Source: a virus (taxonomy: Duplodnaviria > Caudoviricetes). Taken from it: a stretch of 53,902 nt of DNA. The notes under the pieces are model-generated. The model ran no database searches. It was not told the origin of the DNA and was given only the letters and a program-made list of their open reading frames with translations. Every line of letters starts with the position of its first letter. The stretch's first letter is position 1. Location of the stretch: positions 1 to 53,902 of IMG/VR virus record IMGVR_UViG_3300032296_000199; one strand, given 5' to 3'. Shown here piece by piece: positions 1 through 53,902 of this stretch. Both the position numbers and the translations under genes were made by a program.

Positions 1-2
1 AT

Positions 3-1634
3 ACCTACACTATTGTATCTACTACTGCGGCTACTTCTACTGTAGCGGCTGGTGGCGGTTCAACTGTTAATGCAATCTATCAAATCAACGTAGGCGATCC
101 ATACGAGATTCCACTAGCCGGTTGGGGTGCTGGTACATGGGGTGCAGGAACTTGGGGCTTTGGCGGCACATCTACCTCGGCCCTACGTCTATGGAGCCAG
201 AACAACTTTGGTGAAGACTTAGTGTATGGTTTCCGTGGCGGCCCGATCTATTACTGGGATGCTGGCTATGGCGTAAACCCTGCTTTGGCTTCAATTACCA
301 TAGCTTCTCCTGCGGTAGTTACGGCTGCTTATAGTTTGCCCAATGGCTCTCCAGTCATCTTTACAAATAGTGGGTATCCCGCTGCCCTGCCGACTGGCTT
401 GTCTCCCGGAACCATTTACTACGTCATTAACGCTAGCGGCAATACCTTTAACTTAGCTTTGACTGTCGGCGGCGCGGCTATTACCACGACAGGAACGCAG
501 TCTGGTGACCACTACATCATGCCAAATGGTGTAAATATTGTTAGTCTGGCAGGTGCATCAGACTGCCCAATCATTCAAAACTTTGTTTTTGTATCTGATG
601 TAAGTCGCTTTGTGTTTGCGTTTGGCTGTAATGATTACGCTTCTACAGTACAAAACCCCATGTTAATTCGCTGGTCGGATCAGGAATCTGTGGTTAACTG
701 GACACCCTCCGCAACCAATCAAGCTGGTAGTGTCACTTTGTCGCACGGCTCTAGCATCGTAACTGCTGTTCAAACCCGGCAAGAGATTTTGGTGTGGACT
801 GATTCTGCCATCTATTCTTTACAGTACATTGGCCCACCTGTAGTTTGGTCTAGCCAGTTGATGGGTGACAACATCTCCATCCTTGGTCAGAACGCAGCAA
901 CTCAAGCTTCTGGTGTGGTGTACTGGATGGGCGTGGATAAGTTTTATCTATACGATGGTCGTTTACAGACTTTACCTTGCGATCTTCGCCGGTACGTTTA
1001 CCAAGACATTAACCTCCAACAAAACCAACAAGTGTTTGCCAGTACCAACGAGGGCTTTAATGAGGTCTGGTGGTTCTATTGCGCGGCTGGTAGCTTGGTG
1101 GCTAATCGTTATGTAGTGTACAACTACCTTGAAAAAATCTGGTACTACGGCACTATGGAGCGAACAGCTTGGCTTGATTCTGGCCTGCGCGACTTCCCGA
1201 TTGCCGCTACGTACAACTACAACTTGGTTGATCAAGAGTACGGCTTAGACAACAACGAAACGGGTACGCCCGCAGGCATTGAGGCTTACATCTCATCCAC
1301 AGAATTTGACATTGATGATGGCGACAGATTTGGTTTTGTTTGGAGAATGTTGCCTGACTTGACTTTCTCAGGGTCAGATGCTTCGCCAACTCCGCAAGTT
1401 ACGTACACTTTGTATCCCATGCAGAACTCAGGCTCTGGCACGGGCACTGCGGTAAACAAGGATGTGGACAAGTTAACCGGTGCTCAGTACACAGTGACTG
1501 AAGGCTTTACAGGGCAGATCAATACCCGCGTGCGGGGCAGGCAGTTAATCTTGAAGGTTAGCTCGGACAACCTTGGAACAACATGGCAGTTGGGTGCTAC
1601 CCGTATTGACATCAGACCGGACGGCAGACGATGA
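3..1634 (+). CDS. Tail/head-closure (packaged-DNA stabilisation, P22 gp10-like) protein, 5'-truncated
   Basis: The frame is open from position 3 (TYTIVST...GWGAGTWG...LRLWSQNNFGEDL), so the true start lies upstream of the window. Beta-propeller-like motifs LIRWSDQE, YWMGVDKFYLYDG and FNEVWWFY, and the C-terminal RIDIRPDGRR, are typical of podovirus stabilisation/nozzle proteins. Confidence 0.7.
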   Translation, partial: TYTIVSTTAATSTVAAGGGSTVNAIYQINVGDPYEIPLAGWGAGTWGAGTWGFGGTSTSALRLWSQNNFGEDLVYGFRGGPIYYWDAGYGVNPALASITIASPAVVTAAYSLPNGSPVIFTNSGYPAALPTGLSPGTIYYVINASGNTFNLALTVGGAAITTTGTQSGDHYIMPNGVNIVSLAGASDCPIIQNFVFVSDVSRFVFAFGCNDYASTVQNPMLIRWSDQESVVNWTPSATNQAGSVTLSHGSSIVTAVQTRQEILVWTDSAIYSLQYIGPPVVWSSQLMGDNISILGQNAATQASGVVYWMGVDKFYLYDGRLQTLPCDLRRYVYQDINLQQNQQVFASTNEGFNEVWWFYCAAGSLVANRYVVYNYLEKIWYYGTMERTAWLDSGLRDFPIAATYNYNLVDQEYGLDNNETGTPAGIEAYISSTEFDIDDGDRFGFVWRMLPDLTFSGSDASPTPQVTYTLYPMQNSGSGTGTAVNKDVDKLTGAQYTVTEGFTGQINTRVRGRQLILKVSSDNLGTTWQLGATRIDIRPDGRR

Positions 1635-1978
1635 GCTTTATCGTTACTACTGATTTTGATTTAAACAAGGTAGCCGCACCTAACCTGCCGTTACCTCCGA
1701 ACGAGTACGACCGTATATATTTTGACCAGATGCTCAACATCTTGCGTTTGTACTTCAACAGGATTGATGCGTTAACTACGCAGTTGACGGCTTCTGGCGC
1801 AGTACCTCCTTTGACTAACTACACTGTAGCTACACTACCTAGCGCAGTTACTTCAGGCAAGGGCGCAAGAGCTTTTGTAACAGATGCATTAGGCCCAACA
1901 TTTGGGGCAACCGTTGTGACTGGCGGGGCAGTAGCTGTGCCTGTGTATTCTGACGGAACAAATTGGAAAGTCGGATAA
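1631..1978 (+). CDS. Small virion-associated protein
   Basis: ATGA overlap with the upstream stop and TAATG overlap with the downstream start; lies in the late operon; C-terminal PVYSDGTNWKVG motif. Confidence 0.7.
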   Translation: MSFIVTTDFDLNKVAAPNLPLPPNEYDRIYFDQMLNILRLYFNRIDALTTQLTASGAVPPLTNYTVATLPSAVTSGKGARAFVTDALGPTFGATVVTGGAVAVPVYSDGTNWKVG

Positions 1979-4900
1979 TGGCAATTTCAGATCAAGACAT
2001 ATTTAACTGGTTTGTGCAGAATGAAGGCGCAGACGACGCTACTATTGCTGCCACAATGGATCAGTTTAAAGTGTCACCCGCTGACGTTGCGCGGGCCACA
2101 GGGACTGATTTAACAAATATTGAATCTAGGTATCAAGCAGCCGCCCCCGCACCAACAACTGATTATTTTGCGCAACAGTTTGGGCCAGATACTTCGGGGA
2201 TTGCTTCTCTCCCTGCTGCAACATCTGCTCCTTTTGTTACTACAGCTACTGTCACAGCGGCTCCGGTAGTCACGTCTGCCCCTGTAGTCACATCGGCTTT
2301 TGATTACGAAAGTATTTATGATGTTTTTGGCGGAAAAGGTGCTACTAATGACCTAATCACGCAATTTAGGGCTATGGGGCTGTCCGAAGATGCGATTGCT
2401 TCTGTCTTTGCTCCATATCAAAAAAACCCAACAACTACATTAGCTCCTGTAACTACGGCTGCTCCAGTCACAACTTTAGCTCCTGTAACAACGTTAGCGC
2501 CAATTGCAACGTCTAGTGTAATAACTACGGCTGCTCCAGTTACAACTTTAACTCCTGTAACCACCACCGCCACTACAGTAAATACTGGCTCAAATTACGA
2601 CCAAATGGTTCGTGATGCGTATGCGACTATTGGGCGCTCTGGCATTGGTGGGGCAACAAATCAAATTGACCAAGAAGGCTATAACAATTTTTTAAATGCA
2701 TTGCAGTCTGGCGCAATTAAACCAGCAGACTTCGCATCTACGTTTCAAAGTTCTGTTAAAGACTACATTGCCAAAAATCCCAATGACCGTTACTCACAGT
2801 ATGTTTTAGGTTATTTAGGTGTTAACACTGTCACAACTACTCCAGCACCTACAACCACGGCTGTTGGCATAGCCACACTTACAACTACTCCAGCACCCAC
2901 AACTACAGCGGCTCCTGTAACAACGTTAGCGCCAATTAATCTAAATAATGGTACATATTTAACTGCTACAGGCACAATCGTTGATACGTCAGGTAATGTG
3001 CTTGCGGATACTGGACATGCCGCCACTGCTACATTGACCCAACAAATTCTTGGGCAAAACTTGACGGATAGATGGCAAGGTCAGGGATGGGGGACGCCAC
3101 AAGCTAATGCTTCTGACATGGCAAGGATTTTGGCCAGTATTGGCATTACAGACATTAAACAGTTTGGTGAGGTTCCTCTTTTAGCGCCCGTTGAAGAAAT
3201 TGGTAAAACGTATAACGGAAACCAAGTTGTCAAAATTGACCTTGGCGATGGCGAAATTAGAAATGCGGTATATCAAAGCACTGGTCAATTTGACAGTGAT
3301 GGCAACGCAATCGGTCAATACGTGCCAATACCTAAAGACGCAAAAATTGAAACGCTTTACGGGGTATCTAATGGTGAAAGCTACAATGCCGTTGATCCAT
3401 CAAAAGTAAAAATAATAGATGGCAAACCTGTAGTTGACACAGGGCAAAAAACTTTTGGCAATAAAGTAACAGGCCAAGCCGTTCCTAATACATACAGTGA
3501 ACGTCAAACAGGAAATGCTTTTGGCGGCACGTTTGCTGGCGATGGTAATACTGGTTATCGTGTGCAATTTGCTCCTGATGGAACGCCAATCTTTTATACA
3601 ACGTACGCATCGTCTAACGATCTTGCAAATCTTTTATCAGACCTTGGCCCAATCGGTCAAATTGGTTTGGCTGTTGCCACGGGTGGTTTGTCTATACCTC
3701 AACAAATTGCGGCTCAGTTTGCAATAAGCGTATTGAGCGGCGCTGATATAGAAAACGCTATACAAGGAGCAGCAGCATCGTTTATTGGCTCTCAAATACC
3801 CGGTTTAGATGCAATGAAGGACGCTACTGCGTACCTAAATGGAATTGACCCAACTGGAGTTCTTGCCAGATCATTTACAGGCGCGGCAGTGGGGGCGACC
3901 ACTGGAATTATTACTGGGCAAGATTTATTGACATCAGCCGCAGCGGGCGCTGCAAGTGGTGGTTACTCTGGCGCTGCTGATGCAATCATGGGTAATTTTG
4001 ATTTGACTGGCTTGACCGCTTCTCAAAAATCTGCTTTAAAAAATACAGTTACAGGTGTAATTTCTGGCAAGCCACTTGACCAGACTTTGATGAATTCTAT
4101 TATTGGGCTTGTAAATTCAGAAATTAAAAATATTACAACAAGCCCTACTACAACTCTTTCACCATCTGTAACAGTTGCTGCTGACGACGACATTAATAAT
4201 CCTGTAGTTGGCCTTGATGCAGAAGGTAATTCCGTACGTTTAAATGATATCAATACATTGTTTGCGGGCAATACTGACTACGCCGCACAAGCATCAAATA
4301 TTCTTAATAGTTACGATGTTGCTGGCTTGGCGGCTGTGGCTGCTCCTGCGGCTGGCGCAACTGCGGCAACTAATTCTCCACTGCTCCGGCTTGTGCAAGC
4401 TGCGGCTAATGATCCAAACTATTCTACAAAACTTACCGCATTAGAAAGAGTGCTAACCGCTGCTGGTAGCTCTATCGCTAAAGTGTTGGGCACTGCTGTT
4501 TCGTTAGGTACTTATTCGCCCAATCTAAATGCAGATGAGGACGCAACATTAAAGCGTTTGCGTGAATCTGGGCTAGTCACAATAGATGATTTAAAGACTT
4601 CTCCTGCTACAACTCTTGCGCCCGTTACAACCCTTGCTCCAACTAGTACGCTTGCGCCTGTAACAACACAATATGTTGCGCAACCCGAAGATTACACAGA
4701 TACAACTGAAGAAGTCCAGAATTGGCAAAGTACGCTGGATGAAGTCTATTACACTGACGAAGTTGGGAATCCTGTTACTTTAAGAGACTATTACAGAATT
4801 ATAGGGTTTGAGCCTCCCGGACTACCACCCGGCGTTTTACCAACAAAGCCTACAACAACACAGGCTCCAGCGACTACCGCGCCTCCAGAAACTACTGCGC

Positions 4901-6525
4901 CCCCAGTTACGACAGCGGCTCCAGCTACTACGGCGGCTCCAGCTACTACGGCAGCTCCTGTAACAACAGCTAAACCTTTTACTATTGATGATCCAACTAC
5001 TTGGCCTGATCCAATAGATGATCCTGCGTTTGACCCATTAAAGCCGTCTACTTATCCCGCAACTACTGCGGCTCCAGCTACAACACAGGCTCCTGCTACA
5101 ACTTTAGCGCCGTCTGTAACAACCAAGCCTTTTACTATTGATGATCCAACCACTTGGCCTGATCCAATAGATGATCCTAATTTTGACCCGTTAAAGCCTG
5201 ATACGTATCCGGCTACTACGCTTGCGCCTAAGACAACGCTTGCACCTGCAACAACGCAGTCTCCAGCCACTACTCTTGCGCCTAAAACAACGCTTAGACC
5301 TGTTACTACTCTTGCCCCTGCAACAACTTTGGCTCCTGAGACCACGTTAGCGCCCAAGACGACGCTTGCTCCCGAGACGACGCTTGCTCCTGAAACAACG
5401 CTTGAGCCAGCTACTACTCTTGCACCTGCAACAACTCAGGCTCCCGGCACAACGCTTAAACCTGTAACAACCCTTGAGCCTGTAACAACGCTCGAGCCAG
5501 CTACTACACTTGCTCCCAAGACAACGCTTTCTCCTGAGACAACCCTTGAGCCAGCTACAACATTGGCTCCTAAGACGACCCTTGAGCCAGCTACAACATT
5601 GGCTCCTAAGACGACCCTTAAACCTGAGACTACGTTGGCTCCCAAGACTACGCTTGCCCCTGAGACAACGCTTAAACCTGAGACTACGCTTGCTCCTAAA
5701 ACAACTTTGGCTCCTGAGACTACTCTTAAGCCTGAGACTACACTGGCTCCCAAGACGACGCTTGCTCCTGAGACTACTCTCAAGCCTGAAACTACGTTAG
5801 CACCCAAGACAACGCTTGCTCCTGAGACTACTCTTAAGCCTGAGACAACGTTAGCTCCCAAGACAACTTTGGCTCCTGAGACTACGCTTAAGCCTGAGAC
5901 TACATTGGCTCCCAAAACCACGTTGGCTCCTGAGACTACTCTTGCGCCACCTACAACAACAGTTAAACCTACAACAACCGTACCGCCTACAACAGTTAAA
6001 CCTACAACAACCGTACCGCCTACAACCGTACCGCCTACAACTGCACCACCCACAACCGTACCGCCTACAACTGCGCCACCCACAACGATACCGCCTACAA
6101 CAATACCGCCTACAACAACGGTTGGCCCGACGACAACAATACCGCCTACAACTACCCCCGTGCCTACTACGACTAAAGTAGTTGTAACAACCACTGCTAC
6201 GCCTGCAACAACCAAGGCAAGTGGACAAAACTTAGGCTTAAACTTCCCGCAGGTGCAACAGGCACTTGCCGCTGCTGGCATCCCACAACTTGCCAATGTG
6301 TTCTATTACGGCAAGGACTTTACTTCTAAAAAGCAAAAAATTACCAAAGAAGGTGACTTGGTTGAAGAAGAGTACAAACCACTGAGTGTCGTTAAACCCG
6401 GCGCAGAGATAGAACAGCTTGCCGAAGAAGCAAAAAGCAAGCAAAATACAGCCCTAGATGTTGCCGATAAGCTCATGGGCGAAAATACGTCTTTTGAAGA
6501 CTTAATTAAAATTTTGAGGGGTTAA
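1978..6525 (+). CDS. Large putative internal virion/ejection protein with mucin-like Thr/Pro/Ala repeats (~1515 aa)
   Basis: ATG at 1978 overlaps the preceding TAA. Gly/Ala-rich hydrophobic central segments and extensive TTLAP/TTVPP repeats; sits at the head of the ejection-protein cluster. Confidence 0.75.
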   Translation: MAISDQDIFNWFVQNEGADDATIAATMDQFKVSPADVARATGTDLTNIESRYQAAAPAPTTDYFAQQFGPDTSGIASLPAATSAPFVTTATVTAAPVVTSAPVVTSAFDYESIYDVFGGKGATNDLITQFRAMGLSEDAIASVFAPYQKNPTTTLAPVTTAAPVTTLAPVTTLAPIATSSVITTAAPVTTLTPVTTTATTVNTGSNYDQMVRDAYATIGRSGIGGATNQIDQEGYNNFLNALQSGAIKPADFASTFQSSVKDYIAKNPNDRYSQYVLGYLGVNTVTTTPAPTTTAVGIATLTTTPAPTTTAAPVTTLAPINLNNGTYLTATGTIVDTSGNVLADTGHAATATLTQQILGQNLTDRWQGQGWGTPQANASDMARILASIGITDIKQFGEVPLLAPVEEIGKTYNGNQVVKIDLGDGEIRNAVYQSTGQFDSDGNAIGQYVPIPKDAKIETLYGVSNGESYNAVDPSKVKIIDGKPVVDTGQKTFGNKVTGQAVPNTYSERQTGNAFGGTFAGDGNTGYRVQFAPDGTPIFYTTYASSNDLANLLSDLGPIGQIGLAVATGGLSIPQQIAAQFAISVLSGADIENAIQGAAASFIGSQIPGLDAMKDATAYLNGIDPTGVLARSFTGAAVGATTGIITGQDLLTSAAAGAASGGYSGAADAIMGNFDLTGLTASQKSALKNTVTGVISGKPLDQTLMNSIIGLVNSEIKNITTSPTTTLSPSVTVAADDDINNPVVGLDAEGNSVRLNDINTLFAGNTDYAAQASNILNSYDVAGLAAVAAPAAGATAATNSPLLRLVQAAANDPNYSTKLTALERVLTAAGSSIAKVLGTAVSLGTYSPNLNADEDATLKRLRESGLVTIDDLKTSPATTLAPVTTLAPTSTLAPVTTQYVAQPEDYTDTTEEVQNWQSTLDEVYYTDEVGNPVTLRDYYRIIGFEPPGLPPGVLPTKPTTTQAPATTAPPETTAPPVTTAAPATTAAPATTAAPVTTAKPFTIDDPTTWPDPIDDPAFDPLKPSTYPATTAAPATTQAPATTLAPSVTTKPFTIDDPTTWPDPIDDPNFDPLKPDTYPATTLAPKTTLAPATTQSPATTLAPKTTLRPVTTLAPATTLAPETTLAPKTTLAPETTLAPETTLEPATTLAPATTQAPGTTLKPVTTLEPVTTLEPATTLAPKTTLSPETTLEPATTLAPKTTLEPATTLAPKTTLKPETTLAPKTTLAPETTLKPETTLAPKTTLAPETTLKPETTLAPKTTLAPETTLKPETTLAPKTTLAPETTLKPETTLAPKTTLAPETTLKPETTLAPKTTLAPETTLAPPTTTVKPTTTVPPTTVKPTTTVPPTTVPPTTAPPTTVPPTTAPPTTIPPTTIPPTTTVGPTTTIPPTTTPVPTTTKVVVTTTATPATTKASGQNLGLNFPQVQQALAAAGIPQLANVFYYGKDFTSKKQKITKEGDLVEEEYKPLSVVKPGAEIEQLAEEAKSKQNTALDVADKLMGENTSFEDLIKILRG
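4972..5219 (+). repeat. Internal duplication (153-bp period) encoding KPFTIDDPTTWPDPIDDPxFDPLKPxTYPATT
   Basis: Two near-identical copies starting at 4972 and 5125. Confidence 0.95.
5215..5945 (+). repeat. Coding tandem repeat: 18-bp unit encoding TTL(A/K/E)P(K/E/A/V), with a higher-order 54-bp unit (APKTTL-APETTL-KPETTL)
   Basis: Directly visible in DNA and translation; copies differ mainly at third codon positions. Confidence 0.95.
5946..6215 (+). repeat. Coding repeat of PPTT(V/A/I) units
   Basis: Repeated CCGCCTACAAC; translation PPTTVKPTTTVPPTTVPPTTAPP. Confidence 0.9.
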
Positions 6526-6526
6526 C

Positions 6527-7399
6527 ATGGATGATTATTTTACTGGTGACAGTGATTGGTATAGCAATTTTTTAACAAACATTGGTGTTAATCCCGGTTC
6601 TGTTACTTCAGACTTTGGTAATAACTACCTTAGTAATGATGATTTATACAAACAAATTACAGGCGCTGATACTGGCTCTTCAAATCCAATAGCTTTAATT
6701 ACCAAACTACTATCTGGCACAGGCGAACAAGGCAAAGCAGGGCAGCTTGCTGGTGTTGCTGGTTTATACAGTTTGATAAACGCACTTGGTGGCGGGCTTG
6801 GCCAAACTGGTCAAGGTGTGTACAAAGGTTATCAAGGCGGTATCCCAAATTACACTGCTACCCGCACAATGAATCCCATCCCACAAACTGTAAATGTGCC
6901 AGCTAGGGAAGCCGTTCCTGCTACGGCAACTACTCCTGCTGTTTCTGCGGCTCCGGCTGGTACTGCGCCACGTCGTCCCGGTTCCGGTGGGATTACGTAT
7001 TTTACGGATATGAAATATACGCCTGTGGCAACAGCGGCTCCAGCTACAACTCCTGCTGTAACTGCTGCGCCTACAGTCACTGCGGCGGCTGGTGGCATGA
7101 TGGCCTCCGGTGGTGTTTCTACTTTGGGTGGTTATTCAGATGGTGGGCGTTTACTCAAAGGCCCCGGTGATGGTGTTTCCGACTCTATTCCTGCTACTAT
7201 TGGTGGCAAGCAGCCAGCACGTTTGGCTGACGGAGAGTTTGTGATTCCTGCACGTATAGTGTCTGAGATTGGCAATGGTTCTACAGAAGCTGGAGCCAAA
7301 AAGTTATATGCCATGATGGATCGTATCCAAGGGGCCCGTAAGAAATCAATTAAAAATGTCGCTGCCAACACTAAGGCAGACAAATATCTTCCTAAGTAA
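6527..7399 (+). CDS. Putative internal virion protein
   Basis: SD GAGGGG. The C-terminal GPGDGVSDSIPA...LADGEFVIPA motif occurs in phage tape-measure/ejection proteins; Thr/Ala/Pro-rich linker. Confidence 0.65.
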   Translation: MDDYFTGDSDWYSNFLTNIGVNPGSVTSDFGNNYLSNDDLYKQITGADTGSSNPIALITKLLSGTGEQGKAGQLAGVAGLYSLINALGGGLGQTGQGVYKGYQGGIPNYTATRTMNPIPQTVNVPAREAVPATATTPAVSAAPAGTAPRRPGSGGITYFTDMKYTPVATAAPATTPAVTAAPTVTAAAGGMMASGGVSTLGGYSDGGRLLKGPGDGVSDSIPATIGGKQPARLADGEFVIPARIVSEIGNGSTEAGAKKLYAMMDRIQGARKKSIKNVAANTKADKYLPK

Positions 7400-7408
7400 G
7401 GGGTACGT

Positions 7409-8353
7409 ATGACAACAACATCAACAACGGCAACACCGGGTTCTTCTGGCTCTCCGATGGCGGGGTCTGCCAATATGTCTACGCTGTCCGACTGGGCAGG
7501 TGGGTATGTAACGGACATGATGGGTAAAGCTCAAGCGCTTTCTAATACCCCATATCAAACTTATCAAGGCCCGATGACAGCTGGTGAGTCTGGCCTACAG
7601 AACAAAATGTTCCAAGGACTTGGTGGATTAAATTTTCCCGGTCAGTTAGGACAATCATTTAGTTCTTCTAGCGCGTATCAACCACCCGGAATGGCTCCTA
7701 ATACATTTGCCAACCAACCTATTGGCATGGGCGCTGGTGCTCCTCCGATGGGTATGACAAACGCTTCTGGCACTGGCGCAACAGGTACGGGCGGAGGTCA
7801 ATCTACTACTGCTCCATTAGGTGTAGCTTCTCAGTACATGAATCCGTATTTGCAGTCTGTTCTCCAACCTCAGTTGGAAGAGTTGCGTCGCCAATCACAA
7901 TTAAATTTGCAACCCGGAATGGCTAAGATGACTCAAGCTGGTGGTTATGGTGGTGGTCGCCAAGCGATTATGGAGTCGGAAGCTAATCGCAATTTGTTGC
8001 AACAACAGAACCAAGCTATTGGTACGGGCTACGCTAATGCTTTTGATAAAGCTATGCAACAGTTCAACACTGAGCAAGGCCAAGCTAAGACTCTGGCTGA
8101 CCTGATGGGTACGGCTGGCGCACAGCAACGTGGTATTGAGCAAGAAGGTATTACTGCTGATTACAACGAGTTCTTGGCGCAACGTGATGACCCAATGAAG
8201 AAAGTACAGTTCTTGCAGTCAATGCTTCAAGGTTTGCCAATTTCTACTGTGTCCAATGTTCCGCAATCTCAGACTGGCGCACAACAAGCAGTGGGTGGTA
8301 TGTCAACTGTTTATCAGATGCTGCAAAATCTTGGCGTTATTCCTAAAGGTTAA
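7409..8353 (+). CDS. Putative DNA transfer/ejection protein
   Basis: Gln/Gly/Met-rich; YMNPY...AGGYGGGRQAI motif typical of podovirus pilot/ejection proteins; position in the cluster. Confidence 0.6.
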   Translation: MTTTSTTATPGSSGSPMAGSANMSTLSDWAGGYVTDMMGKAQALSNTPYQTYQGPMTAGESGLQNKMFQGLGGLNFPGQLGQSFSSSSAYQPPGMAPNTFANQPIGMGAGAPPMGMTNASGTGATGTGGGQSTTAPLGVASQYMNPYLQSVLQPQLEELRRQSQLNLQPGMAKMTQAGGYGGGRQAIMESEANRNLLQQQNQAIGTGYANAFDKAMQQFNTEQGQAKTLADLMGTAGAQQRGIEQEGITADYNEFLAQRDDPMKKVQFLQSMLQGLPISTVSNVPQSQTGAQQAVGGMSTVYQMLQNLGVIPKG

Positions 8354-8362
8354 GGACAGATC

Positions 8363-10279
8363 ATGATTCAACCCGGTCAAATTGACTACCAAAAGCAATT
8401 AGATTCTTTAAAAGATTTGCCAGTCAATGCGCAGTCTATTGAGTATCTGACTGGCCTTTCGCGTAACCCCGGTTCTCCGTTTGTTCGCTTTCTAGTTGAA
8501 AGCCGCTTGGAGCAACTGACTAAAGCTTTGCAAAATCAAGCTGGTTCACAAGCGCAACAAGCACAAGAAAATTCGCCTCAAGGCACGATCTCGGACAAGA
8601 TTCAACAGGCCGCAGGGATTGCTGCATTACAGTCTGCCCAGCAACGCCAAGCTGCGGAGCAAATGCAACAGCAAGCAAGCCAATCGCGTATACCAGTTCC
8701 TGAAGGCATTACGCAACCTCAAGCGCAAGCTGAACCAGACTACGGTATAGCGAGTGCGCCTATGGACTCTGAGATGTTTAACTTTGCCCCCGGTGGCATT
8801 GTTACTTTTGCCAATCCAGAAAAAGAAAAGAAACAGTTGGTCAAAGATGAGGAAGAAGCAAAGGCAAGACAAAGAGAAGCTGATCGCAGAGCGTTGTTAG
8901 AGCCGCTTGCTGCTGTAGGAGATATTGTTCAGTTACCTGTAGCTGCTGGCTATAATTTACTAGCTGATGCGGCTGGTGGCACGGAAGGTTTTTTAAACCG
9001 TATAGGCAGTGCTTTAACAGGAGAAAACGTCAATACACAGACTGATGGTCAAGTTGGCGGTAAGTTCCGTTTTAGCCCGACTCCTTTTACAGATATGTTG
9101 CGCCAGCCAACCAGCAGAGAAGCGGCACAACAACAAGCGCAGCAAGCGGTTATTGCTGCTGACCCAGAAAGTCAAAAGCTTGCGCGTTTAGCGGCTAACC
9201 CTCCAGCAGTGCAGAATATGAATCCTGCTTTGCAGCCTAATAGAAATGTTGCGCCACCACCTGCTGTAAATACAGGTATTGCTACGGGTAAACCTAAACC
9301 TCCCCCTGCCCCTGCTGCCCCCAGTGGCCCGCCTACAGGTATTGCCGCTACGCTTGCCGCAATGCAAAACATGCCACAACAGGCCGCGTTTAATTCCGCA
9401 ATTGCAGATGTGCGTAAAGCCTCAGAAGGCACAACACGCGAACAAAAAATTAAAGACGAACTTGATTTGCAAAAGACTCTTGGCATCGGCACGTTTGAAA
9501 AACAACAACAGCAGATGTATGAAGACAACAAAGCGCGTCAGGCCAAGATTGAAGCTGGTCGTGGACAACGCGACTTTATGGCGCAACTTGCTACCTATTC
9601 ACGTCCCGGCGCAAACTGGAGTCAAGTGATGGAGCGTGACATTGCTAGTAAAGCAGCCGCTTTGTTAGAAGATGAACGATTTGCAAATTCGCAAAACAAA
9701 TTATTGACAGACATTCAAAGCACTGCTGAAGCGCGTCGTGTGGGTACAGCCAATAGTATTCGCACGGCAGAGGCAGCAGAGAAGAAGACTAAACAAGAAA
9801 TGCTTACTTTCATTATGAAAGAAATGGGCGTTAACTTGCAGGTTGCCCAGAAGATACTTGGCGATACATTAAATGCGCAAGTACAGATGCGTGGTCAAGA
9901 TGTGCAACGTGAAGTTGGTATGGCAAACGTCGATGCCAAGCTTGAAATTGCCAGCGTAAAAGCAGATATGGCGGCTCAAAAACTTGCGTCAACTCTTGCA
10001 AGCATGGATACTGCAAACAAAATAAAGTTGAGCAATTCTGATCCATACAAAAAATTAGAAGCGCGTATTGCTGGACTTGATCAAGCTATTAAATACAATA
10101 CAAATCCAGATGGGACACCAAAGGACGCGGAAAAAGTTGGTAAACTAAAAAGTGATCTAGCTGATTTAAAAACCCAACAAGCAACTTTGGCTACAAACAT
10201 TCTTGGGGGCGGTGGAATCAGTACATTGCCAGCTAGTGCGCCACCACCCGGAGCCGTTAGAGAAGTGAAGAAGCCATAA
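8363..10279 (+). CDS. Putative ejection protein (Gln/Ala-rich, coiled coil)
   Basis: SD AAGGA; 638-aa helical, low-complexity protein between other ejection-type genes. Confidence 0.6.
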   Translation: MIQPGQIDYQKQLDSLKDLPVNAQSIEYLTGLSRNPGSPFVRFLVESRLEQLTKALQNQAGSQAQQAQENSPQGTISDKIQQAAGIAALQSAQQRQAAEQMQQQASQSRIPVPEGITQPQAQAEPDYGIASAPMDSEMFNFAPGGIVTFANPEKEKKQLVKDEEEAKARQREADRRALLEPLAAVGDIVQLPVAAGYNLLADAAGGTEGFLNRIGSALTGENVNTQTDGQVGGKFRFSPTPFTDMLRQPTSREAAQQQAQQAVIAADPESQKLARLAANPPAVQNMNPALQPNRNVAPPPAVNTGIATGKPKPPPAPAAPSGPPTGIAATLAAMQNMPQQAAFNSAIADVRKASEGTTREQKIKDELDLQKTLGIGTFEKQQQQMYEDNKARQAKIEAGRGQRDFMAQLATYSRPGANWSQVMERDIASKAAALLEDERFANSQNKLLTDIQSTAEARRVGTANSIRTAEAAEKKTKQEMLTFIMKEMGVNLQVAQKILGDTLNAQVQMRGQDVQREVGMANVDAKLEIASVKADMAAQKLASTLASMDTANKIKLSNSDPYKKLEARIAGLDQAIKYNTNPDGTPKDAEKVGKLKSDLADLKTQQATLATNILGGGGISTLPASAPPPGAVREVKKP

Positions 10280-10280
10280 C

Positions 10281-13200
10281 ATGCCTACATATCAAGTTGA
10301 TGTTGGAAACAAAACCTATGAAGTAGATGCGCCGGATTCCAACACTGCTTGGCAGTGGGCTAACTTTACCCATTCAAAAGCACCTAAAGAACCTGTTGCA
10401 TCTAAAGAACGTACTTTTGGTGAAGCCTTTACTGACATAGGTGCGGCAGGTCTTGGCGGTATTGGCTCTCTTGTTCAGTTGCCCGGTCAACTGTATGGCC
10501 TAGCCACTGGAGACTTTTCTAAGACAGGTGCTTTGGGCGCTGGGCAAGAACTTGAAGAATATGCTAAAGGACTCAAGTCCAAAGGCTTGCTTGCCCGTGA
10601 AGCCGCACGCGATGTGGCTATGCAGAACGCTGAAAAACAAGGTCAGTTTCAAGCGTTTAAGACTGCTATTGGTCAGACTGTTTCTGATCCTGCTTTGTTG
10701 TCTACATTCCTTGCAGAACAATTACCACAGATAATCCCTGCCGCTTTAACAGGCGGTGCTACTGCCGCAGCTACATCCGGCAACGTATTGGCAAAAGCAG
10801 CTACTAGACAAATCTCTAAAGAAGCCGCAGAGAAAGTGGCACAGCGCGAGGCTATTCGTGCAGGTACTACTGCCGCAGTTGGTACAGGCGCAGTGCAACA
10901 AGGCGCAGACATTGGCGCTGGCACTTACGATGAAGTGGTCAAAGAACTTGTAAGCAAGGGTGCAACTCCTGAACAAGCCGGACAAGCCGCTATCAATCTG
11001 GCAAGGGCTTCTGGCGTATCGGGCGCGGCTCTGTCTCTTATTGCCAATAGGTATTTACCCGGGGGTCAAGCCTTGGAGCGAGTGTTGGCCGGTGGGACAA
11101 CAGGCAAAGGCATCATCACGGGTGCGGCTACGGGTGCGGTCAAAGAACTGCCAAGCGAGATACTGGAAGAAACAGGCGGCAGATTTACACAGAACCTTGC
11201 CTTGCGCGAAGTCAAACCAGAGCAAAGCCTTACACAAGGACTGGGCGCAACTGCTGGTCAAGCGGCACTTGGTGCAGTGGGTCTGGGCGGTGTAGCTGGA
11301 GCTATTGGTGGACGTGGTGGTGCTACGCCTGAAGTACCTGTTGATCAACAACAAGAACCTGTTGTAACACCTGCGCCCACTGCGGCTCCTGAAGAAGAAA
11401 AAGAACGCACGCTCGAGGAGTTACTTGCCACTGGCAAACGTCCACCTCCTGAATACAAAGCGCCAGAGGGTGTGACTATTACTGCGCCCAAAGGCTCACT
11501 AGATGAGCTTGAGCAGATTATTGCTGCACAGCAGCAAAAGTACGATAACCGTCAAAAAGAAATTGAAGGTAAACAGGCGTTAAATCAAAACCCCAAAAAT
11601 CAAATCAAAGCCAATGAACAACTTGCTGCTGAACTTACATCAATGCGGGAAGCGCTTGCCAAAAGGATTGAGGCTGGAGAAACGTATGTTGCAAAATCTG
11701 ACCAAGGAACAGGTGGAGATGGCTCTGGAGTATCTGTACCACCAAGTAATAATGTACCCCCCGCCGAAGGAGTTGGAGCACCTGAACGAGGCGGAGTGGA
11801 TAGTACTGGACAAGATGCTGGAGGGCTTGATACGGGAGCAGCAGGACAGCAGACTGCAATAACACCACCAGCAGAAACACAAGTTGTAAAACCCACAGGA
11901 GCAGACGTTGGCACTCAAACCACTCAAACCAAGCAAGCAGAAGCGCAAGGACAAAAACCACCCGCAGCCCCCGTTGTAAAGACTGCTGCACAGCAAGACG
12001 AAGACTTGCTTAATAATCTCTTTGGAGATGATGGTCTTCCGTCAACTGGTTCTGCGCGTCGTACCCAAGCACAGATTGCAAAAGATAATCAGATTGAGGC
12101 GCTTGGTAAAAAATACGGATTAGCGCAACGCGATGGTGAGTCACAACAAGAATTTGGTAAACGCTTGCGCAGTGCTGTTGCGTTTGAAAAAGAACGTGAA
12201 GGCAAGCCGCTTGGCGCTATGAGTACGCAGGCAATTGCAGGGCAGGATATTAAAGAAGCGCAAGGGTACTTTCCACCTCAAGAGCAACGTGACTTGTACG
12301 AAGAAACGCGCCAAGAATACAACCAACGTGTTGATGAACAGATCAAAGCAGGTGAGGCAACTGAAGATGACAAACTCCCTGCCTATAAAGAACTGAGTGA
12401 TGATGATCGTCGCGTTTATTTCCGTGACAACATTCAGCAGAACAACCAAGTAGAACACGACAAAGCAGTCAAAGTATTGGCTGAGCATTTGTCTGATAAA
12501 CGTTCCGAAAGCCGTGCCGCGCCAGAGTATCAACGAACTGAAGCAACGGATCAAATTCGTGCGCAGAAAAGTTACGAGCGTGAACGTGGTGGTTTTGGGT
12601 CTAAGACAGGTATGGCGTATACATTCCCCGGATGGAATAGTTTGTCAGACGAAAGCCGTAGACTCTTTGCAAGTCTTAACCAAACCGATACTGTCCTTGA
12701 ACAAGACGTGGCGTTTCGTGCCGTAAAGAAACAAGTTCAAAAAGAAAAGTTAGAAGAACAGTCTCGTGAAAGATTGCAAGAAGCAGAAAGCCGCGCAAAA
12801 CAAGAGATGCTTGCGGCTGCGGAAAGAGCTCGCGCTAGTCAGCCATCAGGCAAAGGAGCCGTACTTCCTAAAAATATTGTAGAAGCCTTATTTAATGGTG
12901 ACATCAAAACTGTACTTAACTATTTATCTTCTGATGAGTCTAAAGGCATAAAGAGTCCAAGCAAAGAACGCAATATATTTACCCGTCAAATTTTTCGGTT
13001 GTTGGCTAGTTCTCTTAATAGCATTGAAAACTTCCGTGTAAATGTTGTGTTTGATGAAAACATGACTTTGGCTAATATTGCCAAGTACGATGCCAACACC
13101 AATACGTTGTATGTAGGCCCCAAAGGACTTGATGAAGCCACAATTCTTCACGAGCTTACTCACGCTGCAACAGTCAAACTTGTCCATCAATTCTTTACGG

Positions 13201-16200
13201 ACAAAACTAAACTGCCTCCAAACGTTGTAAAGGCAATTGAAAACATTCAAACAATTGCATCTGCTGCACAAAAATTATTGGGTAAAAAATACCCCAATGC
13301 GTTTGATAATCTGTATGAGTTTATAGCCTACGCTATGACCGACTTGGATTTCCAAAATGATTTAGCAAGTAAACAAATACCAAGACTTGCTACTGTTACA
13401 GAAAAAAGCGCAGAGCAAGCGCAAGCGGTGCAAGATGAACGCGCATTTAACATAAAGGGATATGACTTTATGTTTGACAACCTGTGGAAATATTTCACAG
13501 GAAACTTGGCATTCATGTATCAATTGTTTACGCCAAAGCCTAAATCTCAAAGGCTTTTAGTTCCTGTTGATTACTACGATGAAGCAAGCAAACGCACTGT
13601 TCGCACTGGTACGTACACCAAAGCGCCTAAAAATGCGCCAGTCAGATTTACTCGACAACGTAGCGTAGGACTTGAAGGTTTATCAGAAGAAGAACGCAAA
13701 GATGCCGTACTAACCCCACTCGTTAGTGAGCTGGTTATGGAGCGCGGTGTCTCCAATTTGAAGAGTCTTATTTTGACGCAGCCCGGCTATAAAGGCAATT
13801 TGCTGCTTGAGGCGGCAGATGCGATTAGCCAGATATTTGAAGCGCCTACAGGTGGTATTGAAAAACTTGCTGGTAAAGAAGCTATTGGTTCAGAGTTATA
13901 TGCTGGGGCAAAAGGTGCGGCTGGTAAACCTATTACGCAAAAAGCGCCAAAGAAAACTACGCAACGTTCGCCTGACGAAATCATTGCAGAGCAAAAACTG
14001 CCTGATGAAAAAGGCACAAGCAAAGTTCGTGACTTTATGACCAGCACTGCTGGTGTGCGTAGACTTGCCACCATCTTTGCAAATAGCCGTTACCCCATTA
14101 AAGTATGGGAAGATGCATTGCAACGCGCAAAGAAAACAATTGATGCTGGCCCTGATCTAAACAACATCTATACACAGATCACATTGTCTGCGGCGCGTGC
14201 TAAAGATTTGTATCTGACGATGGTCAATACACCAGCTACTGAATTGCAGCAAGCTATTGGTGAATACGCAAAAGCCGCCAAGGTTGATTCTAATTTGGCG
14301 CTAAAGCAGTTGCATACATACTTCATGGCGCTGCATGAGCCAGAGCGTCGCGCAATTAAATTCTTGCGCAATGTGCCTTTGAAAAACTCAGATGTGCAAT
14401 TTAACGGGCAAACAATAAATCCTGCTGACTTCCGTCAAGATGTGCTTAATGCAGTTGAGTCTGGTAAGTTGACCAAGAAAGAAGTCAAACGTTTGCGTCA
14501 AGAGTTAGATGCAGTTGTGGCGCAATATAAAGAAGCTTCAGGTTTTAGCCCCGCTGGTTATAAAACTACTGACATGAATGGCTCAGACTACAACGTGATT
14601 GGTAATCTGTATCCTGATGAAGCAAAAGCTATTCGTGACAAGTTTGATGGCAACAAAAAGGCTGAGGCAGTAATTACTGCAATGAAAGCCATGAACGATG
14701 TGACAGCCGAGCTAAACAAGAAGGCTAACTATTGGTCTAAGCCTGTGCAAAGCGTCGTAGATTTCTACGGCTGGGATCATTACATCCCATTCAAGGGTAA
14801 AGAAATATCAGGTAGTCAAGACGGAATGCTTGACTTTGATATTCTTAAAACTGACAAGCGCTTTGCAGAAAAACTGCAAGACTTCCAAAGTGAGTTTGAA
14901 GGCCGTGAATCATGGTCAGACAATTCATTAACGCAGATCATGAGCGATGCTACACGCGCTGCAATGCGTGCTGGGCGCAAAGACTTGACGCTGGCAATTA
15001 AAAATGCAATTGACCAGAAGTTGTTGATGGGTTCAGTCAATGAAGTTAAAGGTTTAAATGGCAAGCCGATTGAGTTTGCTGACCGCAACAAAATTGATTT
15101 GGGTGAGTTGGCTGGTAAAACAACCATCTTCCATTACAACGAGAACGGCAGCATTGATGTGTTGCAGGTGTATAGCGAAGCTGAGCGCAATGCCATCCGT
15201 CGCGCATACCAGCAAACCAATCCTTTGATTGACATGCTCAACACTGTTACTAGCACTGTGGGTCAATTCCATACACGCTATAACGTGGCGTTTGCGCCAA
15301 TGAACTACTTCCGTGATATGTTGACCAATGCATTTACGATTGGTACAGACATGAATGCATCAACTGCTGCGCAATACATTGGCGCTGTTACATCGCAAGT
15401 TGTGAACGGTGGTATGTATAAGACATGGAAGATTGCTAGTCTGTATAACTCTGGCAAGATGGCTGAACTTAATGCGTTTGTTGCTAAAGATAAATCAGGC
15501 TTCTCCCAAGATGTAATGGAGTACATTAAAGAAGGCGGCATGGTGTCCTATCTGCAAGGCTTGTCTGCTAAAGGCACGTTCCAGAATTTGCAAAAAGATC
15601 TAAATTCAAGTAAGCCTAAAAAGGCATTGGCTGCTATGAATGGTTTCTTTGATGTGTATGCCGACATGTTTGAATTGTCTAGCCGTACTGCTGCTTACCG
15701 CATTACCCGCAACAAACTACTACGTGAAGACAAGCTGTCTGATGAAGCCGCTAGAACTCGTGCGGCTGCGTATGTAAAAAACCTTGCAAACTTTGAGCAA
15801 GTTGGTGAGTGGGGACGGGGCGCTGGCGCAATGTTTATGTTCTTTAGACCCGCCGCTACAGGTGCAGTACGCGCTATTGAAACATTAGGGCCAATGATTC
15901 GCAGTACCGACGAAGCAGTCATGGACTTGCCGCCTGAAGTACGCAAGGATGCAAAGGCAGTTGCTGAATTCCGTAAGAATCATGAGAAGCAACGCAAAGC
16001 CGCGCAAGCTATGACATTAAGTCTAGCTGGTTTTGGTGTTGGCATGTACTTGCTGTCTATGGCACTGTCAGACGATGATGATATGGGTCGCAACCGCACT
16101 AAGACTGACGACATTAACCGTTGGGCGCGTTATGCGCGATTCCATATTCCCGGCTTAGAAACTCCAATTCAAATTCCTTGGGGCTTTGGTTTGGGCGCAT

Positions 16201-17027
16201 TTGCGGCTAGTGGCGCACAGATTGCTGCTATGGCTACTGGACAAGCATCTATTAAAGAAGGCTTTAGCAATACATTGTCTGTGATGATGGATTCATTCTT
16301 GCCGTTGCCAGTCTCGCGTATCAACATGTTTGATAACTTCCCCGCATGGTTGATGGACTCTGCGCTGCCATCTGCGGCTCGTCCTCTGTTTGAATGGCAG
16401 ATGAACATCGATGCTTTGGGTCGTGAGATTTACAACAACCGCCAGACGCGCGTGGGTGATGCGTACACAGGTGGCGATAACATTCCTGAGTTGTATAAGT
16501 CAGCCGCCCGTACTCTTGCAGATGTTACAAATGGTGCTATAGACTGGAGTCCTAATACGTTGTACTTCTTTGCCAATAACTATGCTGACGGGCCGATGCG
16601 ACTTGCGCAGACAGGCATGAATCTATCATTGCTTGCGGCTGGAGAAAAAGCGTTTAATCCAAAGACAGATACAATTTTGTTTGATAGTTTCTTTGGGTCT
16701 GCTTCAAACTACGACGCTAAACAATTTTCCGCTATTGAAAAGCAAATCAAAGATATGGAACGTAAACTCAAAATGTTTGAGTCCAATCCAGAACAATATC
16801 AAAAGTATGTTGAAGCTAACCCAATGGACGAGTATCTTGTCAAGATGTACAACGAAGGTGTCAACGGTCGCTTGAAAGAGTATCGGGAAGAAGCCAACGC
16901 TATCCGTAAGATGCCTGATCTTTCTCCCAAAGACCGTAACGATGCGCTAAAGAACATTGTGCAGATGCAGAACTTTGAGAAGCGTCACATGATCGATGCG
17001 TTTGAGATGTTTGACATCAAGCCCTAA
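10281..17027 (+). CDS. Giant internal virion protein, polyvalent-protein type, with a zincin-like HExxH domain and an LPD38-like C-terminus
   Basis: 2248 aa and the last gene of the late block; ATILHELTHAAT at ~13140-13170; C-terminal IQIPWGFG...DALGREIY segment resembles LPD38. Confidence 0.65.
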   Translation: MPTYQVDVGNKTYEVDAPDSNTAWQWANFTHSKAPKEPVASKERTFGEAFTDIGAAGLGGIGSLVQLPGQLYGLATGDFSKTGALGAGQELEEYAKGLKSKGLLAREAARDVAMQNAEKQGQFQAFKTAIGQTVSDPALLSTFLAEQLPQIIPAALTGGATAAATSGNVLAKAATRQISKEAAEKVAQREAIRAGTTAAVGTGAVQQGADIGAGTYDEVVKELVSKGATPEQAGQAAINLARASGVSGAALSLIANRYLPGGQALERVLAGGTTGKGIITGAATGAVKELPSEILEETGGRFTQNLALREVKPEQSLTQGLGATAGQAALGAVGLGGVAGAIGGRGGATPEVPVDQQQEPVVTPAPTAAPEEEKERTLEELLATGKRPPPEYKAPEGVTITAPKGSLDELEQIIAAQQQKYDNRQKEIEGKQALNQNPKNQIKANEQLAAELTSMREALAKRIEAGETYVAKSDQGTGGDGSGVSVPPSNNVPPAEGVGAPERGGVDSTGQDAGGLDTGAAGQQTAITPPAETQVVKPTGADVGTQTTQTKQAEAQGQKPPAAPVVKTAAQQDEDLLNNLFGDDGLPSTGSARRTQAQIAKDNQIEALGKKYGLAQRDGESQQEFGKRLRSAVAFEKEREGKPLGAMSTQAIAGQDIKEAQGYFPPQEQRDLYEETRQEYNQRVDEQIKAGEATEDDKLPAYKELSDDDRRVYFRDNIQQNNQVEHDKAVKVLAEHLSDKRSESRAAPEYQRTEATDQIRAQKSYERERGGFGSKTGMAYTFPGWNSLSDESRRLFASLNQTDTVLEQDVAFRAVKKQVQKEKLEEQSRERLQEAESRAKQEMLAAAERARASQPSGKGAVLPKNIVEALFNGDIKTVLNYLSSDESKGIKSPSKERNIFTRQIFRLLASSLNSIENFRVNVVFDENMTLANIAKYDANTNTLYVGPKGLDEATILHELTHAATVKLVHQFFTDKTKLPPNVVKAIENIQTIASAAQKLLGKKYPNAFDNLYEFIAYAMTDLDFQNDLASKQIPRLATVTEKSAEQAQAVQDERAFNIKGYDFMFDNLWKYFTGNLAFMYQLFTPKPKSQRLLVPVDYYDEASKRTVRTGTYTKAPKNAPVRFTRQRSVGLEGLSEEERKDAVLTPLVSELVMERGVSNLKSLILTQPGYKGNLLLEAADAISQIFEAPTGGIEKLAGKEAIGSELYAGAKGAAGKPITQKAPKKTTQRSPDEIIAEQKLPDEKGTSKVRDFMTSTAGVRRLATIFANSRYPIKVWEDALQRAKKTIDAGPDLNNIYTQITLSAARAKDLYLTMVNTPATELQQAIGEYAKAAKVDSNLALKQLHTYFMALHEPERRAIKFLRNVPLKNSDVQFNGQTINPADFRQDVLNAVESGKLTKKEVKRLRQELDAVVAQYKEASGFSPAGYKTTDMNGSDYNVIGNLYPDEAKAIRDKFDGNKKAEAVITAMKAMNDVTAELNKKANYWSKPVQSVVDFYGWDHYIPFKGKEISGSQDGMLDFDILKTDKRFAEKLQDFQSEFEGRESWSDNSLTQIMSDATRAAMRAGRKDLTLAIKNAIDQKLLMGSVNEVKGLNGKPIEFADRNKIDLGELAGKTTIFHYNENGSIDVLQVYSEAERNAIRRAYQQTNPLIDMLNTVTSTVGQFHTRYNVAFAPMNYFRDMLTNAFTIGTDMNASTAAQYIGAVTSQVVNGGMYKTWKIASLYNSGKMAELNAFVAKDKSGFSQDVMEYIKEGGMVSYLQGLSAKGTFQNLQKDLNSSKPKKALAAMNGFFDVYADMFELSSRTAAYRITRNKLLREDKLSDEAARTRAAAYVKNLANFEQVGEWGRGAGAMFMFFRPAATGAVRAIETLGPMIRSTDEAVMDLPPEVRKDAKAVAEFRKNHEKQRKAAQAMTLSLAGFGVGMYLLSMALSDDDDMGRNRTKTDDINRWARYARFHIPGLETPIQIPWGFGLGAFAASGAQIAAMATGQASIKEGFSNTLSVMMDSFLPLPVSRINMFDNFPAWLMDSALPSAARPLFEWQMNIDALGREIYNNRQTRVGDAYTGGDNIPELYKSAARTLADVTNGAIDWSPNTLYFFANNYADGPMRLAQTGMNLSLLAAGEKAFNPKTDTILFDSFFGSASNYDAKQFSAIEKQIKDMERKLKMFESNPEQYQKYVEANPMDEYLVKMYNEGVNGRLKEYREEANAIRKMPDLSPKDRNDALKNIVQMQNFEKRHMIDAFEMFDIKP

Positions 17028-17245
17028 CGCATGCGCCATGCCCGTACACCAAGGACACCGTCCTTGGTTGTTACAAATGTTTTCACTCTAACACCCGCCT
17101 TTTTGGAGGTAGTGTCTATTATGAAAAGCATGTACGCAGGGCGCATCGTAGGCACAAAGAAGCTATCCCCCACTCGCAAGGAGTGAAAGGGGAATAACCA
17201 TTCAGGCTCATTCGGTGGTTGTGGTGGCGGTGGTGTCTTCGTCAT
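17024..17245 (-). CDS. Small conserved phage protein
   Basis: FPFxxLxVGDSFFVP...GVRxWR motif; last gene of the leftward replication operon. Confidence 0.7.
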   Translation of the reverse strand: MTKTPPPPQPPNEPEWLFPFHSLRVGDSFFVPTMRPAYMLFIIDTTSKKAGVRVKTFVTTKDGVLGVRAWRMR

Positions 17246-20075
17246 CTTTGAATATCTGACTGATGTCCATTACAACTTTGTAGGCTTGCACGTTGGTAGA
17301 ACCAAATGCCGCTTTCCATCCTGCCGCCATCTGCTTGCGTGATTTCTCTTTCAAGATGCCTCTACGCTCAAGCTCACCTTCAAACCAAGTTGGGCTAAGT
17401 TTATTCTGACGTAGATATTCTTTGACTGCGCTGGTAGACAACCAAATCACACCCTCATCCACATCGGCAGTAATGCTCAGCGCATTGCGAGGCTCCATGA
17501 CATGCTTACCGTTACGGAATACCAATGCATTCTGAATGTTTTTGTTGATGAAGTCACCGAGTACGCTCTCTGCTTTGGACTCATCGTCCTCTGCCCTGCC
17601 ATCGATCAACCGGATGAAGCCTTCGCCTACAACTGTAAAGATGCGGTCAAGGTCAAACTCAGTCAGACCCATATTGTTGGTGATCTTCCCTGCAATGCGT
17701 GTTGTACTAATTAGATTAGATAGGAAACGATACTCTGCGTTCTTTGAATACTGCTCACCAACAGACAGGTATTCTGTCTTGAGGCGTTTACGCAGTTCAG
17801 GTACACCTATCTTAAACAACTCTGGTATGTACAGCGGCCCGGCGTGACCGTGATGGGTTTTTAATGATTCAAACATTAACAAGCCACGTTCATCCGTTAG
17901 CTCATACCCGGGAACCATAGGTTTGTGAATGGTTGGCTCAAGGATACGCATCTCTTCTGCATTCGTATCACCCTTGAATGTAGACATCAACTCACGAAGC
18001 TTTGTATTGGTTGTGATAATTGCAATCAGTTTGGTTACATAGGTTGCTTCGCGCTCTTGGTTGGCTGATGACATCATCCGCAGTTTGGGTTGTCCTGATG
18101 AAATGTTATAGGCAACATGAGATACCACTTTGCCATCTGTGTTTGACTGCTCATCTAGTCCATACAGAATGTTCTTGCAAGTCACCATACGATTGATCAA
18201 CGCATTCTGAGTAGCATCAAAGATTGACAGGTTTTCAGGGTGTCCCCAAATGCTCAGCGCACCGTATAGCGCACCTGTTTTACCGTAGCCTGATTTTCCA
18301 TACAGGGAAAATATTACGCCATTGATGTTGGTAAACTCAATCAGTGGACTAGCAAATCCACAGAGAACCGCGAACGCATGCCACTCATAGCCGGGATCAT
18401 TGAAGAGTTTCATAGAAGCTTTCCACCCCTCAAGCGTCCCACCTTCCTTGATATTGCGTACGACATTCTTTGAGATTGGCGACGGTGGGCAGTAACGAAT
18501 CTCTCCATCGTTCATGTACTCATTTGTGCCAAGCACAAACGATTCATGTGTCTCGGATGTCCACCCTTGTTGCACTCTCATTATGTCTGCCCTTTTTGTA
18601 TTAGTTAGAAACGTTGACCACTTCATCAAGTAGCTTGCAATGCGCGGTGCTTGCGCGGGTTCAAAAGTTACACTGTTGTTTGCTAATGCCTCTTTGAGTT
18701 TGTCAGTGGCAGCCACAGAGCGCAGTGGTAGTAGGAATTCGTTTGAGCCATCATGCGGTAGCTCAACTCGTATAAGCAAACATTCGCCATCATGGGGGCT
18801 CTTAAGGCGCTGGACTGGGTACATCGTGAAATGCAGTAGCAACTCATCAGGGTCTTGCACCATGCCTTTCTTAGTAGAACGTGGAGGAGGCGTGAAGTAC
18901 ACACCACCATTAGCTCCGCGAGAGTATGGGTACAGGAAGTCAGGGAACGCTACATATTTTTGGGTATTCGTTTCGAGCCGTATTGGTTGCGCTTCATCTT
19001 CGGCTTGTCCGGCAACTGCTGGTTCTTCAACAACGGCCTCAACGGATTTGAGGACTCGACCAAGCTCAATAGGCCCCCGCTTACCGAGGACTGATCTATG
19101 AGGACATCCATCACACCCCCCTCTGTTTTCTCTTTCAAAGGCATCGCAACTGTGCGCCCACTTTGCGCTTGAGATAGATTGGGCGCGTTTGTTCTCGACG
19201 TTCTGCCAGTCGTACCTGTCATCATGGTTGGACATGTCATGGATTGCTGAATCAGCATCTCTACACCGAGAGGCGACAGATATTCCAGCGTACCACAACG
19301 GCTCTGGACAACCATTCGTGGTGAGGATTTGTTTGAGTTGAGCACAGCCAGTCCCTTCTATTACGCTCTTGTACGCAATGATTCCAAAGTCATATTCAAA
19401 GTTGCCATTCAATTTGTCGTAGATTGCTTGGGTGTCTTCATCAAGTCCCTTGGCAACTTTTGATAGATCAAACTTCTCCTCAACTTCTCCAAGTAATTCA
19501 GTAAACAATTCAAATGGATTTGCATCTGCGTCTTGTATAACTTCACAAGGTAATGGTTCTCCTTTTAGATTCCTACTCCCAGGGGCCCGCAGTATGCGTG
19601 CGGCATCAGCTGTAACTGCCTCATCTATTGGAAAGCCACTATCTATACATAGTTGTTTGAATTTCTCCGCATAGGGCTTCCAAATATCCGTTGGTACTTC
19701 ATCAGTGAAAGGCCAGTAAGCGTGTACGCCACGTCCGGAATTTACAATTACAGGGGGTGGTAATCGCTTTTCTTCTACAAACTGATGCAGTCTGATCAGT
19801 GCGCCTTCCCACGTTGGGAATGGTTTGTTTTCACCACAGTCAAGGTCAACAAAGAATGCTCGCATGAAGATACATGCATTGGCCTTGCGTTGATACCCTT
19901 CAAATGTACCGACTCCAAAAAATGTATTGAAGTCATCGGCATCAAACTGTTGTATATATTCTAGGGCTTCATCTAGGTCTTCAGTAAACTTGGGACGGAC
20001 TACTCCGTCTTTCATTCCCACCACACAGATGTTGCCCTGCGTTGGCAATACTTTCTCGTAAAATTGTTTGTTCAT
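17208..20075 (-). CDS. Primase-helicase fusion (RepB/AEP-like primase N-terminus, DUF927 plus P-loop C-terminus)
   Basis: FFVDLD, VNSGRGVHAYW and ARILRAPG primase motifs; Cys cluster (CDAF...CDGCPH); Walker A GKSGYGKT. Start placed at ATG 20075 because a terminator occupies 20088-20113. Confidence 0.85.
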   Translation of the reverse strand: MNKQFYEKVLPTQGNICVVGMKDGVVRPKFTEDLDEALEYIQQFDADDFNTFFGVGTFEGYQRKANACIFMRAFFVDLDCGENKPFPTWEGALIRLHQFVEEKRLPPPVIVNSGRGVHAYWPFTDEVPTDIWKPYAEKFKQLCIDSGFPIDEAVTADAARILRAPGSRNLKGEPLPCEVIQDADANPFELFTELLGEVEEKFDLSKVAKGLDEDTQAIYDKLNGNFEYDFGIIAYKSVIEGTGCAQLKQILTTNGCPEPLWYAGISVASRCRDADSAIHDMSNHDDRYDWQNVENKRAQSISSAKWAHSCDAFERENRGGCDGCPHRSVLGKRGPIELGRVLKSVEAVVEEPAVAGQAEDEAQPIRLETNTQKYVAFPDFLYPYSRGANGGVYFTPPPRSTKKGMVQDPDELLLHFTMYPVQRLKSPHDGECLLIRVELPHDGSNEFLLPLRSVAATDKLKEALANNSVTFEPAQAPRIASYLMKWSTFLTNTKRADIMRVQQGWTSETHESFVLGTNEYMNDGEIRYCPPSPISKNVVRNIKEGGTLEGWKASMKLFNDPGYEWHAFAVLCGFASPLIEFTNINGVIFSLYGKSGYGKTGALYGALSIWGHPENLSIFDATQNALINRMVTCKNILYGLDEQSNTDGKVVSHVAYNISSGQPKLRMMSSANQEREATYVTKLIAIITTNTKLRELMSTFKGDTNAEEMRILEPTIHKPMVPGYELTDERGLLMFESLKTHHGHAGPLYIPELFKIGVPELRKRLKTEYLSVGEQYSKNAEYRFLSNLISTTRIAGKITNNMGLTEFDLDRIFTVVGEGFIRLIDGRAEDDESKAESVLGDFINKNIQNALVFRNGKHVMEPRNALSITADVDEGVIWLSTSAVKEYLRQNKLSPTWFEGELERRGILKEKSRKQMAAGWKAAFGSTNVQAYKVVMDISQIFKDDEDTTATTTTE

Positions 20076-20087
20076 GATCGCAGAGAC

Positions 20088-20113
20088 AAAAAGGGCGGAG
20101 TCCGGCTCCGCCC
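20088..20113 (-). terminator. Rho-independent terminator
   Basis: Minus strand GGGCGGAG-ccgga-CTCCGCCC followed by TTTTT. Confidence 0.75.
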
Positions 20114-20129
20114 GTAACAATAAGGACAG

Positions 20130-20471
20130 TTAGTCCGACTCTTTAAGCGAACTGCTTTTCAAAGGACGACCTAGAATGTCCTCTGCATAAGCCTTCGCTT
20201 GCGCAAGACTGTTGACAGGCAACAATCCGCGTCTTGTATCCTCCTCTAAGATGTCAATAAAGACTTCAATTTTGGTACGAGTGTTAGGCCGTATAGCCCC
20301 GCCCCTGAACCACGCATGTACAGTCATGCGTGAAGTCTCAAGTACTTCTGCAACATAAGATGCATTCAACCCTGCCGCGATGCAATGCTTCGCCAAATCG
20401 ATGCCAAGGTTGTACTTGCCGTTGTCTTCGTTTACAAGATCAACAAGTTTGGGGCTATACGTTCTGACCAT
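20130..20471 (-). CDS. HTH (Cro/CI-like) DNA-binding protein
   Basis: ASYVAEVLETSRMTVHAWFRG helix-turn-helix pattern. Confidence 0.7.
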   Translation of the reverse strand: MVRTYSPKLVDLVNEDNGKYNLGIDLAKHCIAAGLNASYVAEVLETSRMTVHAWFRGGAIRPNTRTKIEVFIDILEEDTRRGLLPVNSLAQAKAYAEDILGRPLKSSSLKESD

Positions 20472-21317
20472 TTACTTCTTCGCCCACTTTTTAACAATGT
20501 CACTCACATCTTCGGCAGTCTCAGGAGATGCTTTGCGAGTTGTTTCGCGCTTGACTGGCTCTGCTATTTCAGCTTGGGCAGGTGCTTCAGCTTCACTACC
20601 ACCATCAGTCTTGTAGACTGTCAAGCGGATAGCGTTCTCTGCCGCAGGGGTCTTGCCTTGACGTGCAATCACATCACGTACGTCTTCCGGTACGGCACTC
20701 ACTGGAGCAAACAACAGACGAGGCACAGGTGAGTTGATGTCAAACTGCATTTTGGTCACGATGCGACCTGCCGATACATTGTTGTTAGCCAACATTTGAA
20801 TGTATGGTCTGAAAGGCCATTTACCGCCTTCTTCTTTACCAAATGCGCTAGTTGCCGGTAGCACCAACTGATACACATCGCCTGATGGATCATTAGGCAA
20901 TACCACAGCAATGCGCCATGACAAACGGCAAGCGGAACCTGTACCGCCTTGACCTGAACCCTTGACTGACTGAGGACACTCAGCGCAAGTTGCCGCGCAT
21001 GGAGATGTAACCTCTGCGTCAGGAACTTTGGAGTCGTTAGACCAGCAAGCAGGGGACAACTTAACGCCCTTCTTGTAGGATTGGTTGTAGTATGTGCGCG
21101 ATGCCTCATGCGCCATCTTTACGATCACTACATTCATAGAGTTGTCTGTATTGACACTCTGCTCTTTACCGCCAACGATCTTGCGGAATACACGTCCCTC
21201 AATAGAGATACGCTTATTGCCTTTGGTTGCACCACCTGCTACTGCAAGTGTGTCTTCGTCAAGGCCGAGGCCAACTAAATCAGATGTGCCGAGAATGGTT
21301 GCGAGTTCGTTACTCAT
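20472..21317 (-). CDS. Putative ssDNA-binding/annealing protein
   Basis: Located in the replication operon; RISI...RTYY...PACWS...CxxCP...G.ACR pattern of a common phage SSB-like family; flexible C-terminal tail. Confidence 0.5.
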   Translation of the reverse strand: MSNELATILGTSDLVGLGLDEDTLAVAGGATKGNKRISIEGRVFRKIVGGKEQSVNTDNSMNVVIVKMAHEASRTYYNQSYKKGVKLSPACWSNDSKVPDAEVTSPCAATCAECPQSVKGSGQGGTGSACRLSWRIAVVLPNDPSGDVYQLVLPATSAFGKEEGGKWPFRPYIQMLANNNVSAGRIVTKMQFDINSPVPRLLFAPVSAVPEDVRDVIARQGKTPAAENAIRLTVYKTDGGSEAEAPAQAEIAEPVKRETTRKASPETAEDVSDIVKKWAKK

Positions 21318-21328
21318 TTTGAATTTCC

Positions 21329-21742
21329 TTAAACTAATGTTTCACTGGTTGATGAAGCTTTGCGTACAACAATATCGTATTCACGCAATGCATTTACTCC
21401 GGGGGGTAGGCCATCGCCCACTCTCTCAGACATAAATTCTTTGAAGTTGCGCTGATGGATGCGACGTTCAAGCAGATCAATCGAGCCTTCCAACTCAATG
21501 AACTTTTTAAAGTTGTCCCAATCAGTGCAAAAGAAACGGTCTTTGACTTGGCGTGTAACTGTGCCACTGTGTGTCTTGAATCCGTTTTGGTTGTTCTCAT
21601 TGCAAATTGCCAAAAGTGCTTCTTTAATTGATTCCATAGCATCTTTCAGTTCTTCATCTTGAGACTCGTAGGTCGCCTTTAATGACTCGCGTAGTCTGCG
21701 AATCTCAAGGTAATCTGATACTAGCTCTTCGGTGTCATTCAC
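21329..21742 (-). CDS. Conserved phage replication-region protein
   Basis: GTG start with SD GGAG; N-terminal coiled coil; DW..F..FI...LLERRI...PPG motif. Confidence 0.65.
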   Translation of the reverse strand: MNDTEELVSDYLEIRRLRESLKATYESQDEELKDAMESIKEALLAICNENNQNGFKTHSGTVTRQVKDRFFCTDWDNFKKFIELEGSIDLLERRIHQRNFKEFMSERVGDGLPPGVNALREYDIVVRKASSTSETLV

Positions 21743-23306
21743 TTTTCTCTCCTTTGATTTCTTCACGATACAGGTCTACCAATTTTTCGTGCATGTCCAC
21801 TTTGCCCTGAAGCATCTTGTACATACGCCTTTCCACCTCAGACCCTTGGAGGTGTATTACTGTCATCTTGTTCTTTTGACCCACGCGATCAATCCGCGCA
21901 ATGCACTGTAGGTAAGTCTCAACGGACATTACAGGCGACCAAAAAACTACGATACTCGCGGCAGTGAGTGTGACACCGTGAGATGCAGATTGTGGCTGAA
22001 TTAACAGCACTTGTGGATCATTTGTTGTTTGGAAACGATTAAATATTGCCGACCGTTCGTTGGCTGAGACATCGCCTGAAATAATCTCTGTGGACACACC
22101 TTCCTTGGTCAGTGAGTCTTGCACTAACTTGATGGTGTGCTTGTAAGGAATGAATACGATGACCTTGTGCAGGGCTTCATCCATCACCTCTTTGAGAACC
22201 TGCAATCGCGGAGATACATCGAACTCGATAATGTTGTGGTCGTCTGTATATACTGCGCCACCTGATAACTGAAGCAGTTTGGTCAATGATGCCGCAGCAT
22301 TTACTGTGCTGATTGTCTCGCCAGCCGCCTGAATCTGCATCTCTTTAACGAGTTCCTTATAGTATGCTGACGCTTGTCCCGTCAAAGGTACTTCGCGTGT
22401 CTGATACATCACATCAGGCAAGTCTAGGCATTGGTCTTTCTCATAGCGGATTGCGGGTTGCAACGCCTTGAATACTGTATCGCGAGCAGTTGGCTTGGGA
22501 TGCCACTTAAACCTAGATGCCTGAACCATCACCATGTCTTTCCAAGCAGTCTTGTACTTGGGAACATTGGATGGGTTGACTAACTTGGCTAAGCCAAATG
22601 CGTCCTCGGGAGATTGAGATGCGGGTGTGCCTGTCATCATCCACAGATAGGTAGAGGGCTTGATGATCTTGGCAAGAGTTTTCCAACGCACAGTGCTTGG
22701 GTTCTTGTAAGCATTCGCCTCGTCAATGATGATCAGGTCAAAGTCCTCGTTCTCGATTGCTTCGCGCTCAGCATTGACACCATCGTAGTTGATGATTACA
22801 AAGTCGTAATCTGCTTGAATGACTCTCCTACGCTTTGAGCCGTGGGCTATCGCGCATGTGCGGTGCATTGCTGTCTTAAAGAGATCGGCTTGCCATGCGC
22901 TTTGCATAATAGAAAGCGGGCAGACGACCAAGACTCTCTTAATTAAACCTTGGTTCATGAGATAGTCAGCCGCCCAGATTGCCGCAGAAGTTTTGCCTGT
23001 ACCTGCCTCGTTGAAGCAGAACGCCCGTCTATGAAGTGTGAGAAACCTAGAAGTATCTCTTTGGTGGTCAAACGGTTGGAACATCCCGGGCCAACCGTAG
23101 TGTTTCTCGATGGGGGATGGAATCTTATGGGATACATCTAGCAAGCGTGTGAGTGTTTGAACCTCTTGGATTCCCCAATAAACAAGCACCTGTACATGGT
23201 TGCCTGTCGTACTTACTATCTCGCTCTTGTCAATGTACTTGGTGATCTGATCAGCCATGTCATGTGAGCAATACAAACGCAATGCAATGTCGTCAACTAT
23301 ATCCAT
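21735..23306 (-). CDS. SNF2-family (SF2) helicase
   Basis: Motifs GTGKT, LVVCP, IIDEA, MTGTP and ARIDRVGQ. Confidence 0.92.
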   Translation of the reverse strand: MDIVDDIALRLYCSHDMADQITKYIDKSEIVSTTGNHVQVLVYWGIQEVQTLTRLLDVSHKIPSPIEKHYGWPGMFQPFDHQRDTSRFLTLHRRAFCFNEAGTGKTSAAIWAADYLMNQGLIKRVLVVCPLSIMQSAWQADLFKTAMHRTCAIAHGSKRRRVIQADYDFVIINYDGVNAEREAIENEDFDLIIIDEANAYKNPSTVRWKTLAKIIKPSTYLWMMTGTPASQSPEDAFGLAKLVNPSNVPKYKTAWKDMVMVQASRFKWHPKPTARDTVFKALQPAIRYEKDQCLDLPDVMYQTREVPLTGQASAYYKELVKEMQIQAAGETISTVNAAASLTKLLQLSGGAVYTDDHNIIEFDVSPRLQVLKEVMDEALHKVIVFIPYKHTIKLVQDSLTKEGVSTEIISGDVSANERSAIFNRFQTTNDPQVLLIQPQSASHGVTLTAASIVVFWSPVMSVETYLQCIARIDRVGQKNKMTVIHLQGSEVERRMYKMLQGKVDMHEKLVDLYREEIKGEKSE

Positions 23307-23324
23307 ACTATCTTTCAACTTGTT

Positions 23325-23503
23325 AGGTGCAGGGATTCCACCTGCCCCACCTCTCTTTAACGTCTGCGTGTCCTAGACGATTAGTCCTGTCGTGGGTGAA
23401 AGTGTTAACTCTAGGAGAGAAAGCCCCACCGACTAATTGACGCGGTTACGAGGCCAGCAATCTGCAAAGCACGCCTCTGTGTCCACTCACGCCTTACGAC
23501 ACA
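23325..23503 (-). ncRNA. Candidate structured RNA / 5' leader of the helicase operon
   Basis: ORF-free ~180 nt directly downstream of a sigma70 promoter, with five hand-found stems and loop-loop complementarity (see findings). Confidence 0.5.
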
Positions 23504-23508
23504 TCTCT

Positions 23509-23536
23509 ATTATGGAGTCTTAATCTTAATTGTCAA
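23509..23536 (-). promoter_or_regulatory. Sigma70-type promoter TTGACA-16-CATAAT
   Basis: Perfect -35 and 5/6 -10 in AT-rich intergenic DNA. Confidence 0.7.
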
Positions 23537-23566
23537 GTTACTTTTTAAAAAATATCGTAGGTGTTT

Positions 23567-23878
23567 TCACTTACGCTTCTCACGTTTACTAACTTCGGAG
23601 ACTAAGTTTCCTTGAGAGTCACGCTTGAATGAACGATTCTTTGCCGCGCTTTGGATGCGCAAACCATTCTTGTTTGAGCCGCCCTTGTCTAAGGCGCGAA
23701 CGTGGGCTACATCCTTGCCTTCTCTGCGATCTGCCTTACCGTTTCCATTAGTATCTTCGCCTGTCTTGTCGATTGAACGACGACCGCGCTGACGCTCCAT
23801 CCTACGCTCATGTTCACCTCTAGCTTTCTGCTGTTGGTATTCTTTGGCATAGGGTCTAGGTTTATTAACGTAGGGCAT
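23567..23878 (-). CDS. HNH-like endonuclease
   Basis: Start MPYVNKPRPY with SD AAGGAAGG; KDVAH...GGSN...N..R..S...NR pattern. Confidence 0.65.
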   Translation of the reverse strand: MPYVNKPRPYAKEYQQQKARGEHERRMERQRGRRSIDKTGEDTNGNGKADRREGKDVAHVRALDKGGSNKNGLRIQSAAKNRSFKRDSQGNLVSEVSKREKRK

Positions 23879-23879
23879 G

Positions 23880-24545
23880 TTACCTTCCTTTGTGGTACTC
23901 GCATGTATTAACTGGACACCATCCACACAGGGGTGTGGGGTTGGCTTGCCATGTATCTGTCTCAAACGAATTATGCAACCGTTCAAGATTCCAAGTAAAG
24001 TCTTCCCAATAACTATCTATCTTAGGGCGCTCATAGTCGGAGGTCACAAAGTGTTCGTGGGCTACAAACAATAGACCTGCCTTAATATGCTCCAACTGAG
24101 GGAAATGGGCAAACGCCATGAGTGCCATCAACTGTAACTGTTTTGGGTCAGGGTACTTGTTGCTTCCGGTCTTGTAGTCCACGATGAAACCTTGATCATC
24201 ATTGACAACTAGCAAGTCAGCGATACCACGAACCCAATAATCCTTTGCGCCAAATGTGCAAGGTACTTTGTCATAAGTAAGCGCCATGCGATGCTCGGGG
24301 TACTTGTCCCCTTCCATATCACGCAATGGGTCTAACTGTTTACTAAAGTGCGCGTAATTCTTGACAAGCGGAGTACCATCCTTAACATAGTCTTCCAGTG
24401 CAGAGTGAACCTCTGTACCGTACCGCATCTCTTTGGTAGGAAACTTTGTAAACCTTTTTAGTACTTTAACTTCTTGGTACTGTTTGGGGCAATTCGCGTA
24501 ATCCTTGAGACCGGAGTACGACCATTTAATTTCAGATGGGTGCAT
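23880..24545 (-). CDS. PD-(D/E)XK Cas4/RecB-like exonuclease
   Basis: WSYS...CP, G..VH..LE, RGIAD, IVDYKTG, QL..., and C-terminal CGWC...C (Fe-S ligands). Confidence 0.88.
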   Translation of the reverse strand: MHPSEIKWSYSGLKDYANCPKQYQEVKVLKRFTKFPTKEMRYGTEVHSALEDYVKDGTPLVKNYAHFSKQLDPLRDMEGDKYPEHRMALTYDKVPCTFGAKDYWVRGIADLLVVNDDQGFIVDYKTGSNKYPDPKQLQLMALMAFAHFPQLEHIKAGLLFVAHEHFVTSDYERPKIDSYWEDFTWNLERLHNSFETDTWQANPTPLCGWCPVNTCEYHKGR

Positions 24546-25557
24546 GATACTGACTTTGACTAGGAGTTTTTGAAGCCCTCATCGTACCATTTCTTTTATC
24601 TTCGTCATAGTGTCCGATAACGTAGTCTTTGACGATCTTGCCATTCTTCTCGTCGCCAACAAGCATGGGCTCGACCCATGAACGTATTCCAGATTTATAT
24701 GTTCTCCAGTGACCTCTTCTCCAGTGCTGCCGTGGAGAGGCGTGTGTCCCTTGAGGTATGCTTGGTAGATCTCTTTTCTGTGCGGTGACTGAGATCAAGC
24801 GGAATTCAATTAAGGGTTTCTTGCCCTTGCGCATCTTCTTTTCGTTGACTTCTATATCTCTTGGGGTAGGTATAGACATATAGACTTCGCCTGTGTGGTA
24901 AGTCATCATATAGATAGCTCTTAGCACGTTGTATATTATGCTTCCAAGTTTTGGAATCCACTTTGTTTGAGTGATATGGGTTTGACTTGCTACTGAAAGT
25001 ACTTGTGTCTCTCCATCTAAATAAATTTCCACGCCAGTCGTGGCTATATGCAGGGGCTTATCAATAGCTTCAGCTAAAAGTGTATGTACTGTTATTGCGT
25101 TTTCTTGTTGCGTAACAACGAAAAAAGCAAGTCTATTTATGATGCTACCGTATTCATCCATGTACGAATAAACACGCTCTTCGGTTTCGTACTGCCCTGT
25201 AATAACAACAATCTTGGGAAACGGTAATTTGATCTTGCCTTCTTCAATAAATACATTTTCAAAATCAGGTGGGGTTTCATAGTCTCGTTCAATTGCTATC
25301 TTGGGATACTTAAGAATAGCATTGACCACTTCTTCTCCCGCGCCTTCCAAACCAACCCACTCCTTTTCCTTCACAAAATCGCATACTTCACCCATTATGA
25401 GTCTGAGGCCCTCTTTTATTCTTGGGTCTTCTAAACCTTTTCTCAGGGATTCGTACTTTGTATTAGCCGCAATACGCCCAAACGAAATAATTTTTAAATT
25501 TTCAGGGTTCTGTGTACTTTTAGTTTTAGTCACAGCAAGTTTATCGAATTTAGTCAT
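24532..25557 (-). CDS. Hypothetical protein with C-terminal HASPRQHWRRGHWR motif
   Basis: Long ORF coupled to the polymerase stop (TGATG); His/Arg-rich motif recurrent in phage accessory proteins. Confidence 0.7.
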   Translation of the reverse strand: MTKFDKLAVTKTKSTQNPENLKIISFGRIAANTKYESLRKGLEDPRIKEGLRLIMGEVCDFVKEKEWVGLEGAGEEVVNAILKYPKIAIERDYETPPDFENVFIEEGKIKLPFPKIVVITGQYETEERVYSYMDEYGSIINRLAFFVVTQQENAITVHTLLAEAIDKPLHIATTGVEIYLDGETQVLSVASQTHITQTKWIPKLGSIIYNVLRAIYMMTYHTGEVYMSIPTPRDIEVNEKKMRKGKKPLIEFRLISVTAQKRDLPSIPQGTHASPRQHWRRGHWRTYKSGIRSWVEPMLVGDEKNGKIVKDYVIGHYDEDKRNGTMRASKTPSQSQYHAPI

Positions 25558-27428
25558 CAGCAATCTCCATAAGTTGCTCCCGCTTTTGCTTCACATGCGA
25601 CAGGTAGCCCACTCGCCCATGTTGGCGGTTTGAACATGAGACCAGTTATGACCTCTAGGGCTATGTCAACCTTGTCTTCTTCTACAACCACGACTGCGGC
25701 ATCATGCACAGTCAATGCCACGCGATACTTATCATTGATCTCAACCATCTGAGTACCCACGATTATTCGCGCCAACGCTTGAACAATGTTCTCTACAACT
25801 CCACCACCCCAAATGGATATCTCGCCTCTGCGTGAGTCATAGACGATCTGCGACTTACCATCCTTCTCTGCTCTTCGTAGATTTGGGTATCGGATGCGCA
25901 AGTTATTAGGCAATATGATGCCTTCCGCGTCGTAGAACACACAACCATGTTGACCGAACGATAGTGGCTTATCAAACTTGTTGTTCATCATGTCCTCAAG
26001 CAGTTGATCAGCTTCATGCCATAGGTCAATGATCTTGTCATTCTTCTCTCGGTACACACCCACGATACGTTTACACTCATCCTCATCAAGCTTAACGCTG
26101 ACTGGCTGCGAGGTAGATAGCGTGTGTTGTAACTTCAACGCTCCAGTGCCGTAGCCCAATCCCAATATGCAAGTCTTACCCACAAACCTTTCAGTTGGAT
26201 CTTTCTTAGATATGGGGCGCTCGTAGATACTGGATGCAAACACAGAGTACACATCTTCACCATCTGCGAATTGTTTAACCACGTCATCTTGTCCCGCAAG
26301 CCACGCAAGCACGCGAGCCTCGATCTGCGATGAGTCAGAGTTAATTACTAGATAGCCCTCGGGCGGGATGATTCCCTTCTTCAAGGCTTTCTTTTTTACA
26401 TCACGGCTTGGCAAGTTCTGAAAGTTAATCTTGTCTGACCCCGACCATCTGCCAGTATGTGCGCCATAGTATTTCAGGGGGACAGGAATCATTCCTCTGT
26501 TGCGCTTGCCTATGTCGATGAAGCGTTGGATACGCTTTTCTTCTAGGGTTGACTTCGTGCCGAGACGTACTGCGCACAGGTGTTGGATAAAAGTATCTTC
26601 ATTCTCAGTTAACGCAATGAAGCCTTCATCCTTCTTGGCTAGTGCGGGTACTTCTTTGCCAGTCGTAGGACTATTCTTGAGTGGCACAGTCACACCGAAT
26701 CCTTCTAGCACCTTGGCAAACTTCTGATTGCTAGAGAGTTGCTTACGCACCTCCTCCTCAGTCGTGCATTCAAGCTTCTCCATCAGCGATGAGAGTAATT
26801 CGCTCTGCTCTTTGCGTAGATCGTCAAGGCGTTGCTGAAGTGTTTCTTCATCCACATAAAGCATGGGGTGAGTGAACATGCGCAAGGTCATGTCTATTAG
26901 TTTGAGTTCCTCCATCGGGAAACCTTTAGACATATTATTGAACAGTTGGTAAGTCAACGTGACATCGTTACGGCAATACTCTCCGTATTGCGCTAAGTCC
27001 TCGGGAGTAAAGTCCGAACGTGTCTTGTCGATAGCGGCAGTGACCTCTGTACCTTTCTCACCTATTCCATATCGGAGTGCGAGCTTGGCCAGAGAACCAC
27101 CGACCTCCACACCATGTATAGCTCTCGCCATACATAGCGTGTCTAAGTAAACCATTGGAGTGATACCAAAGTGCCACTTCAAGATCGCGCCATCAAACAA
27201 CGTGTTGTGGGCAAGCATCATGCTATTCTTCCAGTCGAATTGCTTCAGCCACTTGCGTGTTGCTTCGCGGTCTCCCGAGAACCATACTGGCTCACCAGCG
27301 TCAACCTGTACTGCAACCCCAATAACTTCAAACCGCGAGTCTCTGATGTACTCCTCCGTGGTCTGAGTTCTGAAGCCTAGGTCTTTGCTAGTGTAGTAAG
27401 TCTCAAAGTCAATGGTGATAAGGCTCAT
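25557..27428 (-). CDS. polA: Family A DNA polymerase with 3'-5' exonuclease
   Basis: Exonuclease motifs IDFET and AHNTLFD; HTGRWSG; motif A DSSQIEAR; motif B RFVGKTCILGLGYG; motif C TVHDA. Confidence 0.93.
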   Translation of the reverse strand: MSLITIDFETYYTSKDLGFRTQTTEEYIRDSRFEVIGVAVQVDAGEPVWFSGDREATRKWLKQFDWKNSMMLAHNTLFDGAILKWHFGITPMVYLDTLCMARAIHGVEVGGSLAKLALRYGIGEKGTEVTAAIDKTRSDFTPEDLAQYGEYCRNDVTLTYQLFNNMSKGFPMEELKLIDMTLRMFTHPMLYVDEETLQQRLDDLRKEQSELLSSLMEKLECTTEEEVRKQLSSNQKFAKVLEGFGVTVPLKNSPTTGKEVPALAKKDEGFIALTENEDTFIQHLCAVRLGTKSTLEEKRIQRFIDIGKRNRGMIPVPLKYYGAHTGRWSGSDKINFQNLPSRDVKKKALKKGIIPPEGYLVINSDSSQIEARVLAWLAGQDDVVKQFADGEDVYSVFASSIYERPISKKDPTERFVGKTCILGLGYGTGALKLQHTLSTSQPVSVKLDEDECKRIVGVYREKNDKIIDLWHEADQLLEDMMNNKFDKPLSFGQHGCVFYDAEGIILPNNLRIRYPNLRRAEKDGKSQIVYDSRRGEISIWGGGVVENIVQALARIIVGTQMVEINDKYRVALTVHDAAVVVVEEDKVDIALEVITGLMFKPPTWASGLPVACEAKAGATYGDC

Positions 27429-27431
27429 TGA

Positions 27432-27917
27432 TTACTTAGTTGAGTTGATTTCGCGTGTCAGATACCATTGTGCTTTGCGTAAGTCTTCTAGCTTGTTACC
27501 TTTGTAGTCGGCTCTCGTAAGATACTTAATCACATTGCCAAGGTTGTAGTTCAGCTTCTTCGCTTCAATGAAGTCGATGGTCTCGATGCCACCTGTCGTG
27601 TAGTGCGTGGGATGATTTACAGAGTCAGGGGTAGCTGAAACTGTCATACGCTCGGGGGCTTCCATGCGAATCTTATCGGTAGGTTTAATGCGAACCTCTT
27701 CCAACAATGCCTTAAAACTTTTATCCGTGGTGAAGGTAGTTAAGGGAACCGCCGGGGTAGTTGGTAAGCGCCCAGTTGCCTTAAGCTTGTTCTTGATCAC
27801 GTACAAGTGTTTGATATCAATGCCTGTTGCAGAGGCGACCTCGGCATGTTTAGCGTCAGGGAACTTCTCATAGTAACGACGTGCTTTTTCGGTGAGAGTA
27901 AGTTTGCGTTTTGTCAT
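27432..27917 (-). CDS. DUF3310 (SaV-like / T7 gp1.7-like) protein
   Basis: VNHPTHYTTGGIETIDFI...GNVIKYLTRA.YKG...EDLRKAQWYL. Confidence 0.85.
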   Translation of the reverse strand: MTKRKLTLTEKARRYYEKFPDAKHAEVASATGIDIKHLYVIKNKLKATGRLPTTPAVPLTTFTTDKSFKALLEEVRIKPTDKIRMEAPERMTVSATPDSVNHPTHYTTGGIETIDFIEAKKLNYNLGNVIKYLTRADYKGNKLEDLRKAQWYLTREINSTK

Positions 27918-27949
27918 ATAGACTTTCTTAATTAAGGTTAGGGATTGGT

Positions 27950-27977
27950 ATAGTAAGGCTTAGTTTTTATTTGTCAA
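27950..27977 (-). promoter_or_regulatory. Sigma70-type promoter TTGACA-16-TACTAT
   Basis: Perfect -35; upstream of DUF3310-polA. Confidence 0.65.
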
Positions 27978-28154
27978 GTGGTTTTCTGAAATATTTTTTA
28001 TCCTTTCATAATATTGTTTAGGGAATGGGTCTTTCTTATCTAATAACTTTCTTAACCATTCAGCACCTCCAAGATGATTAAGAACAATCCATTGTCTATC
28101 TGACATTCGTACTTGCCTGCCGATTAGTGGCTCGGGCGGTTTAGGTCTTGGCAT
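27960..28154 (-). CDS. Small hypothetical protein (possible ribbon-helix-helix-like)
   Basis: MPRPKPPE...VRMSD..W...LGGAEWLR; overlaps its neighbours in the operon. Confidence 0.6.
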   Translation of the reverse strand: MPRPKPPEPLIGRQVRMSDRQWIVLNHLGGAEWLRKLLDKKDPFPKQYYERIKNISENHLTNKN

Positions 28155-28332
28155 GTTTCAGGTTCCTTGATGTTGTTCGGTTAGTCCAACACATAGCACA
28201 CACCCACTTGGATGGCGACATGTGTATGCCACCTTCAGGGGGCTTTGCTACTTCACACTTGCCACATAACTTGTAGCCGTGTAATGGTTGCTTACTACCT
28301 ATATCTAGTTGTTGTTTAACAAATCCGTTCAT
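28141..28332 (-). CDS. Small Zn-finger-like protein
   Basis: CGKC...CAMC; ATGA overlap. Confidence 0.6.
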   Translation of the reverse strand: MNGFVKQQLDIGSKQPLHGYKLCGKCEVAKPPEGGIHMSPSKWVCAMCWTNRTTSRNLKHAKT

Positions 28333-29273
28333 GGATTTCCTTTTCTTCTTGCGTGGGGCGCGATTGTTTTACTGCGGTAGTCAATGCCTGAGAAGTTTGC
28401 ATACTCAGCCAATGTCCTCGCCTTGCCTAGACCATAGATGCCAAGGTCAGCGTTGTGCTGTAGGAGTGCGGTCATCCTCGCCTTAGACTTGTTGTCTAGT
28501 TCCCACCATCGTTGGTTTCTTTCCTTGTCGGAGTTGGGAGACCAATGAACCTCTCGGTGTGTTGTAGCTACATCTCCTGTGCTATACAAGTGATAGATAG
28601 GCACATCCGTGGTGTGATAAATATCCCATCCATGTGTCCACGCACGCACCGAGAGAGTCTGCTCCTCGCCCTCAAAGTACAAGTGCGGGTCGTAAGGCAC
28701 TTCGTATACAAACCGCCCATGAGTGAAGATAAAACCTGCCGCCATGTGAAAGCCTTTCAGGGGTACATCACTTGTGCGAGATGAAGCGGTAAAAAGAATG
28801 ATCGTGTTCTCTTCTTTAAACTCAAAGTCATCGTTGACATAGTTATACAGAATCCCATCGGTAGTTCTCTCAGGTACAGGAACATCGTCAACCATCTTGA
28901 ATGGGTGTGGGTAATTGGATATAACAAACTTAGGCGACATCTGTGAGCAACGTGCTGCCGCTATGAGTAGTGTGTCATCCCACCCCTGATCAAATACCAT
29001 GTGAGAGTCGATCTGCATAAACCACGCCTCACCTGAGTAGAGTGACATGGCAAGGGAACGCGCCCAACAAGCACCTCTCGTATCGCGTACATCTATCCCA
29101 ACATACCTTACTTGGGATTTGATATCGTCAAACTTGAGTCGCCTTTCCGCAAAGTTTTGTTCTACTATTCCAAACCTCAACTCACTTGGGCGGCTAGCCT
29201 TTGCAAGCATGTCTCGTATGGTTTGTTCAAGTAGTCTGTCACAGTAGGATGCAACGCTAACAAAAATGGTCAT
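28329..29273 (-). CDS. GT60-family (Pfam GlcNAc; Gnt1/OGNT-like) N-acetylglucosaminyltransferase
   Basis: TIFVSVASYCD, RGACWAR, FMQIDSHMVF..GWD, AAGFIF, EVPYDPHLYFEGEE..LSVRAWTHGWD and IYHLY are the conserved blocks of Dictyostelium Skp1 GlcNAc-transferase-like enzymes. ATG 29273 overlaps the upstream TGA. Confidence 0.85.
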   Translation of the reverse strand: MTIFVSVASYCDRLLEQTIRDMLAKASRPSELRFGIVEQNFAERRLKFDDIKSQVRYVGIDVRDTRGACWARSLAMSLYSGEAWFMQIDSHMVFDQGWDDTLLIAAARCSQMSPKFVISNYPHPFKMVDDVPVPERTTDGILYNYVNDDFEFKEENTIILFTASSRTSDVPLKGFHMAAGFIFTHGRFVYEVPYDPHLYFEGEEQTLSVRAWTHGWDIYHTTDVPIYHLYSTGDVATTHREVHWSPNSDKERNQRWWELDNKSKARMTALLQHNADLGIYGLGKARTLAEYANFSGIDYRSKTIAPHARRKGNP

Positions 29274-29515
29274 GCTTGTCCCCTTGCTCGGATGGCTTTG
29301 GCAATATCTTGCCAATTTGCATATTGAGGGATGCGATGCGGTGTTGGTTCAGTCCCGCAAGCCACAACCACTTCATATTCTCCAATAGGCGTTTCAGCAA
29401 CTTTTGCACACGCCTCACGCTCTGCTGCTTCAACAAGGGCGGCAAAATGCTCGATGTCTCCATGCAAGGTCAGCCCATTGCCTTCAATCAGTTTAATAAT
29501 TTCATCTCTGTTCAT
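29270..29515 (-). CDS. Small protein, EREACAK...AIRARGQA family (copy 1)
   Basis: Shares motifs and 3' DNA sequence with 29820-30050. Confidence 0.75.
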   Translation of the reverse strand: MNRDEIIKLIEGNGLTLHGDIEHFAALVEAAEREACAKVAETPIGEYEVVVACGTEPTPHRIPQYANWQDIAKAIRARGQA

Positions 29516-29823
29516 TTAAAACTTCCGGTAGCTTTGTGTATTGCTGCCTTTGCAGCCAGATACCCAGTTGTGTAGTCTCCGGGCAGGCTTGGCTCTGGCA
29601 CTTGCCGCATCAGCCATTGCAGTGATTCAAGTAACTCAGGTGCAGCAGCAGCTAACTTTGCGTTCGCCTCACGGTTATCAGGCAGTCGCTTGTCATGGTG
29701 CGCTGCGAGTATTGGGGCGTAGCCACCTGTGTAGCCTTTTGCGCTTTCGGGGCGTATTGCCCCGCCTACTGCCCTCCACGGGCCGGGTGTTGGTTTCATA
29801 CTTTCTCCTTCGGCTTTAGTCAT
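29512..29823 (-). CDS. Small phage protein (TPGPW...ANAxLxAAAPELL family)
   Basis: Widespread phage early-gene motif; ATGA overlaps on both sides. Confidence 0.75.
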   Translation of the reverse strand: MTKAEGESMKPTPGPWRAVGGAIRPESAKGYTGGYAPILAAHHDKRLPDNREANAKLAAAAPELLESLQWLMRQVPEPSLPGDYTTGYLAAKAAIHKATGSFK

Positions 29824-30050
29824 GCTTGTCCCCTTGCTCGGATGGCTTCAACGCAACGATATGCGTAACCACCCTCCCACCCATCCTCTGTCGCAATCTC
29901 ATCACACACCTTTGCACACGCCTCACGCTCTTGCTCAATGGCTAAGTTGACCAATGCCACCAAGTGCGGAGTTGATACAGTCCACGTTGTGTAGTGCTTG
30001 TTCTCTTGGATTACCTTGTACAGTGCATCTAGGATTTCATCTTGTGTCAT
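29820..30050 (-). CDS. Small protein, EREACAK...AIRARGQA family (copy 2)
   Basis: Paralogue of 29270-29515. Confidence 0.75.
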   Translation of the reverse strand: MTQDEILDALYKVIQENKHYTTWTVSTPHLVALVNLAIEQEREACAKVCDEIATEDGWEGGYAYRCVEAIRARGQA

Positions 30051-30196
30051 TTCTTCATCCCCCTAACAAAAGCGGCAAAGCTCGCGGCAGTATCGCCAAG
30101 AGACTTCATCGCATCAAACTCTCGCGCTACCTCTTCTAAGACTTTATTACGCTCTTCTGTTGGGTTGATGTAGTCTTGAATATCATCGTCATCCAT
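30047..30196 (-). CDS. Small hypothetical protein (49 aa, MDDDDIQDY...RNKVLEEVAREF)
   Basis: Hand-translated; SD AAGGAG; ATGA overlap with the next gene. Confidence 0.65.
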   Translation of the reverse strand: MDDDDIQDYINPTEERNKVLEEVAREFDAMKSLGDTAASFAAFVRGMKK

Positions 30197-30350
30197 TATT
30201 TTTCTCCTTTCGGTATTTCAATACTTCTTCTAGTAGTTTTTCCATTTGGTCAGCCGCCATTAAATGAAATGGACTGATTGGCTTGTGACTTGCCATTGAA
30301 CGCATCATGCCTATAGTTGTTCTTGCAGTTGTTTCACTCAGTTTTGCCAT
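30189..30350 (-). CDS. Small hypothetical protein (53 aa, MAKLSETTAR...)
   Basis: Hand-translated; SD AAGGA; fills the gap in the operon. Confidence 0.55.
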   Translation of the reverse strand: MAKLSETTARTTIGMMRSMASHKPISPFHLMAADQMEKLLEEVLKYRKEKNNG

Positions 30351-30594
30351 CATCCTTCTCCTTAAGTTGCAACTTTAGCCTTAGTATTCGGTTCTCATGA
30401 AGTGCGGTTTGCACCATCTCTAAGTGCTCTTTATGGCGAGACTCCATTACTTTGACAAGCTTCTGAAAATCGTTATCCCATGCGCTCATCTTGTCTGACA
30501 AAAGCTTGGCGTGATACCAAACGTATTCATCAGTGATACCTTCCACAGTAACGCTATCTTTGATTTCAAATGGTTTAGATTCTTCATTAGTCAT
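30334..30594 (-). CDS. Hypothetical coiled-coil protein
   Basis: ORF track; in the leftward operon. Confidence 0.6.
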   Translation of the reverse strand: MTNEESKPFEIKDSVTVEGITDEYVWYHAKLLSDKMSAWDNDFQKLVKVMESRHKEHLEMVQTALHENRILRLKLQLKEKDDGKTE

Positions 30595-30679
30595 ACAGGT
30601 GCATCCTCATAGTTTTCGGGGTTGAAAGGTAATTTGTATAGGGGTTCATGGTCGGGCGGTTGGTTGGGGAAAGGCCAAA

Positions 30680-30856
30680 CTACTCCAGTACATCCAACAC
30701 CACTTTCTTGATCTTCATGTAGGCTTCCGCTTTCGTGTACGGCATGGCTAGTATGTTGTCTATTTCGCATAGTGCCTCGTAGTATTCTGTTGCATGCATT
30801 GCATGTTGAAGTTTATTTTCATCTTCGGGGTATTCAAATTCAAGTACGGCTTTCAT
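30680..30856 (-). CDS. Small hypothetical protein (58 aa, MKAVLEFEYPEDE...)
   Basis: Hand-translated; MKAxLEFxxPED N-terminus is common in phage small genes; ATGA overlap. Confidence 0.65.
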   Translation of the reverse strand: MKAVLEFEYPEDENKLQHAMHATEYYEALCEIDNILAMPYTKAEAYMKIKKVVLDVLE

Positions 30857-31020
30857 TGACGTTTCTCACTTGGGGGTGTCCACCCAAACTTACGCCATGT
30901 ATCTTGTACATTGGTTAGATTGGCGGGAACGTAAATAAATCTTGGGTCTAGCAAGCTTGGGCGCACAGGCTTTTGTAGTTTCTGCGCGGGTATAGAGACC
31001 AGTTTCTTGTTGGTGTTCAT
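30853..31020 (-). CDS. Small hypothetical protein (55 aa, ...TNVQDTWRKFGWTPPSE)
   Basis: Hand-translated; ATGA overlaps at both ends. Confidence 0.65.
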   Translation of the reverse strand: MNTNKKLVSIPAQKLQKPVRPSLLDPRFIYVPANLTNVQDTWRKFGWTPPSEKRQ

Positions 31021-31313
31021 TTGATAAATCCATCCATTAAAAGTTGTAAATGATGTACGTTGTTTTCATCGATGATCAATGCTAAGCCTCCCGCGATCTC
31101 GATAGAATTTAAATTATGAAGTTGCAAAGCCGTTGGCTTACCACCATTGGCTTTGCATTCGATGCCTACAAAGTGTCCCTTGTAACAACATAGAATGTCA
31201 GGGATGCCTGAATGACCAAACCCCGAGGCGACAGGCATAGCGTGGTATGCGCCCATCTTCTTGAGCGTTTCAATTACCTTCTTCTTTACCTTCTTCTCGG
31301 GCGTATCAGCCAT
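31017..31313 (-). CDS. VRR-NUC domain nuclease (Holliday-junction resolvase-like)
   Basis: PEKKVK...GIPDIL...FVGIECKA...PTALQ. Confidence 0.85.
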   Translation of the reverse strand: MADTPEKKVKKKVIETLKKMGAYHAMPVASGFGHSGIPDILCCYKGHFVGIECKANGGKPTALQLHNLNSIEIAGGLALIIDENNVHHLQLLMDGFIK

Positions 31314-31318
31314 ATCAG

Positions 31319-31669
31319 TTACTCCTTATGTCCATATAGACTCTTGACAAATTGATTGTCCAAGACAAGTATGTATAGGTTCTTGGTTACTTGCCAACCT
31401 ATATCATCTAGTCTTAGGTCTTGATGATTGATATACACAGTCGTATTATCAGACTCCCACTCCTCCAGTATATTAGGAGGGAATGCGTGAATCATTGATA
31501 TTAAAGCTTTGATCTGATCAGGCAAGGTATCCTCATCGAATATTCTTACATGGTTCTTCGCTACCACAACTGCGTATTCATTGTCTCTGACCCACATAGC
31601 TACCCTACTGCTTCCGCTAAGAGTTCTATGAGCGACAGGTGTTAGTTCACTATTGATATCATGGAGCAT
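31319..31669 (-). CDS. Hypothetical protein
   Basis: ORF track; operon context. Confidence 0.6.
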   Translation of the reverse strand: MLHDINSELTPVAHRTLSGSSRVAMWVRDNEYAVVVAKNHVRIFDEDTLPDQIKALISMIHAFPPNILEEWESDNTTVYINHQDLRLDDIGWQVTKNLYILVLDNQFVKSLYGHKE

Positions 31670-32588
31670 GCTTGGGCAACAGTACTACAAGTTTGTTGTT
31701 TGAATGCCCTACTGCAAAGTCCATGTCGTCAAAGTAATGGTCTGTGTATTTAACACCAATCTCATTGTCTTTATCGAAATATCTATTCTGACTTTCCATG
31801 TATGAGCGAATCATTGCGACAGTCGGTGCATGCTCAGTTTCTTTCAGACTAGCATACCGTGTCAGGGGTGACTGAAACTGATACCCAAGCTTGCCAGTAT
31901 TTGAATCCATTCCGGTCACAAAGTCTGCCACATAGTACCCCCTTACAGAGTCGCTTTTGTATCTATCGTTTTCTATGAATATCATAGTACATCCAAGCTT
32001 GAAACGATCTGCCGTTGCTTGACTGCCTTTGACAGATTCAGAAGCTTTCATGTAGTTATCATATATCTTCTGATAGTCAGGGATGTGCTGATGTACAGAC
32101 ATGTCATCAATACCCAATATAGCCTTGAGTGCATCCAATGCCTGAGTCCCACTAATACCAATGTTCGGTGCTCTCTCGTTTGTTATCTCAGCTATTGCAT
32201 GATAGATAGCACTATTGAACATCTCCATTGCCTTGGCTTCTGTGGGTTGTTCTTTGTTCTTCTTGATAGTGCGAATCAGATTGGGTAGCTTTTCAGAATC
32301 CCTTGCGCCATTACCTGACCATTTGCTAGACCTATCTTTGCTGATGATGCTTGGCATGTCGGCAACATAGACAGGCTTGCCATTACTTGTATTCACACTC
32401 AGTTCGCCAATCCTCATGCCGTTGGGCATCTCAAGCGTGATACCTCTGTTGTGAAAGTTATCTCCATCGAAACTAACTCGCGTGTTGAATTCATGGCAGA
32501 ACTCCCGCGCAAATTTCTCCAAGTGTAAGTTGTTAGACAGAAGTCTATGGGCTTTCCACGCATCGCCATATACAGATACTATTTCCAT
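31659..32588 (-). CDS. Hypothetical protein
   Basis: 309-aa ORF with SD AGGAG. Confidence 0.75.
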   Translation of the reverse strand: MEIVSVYGDAWKAHRLLSNNLHLEKFAREFCHEFNTRVSFDGDNFHNRGITLEMPNGMRIGELSVNTSNGKPVYVADMPSIISKDRSSKWSGNGARDSEKLPNLIRTIKKNKEQPTEAKAMEMFNSAIYHAIAEITNERAPNIGISGTQALDALKAILGIDDMSVHQHIPDYQKIYDNYMKASESVKGSQATADRFKLGCTMIFIENDRYKSDSVRGYYVADFVTGMDSNTGKLGYQFQSPLTRYASLKETEHAPTVAMIRSYMESQNRYFDKDNEIGVKYTDHYFDDMDFAVGHSNNKLVVLLPKHAP

Positions 32589-32604
32589 GATTACTTTCTC
32601 CTAG

Positions 32605-33561
32605 TTAAATACGAATGAATCGGTTGTCACATTGATCGATGATGATGTAGCCCCATTTGGATGTTGGAAACTTCTCACCAATAGGTAACTCTTTTAGGAT
32701 TGCGGCATTGTCACAACCCACTAATACAATATCTCTCATATCCTCCTTGATTCTTCTGTCGAGTGTTAATTTATAGTGTCCATCGAACGACCTTATGATC
32801 TGTCGCATTGCATTCTCGGTGTCGTCAGATTTAAATATGGTATTCAATAAATGACGATGACTGTGATAGTGATGACCCTCACCCGCGATAGAGAATACGA
32901 TTGCCGCATCAACAAACTTTTTCTCTCGCACCAATTTAACAAACAGTCCTTCATCAAGTGCGTCAAGACAACCCTCTTGCTCATACAAGTCTTTAAACAC
33001 CTCCAGTATGCCCATCGGGGTCATTGGCTCAATGAACTTCATCGCCATCGTTTGAAACTCTGCAAACTCTTTGAGTGTCTCGTTGGCTTTCTTCTTGTCA
33101 ATGTCTCTCTTAAAAAACTTATATGGCGTAACTGCCTCTCCTGTTTTCATGTCGATACGCAATCCCTTGAATACTGGATGCATCTTTGTATTGGTGTAAT
33201 ACACCACACCACCACGCCCACCATCCTGATGGATGTACCCACGAATCGCTTGTGACATGAACATACAGTCACCCTGTCCTGAAAAGTTAACTACCTCGAA
33301 TGAGTTGTCAGGATGTATCGTCAGCAAGTGTCGCTTGTAATTCCATGTATCCAAAGATGTGTCCTTCTCTACAATCTTCTTGGACATATCAGGATGGGTA
33401 TAGTAAATGTCAATGCGATCACCCCTGAGTCTGAAGTGCCTGTCAGAGTATCGCCTTGCGCCTAAGTTGTATGCGCCATTTGAATCCCTGTATGGCTTTG
33501 CCGTCTTTGCGTACTCAATGAGTGCGTTGTAACTAACATTTTGTATATCGTAGAATGCCAT
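32605..33561 (-). CDS. Hypothetical protein
   Basis: Long ORF with SD GGAG, directly after the VWA gene. Confidence 0.75.
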   Translation of the reverse strand: MAFYDIQNVSYNALIEYAKTAKPYRDSNGAYNLGARRYSDRHFRLRGDRIDIYYTHPDMSKKIVEKDTSLDTWNYKRHLLTIHPDNSFEVVNFSGQGDCMFMSQAIRGYIHQDGGRGGVVYYTNTKMHPVFKGLRIDMKTGEAVTPYKFFKRDIDKKKANETLKEFAEFQTMAMKFIEPMTPMGILEVFKDLYEQEGCLDALDEGLFVKLVREKKFVDAAIVFSIAGEGHHYHSHRHLLNTIFKSDDTENAMRQIIRSFDGHYKLTLDRRIKEDMRDIVLVGCDNAAILKELPIGEKFPTSKWGYIIIDQCDNRFIRI

Positions 33562-33563
33562 TA

Positions 33564-34766
33564 TCAATTCTCCATAAATACTTTTTTACCTGATGGAGGA
33601 GTCCAATTCTTGTTCTCCGTTACCATCCACAAAGTTGGTGATGAGATATTCCACACCACATCGCTCTCAAGATAACCATCGGTGAACACCAATACGCATT
33701 CAGCATTGATCTTCTTCTTATTTATGTATTCAGCCACAGATGAAACTCTAGTTCCCCCGCCACCCAAAGGCTTCAACATCGAACCGATTTGGTCATAGTT
33801 ATCCGTAAAGAGTTGTTCACCATGTACCTTGGTGTCCCACCACAAAATGCGCACCGCATCAGGCGAGACTGCCTCACAGATAGAGACCAGTTCTGAGGCG
33901 AACTCATCAAGTTGTTGTTGTCCAATAGAACCTGAAGTGTCGATTGCCACCACGACCTCACCAATAGTTTCATTCTCTACTGTTGGTAGATAGATATCGT
34001 TGGAGATGAGTCGCCTATTGAACTTGCGCCATGTGTACTCATCCTTGCCTTTGCATGATGAAGTTACAAAGTCAGCCAACTCTTTCTTCCAATCAATGAC
34101 AGGGTTAAGTAAGTCGCTGATAGATCGGGGCAAGTCAATACCCAAGCGACCCGCTAAGAGTGCGCCTTCTCGTATTGCTCTGTCGATCTTGCCATCCATC
34201 TCCTTGGCTTCCTCCTGAGTCATTTGCTTGCCAAAGTCATGCTTGTCGAATTCGTATTCACCACCCCCTGAACCACTACCCTTCTCGCCTTCCTTGTCAG
34301 GCTTACCACCACCTCCGCCACCACCCTTCTTGCTCTTGAGTAATTTGTACACCTCACGCATGCTCATGTTGTGATACTGCGGGTCATACAGTCCACCCTT
34401 GGGTAGTTGAACTAACTCGGGATACTTCTTGCTGATCTCCGTGATCATGTCATTGACCACATAGTCAGCCGCCTTGTTAGCCTTCTCACCATCCTCCTTG
34501 AACATGTCTGCTCCGTGCAGATGGTGTCGCAATCCAATGTGCAAGTTCTCATGCAAGATAAGCCCATTCACCTCGGGTTGTGTTGGACAGATAGTCTGTA
34601 AGAATGTTCTGCCATACTTCTTGTTGATGCCATCCGTATAGGCGGTGATCGCCTCATCCACCACCTCAGTCGAACCCATCATCATCACGCCACCCCACAA
34701 TGCAGTCTCGGGGTGTTTCATCAGGGCGATATGCCCCTTCTTGATTCGTTGCTCTTCAGTAATCAT
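33564..34766 (-). CDS. DUF2201-type metallopeptidase plus VWA-like domain protein
   Basis: TAYTDG, LHENLH (HExxH), N.AADYVVN, VAIDTSGS (MIDAS), GGGGT and VFTDGY. Confidence 0.88.
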   Translation of the reverse strand: MITEEQRIKKGHIALMKHPETALWGGVMMMGSTEVVDEAITAYTDGINKKYGRTFLQTICPTQPEVNGLILHENLHIGLRHHLHGADMFKEDGEKANKAADYVVNDMITEISKKYPELVQLPKGGLYDPQYHNMSMREVYKLLKSKKGGGGGGGKPDKEGEKGSGSGGGEYEFDKHDFGKQMTQEEAKEMDGKIDRAIREGALLAGRLGIDLPRSISDLLNPVIDWKKELADFVTSSCKGKDEYTWRKFNRRLISNDIYLPTVENETIGEVVVAIDTSGSIGQQQLDEFASELVSICEAVSPDAVRILWWDTKVHGEQLFTDNYDQIGSMLKPLGGGGTRVSSVAEYINKKKINAECVLVFTDGYLESDVVWNISSPTLWMVTENKNWTPPSGKKVFMEN

Positions 34767-34855
34767 TATGGTCTCCAGTAATAAACGTCTAACAGTAAAA
34801 CGATGAATGCCAACAGCAGTAGCACTCGCTCAAACTTCTCGCCTCTTGTAAGCAT
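34766..34855 (-). CDS. Small membrane peptide (29 aa, MLTRGEKFERVLLLLAFIVLLLDVYYWRP)
   Basis: Hand-translated; SD GAGG; TAATG overlap with the VWA gene; single hydrophobic helix. Confidence 0.6.
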   Translation of the reverse strand: MLTRGEKFERVLLLLAFIVLLLDVYYWRP

Positions 34856-34863
34856 GTGCTACC

Positions 34864-35934
34864 TCACAGGAGTTGGTGATTGTCAGTCGCCCACTTGTTG
34901 ATCTCTTGGTTGTATCGCGCCAACTTGGGCTTGGCTCGCATCATCATGGTGAAAAAGATCGATTGGATTTCTTCTTGGGGAATACGATTCACAAAGTCCA
35001 TGTACTTGTTCAGGGTATCCTGAGTATCTAACTTGTCGATTGCCTCGAACAACATCATGACCAATGCGCTTACATTGTCAGGAACGCTGATAGTCTTGGG
35101 ACTCTTGATGATGTCCTCATACTTAGTCAGGCGACCCTCAAGTGAGATGAATGCCGCGATAGACTTAGCGAACGCCTCACCCGCAGTACCCGCCAACGCA
35201 ACAGTCAATGTATTCTCTGAGTATTCGCTACGCTTCTCGACGATTGGAGAACACTTAGCCAATGAGCGAGGAGACACAAAGGACTTGCTCGTTGATGATG
35301 GTTTAAAGATATATGGGTTGTCTTGCTGATCGGGATCCAAGTAAGACTTGAACGCCTTGGTATTCATAGCCGCCCATGCCCGAATGGGTCGCGCAATGCC
35401 GTTCGCACTCGCCCATGTATTCCACTCATCATGGTTAGGCTTACGCATACTGACCAAGCACACACGATTCCCAACGTGTGCCAACATGCCATCACCCACA
35501 CCATCGCTTGCATTGTTACTTGTTGCAAACACAATGCTCCCTGCGGGCAGTTGCTCATCACCCACACTACGCTCTAGCATAAGTCTTGTATAGATGATCT
35601 GCATCAGCTTGGGTGACTTCATGAACTCATCGAGCATGATCACCTTCTTCTTGCCATTGCCCATCTTGAACAACGATGAGACATAGTACTCAAGTGTCTT
35701 GCTCGTATGGTTCGGGATAGATGCCGCAACATCCATCATATCTTTCACAGGGCAATCCACATAGATGTAGTCGTACTCATCCTCACCCATCTCTGCTTTA
35801 AGCATTGTTAAGATGGTTGATTTGCCAACCCCAGGCTCAGAGACAACAACGACTGTGTTTGTTGCACCGATAGACTTGATGAGTTGTTTGGTCTCATCGA
35901 TAGATGTGGTCAATGAAAAGTTTACTTTCGACAT
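34864..35934 (-). CDS. MoxR/dynein-like AAA+ ATPase
   Basis: Walker A EPGVGKS, Walker B IMLDE, sensor ATSN, NR finger and SPRS. Confidence 0.88.
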   Translation of the reverse strand: MSKVNFSLTTSIDETKQLIKSIGATNTVVVVSEPGVGKSTILTMLKAEMGEDEYDYIYVDCPVKDMMDVAASIPNHTSKTLEYYVSSLFKMGNGKKKVIMLDEFMKSPKLMQIIYTRLMLERSVGDEQLPAGSIVFATSNNASDGVGDGMLAHVGNRVCLVSMRKPNHDEWNTWASANGIARPIRAWAAMNTKAFKSYLDPDQQDNPYIFKPSSTSKSFVSPRSLAKCSPIVEKRSEYSENTLTVALAGTAGEAFAKSIAAFISLEGRLTKYEDIIKSPKTISVPDNVSALVMMLFEAIDKLDTQDTLNKYMDFVNRIPQEEIQSIFFTMMMRAKPKLARYNQEINKWATDNHQLL

Positions 35935-35961
35935 GGCTTTCTCCAATTAATGTTTCAGGGA

Positions 35962-36141
35962 TTACTGACTTACTTTTTTGATCTCAAAGGTTTTTGATTC
36001 CTCATCGACCTCGATGTAGGCTTCTTTCAAACCTACGGCTACCAATGCACAAGAGATGTAGATGCGCTTGCGCTCTGATCTCCAGTACATGACTGTCATG
36101 ATTGCAAAAGCAATCAACAATACAATTTCTAAATCTGTCAT
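35962..36141 (-). CDS. Small membrane-anchored protein (59 aa, MTDLEIVLLIAFAIMTVMYWR...)
   Basis: Hand-translated; ATGA overlap; N-terminal hydrophobic helix. Confidence 0.6.
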   Translation of the reverse strand: MTDLEIVLLIAFAIMTVMYWRSERKRIYISCALVAVGLKEAYIEVDEESKTFEIKKVSQ

Positions 36142-37046
36142 AAGAATGCTTTCAATGGTTTAAAGTTGGACAACAAGTCATCCACGCTCTCTTTCACTTG
36201 GCTTCGTGCATACGAACTCTCACGCAACTCCTCGCATGTCACGCCATCCAATGCGTTCTCTAGTCGAGCTCTAGCATCCTCCAATGCGGTGTTATTTGTT
36301 AAGTTAAAGGACTTCAGGGTCTCACACAACTCCTTGGCTTGTGTGATGGTTGTGTCGTAAATCTTCTTGCGTTTGACCTTGCCATCCTCGTTGGCGGTAT
36401 TCTCTGTGCATGCATTGCTGATGCGCTCAGCGAACAGGACAAGTCTCTCGCTCGCATCTTGCATGACTGTATCGATGATCTCTCCCACTTGCTTCTCGTA
36501 TCCGCGCATCAAGTCTTCAGCGATAGCCTCGCTGATGTTAGACCTGAAGTCATTCGCAGGGACTTTTGTCACGAACAACTTGATCTTGAATCGGCTTCGC
36601 AAATCTTGTGGTTCAGGGTACTCTGAACGATTAAACATGTCGCCTTGCTTGAATGCCGCATCGCTGACCATCGTGGGGTATGCCGCAATGAACTTATCAA
36701 ACAAGTCATCAAAGGCTTTCTCATGCCCCTCGTATTCTTTCTTGAACTTCTCAAGGTTGATCATGGGCAACAAACGCATTGACCCCGCCCAATCGTATGT
36801 GCAACGCTGAAGCCAGTTATAGACGGTTTGCCGATAGTTAAGGAGGGCTTTGTGGTCGGGCGAGTTAGCGAGCAAGTTCTTGGTGAACTTGCCTGCCTCA
36901 GAGGATGCATTCTTAGCAGATGTAACCTCGTCAGAGATAGCGCGATCTTGCTTGGTCGCAGTCCACACGTTCACGTCTACTGAGACAATAAGTGCAGATG
37001 TTGCAAGTGAGATCACTTGGTTCGGTTGTTGTAATTCAAAGTTCAT
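36138..37046 (-). CDS. DUF3150-like protein
   Basis: W...K.DR, G.F.KNLL, T.DW.G..RLLP, F...YP and F....YP...DL...F pattern; sits upstream of the AAA and VWA genes. Confidence 0.6.
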   Translation of the reverse strand: MNFELQQPNQVISLATSALIVSVDVNVWTATKQDRAISDEVTSAKNASSEAGKFTKNLLANSPDHKALLNYRQTVYNWLQRCTYDWAGSMRLLPMINLEKFKKEYEGHEKAFDDLFDKFIAAYPTMVSDAAFKQGDMFNRSEYPEPQDLRSRFKIKLFVTKVPANDFRSNISEAIAEDLMRGYEKQVGEIIDTVMQDASERLVLFAERISNACTENTANEDGKVKRKKIYDTTITQAKELCETLKSFNLTNNTALEDARARLENALDGVTCEELRESSYARSQVKESVDDLLSNFKPLKAFL

Positions 37047-37047
37047 T

Positions 37048-37251
37048 TCAACGACTCCCTTTATGAGATGAGTTAAGGTTAAGTAACAAGGAACGATCAG
37101 TCACAACTATGTAGTTGGACTTGGGCATCGGCACGATTGTGTGTTTCACAGAACGCGCGTGTAACTCGCCACATGGCATACACAATGTATAACCATGTAG
37201 TTGGCGAGCAATAGAAAATGGTTCACCACAGACTGAACAACTAGGTGTCAC
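37048..37251 (-). CDS. Small Zn-finger protein
   Basis: CSVCG...CMPCG; PMPKSNY motif. Confidence 0.7.
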   Translation of the reverse strand: MTPSCSVCGEPFSIARQLHGYTLCMPCGELHARSVKHTIVPMPKSNYIVVTDRSLLLNLNSSHKGSR

Positions 37252-37523
37252 AGCGTTGAGGTGTTGAGTTGTCGTGTGAGCAATGTCCAGTCATGTGCTA
37301 GACCTTCCTCTTTGTCCTCCAGTTGACAGATGTGCAAGTCATACTCTGCCATTGCCTTGTCGGTGAACACGTCTGTCACCACGCCATCGCACAGGAGAAG
37401 ATAGACTTCCACGATAGGCTGAGACTGTATTGTGTTGCGCATTGCTTCGCGCACAGAGGGATGCACATTGGCATCGTTGGCAATCTCTTGCAAGATCGCA
37501 TGGATTTGTTTGAACTGTCCCAT
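37248..37523 (-). CDS. Hypothetical early protein
   Basis: Start MGQFKQ with SD AAGGA. Confidence 0.6.
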   Translation of the reverse strand: MGQFKQIHAILQEIANDANVHPSVREAMRNTIQSQPIVEVYLLLCDGVVTDVFTDKAMAEYDLHICQLEDKEEGLAHDWTLLTRQLNTSTL

Positions 37524-37606
37524 AACTGATTCCTTACTGTAAATTTCACCCATCGGTGAATCACTAACTTAGACTATTGAGCAGGGAACTTCCCCACTCA
37601 AATTAC

Positions 37607-37615
37607 ATTATACCA
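37607..37615 (-). promoter_or_regulatory. Extended -10 promoter TGGTATAAT
   Basis: Perfect TGnTATAAT in intergenic DNA. Confidence 0.6.
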
Positions 37616-37659
37616 TAACTTTACAAATAAACATAGGGATATACCCCAACTTTGTTGAG

Positions 37660-37989
37660 TCATAGGTCTAGTGTTAAAGGCTCTTGTGGCATCACACGAA
37701 TCCCATACCCGAGCTTCTGAATACGCCTGAGATTTGGCTCAGTCAAAGTCTTGGTATCCGCAATATCTGCAAACACCTTTGCCTTGTCGCACACGGGATA
37801 GACCACTCGTTTCCCATATACATCCATTACGCGGACTGTGATAACAAGATCATTGCCAAGCGCCATGACAACAACTCTGTCTGCTTCTGATCTTGTCTCC
37901 CACAGGTTGTCGCCATGCTCATCGTGGAGATAGTCTCCATTGGCAAGTTCAATCATGTAACCCTCGGTTGTTCTGATAACTTTCATCAT
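37660..37989 (-). CDS. Hypothetical early protein
   Basis: SD GGAG; ORF track. Confidence 0.65.
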   Translation of the reverse strand: MMKVIRTTEGYMIELANGDYLHDEHGDNLWETRSEADRVVVMALGNDLVITVRVMDVYGKRVVYPVCDKAKVFADIADTKTLTEPNLRRIQKLGYGIRVMPQEPLTLDL

Positions 37990-38008
37990 TCTCTCCATTG
38001 TTAATTGT

Positions 38009-38329
38009 TTACAGGATGTTGTAGCCTTTGAGCCAGCGTCTTGTGTCTTTGCCCATGCTGACTATGGTTAAACCCTCGTACTCGTTGTCGATGTCTTTGA
38101 ACTCATCAAAGTCGAATGCGGGGTCAGTTGTGTTTGTGCAGAGATAGTCTCTGTCATTCAGCGGGTCGTGAATCGCTAACCAATCGCTCACCACCTTGTC
38201 AGCGTCTAGTTGCGTGGCAGACTGTCGCACAGTCCGAGGGGTTGTAACGCGCAATGCTTTACGCATCTTGCGGGGTAGGTATTGGTGTTGCTCCCGATTT
38301 GTGGGATTGACCAAAAAGTGAACTTTCAT
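38009..38329 (-). CDS. Hypothetical early protein
   Basis: SD AGGAG; ORF track. Confidence 0.65.
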   Translation of the reverse strand: MKVHFLVNPTNREQHQYLPRKMRKALRVTTPRTVRQSATQLDADKVVSDWLAIHDPLNDRDYLCTNTTDPAFDFDEFKDIDNEYEGLTIVSMGKDTRRWLKGYNIL

Positions 38330-38409
38330 TGCTTTCTCCTAGAATTTTTTCACTACCCCCTGAATGACTAAACAGGGGTTCGATGAGTCTAATCACCCAC
38401 CGAACTTCC

Positions 38410-38418
38410 ATTATAACA
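38410..38418 (-). promoter_or_regulatory. Extended -10 promoter TGTTATAAT
   Basis: Perfect TGnTATAAT upstream of the gene starting at 38329. Confidence 0.55.
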
Positions 38419-38459
38419 TGTATACCTGATTACAAGAAGTGTTGAGGTCAACTATTTTG

Positions 38460-39007
38460 ATGTGAGGTTTTTGGAATTTAAATGGGCTTTTGTAAAGTGG
38501 CGTTGGAATTTGGAAAATGGTTGGAATTTATTTGGGATAGGTTTCACAGGGCTAACTATACTTATATAGTATATATATAGATATAATAGTATTCTTTTTT
38601 AAAAAAGAGTGCTGATGTAAAAAGTGCAAATTCCAAAATTCCAAAATTCCAAGGCGATGTGGAAAGAACGAGGAGGTTTGATTTTGCAAGAAAAATGATT
38701 TAGTTAAGTTAAAACAAGCGTTGCCTTGCACTAGCTGGCAAAGAGAAGCGAACGTGAATAACTCTAAGGTGTTGGCTCTCCTCCGCAGAAACTGGAATTT
38801 TGGAATATCCACAAGATATCCACAGGTTATACACGAAATTCTCTTTATAAAACAACAACTTAGCAAAGTTCCAATTTCGATTCCAATTTTGGAACGACTT
38901 TACAAATAAGTGGAATTTCTAGGTAGTAACCCTAGTTTCAGATTTGGAATTCCAATGTTCCAGCTCAGTTCCAGTTGTGTTGGAATTACATTGGAACATT
39001 GGAATAA
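38460..39007. other. Putative replication origin: TGGAA/TTCCA iterons, AT-rich core and DnaA-box-like triplet
   Basis: About 20 TGGAA/TTCCA copies in both orientations; AT-rich palindromic tract 38555-38610; ATATCCACA x2 plus TTATACACG at 38805-38835. Confidence 0.6.
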
Positions 39008-39104
39008 TTTCACTAACCCCTGAACGACTAAGTTAGAGCCTTGCCCACGCACACGCTCGCTCACACACGCGACGACAAGTAACTGGTCTCGTAGGGTCGA
39101 GACG

Positions 39105-39140
39105 AAAAAAAACCCGCCAGACCTTTCGATCTGGCGGGTT
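39105..39140 (-). terminator. Rho-independent terminator
   Basis: Minus strand AACCCGCCAGAtc-gaaa-ggTCTGGCGGGTT followed by a T-run. Confidence 0.85.
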
Positions 39141-39151
39141 GGCTTGCTAAG

Positions 39152-39757
39152 TTACTTGCTTAGCGCAGTCTTGAAGGCATCGATTGCCATTCGCAGTTTC
39201 ACTTCGGTTGGTGCAGTGGCGTCATTGCGCGCCAGTGCAGTCTTGCATCGGGCTTTCATTGTGTCGAAAGTATCTTTCTCGAAGTCTGTCCAAACCTTCG
39301 CTTGGATGCGCTCTCTGACCTTTCCCTTGTCCAACTCTTTACGCACTGCGCGTTTCAAGTCTGACATTCGGTTGCTGACATACTTGCTGAAATCGTCGCG
39401 TATGCCCTTGATCACGCCATGCTTGACTGGGTTATCAGTCTTGATCTGACCGAAGGCTTGCTGACTGTAGGACAAGCAATATGCCAGACTGACACTATGC
39501 ATGCCCTTGTCATTCGGCACCCATTCGTCAGAGTAAGTTACAGCAGGGTGCAACTCTTGCCAACGAAGCGCCCATCCTGATTTCAATTCTGCACCAACTT
39601 CGTCAGAATACGAATTCAGAAAATCAGGGCATTTGCTGATCACGAATGACGCCACATTTGTCATGCGCTCACCCGAAAGGGCAGACTGATAACCCGCATC
39701 CTTGAAAGTATTGATGACAATTTCAGCGGATTCAACTACAGATTTTGCTTTTGACAT
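39152..39757 (-). CDS. Hypothetical early protein in its own transcription unit
   Basis: SD AGGAG; flanked by a promoter and a terminator. Confidence 0.8.
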   Translation of the reverse strand: MSKAKSVVESAEIVINTFKDAGYQSALSGERMTNVASFVISKCPDFLNSYSDEVGAELKSGWALRWQELHPAVTYSDEWVPNDKGMHSVSLAYCLSYSQQAFGQIKTDNPVKHGVIKGIRDDFSKYVSNRMSDLKRAVRKELDKGKVRERIQAKVWTDFEKDTFDTMKARCKTALARNDATAPTEVKLRMAIDAFKTALSK

Positions 39758-39824
39758 TTAAGTCTCCTATAAAAAAGCAATTTACAAAATATCAGGCAAA
39801 CCGAATTGTCTGTCTGATGTATAA

Positions 39825-39854
39825 GTTATACCTGATGCACCCTTGATAAAGCAA
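39825..39854 (-). promoter_or_regulatory. Sigma70-type early promoter TTGCTT-18-TATAAC
   Basis: Shares CATCAG(G/C)TATAACT with the promoter at 40458-40487. Confidence 0.6.
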
Positions 39855-39946
39855 ATTTTCACGGCATGGTGAATTTATAACCTAGAGGTCAGGCACGCAC
39901 ACGCCTTCGCGCGGCGACAAATAACTGGTATCAATTCTCGGGGCAC

Positions 39947-39975
39947 AAAAAAAAGAGGAGGCCGAAGCCTCCTCT
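39947..39975 (-). terminator. Rho-independent terminator (cUUCGg loop)
   Basis: Minus strand AGAGGAGGC-TTCG-GCCTCCTCT followed by TTTTTTT. Confidence 0.88.
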
Positions 39976-39976
39976 G

Positions 39977-40183
39977 TCACCGCTTGAAGTAGTCGCTAGG
40001 CAACTTGCTAAACGGTATGTCATCAAACTTGGCGCAAAAGATTGCACGCATCACTTGATTGTTGACCATCATCCTGAACATCCGATGGTTCTGAAGCAGA
40101 CTGAATGGGCGCTTCTCCTTTGCGGCTTCGTATGTTGCATGACGAACCCACACTCTCCAGACATTGTCTTGTCCTACTGTCAT
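39977..40183 (-). CDS. Small early protein
   Basis: SD AGGAG; ends just before a terminator. Confidence 0.7.
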   Translation of the reverse strand: MTVGQDNVWRVWVRHATYEAAKEKRPFSLLQNHRMFRMMVNNQVMRAIFCAKFDDIPFSKLPSDYFKR

Positions 40184-40195
40184 ATCGTTCTCCTA

Positions 40196-40220
40196 TAAAG
40201 AAGAGGGGCCGAAGCCCCTC
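40196..40220 (-). terminator. Hairpin / weak terminator (cUUCGg loop)
   Basis: Minus strand GAGGGGC-TTCG-GCCCCTC followed by TTCTTT. Confidence 0.65.
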
Positions 40221-40223
40221 GTG

Positions 40224-40412
40224 TTACCACTCGCCGCGAGCCGCGACCAGTCTGCCTCTGATGCCAATCAGCACCGTCGTGTTAGCGAGCCGATACTGCT
40301 TAGCCCACGTCAGCGCCTCATTCATCGTGTATGCATAATGAACGAAGAGCTTATCTTCCCACTGCACTACAACCTTGTAGTGCGACAACCAAACCCACAA
40401 TGACTTGATCAT
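40224..40412 (-). CDS. First leftward early gene, small hypothetical protein
   Basis: SD AGGAG; downstream of the promoter at 40458-40487. Confidence 0.7.
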   Translation of the reverse strand: MIKSLWVWLSHYKVVVQWEDKLFVHYAYTMNEALTWAKQYRLANTTVLIGIRGRLVAARGEW

Positions 40413-40457
40413 TCGATTCTCCTAATCTGCATTGCACTATTGCTCTGCATTGATATA

Positions 40458-40487
40458 GTTATAGCTGATGGGGTACGGCATTTGCAA
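40458..40487 (-). promoter_or_regulatory. Sigma70-type early promoter TTGCAA-18-TATAAC
   Basis: Near-consensus hexamers; same spacer length and CATCAG motif as 39825-39854. Confidence 0.6.
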
Positions 40488-40697
40488 ATCCTGACGGCTT
40501 GACCCCACCTATACCGGCCCCCCCAATCTTGCGAGCTGGTTCCATCGCCCCCTATACACTAAGACTTGCACAAATCACCACACATTTTCCCAGTCTTTCA
40601 GACACCCCCCACCCCTTCCTTTTCTCCGCACTGTTGCTTGTCAAGTTTTTACAGGAAACACCCCCCTATAGGATTCCTACCACCCTTTACAAATATG

Positions 40698-40706
40698 TGG
40701 TATATT
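40698..40706 (+). promoter_or_regulatory. Candidate extended -10 promoter (TGGTATATT) for the packaging/late operon
   Basis: TGn plus 5/6 -10, upstream of the first rightward gene. Confidence 0.4.
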
Positions 40707-40725
40707 TATTCCCGTTGGGGTAACT

Positions 40726-41355
40726 GTGCAAAGGCTTTTTAAGCTTGCGGACGAGCAGCCAACCCAACACCATTTAACGGAGTGCCACTTTCCTCCTATG
40801 CTAGAAAACATACCAGACGTTGAAGAGAACGTACCATTGCCAGCCTCGGCTACTGAGGCTATGCCCGAGCTTTCCCCAAAGGAAGAGTTAGACATGATGG
40901 CTAGAACAGCCAAGATGTTGTCGGACATAACAGGGCAACCCCTTGCCCCAACACAAGAACACCGTGGTCAGGCTATGCAATTAGCCGAACAGGTCATTGC
41001 GAACAAGACAGACATGAATCTGGCGCAGTATCCCAATGAGACGATTGCCTATTTAGCAGGCATGGTGGCTCAGTATGACTATATGGTTGTACGGGAACTT
41101 GCAGATTTGAAAAAGTACGTCGTAAACAAACTCTTACAAGACACTGACAACCCAGATCCCAAGTACAGGATTGCTGCGGTGAAGGCTTTAGGAGAAGTAG
41201 ATGGCGTTGATGCGTTTAAAAAGCGCTCAGAAGTCACAATTAAGCACCAATCCATTGAAGAAGTGGAAAACGAACTGCTTGCGACTTTACAAAGACTGGA
41301 AAAACGCACAATTGACGTTCAGGCCAAGGTTGTAACCAATGAAAATAACGCCTGA
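40726..41355 (+). CDS. Putative terminase small subunit (start uncertain; ATG 40798 is an alternative)
   Basis: Immediately upstream of and overlapping terL; helical, with an RIAAVKALGE...F....EVTI pattern. Confidence 0.6.
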   Translation: MQRLFKLADEQPTQHHLTECHFPPMLENIPDVEENVPLPASATEAMPELSPKEELDMMARTAKMLSDITGQPLAPTQEHRGQAMQLAEQVIANKTDMNLAQYPNETIAYLAGMVAQYDYMVVRELADLKKYVVNKLLQDTDNPDPKYRIAAVKALGEVDGVDAFKKRSEVTIKHQSIEEVENELLATLQRLEKRTIDVQAKVVTNENNA

Positions 41356-42844
41356 ACAGATAAAACTCATCCGAGATGCCCTGCCATTCATGGCGGAAGA
41401 GGATAAACGTCGTAATTTGGAGCTTTTAAAGATTTACGACAGTGAATCTGTACAAGATGTGGGTAAAAATGACTTCCTTACCTTCATTGACCACGTATAT
41501 CCGGGCTATAAAGTAGGCCCACACCATAGAAGACTGGCCAAAATCTTTGAAGACATCGCAAATGGCAAGAAAAGGCGTGTAATTGTCAATATTGCCCCCC
41601 GTCATGGTAAGTCTGAGATGATTTCTTACCTTGCTCCGGCATGGTTTCTAGGTAAATACCCTCATAAAAAGGTCATTATGGCCTCTCACACAGCGGATTT
41701 GGCGGTCAATTTTGGCCGTAGAGTGCGTAATTTGGTGGGTTCTGATCCCTATAAAGACATCTTTCCGCAAGTCGAATTGCAGTCAGATTCCAAGTCAGCC
41801 TCGCGTTGGGGCACTAATTTCCAAGGAGAATACTTTGCTATTGGTGTCGGAGGTGCTCTTGCTGGTCGTGGCGCTGATTTATTTATTATTGACGACCCTC
41901 ATTCGGAACAAGATGCTAAGACTGGGAGACCGGACGTTTTCCTTCCTGCTTGGGAGTGGTTTCAGTCTGGCCCTCTCCAGCGTCTTATGCCGGGTGGCTC
42001 TATCATTATCGTGATGACTCGCTGGAGTAAGCTTGACTTGACAGGGATGATTGTCAACCAGATGGGCAAAGAGGAAGATGTAGATCAATGGGAGATTGTC
42101 GAGTTCCCTGCCATCCTCAATGAGAAGCCGCTATGGGGGGACTTCTGGTCGCTCGAAGAACTACTGGGTAAAAAAGCAGGTATGGATCCCCGCTACTGGC
42201 AAGCCCAGTACATGCAGAATCCTGTCTCGGAAGAGGGCGCTTTACTAAAGAGAGAATGGTGGCAGATATGGGAGAAGGATGATCCGCCCAACTGCGAGTT
42301 CACCATCATGAGTCTTGATGCGGCGCAGGAGACCAACAACAGGGCTGACTACAACGCACTGACGACGTGGGGTGTGTTCTTCAACGAAGAGACAAACAAC
42401 TACAACATCATCTTACTTAATGCAATCAAGAAGAGGATGGAGTTCCCTGATTTGAAGAAGCTTGTGCTTGAAGAATTTAAGGAATGGGAGCCTGATGCGT
42501 TTGTTGTGGAGAAGAAATCCAACGGAGCAGCGCTTTATCAGGAGCTTCGTCGCATGGGTGTTCCCGTGGGGGAGTTTACTCCGGGCAAAGGACAGGACAA
42601 AATATCGCGTGTGAATGCTGTGTCAGATCTACTAGCGTCTGGCATAGTATGGGCACCTGACCGAAGATGGGCAAAAGAAGTTATTGAGGAATGCAATGAC
42701 TTTCCATCTGGCACTAATGATGACTTGGTTGACTCAACAACTCAGGCGTTAATGCGGTTTAGACAAGGCGGGTTCATACGGTTGCCGACTGATGAGCCTG
42801 AAGAAATTAAATACTTTCGCCGTAGAACAGCGGCGTACTACTGA
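41339..42844 (+). CDS. terL: Terminase large subunit
   Basis: Walker A APRHGKS, Walker B FIIDDP, coupling motif MTRW, nuclease motifs SLDAA and DDLVDS. Confidence 0.95.
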   Translation: MKITPEQIKLIRDALPFMAEEDKRRNLELLKIYDSESVQDVGKNDFLTFIDHVYPGYKVGPHHRRLAKIFEDIANGKKRRVIVNIAPRHGKSEMISYLAPAWFLGKYPHKKVIMASHTADLAVNFGRRVRNLVGSDPYKDIFPQVELQSDSKSASRWGTNFQGEYFAIGVGGALAGRGADLFIIDDPHSEQDAKTGRPDVFLPAWEWFQSGPLQRLMPGGSIIIVMTRWSKLDLTGMIVNQMGKEEDVDQWEIVEFPAILNEKPLWGDFWSLEELLGKKAGMDPRYWQAQYMQNPVSEEGALLKREWWQIWEKDDPPNCEFTIMSLDAAQETNNRADYNALTTWGVFFNEETNNYNIILLNAIKKRMEFPDLKKLVLEEFKEWEPDAFVVEKKSNGAALYQELRRMGVPVGEFTPGKGQDKISRVNAVSDLLASGIVWAPDRRWAKEVIEECNDFPSGTNDDLVDSTTQALMRFRQGGFIRLPTDEPEEIKYFRRRTAAYY

Positions 42845-42852
42845 GGACAGAT

Positions 42853-45267
42853 ATGGCTACCAGCAACATTGACAAAGCTCTTTACCCCGCTGACGGCGGA
42901 CTCCCAGAATTACTGGGTATGGAGGAGCCTGCACTTGAGATTGAGATTGAGAACCCTGACTCGGTAACTTTGGCTGATGGCTCTATGGAGATTACGCTTG
43001 AGCCGGGCAAAGAAGTCAGTGATGACTTTAGTAAGAACTTGGCTGAAGACATGGACGACAGTGAGTTGGGTGCTCTTGCGTCTGAACTGATGGAGTATGT
43101 TGATGCCGACATTAACTCTCGTAAAGATTGGACTGAGACCTATGTCAAAGGTCTTGAAGTATTAGGGATGAAGTATGAGGAAAGAACGGAACCTTGGAAT
43201 GGGGCTTGTGGAGTATTTTCAACCGTTCTTACTGAGGCCGCAATCCGCTTCCAGAGCGAAACTATCACTGAAACGTTTCCTGCTCAAGGCCCAGTCAAAA
43301 CGGAAATTATCGGCGCAATTGATCGCCTTAAAGAAGAGGCGGCAAACCGGGTTCGGGAGGATATGAACTATCGCCTCACCGAGCAGATGCCCGAGTACAG
43401 ACCAGAGCATGAACGCATGCTGTTTAACTTGGGACTTGCTGGTTCAGCCTTTAAGAAAGTGTACTACGACCCGGGTCTGAGAAGGCAGGTGTCTTTGTTT
43501 GTTCCTGCTGAAGATGTGATCATCCCCTATGGCTCAAGCGGAGCAAGAACTGCTGAGCGTGTGACGCACTTGATGCGTAAGACAAAGAATGATGTAAAAA
43601 AGCTACAGGTCAATGGTTTTTATCGTGATGTTGATTTGGGCGAGCCTGTTCAGATTCATACTGATGTCGAGAAGAAAAAGGCTGAAGAGCAGGGCTATTC
43701 AGTCAATGAGGATGACCGCTATCAGATCGCTGAGATTCAAGTCGATTGGAACTTGAAAGGTTATGAGCAGGAAGATGACATTGCCCTGCCTTACATCATT
43801 GCGATTGATCGTGGCACAAATAAAGTTTTAGCTATCTACCGTAACTGGGAAGAGGATGATGAGACTTATGCGAAACGTCAGCACTTGGTTCAGTACGATT
43901 ACGTACCGGGCTTTGGAGCTTATGGCATGGGTCTCATCCATATTATTGGTGGTTACGCTCGCGCTGGCACTTCTCTTATCAGGCAACTTATTGATGCAGG
44001 TACTCTTAGTAATTTACCGGGGGGCATGAAGTCTCGCGGTCTGCGTGTTAAGGGTGACGATACACCGATTGCACCGGGCGAGTTTAGAGATGTAGACGTA
44101 CCAAGCGGCTCGATCAAAGACAACATCATGATGCTCCCGTACAAGGAGCCGTCACAGGTGTTGGCAGCACTGCTGAACCAGATCACAGAAGAAGGTCGTC
44201 GCCTTGGCTCTATTGCTGACATGAAGGTCAGTGACATGAGTGCGCAGGCTCCTGTGGGTACAACGCTTGCTCTCTTGGAGCGGCAGCTTAAGATCATGGG
44301 TGCGGTGCAAGCCCGTGTTCACAACTCGATGAAAGAGGAGTTCAAGCTCCTTAAGAACATTATTAGAGATCACGCGCCCGCGAGCTACGACTACGACCCA
44401 GTAGCGGGTGATCCTGCCGCGATGCAGGCTGATTACGACATGGTTGAAGTTATACCTGTCAGTGATCCCAATAGCTCTACGATGGCTCAACGCATCATGC
44501 AGTATCAGGCTGTAATGCAGTTGGCGGCTCAAGCACCTCAGATTTACGACCTTCCAATTTTGCATAGGCAAATGATTGAAGTGCTGGGTGTGAAGAATGC
44601 TGAGAAGCTTGTGCCGATTGATGACGACATGACACCGCGTGATCCGATCAGTGAGAACATGGCGTTCTTGCGAGGAGAACCTACGAAAGCGTTTATCTAT
44701 CAGGATCATGACGCACACATCGCGGCTCATACAACGTTCATGCAGGATCCAATGATCATGCAGACGATGGGGCAGAACCCTGCGGCTCAGCAGATGATGG
44801 GGGCAATCATGGCTCACATTGCTGAACACTTGGCGTTTGCGTATCGCCGTAAGATTGAAGAGCAGTTGGGCGTACCCCTCCCACCACCCAACGAGAAACT
44901 TCCTGAAGAAGTTGAGGTTCAGTTGTCTCAGCTTGTGGCGCAGGCATCAGTACAGTTGCTCCAGCAGAACATGGCTCAGATGCAAGAGAAGAAGAACCAG
45001 CAGATGCAGCAAGATCCCCTCATCCAGATGCAGCAGGCTGAACTCCAGATCAAGGCACAAGAAGCACAGACCCGTGCGCAGAAGACTCAGGCTGACATCC
45101 AGTTGGCTCAAGAGAAACTCAAGCTTGAGGCTCAACGCATCATGATGGACATGCAGAAAGAGCAGCAACGTGTGACCTCACAAGAGCGTCAGACTACTCA
45201 GAAGCTTAAGGCTGACATGGTTAAGAACATCGTTAAACCACAACCGAAACCGGGAGGTGTTAGATGA
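42853..45267 (+). CDS. Portal protein (P22-like, with Gln-rich C-terminal barrel)
   Basis: 804 aa directly after terL; G.AFKKVYYD motif; long Q/M-rich coiled-coil tail. Confidence 0.88.
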   Translation: MATSNIDKALYPADGGLPELLGMEEPALEIEIENPDSVTLADGSMEITLEPGKEVSDDFSKNLAEDMDDSELGALASELMEYVDADINSRKDWTETYVKGLEVLGMKYEERTEPWNGACGVFSTVLTEAAIRFQSETITETFPAQGPVKTEIIGAIDRLKEEAANRVREDMNYRLTEQMPEYRPEHERMLFNLGLAGSAFKKVYYDPGLRRQVSLFVPAEDVIIPYGSSGARTAERVTHLMRKTKNDVKKLQVNGFYRDVDLGEPVQIHTDVEKKKAEEQGYSVNEDDRYQIAEIQVDWNLKGYEQEDDIALPYIIAIDRGTNKVLAIYRNWEEDDETYAKRQHLVQYDYVPGFGAYGMGLIHIIGGYARAGTSLIRQLIDAGTLSNLPGGMKSRGLRVKGDDTPIAPGEFRDVDVPSGSIKDNIMMLPYKEPSQVLAALLNQITEEGRRLGSIADMKVSDMSAQAPVGTTLALLERQLKIMGAVQARVHNSMKEEFKLLKNIIRDHAPASYDYDPVAGDPAAMQADYDMVEVIPVSDPNSSTMAQRIMQYQAVMQLAAQAPQIYDLPILHRQMIEVLGVKNAEKLVPIDDDMTPRDPISENMAFLRGEPTKAFIYQDHDAHIAAHTTFMQDPMIMQTMGQNPAAQQMMGAIMAHIAEHLAFAYRRKIEEQLGVPLPPPNEKLPEEVEVQLSQLVAQASVQLLQQNMAQMQEKKNQQMQQDPLIQMQQAELQIKAQEAQTRAQKTQADIQLAQEKLKLEAQRIMMDMQKEQQRVTSQERQTTQKLKADMVKNIVKPQPKPGGVR

Positions 45268-45455
45268 ACGAGATAGAACTGCTTAAGAAGCAGAATGACG
45301 AATTTCGCCAACAGGCGATAGACAAACTTGCTACTGGCGGAGTCAAAGACTACGCAGAGTATCGAGAATTGGTAGGGGTTATTAGAGGTCTTGACCATGC
45401 CAATTACAACCTTCAAGACCTCAAACAACGTATAGAAAGACTAAACGATGAGTGA
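45264..45455 (+). CDS. Small conserved protein after portal
   Basis: G...DY.EYR..VG.IRGL motif; ATGA overlap. Confidence 0.7.
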   Translation: MNEIELLKKQNDEFRQQAIDKLATGGVKDYAEYRELVGVIRGLDHANYNLQDLKQRIERLNDE

Positions 45456-45852
45456 AATACTCGTAAGCCAAGACGGTGCCACAGCCACTGTACTTCCCGC
45501 GACGGCTGAAGAGAAAGCTAAGCAGGTTCCTGATCCTGCTACTTTTCATATTCTTTGCATGCTTCCCAAAGCAGAAGAAGAATTTAGTGAATCCGGCATC
45601 CTTAAATCCGCTACTGCCATGTACCACGAGGAGCTTCTTTCCCCCGTGTTATTCGTAGCCAAAATAGGGCCAGATGCATTTAAAGATGAAAAGAGGTTTC
45701 CTTCCGGGCCTGCGTGCCAAGTTGGAGATTTCATTATCACCCGCCCCAATACTGGCACCCGTATGAAAATACATGGTACAGAGTGGCGTTTGATCAATGA
45801 TGACTCTATCCAAGCAGTTGTTCAAGACCCTCGCGGTATTCAACGCCCATAA
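45448..45852 (+). CDS. GroES/Cpn10-like co-chaperonin
   Basis: P...IL, mobile-loop-like SESGIL, V..IGPDA, VGD.I and RLINDDSIQAVV. Confidence 0.75.
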   Translation: MSEILVSQDGATATVLPATAEEKAKQVPDPATFHILCMLPKAEEEFSESGILKSATAMYHEELLSPVLFVAKIGPDAFKDEKRFPSGPACQVGDFIITRPNTGTRMKIHGTEWRLINDDSIQAVVQDPRGIQRP

Positions 45853-45861
45853 GGAGAAATC

Positions 45862-46827
45862 ATGGCTAATTTTGAAAAAACAGAATATCACTTCCCAGAT
45901 GAGATAGAAGAAGCCGAGAAAAAGGCTAATCGTTCTCTAAAGTCTAAAGATGACGAGTTTGACATTGAGATTGTTGACGATACGCCACCCGCAGACAGAA
46001 ACCGTGGTGAACCACTAGATACACCACCTGAAGAAGTCACCGATGAGGAACTTGACAAATATACTGATGTCAAACTCAAGGAGCGACTATCTAAATTAGG
46101 TCGCGGGTATCACGACGAAAGACGAGCCAAAGAAGCAGCTTATCGTGAAAAAGAAGAAGCTTTGCGTCTGGCGCAGTCTGTTGTTGAAGAGAATAAGAAG
46201 CTTAAAGGTACGCTCAGTACTAGCCAAGAAGCCTTATTGGAGCAGGCCAAACGGACTGTTTCAGCAGAGGTAGAAGAGGCTAAACGAGACTACAAGAATG
46301 CTTATGAGGCTGGGGACTCAGATGCTTTGGTTGCAGCGCAGGACAAACTAACCTCCGCCAAGATCAAATCGGAGCGAGTAAATAATTTTAAACCCGCCCC
46401 TTTACAAGATAATAAATCTGATGTACAAACTCAACAAATCGCGCAAGCAAACGCGGTTGATCCTAAAGCAGCCGACTGGCAAGCCCGGAATGGCTGGTTT
46501 GGGAAAGACCGTGAAATGACCGGCTATGCGCTTGCGTTGCATGAGAAGCTGGTCGTAGAGGATGGTGTTGATCCTAAGTCGGATGAGTATTACCGGAAGC
46601 TCAACGGCAGGATTCGCCAAGTGTTCCCAGAGAGGTTTGCCTCTGAGGACTACGCTGATGCACAAACATCTCAGCGCTCGCCAAAAGCAAATGTTGTTGC
46701 ACCAGCAACGCGCAGCACTGCACCTAAGAAAATCGTGCTGAATGCAACGCAGGTACAACTAGCCAAACGGCTTGGCATCTCCTTGGAGAGCTATGCTCGT
46801 GAGGTAGCGAAAGAAATGAGGAAATAA
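45862..46827 (+). CDS. Putative capsid scaffolding protein
   Basis: Acidic N-terminus, central coiled coil, W...N.WF, and C-terminal QVQLAKRLGISLESYA; between portal and capsid genes. Confidence 0.7.
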   Translation: MANFEKTEYHFPDEIEEAEKKANRSLKSKDDEFDIEIVDDTPPADRNRGEPLDTPPEEVTDEELDKYTDVKLKERLSKLGRGYHDERRAKEAAYREKEEALRLAQSVVEENKKLKGTLSTSQEALLEQAKRTVSAEVEEAKRDYKNAYEAGDSDALVAAQDKLTSAKIKSERVNNFKPAPLQDNKSDVQTQQIAQANAVDPKAADWQARNGWFGKDREMTGYALALHEKLVVEDGVDPKSDEYYRKLNGRIRQVFPERFASEDYADAQTSQRSPKANVVAPATRSTAPKKIVLNATQVQLAKRLGISLESYAREVAKEMRK

Positions 46828-46829
46828 AA

Positions 46830-47297
46830 ATGGCTGAACAAAATCGATTGAAACGTGAACTTGAGACTCGTGAAAAAGAGAGCAGACCTGCTGCAAAGTG
46901 GACTCCGCCTCAACTTCTTCCAGAAGTGGATGAGGAACCTGGTTACGCTATGAGATGGATTCGCACCAGCATGGGTGGTGTGGGTGACGCTAGAAATGTT
47001 TCCGCAAAACTTCGCGAAGGATGGGAGCCCGTAAAGGCTTCTGATCACCCTGAAGCGCATACATTTGCCGATCCAAATTCTCGGTTTAAAGATGCGATTG
47101 AAGTCGGTGGACTTATCCTTTGTAAAACACCTGTTGAATTTATTGAACAACGCGATGCACACTATCGGAAACTCTCCGATGCGCAAATGCAGTCAGTAGA
47201 TAACAGCTTCATGCGCGAAAGCGACGCTCGTATGCCCCTGTTTAGCGATAAACGCACGACAGTGACTAAGGGTTCAGTTTTCGGTTCTGGGTCTTAA
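46830..47297 (+). CDS. Conserved head-region protein
   Basis: RWIR...N....REGWEPV...GGLILCK motif; SD GAGG. Confidence 0.7.
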   Translation: MAEQNRLKRELETREKESRPAAKWTPPQLLPEVDEEPGYAMRWIRTSMGGVGDARNVSAKLREGWEPVKASDHPEAHTFADPNSRFKDAIEVGGLILCKTPVEFIEQRDAHYRKLSDAQMQSVDNSFMRESDARMPLFSDKRTTVTKGSVFGSGS

Positions 47298-47312
47298 TTT
47301 TGGAGTCTAACG

Positions 47313-47927
47313 ATGGCATATCCTACCATTGACAAGACGTATGGTTTCAAGCCAGTCAATCGACTGGATGGTCTACCCTACGCCGGAGCGATCCGTCAAA
47401 TCCCAATCGCCCCTTCCTACGCAACAGCGATCCTGAACGGTGACACCGTCAAGGTGGACACTAACGGCTACATTGTGGCTGCTAGTACTACCGACTCAGG
47501 TAGCATCATTGGTGTGTTGGTTGGATGTTCTTACATCAATTCGTTGAGTCAACCTACGTTTTCGCAAGCTTACCCAGCTTCTACGTCAACTTCAACAAAC
47601 ATGGCTTTTGCCTTTGTTGTGGATGATCCTAGTGCTGTGTTCCGTGTTTGCGCTACTGTCGTTGGTTCCACCACTCCCCCAGCTTATAGCCGTGCGATTG
47701 TTGGTTCTAACGTAGCTTTGGTCGCCAACGTTGGTTCTACCACCACTGGTGATTCGTATTACGGTATTGACGGTTCTTCCGCCAACACTACTAATACACT
47801 CCCCGTTCGTGTTGTTGACGTTGTGCCCGATACTGCGACTGGTTCTGCCAGCGTAGCCGCCACGACCTATTACGAGTTCCTCGTTAAGTTCAACACCGCG
47901 CAGTACAACAGTACAACCGGTATTTAA
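47313..47927 (+). CDS. Putative capsid decoration/minor capsid protein
   Basis: Beta-rich, YGFKPV...GD.V...V.DDP; immediately upstream of the major capsid gene. Confidence 0.6.
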   Translation: MAYPTIDKTYGFKPVNRLDGLPYAGAIRQIPIAPSYATAILNGDTVKVDTNGYIVAASTTDSGSIIGVLVGCSYINSLSQPTFSQAYPASTSTSTNMAFAFVVDDPSAVFRVCATVVGSTTPPAYSRAIVGSNVALVANVGSTTTGDSYYGIDGSSANTTNTLPVRVVDVVPDTATGSASVAATTYYEFLVKFNTAQYNSTTGI

Positions 47928-47940
47928 GGAGTAACTTAAA

Positions 47941-48852
47941 ATGGCTATTTCACGCGCACAACTACTTAAAGAGTTGCTCCCCGGTCTGAACGCATTGTTC
48001 GGTCTGGAATACGCTAAATACGGCGAAGAGCACAAAGAGATCTACGAAACTGAGACATCAGAGCGTAGCTTCGAAGAAGAGACAAAGCTTTCTGGCTTCT
48101 CTGCTGCACCTGTCAAGAATGAAGGCTCCGCCATTCAGTACGACAATGCGCAAGAGGCATGGACTGCACGTTACACCCACGAAACCATTGCGATGGGCTT
48201 TTCCATCACAGAGGAAGCTGTGGAAGATAACTTGTACGACAGCTTGTCTTCACGCTACACCAAGGCTTTGGCCCGTGGTATGGCTTACACCAAGCAAGTT
48301 AAAGCTGCTTATGTGTTGAACAACGCCTTCACTGGCGGCCCAACATACGGCGACGGCGTGGTTCTGTGTTCTACAGCCCACCCACTTGTCTCTGGTGGCA
48401 CTAACAGCAACCGTCCTACAACAGGCGCTGACTTGAATGAAACATCGTTGGAAAACGCTGTTATTCAGATCGCTGCTTGGACAGACGAGCGCGGTTTGTT
48501 GATCGCTGCTAAGCCTCGCAAGCTTATCATCCCCCCAGCACTGCAATTCGTTGCAACTCGTTTGTTGGAAACCGAACTCCGCGTCGGTACAACTGACAAC
48601 GATATCAATGCATTGAAGAACAACGGTTCGATCTCTGAAGGTTACACTGTTAACCACTATTTGACCGACACCAATGCTTGGTTCTTGACAACAGACGTAC
48701 CTAACGGCCTGAAGCACTTTGTTCGTTCACCCTTGTCTAACAGCATGGATGGCGACTTTGACACAGGTAACGTGCGTTACAAAGCCCGTGAGCGTTACAG
48801 CTTCGGCGTGTCAGACCCACTGGGTATCTTTGGTTCACCCGGTTCGTCCTGA
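47941..48852 (+). CDS. Major capsid protein (HK97 fold; Mu gpT-like family)
   Basis: MAISRAQLLKELLPGLNALFG...ERYSFG.SDP.G.FGS; strong SD AAGGAG; highly biased codons; followed by a terminator. Confidence 0.9.
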   Translation: MAISRAQLLKELLPGLNALFGLEYAKYGEEHKEIYETETSERSFEEETKLSGFSAAPVKNEGSAIQYDNAQEAWTARYTHETIAMGFSITEEAVEDNLYDSLSSRYTKALARGMAYTKQVKAAYVLNNAFTGGPTYGDGVVLCSTAHPLVSGGTNSNRPTTGADLNETSLENAVIQIAAWTDERGLLIAAKPRKLIIPPALQFVATRLLETELRVGTTDNDINALKNNGSISEGYTVNHYLTDTNAWFLTTDVPNGLKHFVRSPLSNSMDGDFDTGNVRYKARERYSFGVSDPLGIFGSPGSS

Positions 48853-48859
48853 TGAAATT

Positions 48860-48890
48860 GAAAAAGGGGCCTTGTGCCCCTTTTTCTTTT
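48860..48890 (+). terminator. Rho-independent terminator after the capsid gene
   Basis: GAAAAAGGGGC-cttgt-GCCCCTTTTTC-TTTT. Confidence 0.88.
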
Positions 48891-48900
48891 AGTGTATATT
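48872..48900 (+). promoter_or_regulatory. Candidate promoter TTGTGC-17-TATATT embedded in the terminator
   Basis: 17-bp spacer; would start transcription at about 48907, the 5' edge of the structured leader. Confidence 0.45.
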
Positions 48901-48907
48901 GTTCTTA

Positions 48908-48985
48908 ATCCGGGCTTTCCGGTGTATCAAACTGTCCCGGCAGACATCATGCAAGATTGATACACCTTTAACTGCATGAAGGAAA
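48908..48985 (+). ncRNA. Candidate double-pseudoknot cis-regulatory RNA
   Basis: 10-bp stem 48921-30/48957-66, plus CCGGG/CCCGG and TCATGCA/TGCATGA pairings, the last abutting the SD. Confidence 0.6.
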
Positions 48986-48989
48986 TATC

Positions 48990-49514
48990 ATGGGATTCGC
49001 AACTCACCTTGGCCCTTGGCTCTTGGGCACTGTCCGTAACACAACTGGCACTACTGTCGGTACTATTGAGAACTGCGGTGCAACCGTTGTTACTCAAACA
49101 TTTAAAAAGAACTACACAGGCCAAGCCGCTTCTGCGACTACTGACACCATCTGCGTGTTGCCTGCTGGCGCTCAAATCGTTGACATTTTCATTGACACCA
49201 CCGTTGCGTTTACAGGCTCTACAGCCGCAAACGTGAGCATTGGTGATGGCACAACAGCCGCCTTGTACTGGGCCGCTACAGACGTTACCGCTCTTGGCCG
49301 CGCCGCTATCAGCAATGCCTCTGCTAAATTGGGTGCATGGTGCGGAGCGGCTTCTACAGCTTCTCCTAATGGTATTGGCGTTGGCCCAACAGACGTGAAG
49401 ATTGTTGCCACAATGACTCCAACTGTTGCGGCAGTAACTGCTGGTACTGTGCAGTACACAATCATGTACGTGGTTGCTGACTCTAACGGCTCACAATTCC
49501 CAGCATCTGCTTAA
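48990..49514 (+). CDS. Putative virion structural (head decoration-like) protein
   Basis: Thr/Ala-rich beta protein with LPAGAQI.D motif; directly after the major capsid gene. Confidence 0.65.
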   Translation: MGFATHLGPWLLGTVRNTTGTTVGTIENCGATVVTQTFKKNYTGQAASATTDTICVLPAGAQIVDIFIDTTVAFTGSTAANVSIGDGTTAALYWAATDVTALGRAAISNASAKLGAWCGAASTASPNGIGVGPTDVKIVATMTPTVAAVTAGTVQYTIMYVVADSNGSQFPASA

Positions 49515-49521
49515 TTGATCT

Positions 49522-49543
49522 AGGGGGCTTCGGCCCCCGTTTA
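49522..49543 (+). terminator. Hairpin / weak terminator (cUUCGg loop)
   Basis: GGGGGC-TTCG-GCCCCC-GTTT. Confidence 0.55.
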
Positions 49544-49557
49544 CAAGGAGATTAATT

Positions 49558-49854
49558 ATGTCAATGCAAACTGATGTTAAATCAACGCACCGCAGTACTG
49601 CTGGGTCGTTTTACGCAGGTCGTACACGGCTAAAAGGTTTTATTGTTACACCCGCTATAAGTACCGCCTGCACATTTGAAATTCGTGACGGTAGCGCCTC
49701 GGGCGCAGTTTTGTTCACAATGGACATTACAAGTCAAACCGTAGCTAACTCTACGTATATTCTTGTTCCCGGCGAAGGTATTTTGGCTTCTACGGGACTG
49801 TATTTGACGTTGAGCGTTGGCTCGTTAACCAGCCTCTCGGTGTTCTATGGCTGA
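49558..49854 (+). CDS. Small virion-associated protein
   Basis: SD AAGGAG; MQTDVK...PGEGIL...FYG motif. Confidence 0.7.
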   Translation: MSMQTDVKSTHRSTAGSFYAGRTRLKGFIVTPAISTACTFEIRDGSASGAVLFTMDITSQTVANSTYILVPGEGILASTGLYLTLSVGSLTSLSVFYG

Positions 49855-50587
49855 AACAAAACAGGCAACACTGACAGGGCGCAAGCTGTTCATAGGCATC
49901 CCAGCTTATGACGGCAAGCTGAACATCAAGACCGCATTTGCACTAGCGCAGTTAATGCCCAAGGCAATGAGTCTTGGTGTGTCCGTCACGTTGTCTGATT
50001 TGTCCAACTGCTCAATCATTACTATGGCTCGCAACGCCCTAGTACACGAATTCTTAAAGACAGATTGCACAGAGCTTCTGTTTATTGATGCTGATGTAAT
50101 CGTCTCTCCAGACGACATCCTGCGTTTAATGGCTCAAAGTGGCGGCATGGATATAACCGCTGGCGCGTACCCACGTAGAGCCAAAGATGCTAAATTCTTT
50201 GCTGACGTGTACTACGACGAAAAGGGCGACCTAGAGTTTAAAGGCTCTTTGATGCGTTTAAAACGTGCGCCTACAGGGTTTATGCTGATTCAGCGTCATG
50301 TCATTGAGCAAATGATTTTTAATCATCCAGAATGGACTTATGAGAAGTCCCCAACAGAAAAGATGTCAGCGGTGTTTGACTTTGCTATCCGTGATGGCAA
50401 GTATGTTGGCGAAGATTATTTGTTCTGTGATCGTGCAACTGAGATGGGATTTACAGTCTACCTAGACGTAGACATTAGTCTTCCCCATGTAGGTCAAGAA
50501 ATATTTGAGCGCAACTTCCGTGAAGAAGTTGTAATGCCTTTACTTGAAAACATTTATCACCATAAACTGAAAGTCGTAAATGGCTAA
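49847..50587 (+). CDS. GT-A fold glycosyltransferase
   Basis: LFIGIPAY, ARNALV..FL, LLFIDAD (DxD), TGFMLI.R, GEDY.FC and L.HVG. Confidence 0.85.
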   Translation: MAETKQATLTGRKLFIGIPAYDGKLNIKTAFALAQLMPKAMSLGVSVTLSDLSNCSIITMARNALVHEFLKTDCTELLFIDADVIVSPDDILRLMAQSGGMDITAGAYPRRAKDAKFFADVYYDEKGDLEFKGSLMRLKRAPTGFMLIQRHVIEQMIFNHPEWTYEKSPTEKMSAVFDFAIRDGKYVGEDYLFCDRATEMGFTVYLDVDISLPHVGQEIFERNFREEVVMPLLENIYHHKLKVVNG

Positions 50588-50825
50588 ATCACCAGCATGG
50601 CAGAGAAAAGAAGGCAAGAATCCAAAGGGTGGCTTGAATGCGAAGGGTCGCGCCTCCGCGAAAAAGCAAGGCATGAATTTGAAACCGCCCCAGCCCGAAG
50701 GCGGCTCCCGGCGAGACTCTTTCTGTGCGAGGATGGAAGGGATGAAGAAAAAATTAACATCCGCCAAAACCGCCAAAGATCCAGACTCACGCATCAACAA
50801 ATCTCTTAGAGCTTGGAAATGTTAG
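50580..50825 (+). CDS. Small basic protein
   Basis: Lys/Arg-rich; RR.SFCARM.G...SRIN..LR.W.C motif. Confidence 0.75.
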   Translation: MAKSPAWQRKEGKNPKGGLNAKGRASAKKQGMNLKPPQPEGGSRRDSFCARMEGMKKKLTSAKTAKDPDSRINKSLRAWKC

Positions 50826-51061
50826 ATTTAAACACCGCTTGGTCAGCAATCCTATCTTTAGTGATTGGATTGCTAGGCTACATGATGAACGAAAAGTTCA
50901 GGGAGCTTGCTCGTATAAGCATTCTCTTAAACAAAACACGCGAGGAGGTTGCCCGTGATAACGTTACTCAAGCAGAAGTGGATCGCATTACGAACCACAT
51001 TGACCAACGCTTTAACAAACTTGAAGCAAAGATTGACCAGCTTATTCAAGCGGGGCGATAA
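50819..51061 (+). CDS. Small protein with N-terminal TM helix and coiled coil
   Basis: WSAILSLVIGLLGYM followed by heptads ending RFNKLEAKIDQL. Confidence 0.65.
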   Translation: MLDLNTAWSAILSLVIGLLGYMMNEKFRELARISILLNKTREEVARDNVTQAEVDRITNHIDQRFNKLEAKIDQLIQAGR

Positions 51062-51393
51062 TGCCAAGCAAGAGTAAAGCTCAACACAATTTCATGGCTG
51101 CGATTGCACATTCGCCATCGTTTGCTAAGAAAGCGGGAGTCCCACAATCCGTGGGCAAAGAGTTCAACAATGCCGATAAAGGCAAAACTTTTAAACAAGG
51201 TGGCGATATGAAAAAGATGGCAATGGGTGGTTCCGTTAAACCTACAGCGATGGGCAGTGTAAAGACAGCGGCTCCTAGCCGTGATGGTGTTGCTTCTAAA
51301 GGCAAAACCAAAGGTACACAAGTCAAAATGGCTGGTTCTGGCGTACCCAACGGCATTGGTGTAAAAACCATGAAGCGTGGCGGTAAGTGCTAA
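51061..51393 (+). CDS. Small basic protein with repeated xxxGG motifs
   Basis: MPSKSKAQHNFMAA; FKQGG, MAMGG and MKRGG. Confidence 0.75.
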   Translation: MPSKSKAQHNFMAAIAHSPSFAKKAGVPQSVGKEFNNADKGKTFKQGGDMKKMAMGGSVKPTAMGSVKTAAPSRDGVASKGKTKGTQVKMAGSGVPNGIGVKTMKRGGKC

Positions 51394-51408
51394 TTTAAGG
51401 AGGCTATT

Positions 51409-51666
51409 ATGCCAATGACCCCTGAAGCAGCAAAGATGTATAAACCTCGCCGTACACCCGGCTCTTTGGAAGATGTTGTTTATCCAGAGACTCGGGCAAA
51501 AATGGAAGAGGCTAAAACTGATGTTAAGGACGAGAAAGATCGTCAAAAGATCAAAGGTATGGGCTACGCTAAAGGCGGCTCAGCTTCTTCTCGTGCTGAT
51601 GGTATTGCTAAACGTGGCAAGACCAAAGGTACTATGGTCAAGATGAGTTACGGCGGAGCCTGTTAA
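51409..51666 (+). CDS. Small basic protein with xxxGG motifs
   Basis: SD AAGGAGG; YAKGG...SRADGIAKRGKTKG...MSYGG. Confidence 0.75.
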   Translation: MPMTPEAAKMYKPRRTPGSLEDVVYPETRAKMEEAKTDVKDEKDRQKIKGMGYAKGGSASSRADGIAKRGKTKGTMVKMSYGGAC

Positions 51667-51669
51667 ATC

Positions 51670-51945
51670 ATGATGGCCAGTCGCGGCATGGGTGACATTA
51701 TGCCTTCCAAGATGCCCAAAGGCGTGAAAAAAGCTCGCCGGGATGATACTAACTTTACGCAGTATGCTGAAGGCGGTAAAGTCAATGCCGCTGGTAACTA
51801 CACAAAGCCAGATTTGCGTAAGCGAATTGTGTCTCAAGTAAAAGCCGCAGCAACGCATGGTACTGGCGCAGGTCAGTGGTCTGCCCGTAAAGCTCAACTT
51901 GTTGCCAAGAAGTACAAAGAAGCCGGTGGGGGTTACAGAGATTGA
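51670..51945 (+). CDS. Small basic protein
   Basis: SRGMG, YAEGG, NYTKP..R and GQWSARKAQ...YK..GGGY. Confidence 0.75.
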   Translation: MMASRGMGDIMPSKMPKGVKKARRDDTNFTQYAEGGKVNAAGNYTKPDLRKRIVSQVKAAATHGTGAGQWSARKAQLVAKKYKEAGGGYRD

Positions 51946-52175
51946 AAGCTCCTCAGAAATCTCTTAAAGACTGGGGCGATCAGAAATGGCGCACTAAGTC
52001 TGGTAAACCGTCTAGCAAGACGGGTGAGAGATATTTACCTGAGAAAGCAATTAAGTCCTTGTCCCCAGCAGAATACGCAGCTACGACCAAAGCCAAACGA
52101 GCGGGTAAAGCTGCTGGCAAACAGTTTGTAGCTCAACCAAAAAATATTGCAAAGAAAACGGCAGGCTTTAGATGA
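51942..52175 (+). CDS. Small basic protein
   Basis: TTG start overlapping the upstream stop; Q.SLK.W..QKWRTKSGK...ERYLP motif. Confidence 0.7.
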   Translation: MKAPQKSLKDWGDQKWRTKSGKPSSKTGERYLPEKAIKSLSPAEYAATTKAKRAGKAAGKQFVAQPKNIAKKTAGFR

Positions 52176-53107
52176 CCACTACCGGAACCACACTCTTTAA
52201 CATGGACTTCACGGAGATTGCCGAGGAAGCGTGGGAGCGTGCGGGTCGGGAGATGCGTTCTGGCTACGACTTGCGTACAGCACGTCGTTCCATGAACCTA
52301 ATGACTATTGAGTGGCAAAACAAAGGTATCAACATGTGGACAATGGAGCAGGGTGTTATTACTCTGACTCCCGGCTTAGCAACGTATGCTTTGCCAACAG
52401 ACACTATTGATTTGCTTGAACAGGTTATTCGTACAGGTCAAAACACTGCGTCTACCCAAGCTGATTTGACCATTACACGTATCAGTGTTTCTACTTATGC
52501 TACGATTCCCAATAAGCTCCAACAAGCCCGTCCCATCCAAGTCTGGGTTCAAAGGCTTTCTGGAGAAGTTAATCCAACGGATTCGGTTCTTAGCGGAGCC
52601 CTCACCTCCACGGACACCACGATCACGCTTGACACGGTGGTTGGACTAGCTGGTTCAGGATTTATCCGTCTTGGCTCAGAAGATATTTACTACACTTATG
52701 TATCAGGAAATACCCTAGGTGGTGTATTCCGTGGACAGAATAATACAACAGCCGCCGCGCAAGCTGATGGCACTGCGGTGTTTGTTCCTCAACTACCAGC
52801 TGTGACCGTGTGGCCCACACCTGATAACTCCACTACATATCAGTTTGTGTATTGGAGACTGCGTAGAGTGCAAGATGCTGGGGCGGGTTCAGCTACAGCA
52901 GATATGAACTTCCGCTTCCTACCTGCTCTTACAGCAGGTTTGGCGTACCACATTGCTGTCAAAGTCCCTGAGTTGATGCCACGTATTCAGATGCTTAAGC
53001 AAATTTATGATGAGACGTTTGACATAGCCGCAGGTGAAGACCGAGAAAAAGCGGCTATCAGGTTTGTTCCTCGTCAGATGTTTATTGGTAGCGGTGGGGG
53101 TTACTAA
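52172..53107 (+). CDS. Putative head-tail adaptor / tail tubular protein
   Basis: EEAWERAG...ARRSMNL...W.N.G.N.W; WPTPD; RFLPAL.AGLAY; position after the head genes. Confidence 0.65.
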   Translation: MTTTGTTLFNMDFTEIAEEAWERAGREMRSGYDLRTARRSMNLMTIEWQNKGINMWTMEQGVITLTPGLATYALPTDTIDLLEQVIRTGQNTASTQADLTITRISVSTYATIPNKLQQARPIQVWVQRLSGEVNPTDSVLSGALTSTDTTITLDTVVGLAGSGFIRLGSEDIYYTYVSGNTLGGVFRGQNNTTAAAQADGTAVFVPQLPAVTVWPTPDNSTTYQFVYWRLRRVQDAGAGSATADMNFRFLPALTAGLAYHIAVKVPELMPRIQMLKQIYDETFDIAAGEDREKAAIRFVPRQMFIGSGGGY

Positions 53108-53490
53108 TGGGTAATCGGTTCGCATCCGGCAAGATAGCGATTGCTGAATGTGATCGCTGTGGACAGCAGTACAAGTTAAAAACGCTTAAGACAGAAATTA
53201 TTAAGCAGCGTCAGTATCAGTTGTTGGTTTGTCCTGAGTGCTGGGATCCTGATCAGCCTCAGTTGATGCTGGGAACATTTCCAGTAGATGATCCACAAGC
53301 TTTACGCAATCCGCGTAGAGATACAACGTATGTCACTTCTGGTGTCAACGTGAATGGTAATTTGTCTGGTGGTTCACGAGACATACAGTGGGGCTGGTAT
53401 CCGGTTGGCGGGGCTAGTAATTTTGATGCGGACTTGACACCAAACTACTTGGTGGCAACGACATTTGTTGGTACAGTAACGGTATCTTAA
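53107..53490 (+). CDS. Conserved neck-region protein with CxxC...CxxC
   Basis: ECDRCG...VCPECWD..QPQL...DPQALRNPR. Confidence 0.72.
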   Translation: MGNRFASGKIAIAECDRCGQQYKLKTLKTEIIKQRQYQLLVCPECWDPDQPQLMLGTFPVDDPQALRNPRRDTTYVTSGVNVNGNLSGGSRDIQWGWYPVGGASNFDADLTPNYLVATTFVGTVTVS

Positions 53491-53500
53491 GGAGCTTAAA

Positions 53501-53686
53501 ATGGATAAAGCGGATTTAAAACAAGACAAGAAGATGATGGCTGGAGCCGTGCACAAGCACGAAAAAGCTATGCATCCCGGCAAGCCTATGACCAAGCTTA
53601 AAAAAGGCGGCCCTACCAGTATGGATCGCAAGATGATGGGTCGTAATCTATCTCGTGCAAATAACCAGAAATCTGGGAGCAAGTAA
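53501..53686 (+). CDS. Small basic protein (LKKGG motif)
   Basis: SD AAGGAG; HKHEK.MH.GK...LKKGG. Confidence 0.7.
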   Translation: MDKADLKQDKKMMAGAVHKHEKAMHPGKPMTKLKKGGPTSMDRKMMGRNLSRANNQKSGSK

Positions 53687-53902
53687 TGGCCACATTTAGC
53701 AAGAAGATGATGGGTAAAGAAGTTGGCGATGCCAAAGTCTATGCCAAGCCACACACTATGTCTGGCAAGGAAGTCAAGGCTTCTACTAACCCCGGCAAAG
53801 AACCTAACCGCAGTAAGCTTGATACTTACGATGTGAGCATTGGCGCTATCAGCAAATCTGCTGGTAACGAACCAACAAAAACAACTGGTATCAAAGTTCG
53901 CG
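53686..53902 (+). CDS. Small basic protein, 3'-truncated (MATFSKKMMGKEVGDA...)
   Basis: TAATG overlap; frame open to the window end. Confidence 0.6.
   Translation, partial: MATFSKKMMGKEVGDAKVYAKPHTMSGKEVKASTNPGKEPNRSKLDTYDVSIGAISKSAGNEPTKTTGIKVR

What the first reader, a model, noticed from the sequence alone, without database searches (positions are those of the whole stretch)
28329..29273. Candidate phage-encoded mucin-type O-glycosylation system: GT60 GlcNAc-transferase plus a mucin-like virion protein
Seen: a complete GT60-like gene (IFVS.ASY.D, QIDSH, VPYDP...GEE, WTHGWD) in the same genome as a late protein (1978-6525) with roughly 450 residues of Thr-Thr-x-x-Pro repeats and a second glycosyltransferase (49847-50587). 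Established: GT60 includes Dictyostelium Skp1-hydroxyproline GlcNAc-transferase Gnt1 and the protist polypeptide alpha-GlcNAc-transferases (Dictyostelium Gnt2, Trypanosoma cruzi OGNT) that start O-glycosylation on Thr of Thr/Pro-rich mucins; the family is related to animal GT27 ppGalNAc-transferases. Inference: the phage primes its own mucin-like domain with GlcNAc and extends it with the second GT, making a glycoprotein brush for shielding, adhesion, or stiffening an ejection conduit. Caveats: the gene lies in the early accessory cluster, not next to the repeat gene, and no prolyl hydroxylase is visible in the window, so a host protein could be the real substrate.
Basis: partly seen in the sequence, partly recalled or inferred. 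Interest (0 to 1): 0.88.

Follow-up and report, generated by a model that had tools for sequence, protein, structure and literature searches.

The report
Phage glycosyltransferase paired with mucin-like protein
A freshwater bacteriophage carries an enzyme of the family that starts mucin-type sugar coating in protists, and related phages have such an enzyme almost only when one of their large particle proteins carries a long threonine/proline repeat, so the phage probably sugar-coats its own protein.

Summary
Window 28329-29273(-) encodes a 314-aa GT60 enzyme (Pfam PF11397, E 7.7e-61). Its model is closest to GT27 polypeptide GalNAc-transferases, with an invariant DxH motif. Window 1978-6525(+) encodes a 1515-aa protein with 451 residues of Thr/Pro array.

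This protein is hypervariable across related IMG/VR podophages.
- Of 6 genomes with arrays of 280 residues or more, 5 carry a dedicated glycosyltransferase: GT60, or a GT2 inserted after the portal gene.
- In relatives this enzyme often sits beside prolyl-hydroxylase-like 2OG oxygenases.
- None of 15 near-complete genomes without large arrays carries one.
- One complete genome (G024) has an array and no such enzyme.
- Phylogenetically independent pairs: 4 agree, 0 disagree, 1 shows no difference. That is too few for significance.

An unrelated phage shares only two of 32 queried window proteins: the GT60 and an array-flanked domain.

Bacterial homologues (Burkholderiales) lie near secreted filamentous-haemagglutinin-type proteins with Pro/Thr arrays in 26 of 80 loci.

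No DNA-modification partner genes were found.

All evidence is computational. No glycan has been shown.

The parts
28329..29273 (-). GT60-family glycosyltransferase, 314 aa. It is the catalytic domain only, with no signal peptide, membrane segment or lectin domain visible in the sequence.
   Evidence: PF11397 E 7.7e-61. AlphaFold model pLDDT 91.8. The top 50 Foldseek PDB hits are nearly all GT27 ppGalNAc-transferases, best E 7.6e-11. D89-x-H91 and H228 are invariant in 28 homologues.
1978..6525 (+). Hypervariable 1515-aa 'slot' protein of the particle/ejection-protein module. It has a conserved N-terminus, a middle domain, a Gly/Ala-rich hydrophobic stretch and a conserved C-terminal ~100 aa. 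It is the proposed substrate.
   Evidence: Translation. No Pfam or PHROG family. Orthologues found in 23 IMG/VR loci. It lies between a hub/'stabilization protein'-like gene and the virion-RNA-polymerase-like gene.
4789..5052 (+). Thr/Pro array block 1 (residues 938-1025; 20 T, 21 P).
5185..6273 (+). Thr/Pro array block 2 (residues 1070-1432; 124 T, 70 P). Units are TTLAPK, TTLKPE, TTLEPA, then PPTT/TTVPP.
   Evidence: 65 TT-x-x-P motifs within the arrays.
45268..45447 (.). Empty 180-bp gap between the portal gene and the next late gene. In relatives this site holds the cassette: 2OG oxygenase(s) plus GT60, or GT2.
   Evidence: Gene maps of G008, G010, G012, G030, L428, L429 and L430.
49847..50587 (+). 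Second glycosyltransferase-like gene (phage-specific GT-A family). It was considered and found not linked to the arrays.
   Evidence: phrog_1574. 127 IMG/VR relatives. Its distribution is independent of the arrays. ESM Atlas clusters are all viral and auto-named 'putative Anp1'.
3..1634 (+). Hub/'stabilization protein'-like particle protein directly upstream (5' end cut by the record). It was used as the marker gene for sampling relatives.
   Evidence: phrog_3287 E 1e-50. tblastn hits are annotated stabilization, tail or needle-head protein.
10281..17027 (+). 2248-aa protein at the end of the same module, with a weak virion RNA polymerase match.
   Evidence: phrog_2206 E 2.2e-16.

Best explanation
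The 314-aa enzyme is a soluble, cytoplasmic, metal-dependent polypeptide O-HexNAc transferase of family GT60. It most likely adds alpha-GlcNAc from the host's UDP-GlcNAc pool. Its main substrate is the phage's own Thr/Pro array (TT-x-x-P units, about 450 residues) in the large hypervariable protein encoded at 1978-6525. That protein sits in the ejection/internal-protein module of a podophage.

Glycosylation would turn the array into a stiff, protease-resistant, mucin-like rod or brush. In relatives the same job is done by interchangeable cassettes inserted after the portal gene:
- a 2OG oxygenase plus GT60;
- a prolyl-4-hydroxylase-like gene, an oxygenase and GT60;
- the same two oxygenases plus GT2;
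- GT2 alone.
Some of these probably hydroxylate Pro first.

Shown here: family membership, fold, conserved motifs, gene positions, co-distribution, and the genomic context of bacterial homologues.

Inferred: the substrate, the sugar, the residue modified (Thr in this window, because no hydroxylase is seen), the location of the protein in the particle, and the physical role of the array.
For: 1. Family and fold.
- PF11397 E 7.7e-61.
- Model pLDDT 91.8.
- The top 50 PDB fold hits are nearly all GT27 polypeptide GalNAc-transferases.
- The DxH motif (D89, H91) is invariant in 28 homologues. DxH in place of DxD is the mark of GT27 and GT60 (PMC7185993, passages read).

2. Co-distribution.
- Arrays of 280 residues or more (T+P at least 50% in 60-aa windows) occur in the window (451), G015 (387), G012 (373), G008 (386), G010 (324) and G024 (286).
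- 5 of these 6 carry GT60 or a strong PF00535 GT2.
- 0 of 15 genomes at 95% completeness or more without such arrays carry GT60, strong GT2 or PF13640.
- The base rate of arrays of 200 residues or more is 7 of 73 marker-sampled loci.
- On a tree of the neighbouring gene the array state changes 6 times. There are 5 independent pairs: the glycosyltransferase goes the same way in 4, the other way in 0, and does not differ in 1.

3. Position in relatives.
- In G008, G012, L428, L429 and L430 the GT60 lies in the late operon directly after the portal gene.
- L428 has a backbone 97-100% identical to the window in the core head genes (terminase, portal, major capsid and neighbours) and in the two early genes it holds (g204 92%).

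4. Co-transfer.
- In the otherwise unrelated phage G011, only 2 of 32 queried window proteins have a match: the GT60 (74% identity) and a domain of the array protein that is again flanked by TT-x-x-P arrays.

5. Motif matches enzyme type.
- Early-type GT60 (window, G015, G011) goes with TT-x-x-P.
- Oxygenase plus late-type GT60 (G012, G008) goes with TPTV.
- GT2 (G010, G030) goes with TTPT or TPTP.

6. Bacterial homologues.
- The best 80 genome loci are nearly all titled Burkholderiales-type or unclassified betaproteobacterial/Pseudomonadota genomes, at 42-52% identity.
- 26 of 80 have an ORF of 300 aa or more (nearly all 1200 aa or more) with a Pro/Thr array within 10 kb.
- Two were checked by Pfam: a TPS secretion domain (E 7e-28), and the filamentous haemagglutinin family domain DUF3739 plus PT repeat.

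7. No DNA-modification partners were found.
Against: - No glycan has been observed. Everything is genomic inference.
- In this window the gene lies on the minus strand in the early/replication cluster next to the DNA polymerase, 22 kb from the array gene.
- G024 is 100% complete and has a 286-residue (VTPQ)n plus poly-Pro array. It has no GT60, GT2 or PF13640, and 10 of its unassigned ORFs gave no glycosyltransferase in Pfam.
- Shorter T/P-rich segments (60-190 residues) occur without any such enzyme in complete G047 and in incomplete G035, G037, G038, G046, G049, G053 and G054.
- The sign test on independent pairs gives p = 0.125, which is not significant.
- Absence was scored only on genomes at 95% completeness or more. 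Presence was also accepted from incomplete records. For 9 of the 15 array-free genomes only the 10-20 kb around the marker gene was scanned for arrays.
- It is not known whether G012 or L428 also carry an early-type GT60. Their contigs do not reach that region.
- The array protein's place in the particle rests on synteny alone.
- An ejected protein that must pass through the tail channel is an odd candidate for heavy glycosylation.
Confidence: 0.6

Rival explanations
1. The enzyme modifies a host protein rather than a phage protein. The target could be the Pro/Thr arrays of host filamentous-haemagglutinin-type surface proteins or another host factor. The effect would be host takeover, exclusion of other phages or altered adhesion. 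On this reading the gene is simply a captured host gene.
For: - It lies in the early gene cluster on the minus strand with the replication genes.
- The closest cellular homologues are chromosomal genes of Burkholderiales.
- In 26 of 80 of those loci the homologue lies near such host proteins.
Against: - It does not explain why the phage's own large arrays track the enzyme.
- It does not explain why relatives place the gene in the late operon after the portal gene.
- It does not explain why G011 shares only the enzyme and the array module with the window.
Confidence: 0.15
2. The Thr/Pro arrays are plain unglycosylated spacers. Their association with glycosyltransferases comes from linkage, shared ancestry and small sample size, and the GT60 has some unrelated acceptor.
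For: - G024 keeps a 286-residue array with no such enzyme.
- Array-free relatives fill the same region with other repeats, for example (DAKTKADADAQA)n and TEPEVKEE in G001. This shows that a spacer of any make-up can serve.
- The independent-pair test is not significant.
Against: - Five different gene arrangements with two unrelated glycosyltransferase families all coincide with large arrays.
- Array motif tracks enzyme type.
- The same pairing is seen in bacteria.
Confidence: 0.15
3. The enzyme glycosylates phage DNA (a hydroxylated or hydroxymethylated base) or a cell-envelope glycan, as most known phage glycosyltransferases do.
For: - The gene lies two genes from the DNA polymerase.
- Phage clusters combining a dioxygenase with a glycosyltransferase are known for DNA hypermodification, some of them near structural genes (10.1101/2023.12.21.572611, abstract and section 8 read).
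Against: - No cytosine-5 methyltransferase was found. PF00145 hit 1 of 14 records, and that hit lies inside the 3092-aa frame of G008.
- No TET/JBP dioxygenase in 0 of 5 records. The control genomes also gave nothing, so this is weak.
- No thymidylate-synthase homologue in 0 of 5 records, while controls rang in 10 of 14.
- The oxygenases of relatives match only PF13640, the prolyl-hydroxylase-type family.
- The DNA enzymes in that preprint resemble JGT, TarP, GT8 or T4 beta-GT, not GT27/GT60.
- The enzyme has no membrane segment.
Confidence: 0.07

Closest known systems
GT60 polypeptide alpha-GlcNAc-transferases of protists (Trypanosoma cruzi, Dictyostelium) and the Skp1 hydroxyproline GlcNAc-transferase Gnt1
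   Same: Same Pfam family. DxH motif. Catalytic domain without the ricin-like lectin domain, as described for GT60 (PMC8724618, passage read). The acceptors are Thr/Pro-rich. Relatives pair the enzyme with prolyl-hydroxylase-like genes, as in the Skp1 pathway (the Skp1 pathway is recalled here).
   Different: It is encoded by a bacteriophage and must act in the bacterial cytoplasm. Its nearest cellular relatives are bacterial (Burkholderiales), not protist. The literature I read says GT60 occurs in prokaryotes and protists, but I found no characterised prokaryotic or phage member. Activity is untested.
GT27 polypeptide GalNAc-transferases (animal mucin-type O-glycosylation)
   Same: They are the closest solved folds: the top 50 Foldseek PDB hits are nearly all GT27 enzymes, E down to 7.6e-11, TM 0.54-0.63 on the query. 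They share the DxH motif.
   Different: Only 13-18% sequence identity. The lectin domain is absent. No sequence-level PDB hit. It is not a GT27 member.
Virion glycosylation in mycobacteriophages (Freeman et al. 2023)
   Same: Phage-encoded glycosyltransferases that decorate the phage's own particle proteins, encoded near structural genes.
   Different: There the glycans sit at the C-termini of capsid and tail-tube subunits. I know this only from a citing passage in PMC12619734; the paper itself is not held. Here the candidate target is a long internal Thr/Pro array in an ejection-module protein, the enzyme family is GT60, and hydroxylase partners occur in relatives.
Cytoplasmic glycosylation of two-partner-secretion and autotransporter adhesins (HMW1C on HMW1; TibC and Aah heptosyltransferases). 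This comparison is recalled, not checked here.
   Same: A soluble glycosyltransferase is encoded beside a large secreted adhesin that it modifies before export. The bacterial GT60 loci look like this.
   Different: Different enzyme families and linkages. Pro/Thr arrays as the acceptor have not been described for those systems, to my knowledge.
Giant-virus protein modification (chlorovirus prolyl 4-hydroxylase acting on Pro-rich repeats; virus-encoded capsid glycosylation). This comparison is recalled; the reviews PMC7019647 and PMC9614988 were seen only in search listings.
   Same: A virus-encoded hydroxylase and glycosyltransferases act on the virus's own repeat-bearing or structural proteins.
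   Different: Those are eukaryotic viruses with other enzyme families. Here it is a 60-kb podophage.

Membership tests
CAZy GT60 / Pfam PF11397 | Profile match above the curated threshold over the catalytic domain | tested here: met
   206.9 bits against a cut-off of 21; profile positions 1-42 and 95-350 of 352.
CAZy GT60 / Pfam PF11397 | GT-A fold with DxH in place of DxD (shared with GT27) | tested here: met
   Model pLDDT 91.8. Q87, D89 and H91 are invariant in 28 sequences. The motif is defined in PMC7185993.
CAZy GT60 / Pfam PF11397 | C-terminal metal-binding His | tested here: inconclusive
   H228 is invariant. I did not obtain a residue-level superposition on a GT27 structure.
CAZy GT60 / Pfam PF11397 | No ricin-like lectin domain (this distinguishes GT60 from GT27) | tested here: met
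   The 314-aa protein is fully taken up by the catalytic domain. Feature as stated in PMC8724618.
CAZy GT60 / Pfam PF11397 | Retaining transfer of GlcNAc from UDP-GlcNAc to Thr/Ser or hydroxyproline of a polypeptide | not testable with these tools
   Needs an enzyme assay.
Skp1-type hydroxyproline glycosylation (prolyl hydroxylase followed by GT60) | A prolyl 4-hydroxylase encoded with the transferase | tested here: not met
   There is no PF13640 match in the window, and no oxygenase homologue in any of the 18 early-type GT60 loci L003-L020. The feature is met in relatives G008, G012, L428, L429 and L430. About 15% of the window's genome is missing.
Phage virion-glycosylation systems | Glycosyltransferase encoded within the structural gene module | tested here: not met
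   In the window the GT60 lies in the early cluster. The feature is met for late-type GT60 and GT2 in relatives.
Phage virion-glycosylation systems | Glycan detected on particle proteins | not testable with these tools
   Needs mass spectrometry or glycan staining of particles.
Phage DNA-glycosylation systems | An enzyme that makes the hydroxylated base: a thymidylate-synthase homologue, or a cytosine methyltransferase plus a TET-like dioxygenase | tested here: not met
   PF00303 in 0 of 5 records. PF12851 in 0 of 5 (the controls were also silent). PF00145 absent from the window.

The most novel reading that the evidence does not exclude
Freshwater podophages and their probable Burkholderiales hosts share a modular system in which a protein carries a Pro/Thr array and a cytoplasmic enzyme set modifies it. 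A long array in a large exported or ejected protein is paired with an interchangeable cassette: GT60 alone, a 2OG prolyl-hydroxylase-like oxygenase plus GT60, or GT2. The array motif and the enzyme type change together. If true, this would be the first mucin-type (GlcNAc-Thr) and Skp1-type (GlcNAc-hydroxyproline) protein glycosylation outside eukaryotes. It would be used by phages on an ejection-module protein and by bacteria on two-partner-secretion adhesins. It would also point to a prokaryotic origin for the GT60/GT27 way of initiating O-glycans.
Probability: 0.4. Interest if true: 0.88.

Novelty: new variant of a known kind. Interest (0 to 1): 0.78.

Why it matters
Phage-encoded glycosylation of the phage's own particle proteins is so far documented, as far as I could find, only for mycobacteriophages. 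Mucin-type initiation by GT27 and GT60 enzymes is treated as a eukaryotic trait.

A phage GT60 matched to a 450-residue Thr/Pro array would extend both fields, especially given that relatives add prolyl-hydroxylase-like genes and that bacteria show the same pairing. It also gives a simple, directly testable substrate pair: enzyme plus repeat peptide in E. coli.

It bears on three practical questions:
- how podophage ejection-module proteins are built;
- how repeat spacers evolve;
- the annotation of thousands of 'hypothetical' PF11397 proteins in metagenomes (4177 representatives at E of 0.001 or better).

Tried and rejected
- A near-identity DNA search against GenBank phages found nothing. 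The repeat protein as a tblastn query found only one 54-residue match.
- Sequence searches of the PDB with the GT60, alone and as a 28-sequence profile, gave no relative. Only the fold search did.
- I had recalled a solved Gnt1 structure. None appeared in any search, so I dropped that comparison.
- The fold of the small oxygenase of relatives (4-sequence alignment) reached only pLDDT 60.5. I ran no fold search on it. Its assignment rests on PF13640 matches and on the invariant H-x-D...H...R.
- I looked for fusion proteins joining a GT60 domain to a Thr/Pro array. 0 of 262 homologues held one.
- The second glycosyltransferase as glycan extender was rejected on distribution.
- Jumbo phages with a distant GT60-like gene gave mixed results. 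XacN1 has a 327-residue array protein 14 kb away. The syntenic RAS14 orthologue lacks the array, and only a 55-77-residue Pro/Ser/Thr segment in a giant neighbouring protein is shared.
- My first array measure (T+P of at least 50%) also picked up T/G-rich, A/P-rich and poly-Pro segments. I therefore report large arrays separately and used a stricter measure for the base rate.
The Freeman 2023 paper is not held. Supplementary files were not consulted.
- Complex prediction, sequencing-run look-ups and read laying were not used.
Full report
**What is in the window.** The record is an IMG/VR viral contig of 53,902 bases. It is linear and about 85% complete.

Late genes run on the plus strand from 40.7 kb to the end and continue from base 3 to 17 kb. 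They include large terminase, portal, a major-head-like protein, an SU10-type adaptor, a hub/'stabilization protein'-like gene, and a 2248-aa protein with a weak virion RNA polymerase match.

Replication genes run on the minus strand from 17 to 40 kb. They include a DUF927 primase-like protein, an SNF2 helicase, a PD-(D/E)XK nuclease and DNA polymerase A.

No close cultured relative exists. The megablast search found nothing, and the polymerase is 34% identical to those of Rhizobium and Pseudomonas podophages.

**The GT60 gene.**
- It matches Pfam PF11397 at E 7.7e-61.
- It has 4177 representative homologues at E of 0.001 or better.
- A model built on 28 homologues has pLDDT 91.8.
- Its 50 best PDB fold matches are nearly all GT27 polypeptide GalNAc-transferases, E down to 7.6e-11 and 13-18% identity.
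- Q87, D89, H91 and H228 are invariant. DxH replacing DxD is the stated mark of GT27 and GT60. GT60 is said to occur only in prokaryotes and protists (PMC7185993, passages) and to lack the lectin domain of GT27 (PMC8724618, passage).
- Sequence searches of the PDB found nothing.

Membership in GT60 is therefore as firm as sequence can make it. Activity is untested.

**The repeat protein.** The ORF at 1978-6525(+) encodes 1515 aa. 451 residues lie in two Thr/Pro blocks, far above shuffles of the same protein (mean 5.8, maximum 153 of 200). The DNA units are imperfect (64-83% matches), so the composition is maintained at the protein level.

The protein has no Pfam or PHROG family. It follows the hub-like gene and a 115-aa gene, and it precedes three unassigned genes and the polymerase-like giant. 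In the annotated lake phage DSL-LC04 the same positions are labelled 'tail tape measure protein' and 'DNA transfer protein'. I read it as an ejection/internal particle protein by synteny only.

**The co-occurrence test.** I sampled relatives in five ways:
- by the GT60 itself (24 loci);
- by the middle domain of the repeat protein (23 loci);
- by the second glycosyltransferase (127 relatives, 80 kept);
- by the hub-like marker gene, twice (at least 600 matches each, 80 kept each).

I then searched 60 records for PF11397. 42 records were searched for each of PF00535 and PF13640. Fourteen records were read in full.

The gene between the 115-aa gene and the next conserved gene is hypervariable. 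In G001 the same region holds (DAKTKADADAQA)n and TEPEVKEE repeats instead of Thr/Pro.

Arrays of 280 residues or more occur in six genomes:

| Genome | Array (residues) | Dedicated enzyme |
|---|---|---|
| Window | 451 | GT60 |
| G015 | 387 | GT60 |
| G012 | 373 | GT60 |
| G008 | 386 | GT60 |
| G010 | 324 | GT2 (PF00535, E 2e-33) |
| G024 | 286 | none found |

G030 has a (TP)n array of at least 106 residues, cut by the contig end. It carries a GT2 and two PF13640 oxygenases.

Fifteen genomes at 95% completeness or more without large arrays have none of the three families. They are G001-G006, G021, G023, G025, G027-G029, G047, G051 and G055. For 9 of them I scanned only the 10-20 kb around the marker gene for arrays.

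A 2x2 table of 5/1 against 0/15 gives Fisher p of about 3e-4 by my own arithmetic. The genomes are related, however. On a tree of the marker gene there are 5 independent pairs: 4 concordant, 0 opposed, 1 without a difference (G024 against G002). That gives p = 0.125.

The base rate of arrays of 200 residues or more, by a stricter measure, is 7 of 73 loci.

Results against the link:
- G024 has a large array and no enzyme.
- Segments of 60-190 residues occur without an enzyme in complete G047 and in seven incomplete records. Several of those segments are T/G-rich, A/P-rich or poly-Pro rather than Thr/Pro arrays.

**Cassettes and positions.** In G008, G012, L428, L429 and L430 a GT60 of a second type (43-46% identical to the window's) lies between the portal gene and the next late gene. 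It is always preceded by a small 2OG oxygenase, and in L430 also by a prolyl-4-hydroxylase-like gene.

G030 has both oxygenases with a GT2, and G010 has the GT2 alone. The oxygenases match only PF13640 and keep H-x-D...H...R.

L428 shares 97-100% identical terminase, portal and capsid genes with the window. The window's own portal gap is an empty 180 bp. Near-identical backbones therefore carry either the early stand-alone GT60 or the late cassette. Whether L428 or G012 also have the early copy is unknown.

Array motifs follow enzyme type: TT-x-x-P with early-type GT60, TPTV with oxygenase plus late-type GT60, and TTPT or TPTP with GT2.

G011 is an unrelated phage. Only 2 of 32 queried window proteins match it: the GT60 (74%) and a small domain of the repeat protein, duplicated there and again followed by TT-x-x-P arrays.

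**Bacterial relatives.** The named homologues and the 80 best genome loci are nearly all titled Burkholderiales-type or unclassified betaproteobacterial/Pseudomonadota genomes (Roseateles, Paucibacter, Rubrivivax, Ramlibacter, Caenimonas and MAGs), at 42-52% identity. Their G+C is 54-73%, and they hold no other window gene.

In 26 of 80 loci an ORF of at least 300 aa (nearly all 1200 aa or more) with a Pro/Thr/Ala array lies within 10 kb, at two recurring positions. Two were checked by Pfam. One has a TPS secretion domain (E 7e-28) with a C-terminal (APTP)n. The other has the filamentous-haemagglutinin family domain DUF3739 and a PT repeat. The other neighbours checked are housekeeping genes. 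One locus (L400) has a prolyl-hydroxylase-like gene directly after the GT60.

I have no random-locus control for the 26 of 80, and related genera share synteny. I therefore count this as independent but moderate support.

**Rival explanations.**
- DNA glycosylation. The usual upstream enzymes are missing. The DNA transferases described by Pyle et al. resemble other folds.
- A host-protein target. This fits the early position and the host origin of the gene, but not the co-distribution.
- Chance or linkage. This remains possible, because the number of independent contrasts is small.

**The second glycosyltransferase.** It is a phage-specific GT-A family found in at least 127 contigs. It is present in array-free G002, G003, G007 and G029 and absent from array-bearing G008, G024 and G030. 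Nothing links it to the arrays.

**Novelty.** Full-text searches found no report of a phage GT60 or of such cassettes. The terms were 'GT60' with 'phage', 'GT60' with polypeptide, GlcNAc and bacteria, prolyl 4-hydroxylase with bacteriophage, hydroxyproline and glycosyltransferase, and phage virion glycosylation.

Particle glycosylation by phage enzymes is known for mycobacteriophages; I saw this only in a citing passage.

Noticed in passing
L036:9200-15043 (G001) compared with window 1978-6525: The orthologous protein of a GT60-free complete genome replaces the Thr/Pro arrays with about 430 residues of (DAKTKADADAQA)-type repeats, TEPEVKEE repeats and (AQPPA)n. The N-terminal and middle domains and the C-terminal ~100 aa are kept. 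The region behaves as an exchangeable spacer.
   Followed up: partly
L421:4260-9959(-), L416:5725-9825(-), L358:16877-20911(-) and 23 further bacterial loci: Burkholderiales GT60 homologues lie next to, or about 6 kb from, two-partner-secretion/filamentous-haemagglutinin-type giants that carry (APTP)n or (xPTV)n arrays. This looks like a possible bacterial adhesin glycosylation system.
   Followed up: partly
L400:1132-2043 and 2155-2967: In one Burkholderiales MAG contig a prolyl-4-hydroxylase-like gene directly follows the GT60 homologue. It is 29% identical over 295 aa to the phage G030 gene.
   Followed up: no
L433:8192-10603 (69.8-kb IMG/VR contig): In another phage, two adjacent 2OG oxygenases follow a 265-aa Cys-rich protein with (PT)n and (PA)n arrays inside a tail-fibre region. 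One oxygenase is P4H-like; the other resembles the small oxygenase of the portal cassettes. No glycosyltransferase is in view.
   Followed up: no
L424:5929-7893 and 19992-21365 (Xanthomonas phage XacN1); L425 (Stenotrophomonas phage RAS14): The jumbo phage XacN1 has a distant GT60-like gene in a cluster with a carbamoyltransferase and a GT9. A 654-aa protein with 327 residues of Thr/Pro/Ser array lies 14 kb away among head genes. The syntenic RAS14 orthologue is 196 aa and has no array.
   Followed up: partly
P0003-P0010 (homologues): Proteins of 1088-2461 aa hold three or four tandem GT60 domains. Their origin is unknown, and none holds a Thr/Pro array.
   Followed up: no
window 6527-7399 and orthologues: The gene after the repeat protein ends in a strongly conserved ~70-aa motif (GGYSDGGRLLKGPGDGVSDSIPA...LADGEFV.PARIVSE.GNGST.AG). 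In G002, G003, G007 and G023 this motif is fused to the C-terminus of the large variable protein. No family is assigned.
   Followed up: no
window 33564-35946(-): There is a pair of early genes. One is a DUF2201 metallopeptidase-like plus VWA-like protein (E 8e-24 and 5e-19). The other is an AAA/STAND-like ATPase. The pair is conserved in G001, G003, G015 and G030.
   Followed up: no
L423:5324-5944 (phage DSL-LC04) and G036 30632-30889: 2OG-Fe(II) oxygenase genes also occur in the tail-fibre regions of relatives that have no Thr/Pro array in the sampled locus. Not every such oxygenase is therefore tied to the arrays.
   Followed up: no
window 28141-28332(-): A 63-aa Cys-rich (zinc-ribbon-like) ORF overlaps the stop of the GT60 gene by 4 bases. 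Its function is unknown.
   Followed up: no

Follow-up and report, generated by a model that had tools for sequence, protein, structure and literature searches.

Control of translation by structured 5′ leaders is known from other RNAs, and several such leaders contain pseudoknots. The preQ1-II, SAM-II, and SAM-V riboswitches sequester the Shine-Dalgarno sequence in a pseudoknot. In the S4 site of the E. coli alpha operon, a double pseudoknot surrounds the ribosome-binding site, and phage T4 gene 32 is controlled by its own product through a leader pseudoknot. Two other RNAs are relevant for their strand order. In the flavivirus xrRNA, the 5′ end pairs into the interior of the molecule, a hairpin sits within a stem, and the 3′ tail takes part in a second pseudoknot. 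The HDV ribozyme has the order P1-P2-P3 hairpin-P1′-(P1.1)-P4-P2′, with cleavage 5′ of P1.

The leader described here lies in a stretch of viral DNA of 53,902 nucleotides (Caudoviricetes; IMG/VR record IMGVR_UViG_3300032296_000199), which is called the window below, and precedes the gene of a capsid cement (decoration) protein. A stem (P1) surrounds a hairpin (P2), with the junctions A, GAC, and AGA (A, GAC, and NGA in the family as a whole). One pseudoknot (PK1) joins the 5′ end to the P2 loop, and a second (PK2) joins a strand inside P1 to a tract at the Shine-Dalgarno sequence. The strands thus follow each other in the order PK1a-P1a-P2 hairpin (loop = PK1b)-PK2a-P1b-PK2b.

Like preQ1-II and SAM-II/SAM-V, this is a compact pseudoknot in a 5′ leader with a 3′ strand that reaches the ribosome-binding site, and it combines covarying helices with invariant junction bases. 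It differs from them in having two interleaved pseudoknots, one of which would hold the transcript’s own 5′ end, in occurring only before a virion structural gene, and in matching no Rfam family. With the T4 gene 32 mRNA and the S4 site it shares a pseudoknotted 5′ leader in front of the gene and, by analogy, possibly the control of translation. Its strand order is different from theirs, and its fold would begin at the first bases of the transcript. A relationship to either of them in sequence or family is not expected. The order of the strands is similar to that of the xrRNA, and by analogy the leader could close a ring around its 5′ end. The pairing partners of the xrRNA, however, belong to a three-way junction and to a hairpin loop, whereas the cement leader uses the loop of P2 and an internal strand, and the enzymes to be considered would be bacterial RNase E, RppH, or RNase J instead of Xrn1. 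HDV-like ribozymes are also nested double pseudoknots of similar size and also occur in phages. In the cement leader, by contrast, the second pseudoknot strand comes after the hairpin, and the loop of this hairpin pairs with the 5′ strand, which is not the HDV-like order as we know it.

The Rfam search proposed in the original prediction returned no family. At the gathering threshold, Rfam 15 (4227 families) gave no match on the whole window or on five divergent members, HTVC023P and DSL-LC04 included. With E-values up to 10, the region 48850-49010 gave sub-threshold matches only, mostly over the terminator, the best being sraA on the minus strand (21.9 bits; gathering score 56); no match to the pistol, twister, hammerhead, or hatchet ribozymes appeared even at this level. 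The literature searched contained no description of a double-pseudoknot cement leader. We regard the fold as a new RNA family outside Rfam 15. An intergenic survey of IMG/VR, the collection in which the motif is abundant, listed 8495 unnamed structured-RNA candidates in 2023 (DNAVirus_N), many of them directly upstream of phage structural genes (PMC10690425), and the motif may be among them. The portion of that article considered here mentions no cement or decoration leader, no such fold, function, or pseudoknots, and no link to pelagiphages.

Organization of the Locus

The gene upstream of the leader (47941-48852, plus strand, 303 aa) encodes the major capsid protein, as originally predicted. 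Its product matches Pfam Phage_capsid_4 (E = 2e-14) and PHROG 371 (major head protein), and the gene has about 68% nucleotide identity to the annotated capsid genes of phages Pag-Yong1 and DSL-LC04. An intrinsic terminator follows on the same strand (48860-48886), with a stem of 11 pairs (six G-C), a loop of 5 nt, and then a T run. A sigma-70-type promoter (48872-48900, plus strand) overlaps it: the -35 box TTGTGC (48872-48877) lies inside the terminator and is separated by a 17-nt spacer from the -10 box TATATT (48895-48900). Judged from this -10 box, transcription would start 7-9 nt downstream of position 48900, at 48907-48909.

By sequence and comparison, positions 48907-48989 would be the whole 5′ leader of the gene directly after the major capsid gene, and all its parts are read on the plus strand. 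The PK1 5′ strand CCGGG (48910-48914) forms 5 bp with 48936-48940. Downstream of it, CCGG (48919-48922) is the 3′ arm of an alternative 5′ hairpin with 48910-48913 and overlaps the first two pairs of P1. The P1 5′ strand GGTGTATCAA (48921-48930) forms 10 bp with the P1 3′ strand TTGATACACC (48957-48966). Junction A (48931) leads from P1 to P2; an A followed by the first C of P2 is found in 88 of 89 aligned rows. The P2 hairpin CTG-TCCCGG-CAG (48932-48943) has 3 bp, and its loop bases 48936-48940 are the PK1 3′ strand. The junction on its 3′ side (AC, then A; 48944-48946) reads GAC together with the last G of P2 (GAC in 86 of 89 rows) and is followed by the PK2 5′ strand TCATGCA (48947-48953), which forms 7 bp with the PK2 3′ strand TGCATGA (48973-48979). 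Between the PK2 5′ strand and the P1 3′ strand lies the junction AGA (48954-48956), which is AGA in 67 and NGA in 87 of 89 rows. The Shine-Dalgarno sequence AAGGA (48979-48983) has its first base in common with PK2, and the cement gene (48990-49514, plus strand, 174 aa) begins with ATG at 48990. The terminator, promoter boxes, stem, hairpin, pseudoknot strands, and Shine-Dalgarno sequence were all located where the original prediction had placed them.

Taken alone, the window sequence has an unremarkable folding energy. The nested minimum-free-energy fold of its leader includes the 10-bp stem, with a z-score of -0.46, and 61 of 200 shuffles fold as well. The 10-mer of the stem has five matches in the window at one mismatch or fewer, versus 3.17 expected, and a repeat search of the window found no further copy of the stem beyond chance. 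It is the conservation with compensatory change among relatives that raises the leader above chance.

The Product of the Downstream Gene

With the annotated cement protein of phage DSL-LC04, the 174-aa product shares 31% identity (E = 2e-7). It has no Pfam or PHROG family, and searches of PDB sequences with the cement protein gave no match. Its AlphaFold model has a pLDDT of 71.6 (about 88 in the core); an earlier model of the cement protein, from 26 close sequences, had reached 55.3. The top Foldseek match is chain H of the Pam1 capsid (E = 2.4e-6, TM 0.68 on the target), with further matches to the cement proteins of KHP30 and KHP40 (trimeric in KHP40) and to chain J of the GP4 capsid. Since PDB sequence matches are absent, membership of the jelly-roll cement proteins rests on the predicted fold and the annotation of the homologue. 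Both support a jelly-roll capsid cement protein encoded next to the capsid gene, and the ‘decoration protein’ of the original prediction agrees with the homology and with the fold matches to Pam1, KHP40, and GP4. The cement proteins of the window and of HTVC023P are barely alignable (BLASTP E = 0.38), yet the RNA core is conserved between the two. In the GP4 head, according to the part of the GP4 capsid paper considered here, 540 cement protein copies accompany 540 capsid protein copies.

Covariation of the Four Helices

Two alignments were evaluated, A4 with 58 distinct rows covering four helices and A7 with 89 distinct rows covering P1 and P2. In A4, 96.1% of the cells are paired compared with 87.4% after shuffling, double changes occur at 15 of 26 pairs (6.9 expected; none of 500 shuffles as high), and slid controls are paired at 25-40%. 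The corresponding values for A7 are 96.9% paired versus 62.1% after shuffling, with double changes at all 12 pairs and 350 double-change cells versus 112 in shuffled data. Within P1, all nine modelled pairs of A7 show double changes and 98.2% of the cells are paired; RNAalifold on a MAFFT-only alignment recovered the six inner P1 pairs. The middle pair of P2 is UA in 40 rows, AU in 23, GC in 20, and CG in six of the 89, and the P2 loop has 6 nt in nearly all members.

PK1 and PK2 are undercounted column by column in A4, because divergent rows are out of register, and they were assessed by comparing each strand’s own partner with swapped partners instead. A duplex of at least 5 bp with the own partner is formed in 85 of 87 rows for PK1 (mean for swapped partners, 2.95 bp) and in 86 of 87 rows for PK2 (3.82 bp). 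The covariants of PK1 include CCGGG/CCCGG, CTGGG/CCCAG, CCTAG/CTAGG, and ACTATAC/GTATAGT, and the PK2 5′ strand occurs as 23 distinct 6-mers among the 87 rows. When all four helices were required in a strict descriptor, 183 of 238 leaders fitted, in 75 distinct helix combinations, versus 14 of 714 shuffles. In both A4 and A7, G-U pairs are in the sense of the plus strand, which argues for an RNA rather than a DNA palindrome.

The covariation in homologues that the original prediction called for is thus present in all four helices: relatives keep the 10-bp stem and the mini-hairpin, the two pseudoknots, and also the contact that is made with the Shine-Dalgarno sequence. As the same knot recurs with many compensating changes in hundreds of freshwater and marine phages, the comparative sequence data indicate that the leader is a real and apparently undescribed regulatory RNA.

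Distribution Among Related Phages

Two covariance models were used, R1 and the broader R2. R1 matched 73 of 81 sources (the window and 80 IMG/VR relatives), with a single match in each that always finished at the start codon, and the eight sources without an R1 match were all matched by R2. All 89 chosen diverse sources were matched by R2, as were 81 of the 82 in the HTVC023P-gp41 set, where the one source without a match lacks upstream DNA. Scores for the window are 91.9 bits with R1 (match from 48902) and 65.7 bits with R2 (match from 48907). In the window, its relatives, and the R1 and R2 sets, every match lies upstream of a cement gene and on one strand only. A single copy per whole record was found in the window, four of five near-complete relatives, DSL-LC04, and HTVC023P; the fifth near-complete relative carries a second capsid-plus-cement module with its own copy of the leader. 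In HTVC027P, where two small ORFs lie between the capsid gene and the cement gene gp62, the motif has remained with the latter. The cultured carriers include Pelagibacter phages HTVC023P and HTVC027P, i.e., both cultured HTVC023P-type pelagiphages, and hundreds of lake and ocean contigs in IMG/VR contain the motif. A protein-based scan of genome contigs returned one locus.

In a third clade, the relatives of the DSL-LC04 cement protein, the motif is present at just 41 of 80 loci, two of the 39 negative loci being too short upstream to score. It is absent from Roseobacter phages CRP-901 and CRP-902 and from Planktothrix phage Pag-Yong1. If leaders are labelled ‘knot’ or ‘simple leader’ on the protein tree, at least 12 changes are required, seven of them forced by well-supported branches. 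The fold is dispensable over short time scales. Relatives with a simple leader keep a hairpin flanked by GA and AC and contain additional GAC triplets.

Promoter, Shine-Dalgarno Sequence, and Alternative Hairpin

In the counts of this section, which leave out five mis-registered parses (L125, L160, L202, L238, and L244), a -10 hexamer with at least five of six matches is present in 107 of 118 distinct upstream regions of relatives and ends 6-9 nt before PK1a in 104 of the 118. The -35 box of the relatives is often TTGCAC, and TGn often precedes the -10 box; the promoter of the window itself is below the threshold of a simple promoter scan. With the promoter conserved, transcription should begin 0-3 nt upstream of the first pseudoknot strand. 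This is consistent with the proposal that a promoter overlapping the capsid terminator would start the RNA at the 5′ edge of the leader. At the other end, the start of the Shine-Dalgarno sequence falls at -4 to +4 nt relative to the PK2 end in all 72 distinct leaders; the sequence overlaps PK2 in 33 of them and is followed by a normal spacer of 4-9 nt to the start codon.

The CCGG/CCGG hairpin said to compete with PK1 was found in all 23 distinct leaders of the CCGGG class. Where the PK1 strand is CTGGG, as in L071 and L249, the hairpin changes with it to CTGG/CCAG; in L079, the 3′ arm becomes CAG. The hairpin is absent from the CCTAG, CTAGG, and ACTATAC classes and is therefore a feature of a subfamily: the proposed competition could hold for the CCGGG/CTGGG leaders, in which the hairpin covaries with the PK1 strand, and does not extend to the other classes. 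The minimum-free-energy fold of the window also shows the PK2 5′ strand mimicking the start-codon region, with PK2b alternatively trapping the AUG. Start-codon mimicry was dropped as a family feature because it is not apparent in HTVC-type and ACTATAC-type leaders.

Traces of Expression and GAC Enrichment

Contigs from all four metatranscriptome runs cover the leader of relatives; such contigs are uninformative on RNA ends, strand, and level, and may stem from carried-over DNA. Two of these RNA-library contigs bridge the leader into the ORF (X17 record 24, 48922-49145; X15 record 7, 48867-49018), and another connects the capsid gene, across the terminator, with the leader (X18 record 31, 48775-48950). 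In an X16 contig, a sequencing adapter is joined to a relative’s leader inside P1 (loose end before 48948). An RNA-seq time course of HTVC027P infection in HTCC1062 has been published (PMC12753301).

Of all trinucleotides, GAC shows the strongest over-representation in 38 representative leaders, which are not fully independent (115 occurrences versus 39.6 expected, z = 13.7). GAC triplets were rejected as a universal determinant, since the leader of the window contains a single GAC, and are kept as a lead only.

Proposed Mechanism and Alternative Explanations

We consider it probable that the element, a member of the double-pseudoknot family described above, is the complete 5′ leader of a cement mRNA transcribed on its own and acts in cis on translation and 5′ stability. 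The comparisons establish the fold, its conservation, its constant place between promoter and Shine-Dalgarno sequence, and the kind of gene behind it; the transcription start, the effects on translation and stability, and modulation by any factor are inferred. Host RNA polymerase would make a separate cement transcript from the promoter that overlaps the capsid-gene terminator, and its leader, belongs to a large family of 75-85-nt RNAs outside Rfam that form one compact double pseudoknot. In these RNAs, the first bases of the predicted transcript pair with the P2 loop (PK1), a strand within P1 pairs with a tract reaching to or into the Shine-Dalgarno sequence (PK2), and the short purine-rich junctions A, GAC, and AGA come together at the core. 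The leader would act in cis on its own mRNA. As PK1 leaves almost no free 5′ end, it should protect the mRNA from 5′-end-dependent decay, and PK2, by fixing the exposure of the ribosome-binding site, would set the yield of a protein whose structural analogues appear to enter capsids in numbers equal to the capsid protein. Protection of the 5′ end alone does not explain the elaborate core, because a simple hairpin would suffice. Our guess for a modulating factor is free cement protein, which may bind the P2 hairpin and the flanking A/GAC/AGA junctions. A bolder proposal, possible but doubtful in our view, is that of a new sensor RNA, which would be the first riboswitch-like element gating a virion structural gene and would read a cellular or assembly signal. 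The exchange between the 5′ hairpin and PK1 and the overlap of PK2 with the Shine-Dalgarno sequence would read this signal via the three A/GAC/AGA junctions; it could be a small ligand or, alternatively, cement protein in its free trimeric form.

Autogenous control is a specific version of the preferred explanation. Unassembled cement protein would bind P2 and the A/GAC/AGA core, stabilize PK2 over the Shine-Dalgarno sequence, and stop its own translation, and the supply of cement protein would follow the number of free capsid sites. Autoregulation has precedents in the P22 scaffolding protein, in T4 gene 32, and in the double pseudoknot of the S4/alpha operon. The motif accompanies no gene other than the cement gene, even where this gene has moved away from the capsid gene, relatives with simple leaders retain the GA/AC-flanked hairpin and extra GAC triplets, the GAC enrichment suggests a partner that reads sequence, and the predicted fold matches a trimeric cement protein while the junction elements number three. 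We nevertheless hold this operator to be rather unlikely: jelly-roll cement proteins are not known to bind RNA, the window and HTVC023P share the RNA core despite their barely alignable proteins, and the GAC argument is weakened by the single triplet in the window leader and by the incomplete independence of the representatives. A riboswitch, in which the junction core would bind a small molecule or ion, shift the balance between 5′ hairpin and PK1, stabilize PK2, and alter access to the Shine-Dalgarno sequence, would account for an architecture like that of small pseudoknot aptamers, with invariant junctions beside freely covarying helices, for a PK2 3′ strand that touches or overlaps the Shine-Dalgarno sequence, and for a mutually exclusive 5′ hairpin that covaries with PK1 in the CCGGG/CTGGG subfamily. 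It is distinctly improbable given the single gene context, a structural gene without the metabolic or transport theme that riboswitch-controlled genes would share, the absence of the alternative hairpin from the CCTAG, CTAGG, and ACTATAC classes, the repeated exchange of the fold for simple leaders among close relatives, and the lack of a match to any Rfam riboswitch family.

The leader could also be an effector-free element that stabilizes the 5′ end and presents the start site, giving a very stable, well-translated mRNA for a protein needed at capsid level. A strong promoter of its own directly after a strong terminator, a 5′ end paired within 0-3 nt of the presumed start, a Shine-Dalgarno sequence that sits at the fold’s 3′ edge and keeps a normal 4-9-nt spacer, and the interchange with simple leaders, which suggests a generic job, all fit such a constitutive role, as does the need for equal copies suggested by what we consulted of the GP4 capsid work. 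On the other hand, invariant junctions and two pseudoknots maintained from freshwater to marine phages exceed what stabilization needs, and PK2 covers part of the Shine-Dalgarno sequence in 33 of 72 leaders, which would lower rather than raise translation, so that we give this role, too, well under an even chance. An RNA at the very start of the transcript into the remaining structural genes, directly behind a terminator, might instead act on transcription by modifying RNA polymerase to read the late operon through terminators, as the put RNAs of phage HK022 do in processive antitermination. This seems very unlikely, since the 3′ boundary is tied to the Shine-Dalgarno sequence in all 72 leaders, needlessly for a polymerase-directed element, and no similarity to any Rfam family was found. 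Even less can be said for a self-cleaving ribozyme that trims read-through or primary transcripts. The leader is a small double-pseudoknot phage RNA with few invariant bases, and the X16 adapter junction inside P1 could mark a common RNA end. That junction, however, comes from a single contig of a single run and may be a reverse transcriptase stop or an assembly artefact, the strand order is unlike the HDV-like, pistol, or twister orders as we know them, no Rfam ribozyme family matched even with E-values up to 10, and a ribozyme would have little to cut off because the element starts at the promoter; we judge it extremely unlikely. Chance inverted repeats, or a DNA-level palindrome serving as a protein operator, would agree with the unexceptional single-sequence fold, but in all four helices it is the pairing and not the sequence that compensatory changes keep, the G-U pairs are confined to the plus strand, and the matches lie on one strand only. 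This reading is already contradicted by the comparative sequence data and retains virtually no probability.

Significance

With more than 70 covarying variants, this natural double pseudoknot of 80 nt is an appealing target for determining RNA structure. Its small size also suits it to probing and reporter work, which makes the proposed cis-acting role directly testable. For phages that use the host polymerase, the finding points to a post-transcriptional layer in capsid assembly. If the sensor reading were true, cement synthesis would be timed in this way in the most abundant pelagiphage group of the ocean.

Organization of the leader in the window

The major capsid protein gene of the window (53,902 bp; IMG/VR virus record with an estimated completeness of 85%) is located at 47941–48852, encodes 303 aa (Pfam Phage_capsid_4 and PHROG 371) and is closed by a strong intrinsic terminator (48860–48886). 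A candidate sigma-type promoter, TTGTGC-17-TATATT, is found at 48872–48900, and a Shine-Dalgarno sequence AAGGA (48979–48983) precedes a 174-aa ORF that starts at 48990. All pairings of the original prediction were recovered when the sequence was read directly. These comprise a stem P1 of 10 perfect pairs (48921–48930 with 48957–48966), an enclosed mini-hairpin P2 (CTG 48932–48934/CAG 48941–48943, with the 6-nt loop TCCCGG), a pseudoknot PK1 between CCGGG (48910–48914, strand PK1a) and P2 loop bases 48936–48940, a pseudoknot PK2 (48947–48953 with 48973–48979) and an alternative hairpin (48910–48913 with 48919–48922). Taken alone, without its relatives, the window leader is not special: its nested fold has a z of −0.46 against shuffles in single-sequence folding, the 10-mer of the stem is not repeated elsewhere in the window beyond chance, and a search of Rfam 15, as the original prediction had proposed, gave no family match. 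The element was not described in the full-text literature searched (HTVC023P, pelagiphage RNA motifs, phage capsid pseudoknots), and the HTVC023P-type genome paper nowhere mentions riboswitch, noncoding, intergenic, or secondary structure. In a 2023 survey (PMC10690425), 8495 unnamed structured-RNA candidates were predicted from IMG/VR intergenic regions, among which this abundant leader motif may already be listed, uncharacterized.

Other repeats occur in the window. Positions 2425–6218 are taken up by a very long series of tandem repeats, with units of 18 nt (six codons) and 15 nt, in which ACn/CCn codons abound (35–43 copies per family, 60–80% identity). The series presumably encodes a repetitive domain, rich in Thr, Pro and Ala, within a large structural or fiber protein. 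A 22-nt direct repeat family (D14) has four copies with 82–86% identity (34257–34278, 37222–37243, 38349–38370, and 39009–39030), three of them in intergenic gaps on a crude ORF map; the copies may serve as phage promoters or as regulator sites in the early or middle region. Positions 29269–29298 recur exactly at 29819–29848 as a 30-nt direct repeat (D18), 550 nt apart, and an inverted repeat (I11, 38949–39005) with 25-nt arms, 80% complementary, and a 7-nt spacer lies in an intergenic gap.

The downstream gene and its protein family

In IMG/VR, 587 relatives of the 174-aa protein were confirmed, and 80 loci from among them were retained; a large protein collection contains 2553 relatives, all of them uninformatively named. 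It is homologous to the products of the genes following the capsid gene in freshwater phage DSL-LC04 (annotated as cement protein, E 2e-7) and in phage Pag-Yong1 (annotated as minor capsid protein, E 1e-7). HTVC023P gp41 occupies the same genomic place and has an N-terminal motif in common with the window protein, with no significant similarity between the two by BLASTP (E 0.38). The DSL-LC04 and HTVC023P proteins were used as further queries and added 160 IMG/VR loci. An AlphaFold model of the 174-aa protein (55-sequence alignment; pLDDT 71.6, about 88 in the beta core) was ranked by Foldseek closest to capsid chain H of Pam1 (E 2.4e-6), with the KHP30 capsid, the KHP40 ‘trimeric cement protein’ and GP4 capsid chain J among the further leading matches. 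These matches indicate that the gene at 48990 encodes a jelly-roll capsid cement protein, and they back the earlier designation as a decoration protein.

Distribution and position of the leader

In all 80 retained IMG/VR loci, the upstream region is recognizable as this element although the helix sequences differ, and DSL-LC04 and HTVC023P share the RNA fold of the window with helix sequences that are entirely different. A first covariance model (R1), built from 26 close members and limited to P1 and P2, matched 73 of 81 sources, each once, on the plus strand and ending at the start codon. A second model (R2), built from a MAFFT alignment of 37 diverse members, recovered all eight sources missed by R1 and matched all 89 selected diverse sources. 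It also matched 81 of the 82 sources of the HTVC023P-gp41 set with two stragglers (the single miss, L150, has no upstream DNA) and 44 of 84 in the relatives of the DSL-LC04 cement protein (DSL set) with annotated records; 41 of the 80 DSL-set loci were matched, L194 and L216 having too little upstream DNA for scoring.

When whole records were scanned, the element occurred once in the window, once in DSL-LC04, HTVC023P and HTVC027P each (with an extra 17-bit match in HTVC027P that was regarded as noise) and once in each of four near-complete relatives; it was missing from CRP-901 and Pag-Yong1. A fifth near-complete relative has two copies, one of them in an additional capsid-plus-cement module close to the end of the contig. 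This 68,272-bp contig (G004, with loci L052 and L245) carries different capsid-plus-cement modules at its start and end, and their leaders differ (the second has a 6-bp P2 and GAGGT/GCCTC as PK1); two strains were probably joined in a chimeric or wrap-around assembly, despite a 100% completeness rating. In HTVC027P, where two small ORFs separate the capsid gene from the cement gene, the motif is directly 5' of the latter, which assigns the element to the cement gene rather than to the 3' end of the capsid gene. In relatives, the scaffold and capsid genes have a GroES-like gene upstream. Among 185,579 species genomes, the cement protein has a sole relative (L249), on a phage-sized 55-kb contig in a Candidatus Methylopumilus MAG bin. 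This contig also carries the motif (67.4 bits); it may hint at the host of the freshwater clade or be a binning artifact.

Covariation of the four helices

In an alignment of 58 distinct rows covering all four helices (A4), 96.1% of cells are paired vs 87.4% after shuffling, and two-sided changes are found in 15 of 26 pairs vs 6.9 expected (0/500 shuffles as high); moving the partner by 1–3 columns lowers pairing to 25–40%. The more diverse alignment A7 (89 distinct rows, P1 and P2) has 96.9% of cells paired vs 62.1% shuffled, with double changes in 12 of 12 pairs and 350 double-change cells vs 112. Both alignments were fitted to P1 and P2 and are biased toward these helices; from a MAFFT alignment to which no structure was fitted (A6), RNAalifold still predicts six pairs of P1, and each of these has double changes. 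The strands of PK1 and PK2 are outside the covariance model and were tested separately with own and swapped partners in 87 rows (L180 and L245 omitted). Own partners form duplexes of 5 bp or more in 85 rows for PK1 and in 86 for PK2, while swapped partners average 2.95 bp (rows with different loops) and 3.82 bp, respectively; nine different 5-mers occur in the PK1 loop and 23 different 6-mers in PK2. The covariation in related phages that the original prediction called for is thus present as compensatory changes in P1 and P2 and as a preference of PK1 and PK2 for their own partners.

A strict four-helix descriptor allowing no mismatch fits 183 of 238 leaders vs 14 of 714 shuffles and returns 75 distinct helix combinations, five of which are mis-registered parses. 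G-U pairs are seen in the plus sense. The unpaired junction bases are nearly invariant: of 89 rows, 88 keep the junction A with the first C of P2, 86 keep GAC and 87 keep NGA.

Boundaries of the fold and alternative hairpin

The promoter predicted for the window has a -10 element conserved in relatives: of 118 distinct upstream regions, 107 carry a -10 hexamer with at least 5/6 matches (TATATT, TATAAA or TATAAT). TTGCAC, 17 nt upstream of the -10, and TGn preceding it are common among the relatives. Since the hexamer ends 6–9 nt before PK1a in 104 of these 118 regions, the transcript should start 0–3 nt before PK1a. Across 72 distinct leaders, the Shine-Dalgarno always starts between −4 and +4 nt relative to the last PK2 base (overlapping PK2 in 33) and lies 4–9 nt from the start codon. 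With PK1a adjoining the predicted start and PK2 the Shine-Dalgarno, the fold would span the whole leader, from its 5' terminal bases up to the ribosome-binding site.

The alternative hairpin is a real feature, but of a subfamily and not of all members. In the CCGGG class (named, as the others, after PK1a), PK1a can pair with a CCGG overlapping the outer end of P1 in 23 of 23 distinct leaders, and the partner changes to CCAG or CAG with CTGGG (L071, L079, L249) and to TCGG with CCGGA (L221), so the predicted CCGG/CCGG hairpin holds and covaries in these leaders but is absent from the CCTAG, CTAGG, and ACTATAC classes. It may represent either a switch or a folding intermediate.

Relatives with a simple leader

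About half of the DSL-type loci and the Roseobacter phages CRP-901 and CRP-902 have shorter leaders. A typical simple leader has a hairpin between GA and AC, followed by more GAC triplets ahead of the Shine-Dalgarno; the pattern reads CCC, 1–3 nt, GAC, a covarying hairpin, GAC, 5–9 nt, GAC, and Shine-Dalgarno (CRP-901, locus L246, 1430–1503; a subset of L175–L243). In 38 representative cement gene leaders, GAC is the most over-represented trinucleotide (115 observed vs 39.6 expected, z 13.7) and occurs at least three times in 31; the window leader has one. The window gap 45268–45447 (180 nt, before a 134-aa ORF at 45448–45852) has six GAC on the plus strand, the densest among the listed window gaps. 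On the tree of 80 DSL-type proteins, at least 12 changes between knot and simple leader are needed, seven of them forced by well-supported branches; the knot is thus exchangeable on short time scales.

Expression and possible mechanism

Contigs from four metatranscriptome runs cover the capsid gene and leader of relatives. Two RNA-library contigs bridge the leader into the ORF, and one extends from within the capsid gene across the terminator and reaches the leader. Such contigs are uninformative on RNA ends, strand, and level, and may stem from DNA carry-over; they are a weak hint that the region around the leader is transcribed. One contig of run X16 joins the sequencing adapter directly to a relative's leader, inside the 3' end of P1a (window 48948), which could be a frequent RNA/cDNA end (reverse transcription stop or cleavage) or an assembly artifact.

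The leader is a conserved plus-strand RNA fold with one copy per genome, flanked by a conserved promoter on its 5' side and by the cement gene's Shine-Dalgarno on its 3' side, and would act in cis. PK1 would bury the 5' end of the transcript, and PK2 would set the access to the Shine-Dalgarno. Bacterial RNase E and RppH require a few unpaired 5' bases. We rank first a leader modulated by free cement protein, as the motif is linked exclusively to the cement gene, the hairpin-plus-GAC signature is common to the simple leaders too, and there are precedents for assembly proteins that repress their own mRNAs. About equal to it is a leader that stabilizes the transcript without any effector. A small-molecule riboswitch is placed lower because the gene context is single and non-metabolic and the alternative hairpin, which might act as its switch, is not universal; a ribozyme and an antitermination RNA are both unlikely for this element.

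The abstract of the GP4 capsid paper gives 540 copies of the cement protein and 540 of the capsid protein per head, so cement-type proteins are needed in capsid protein amounts. The exchange of the knot on short time scales points to a function that can also be performed by a simpler leader in which this flanking signature is kept.
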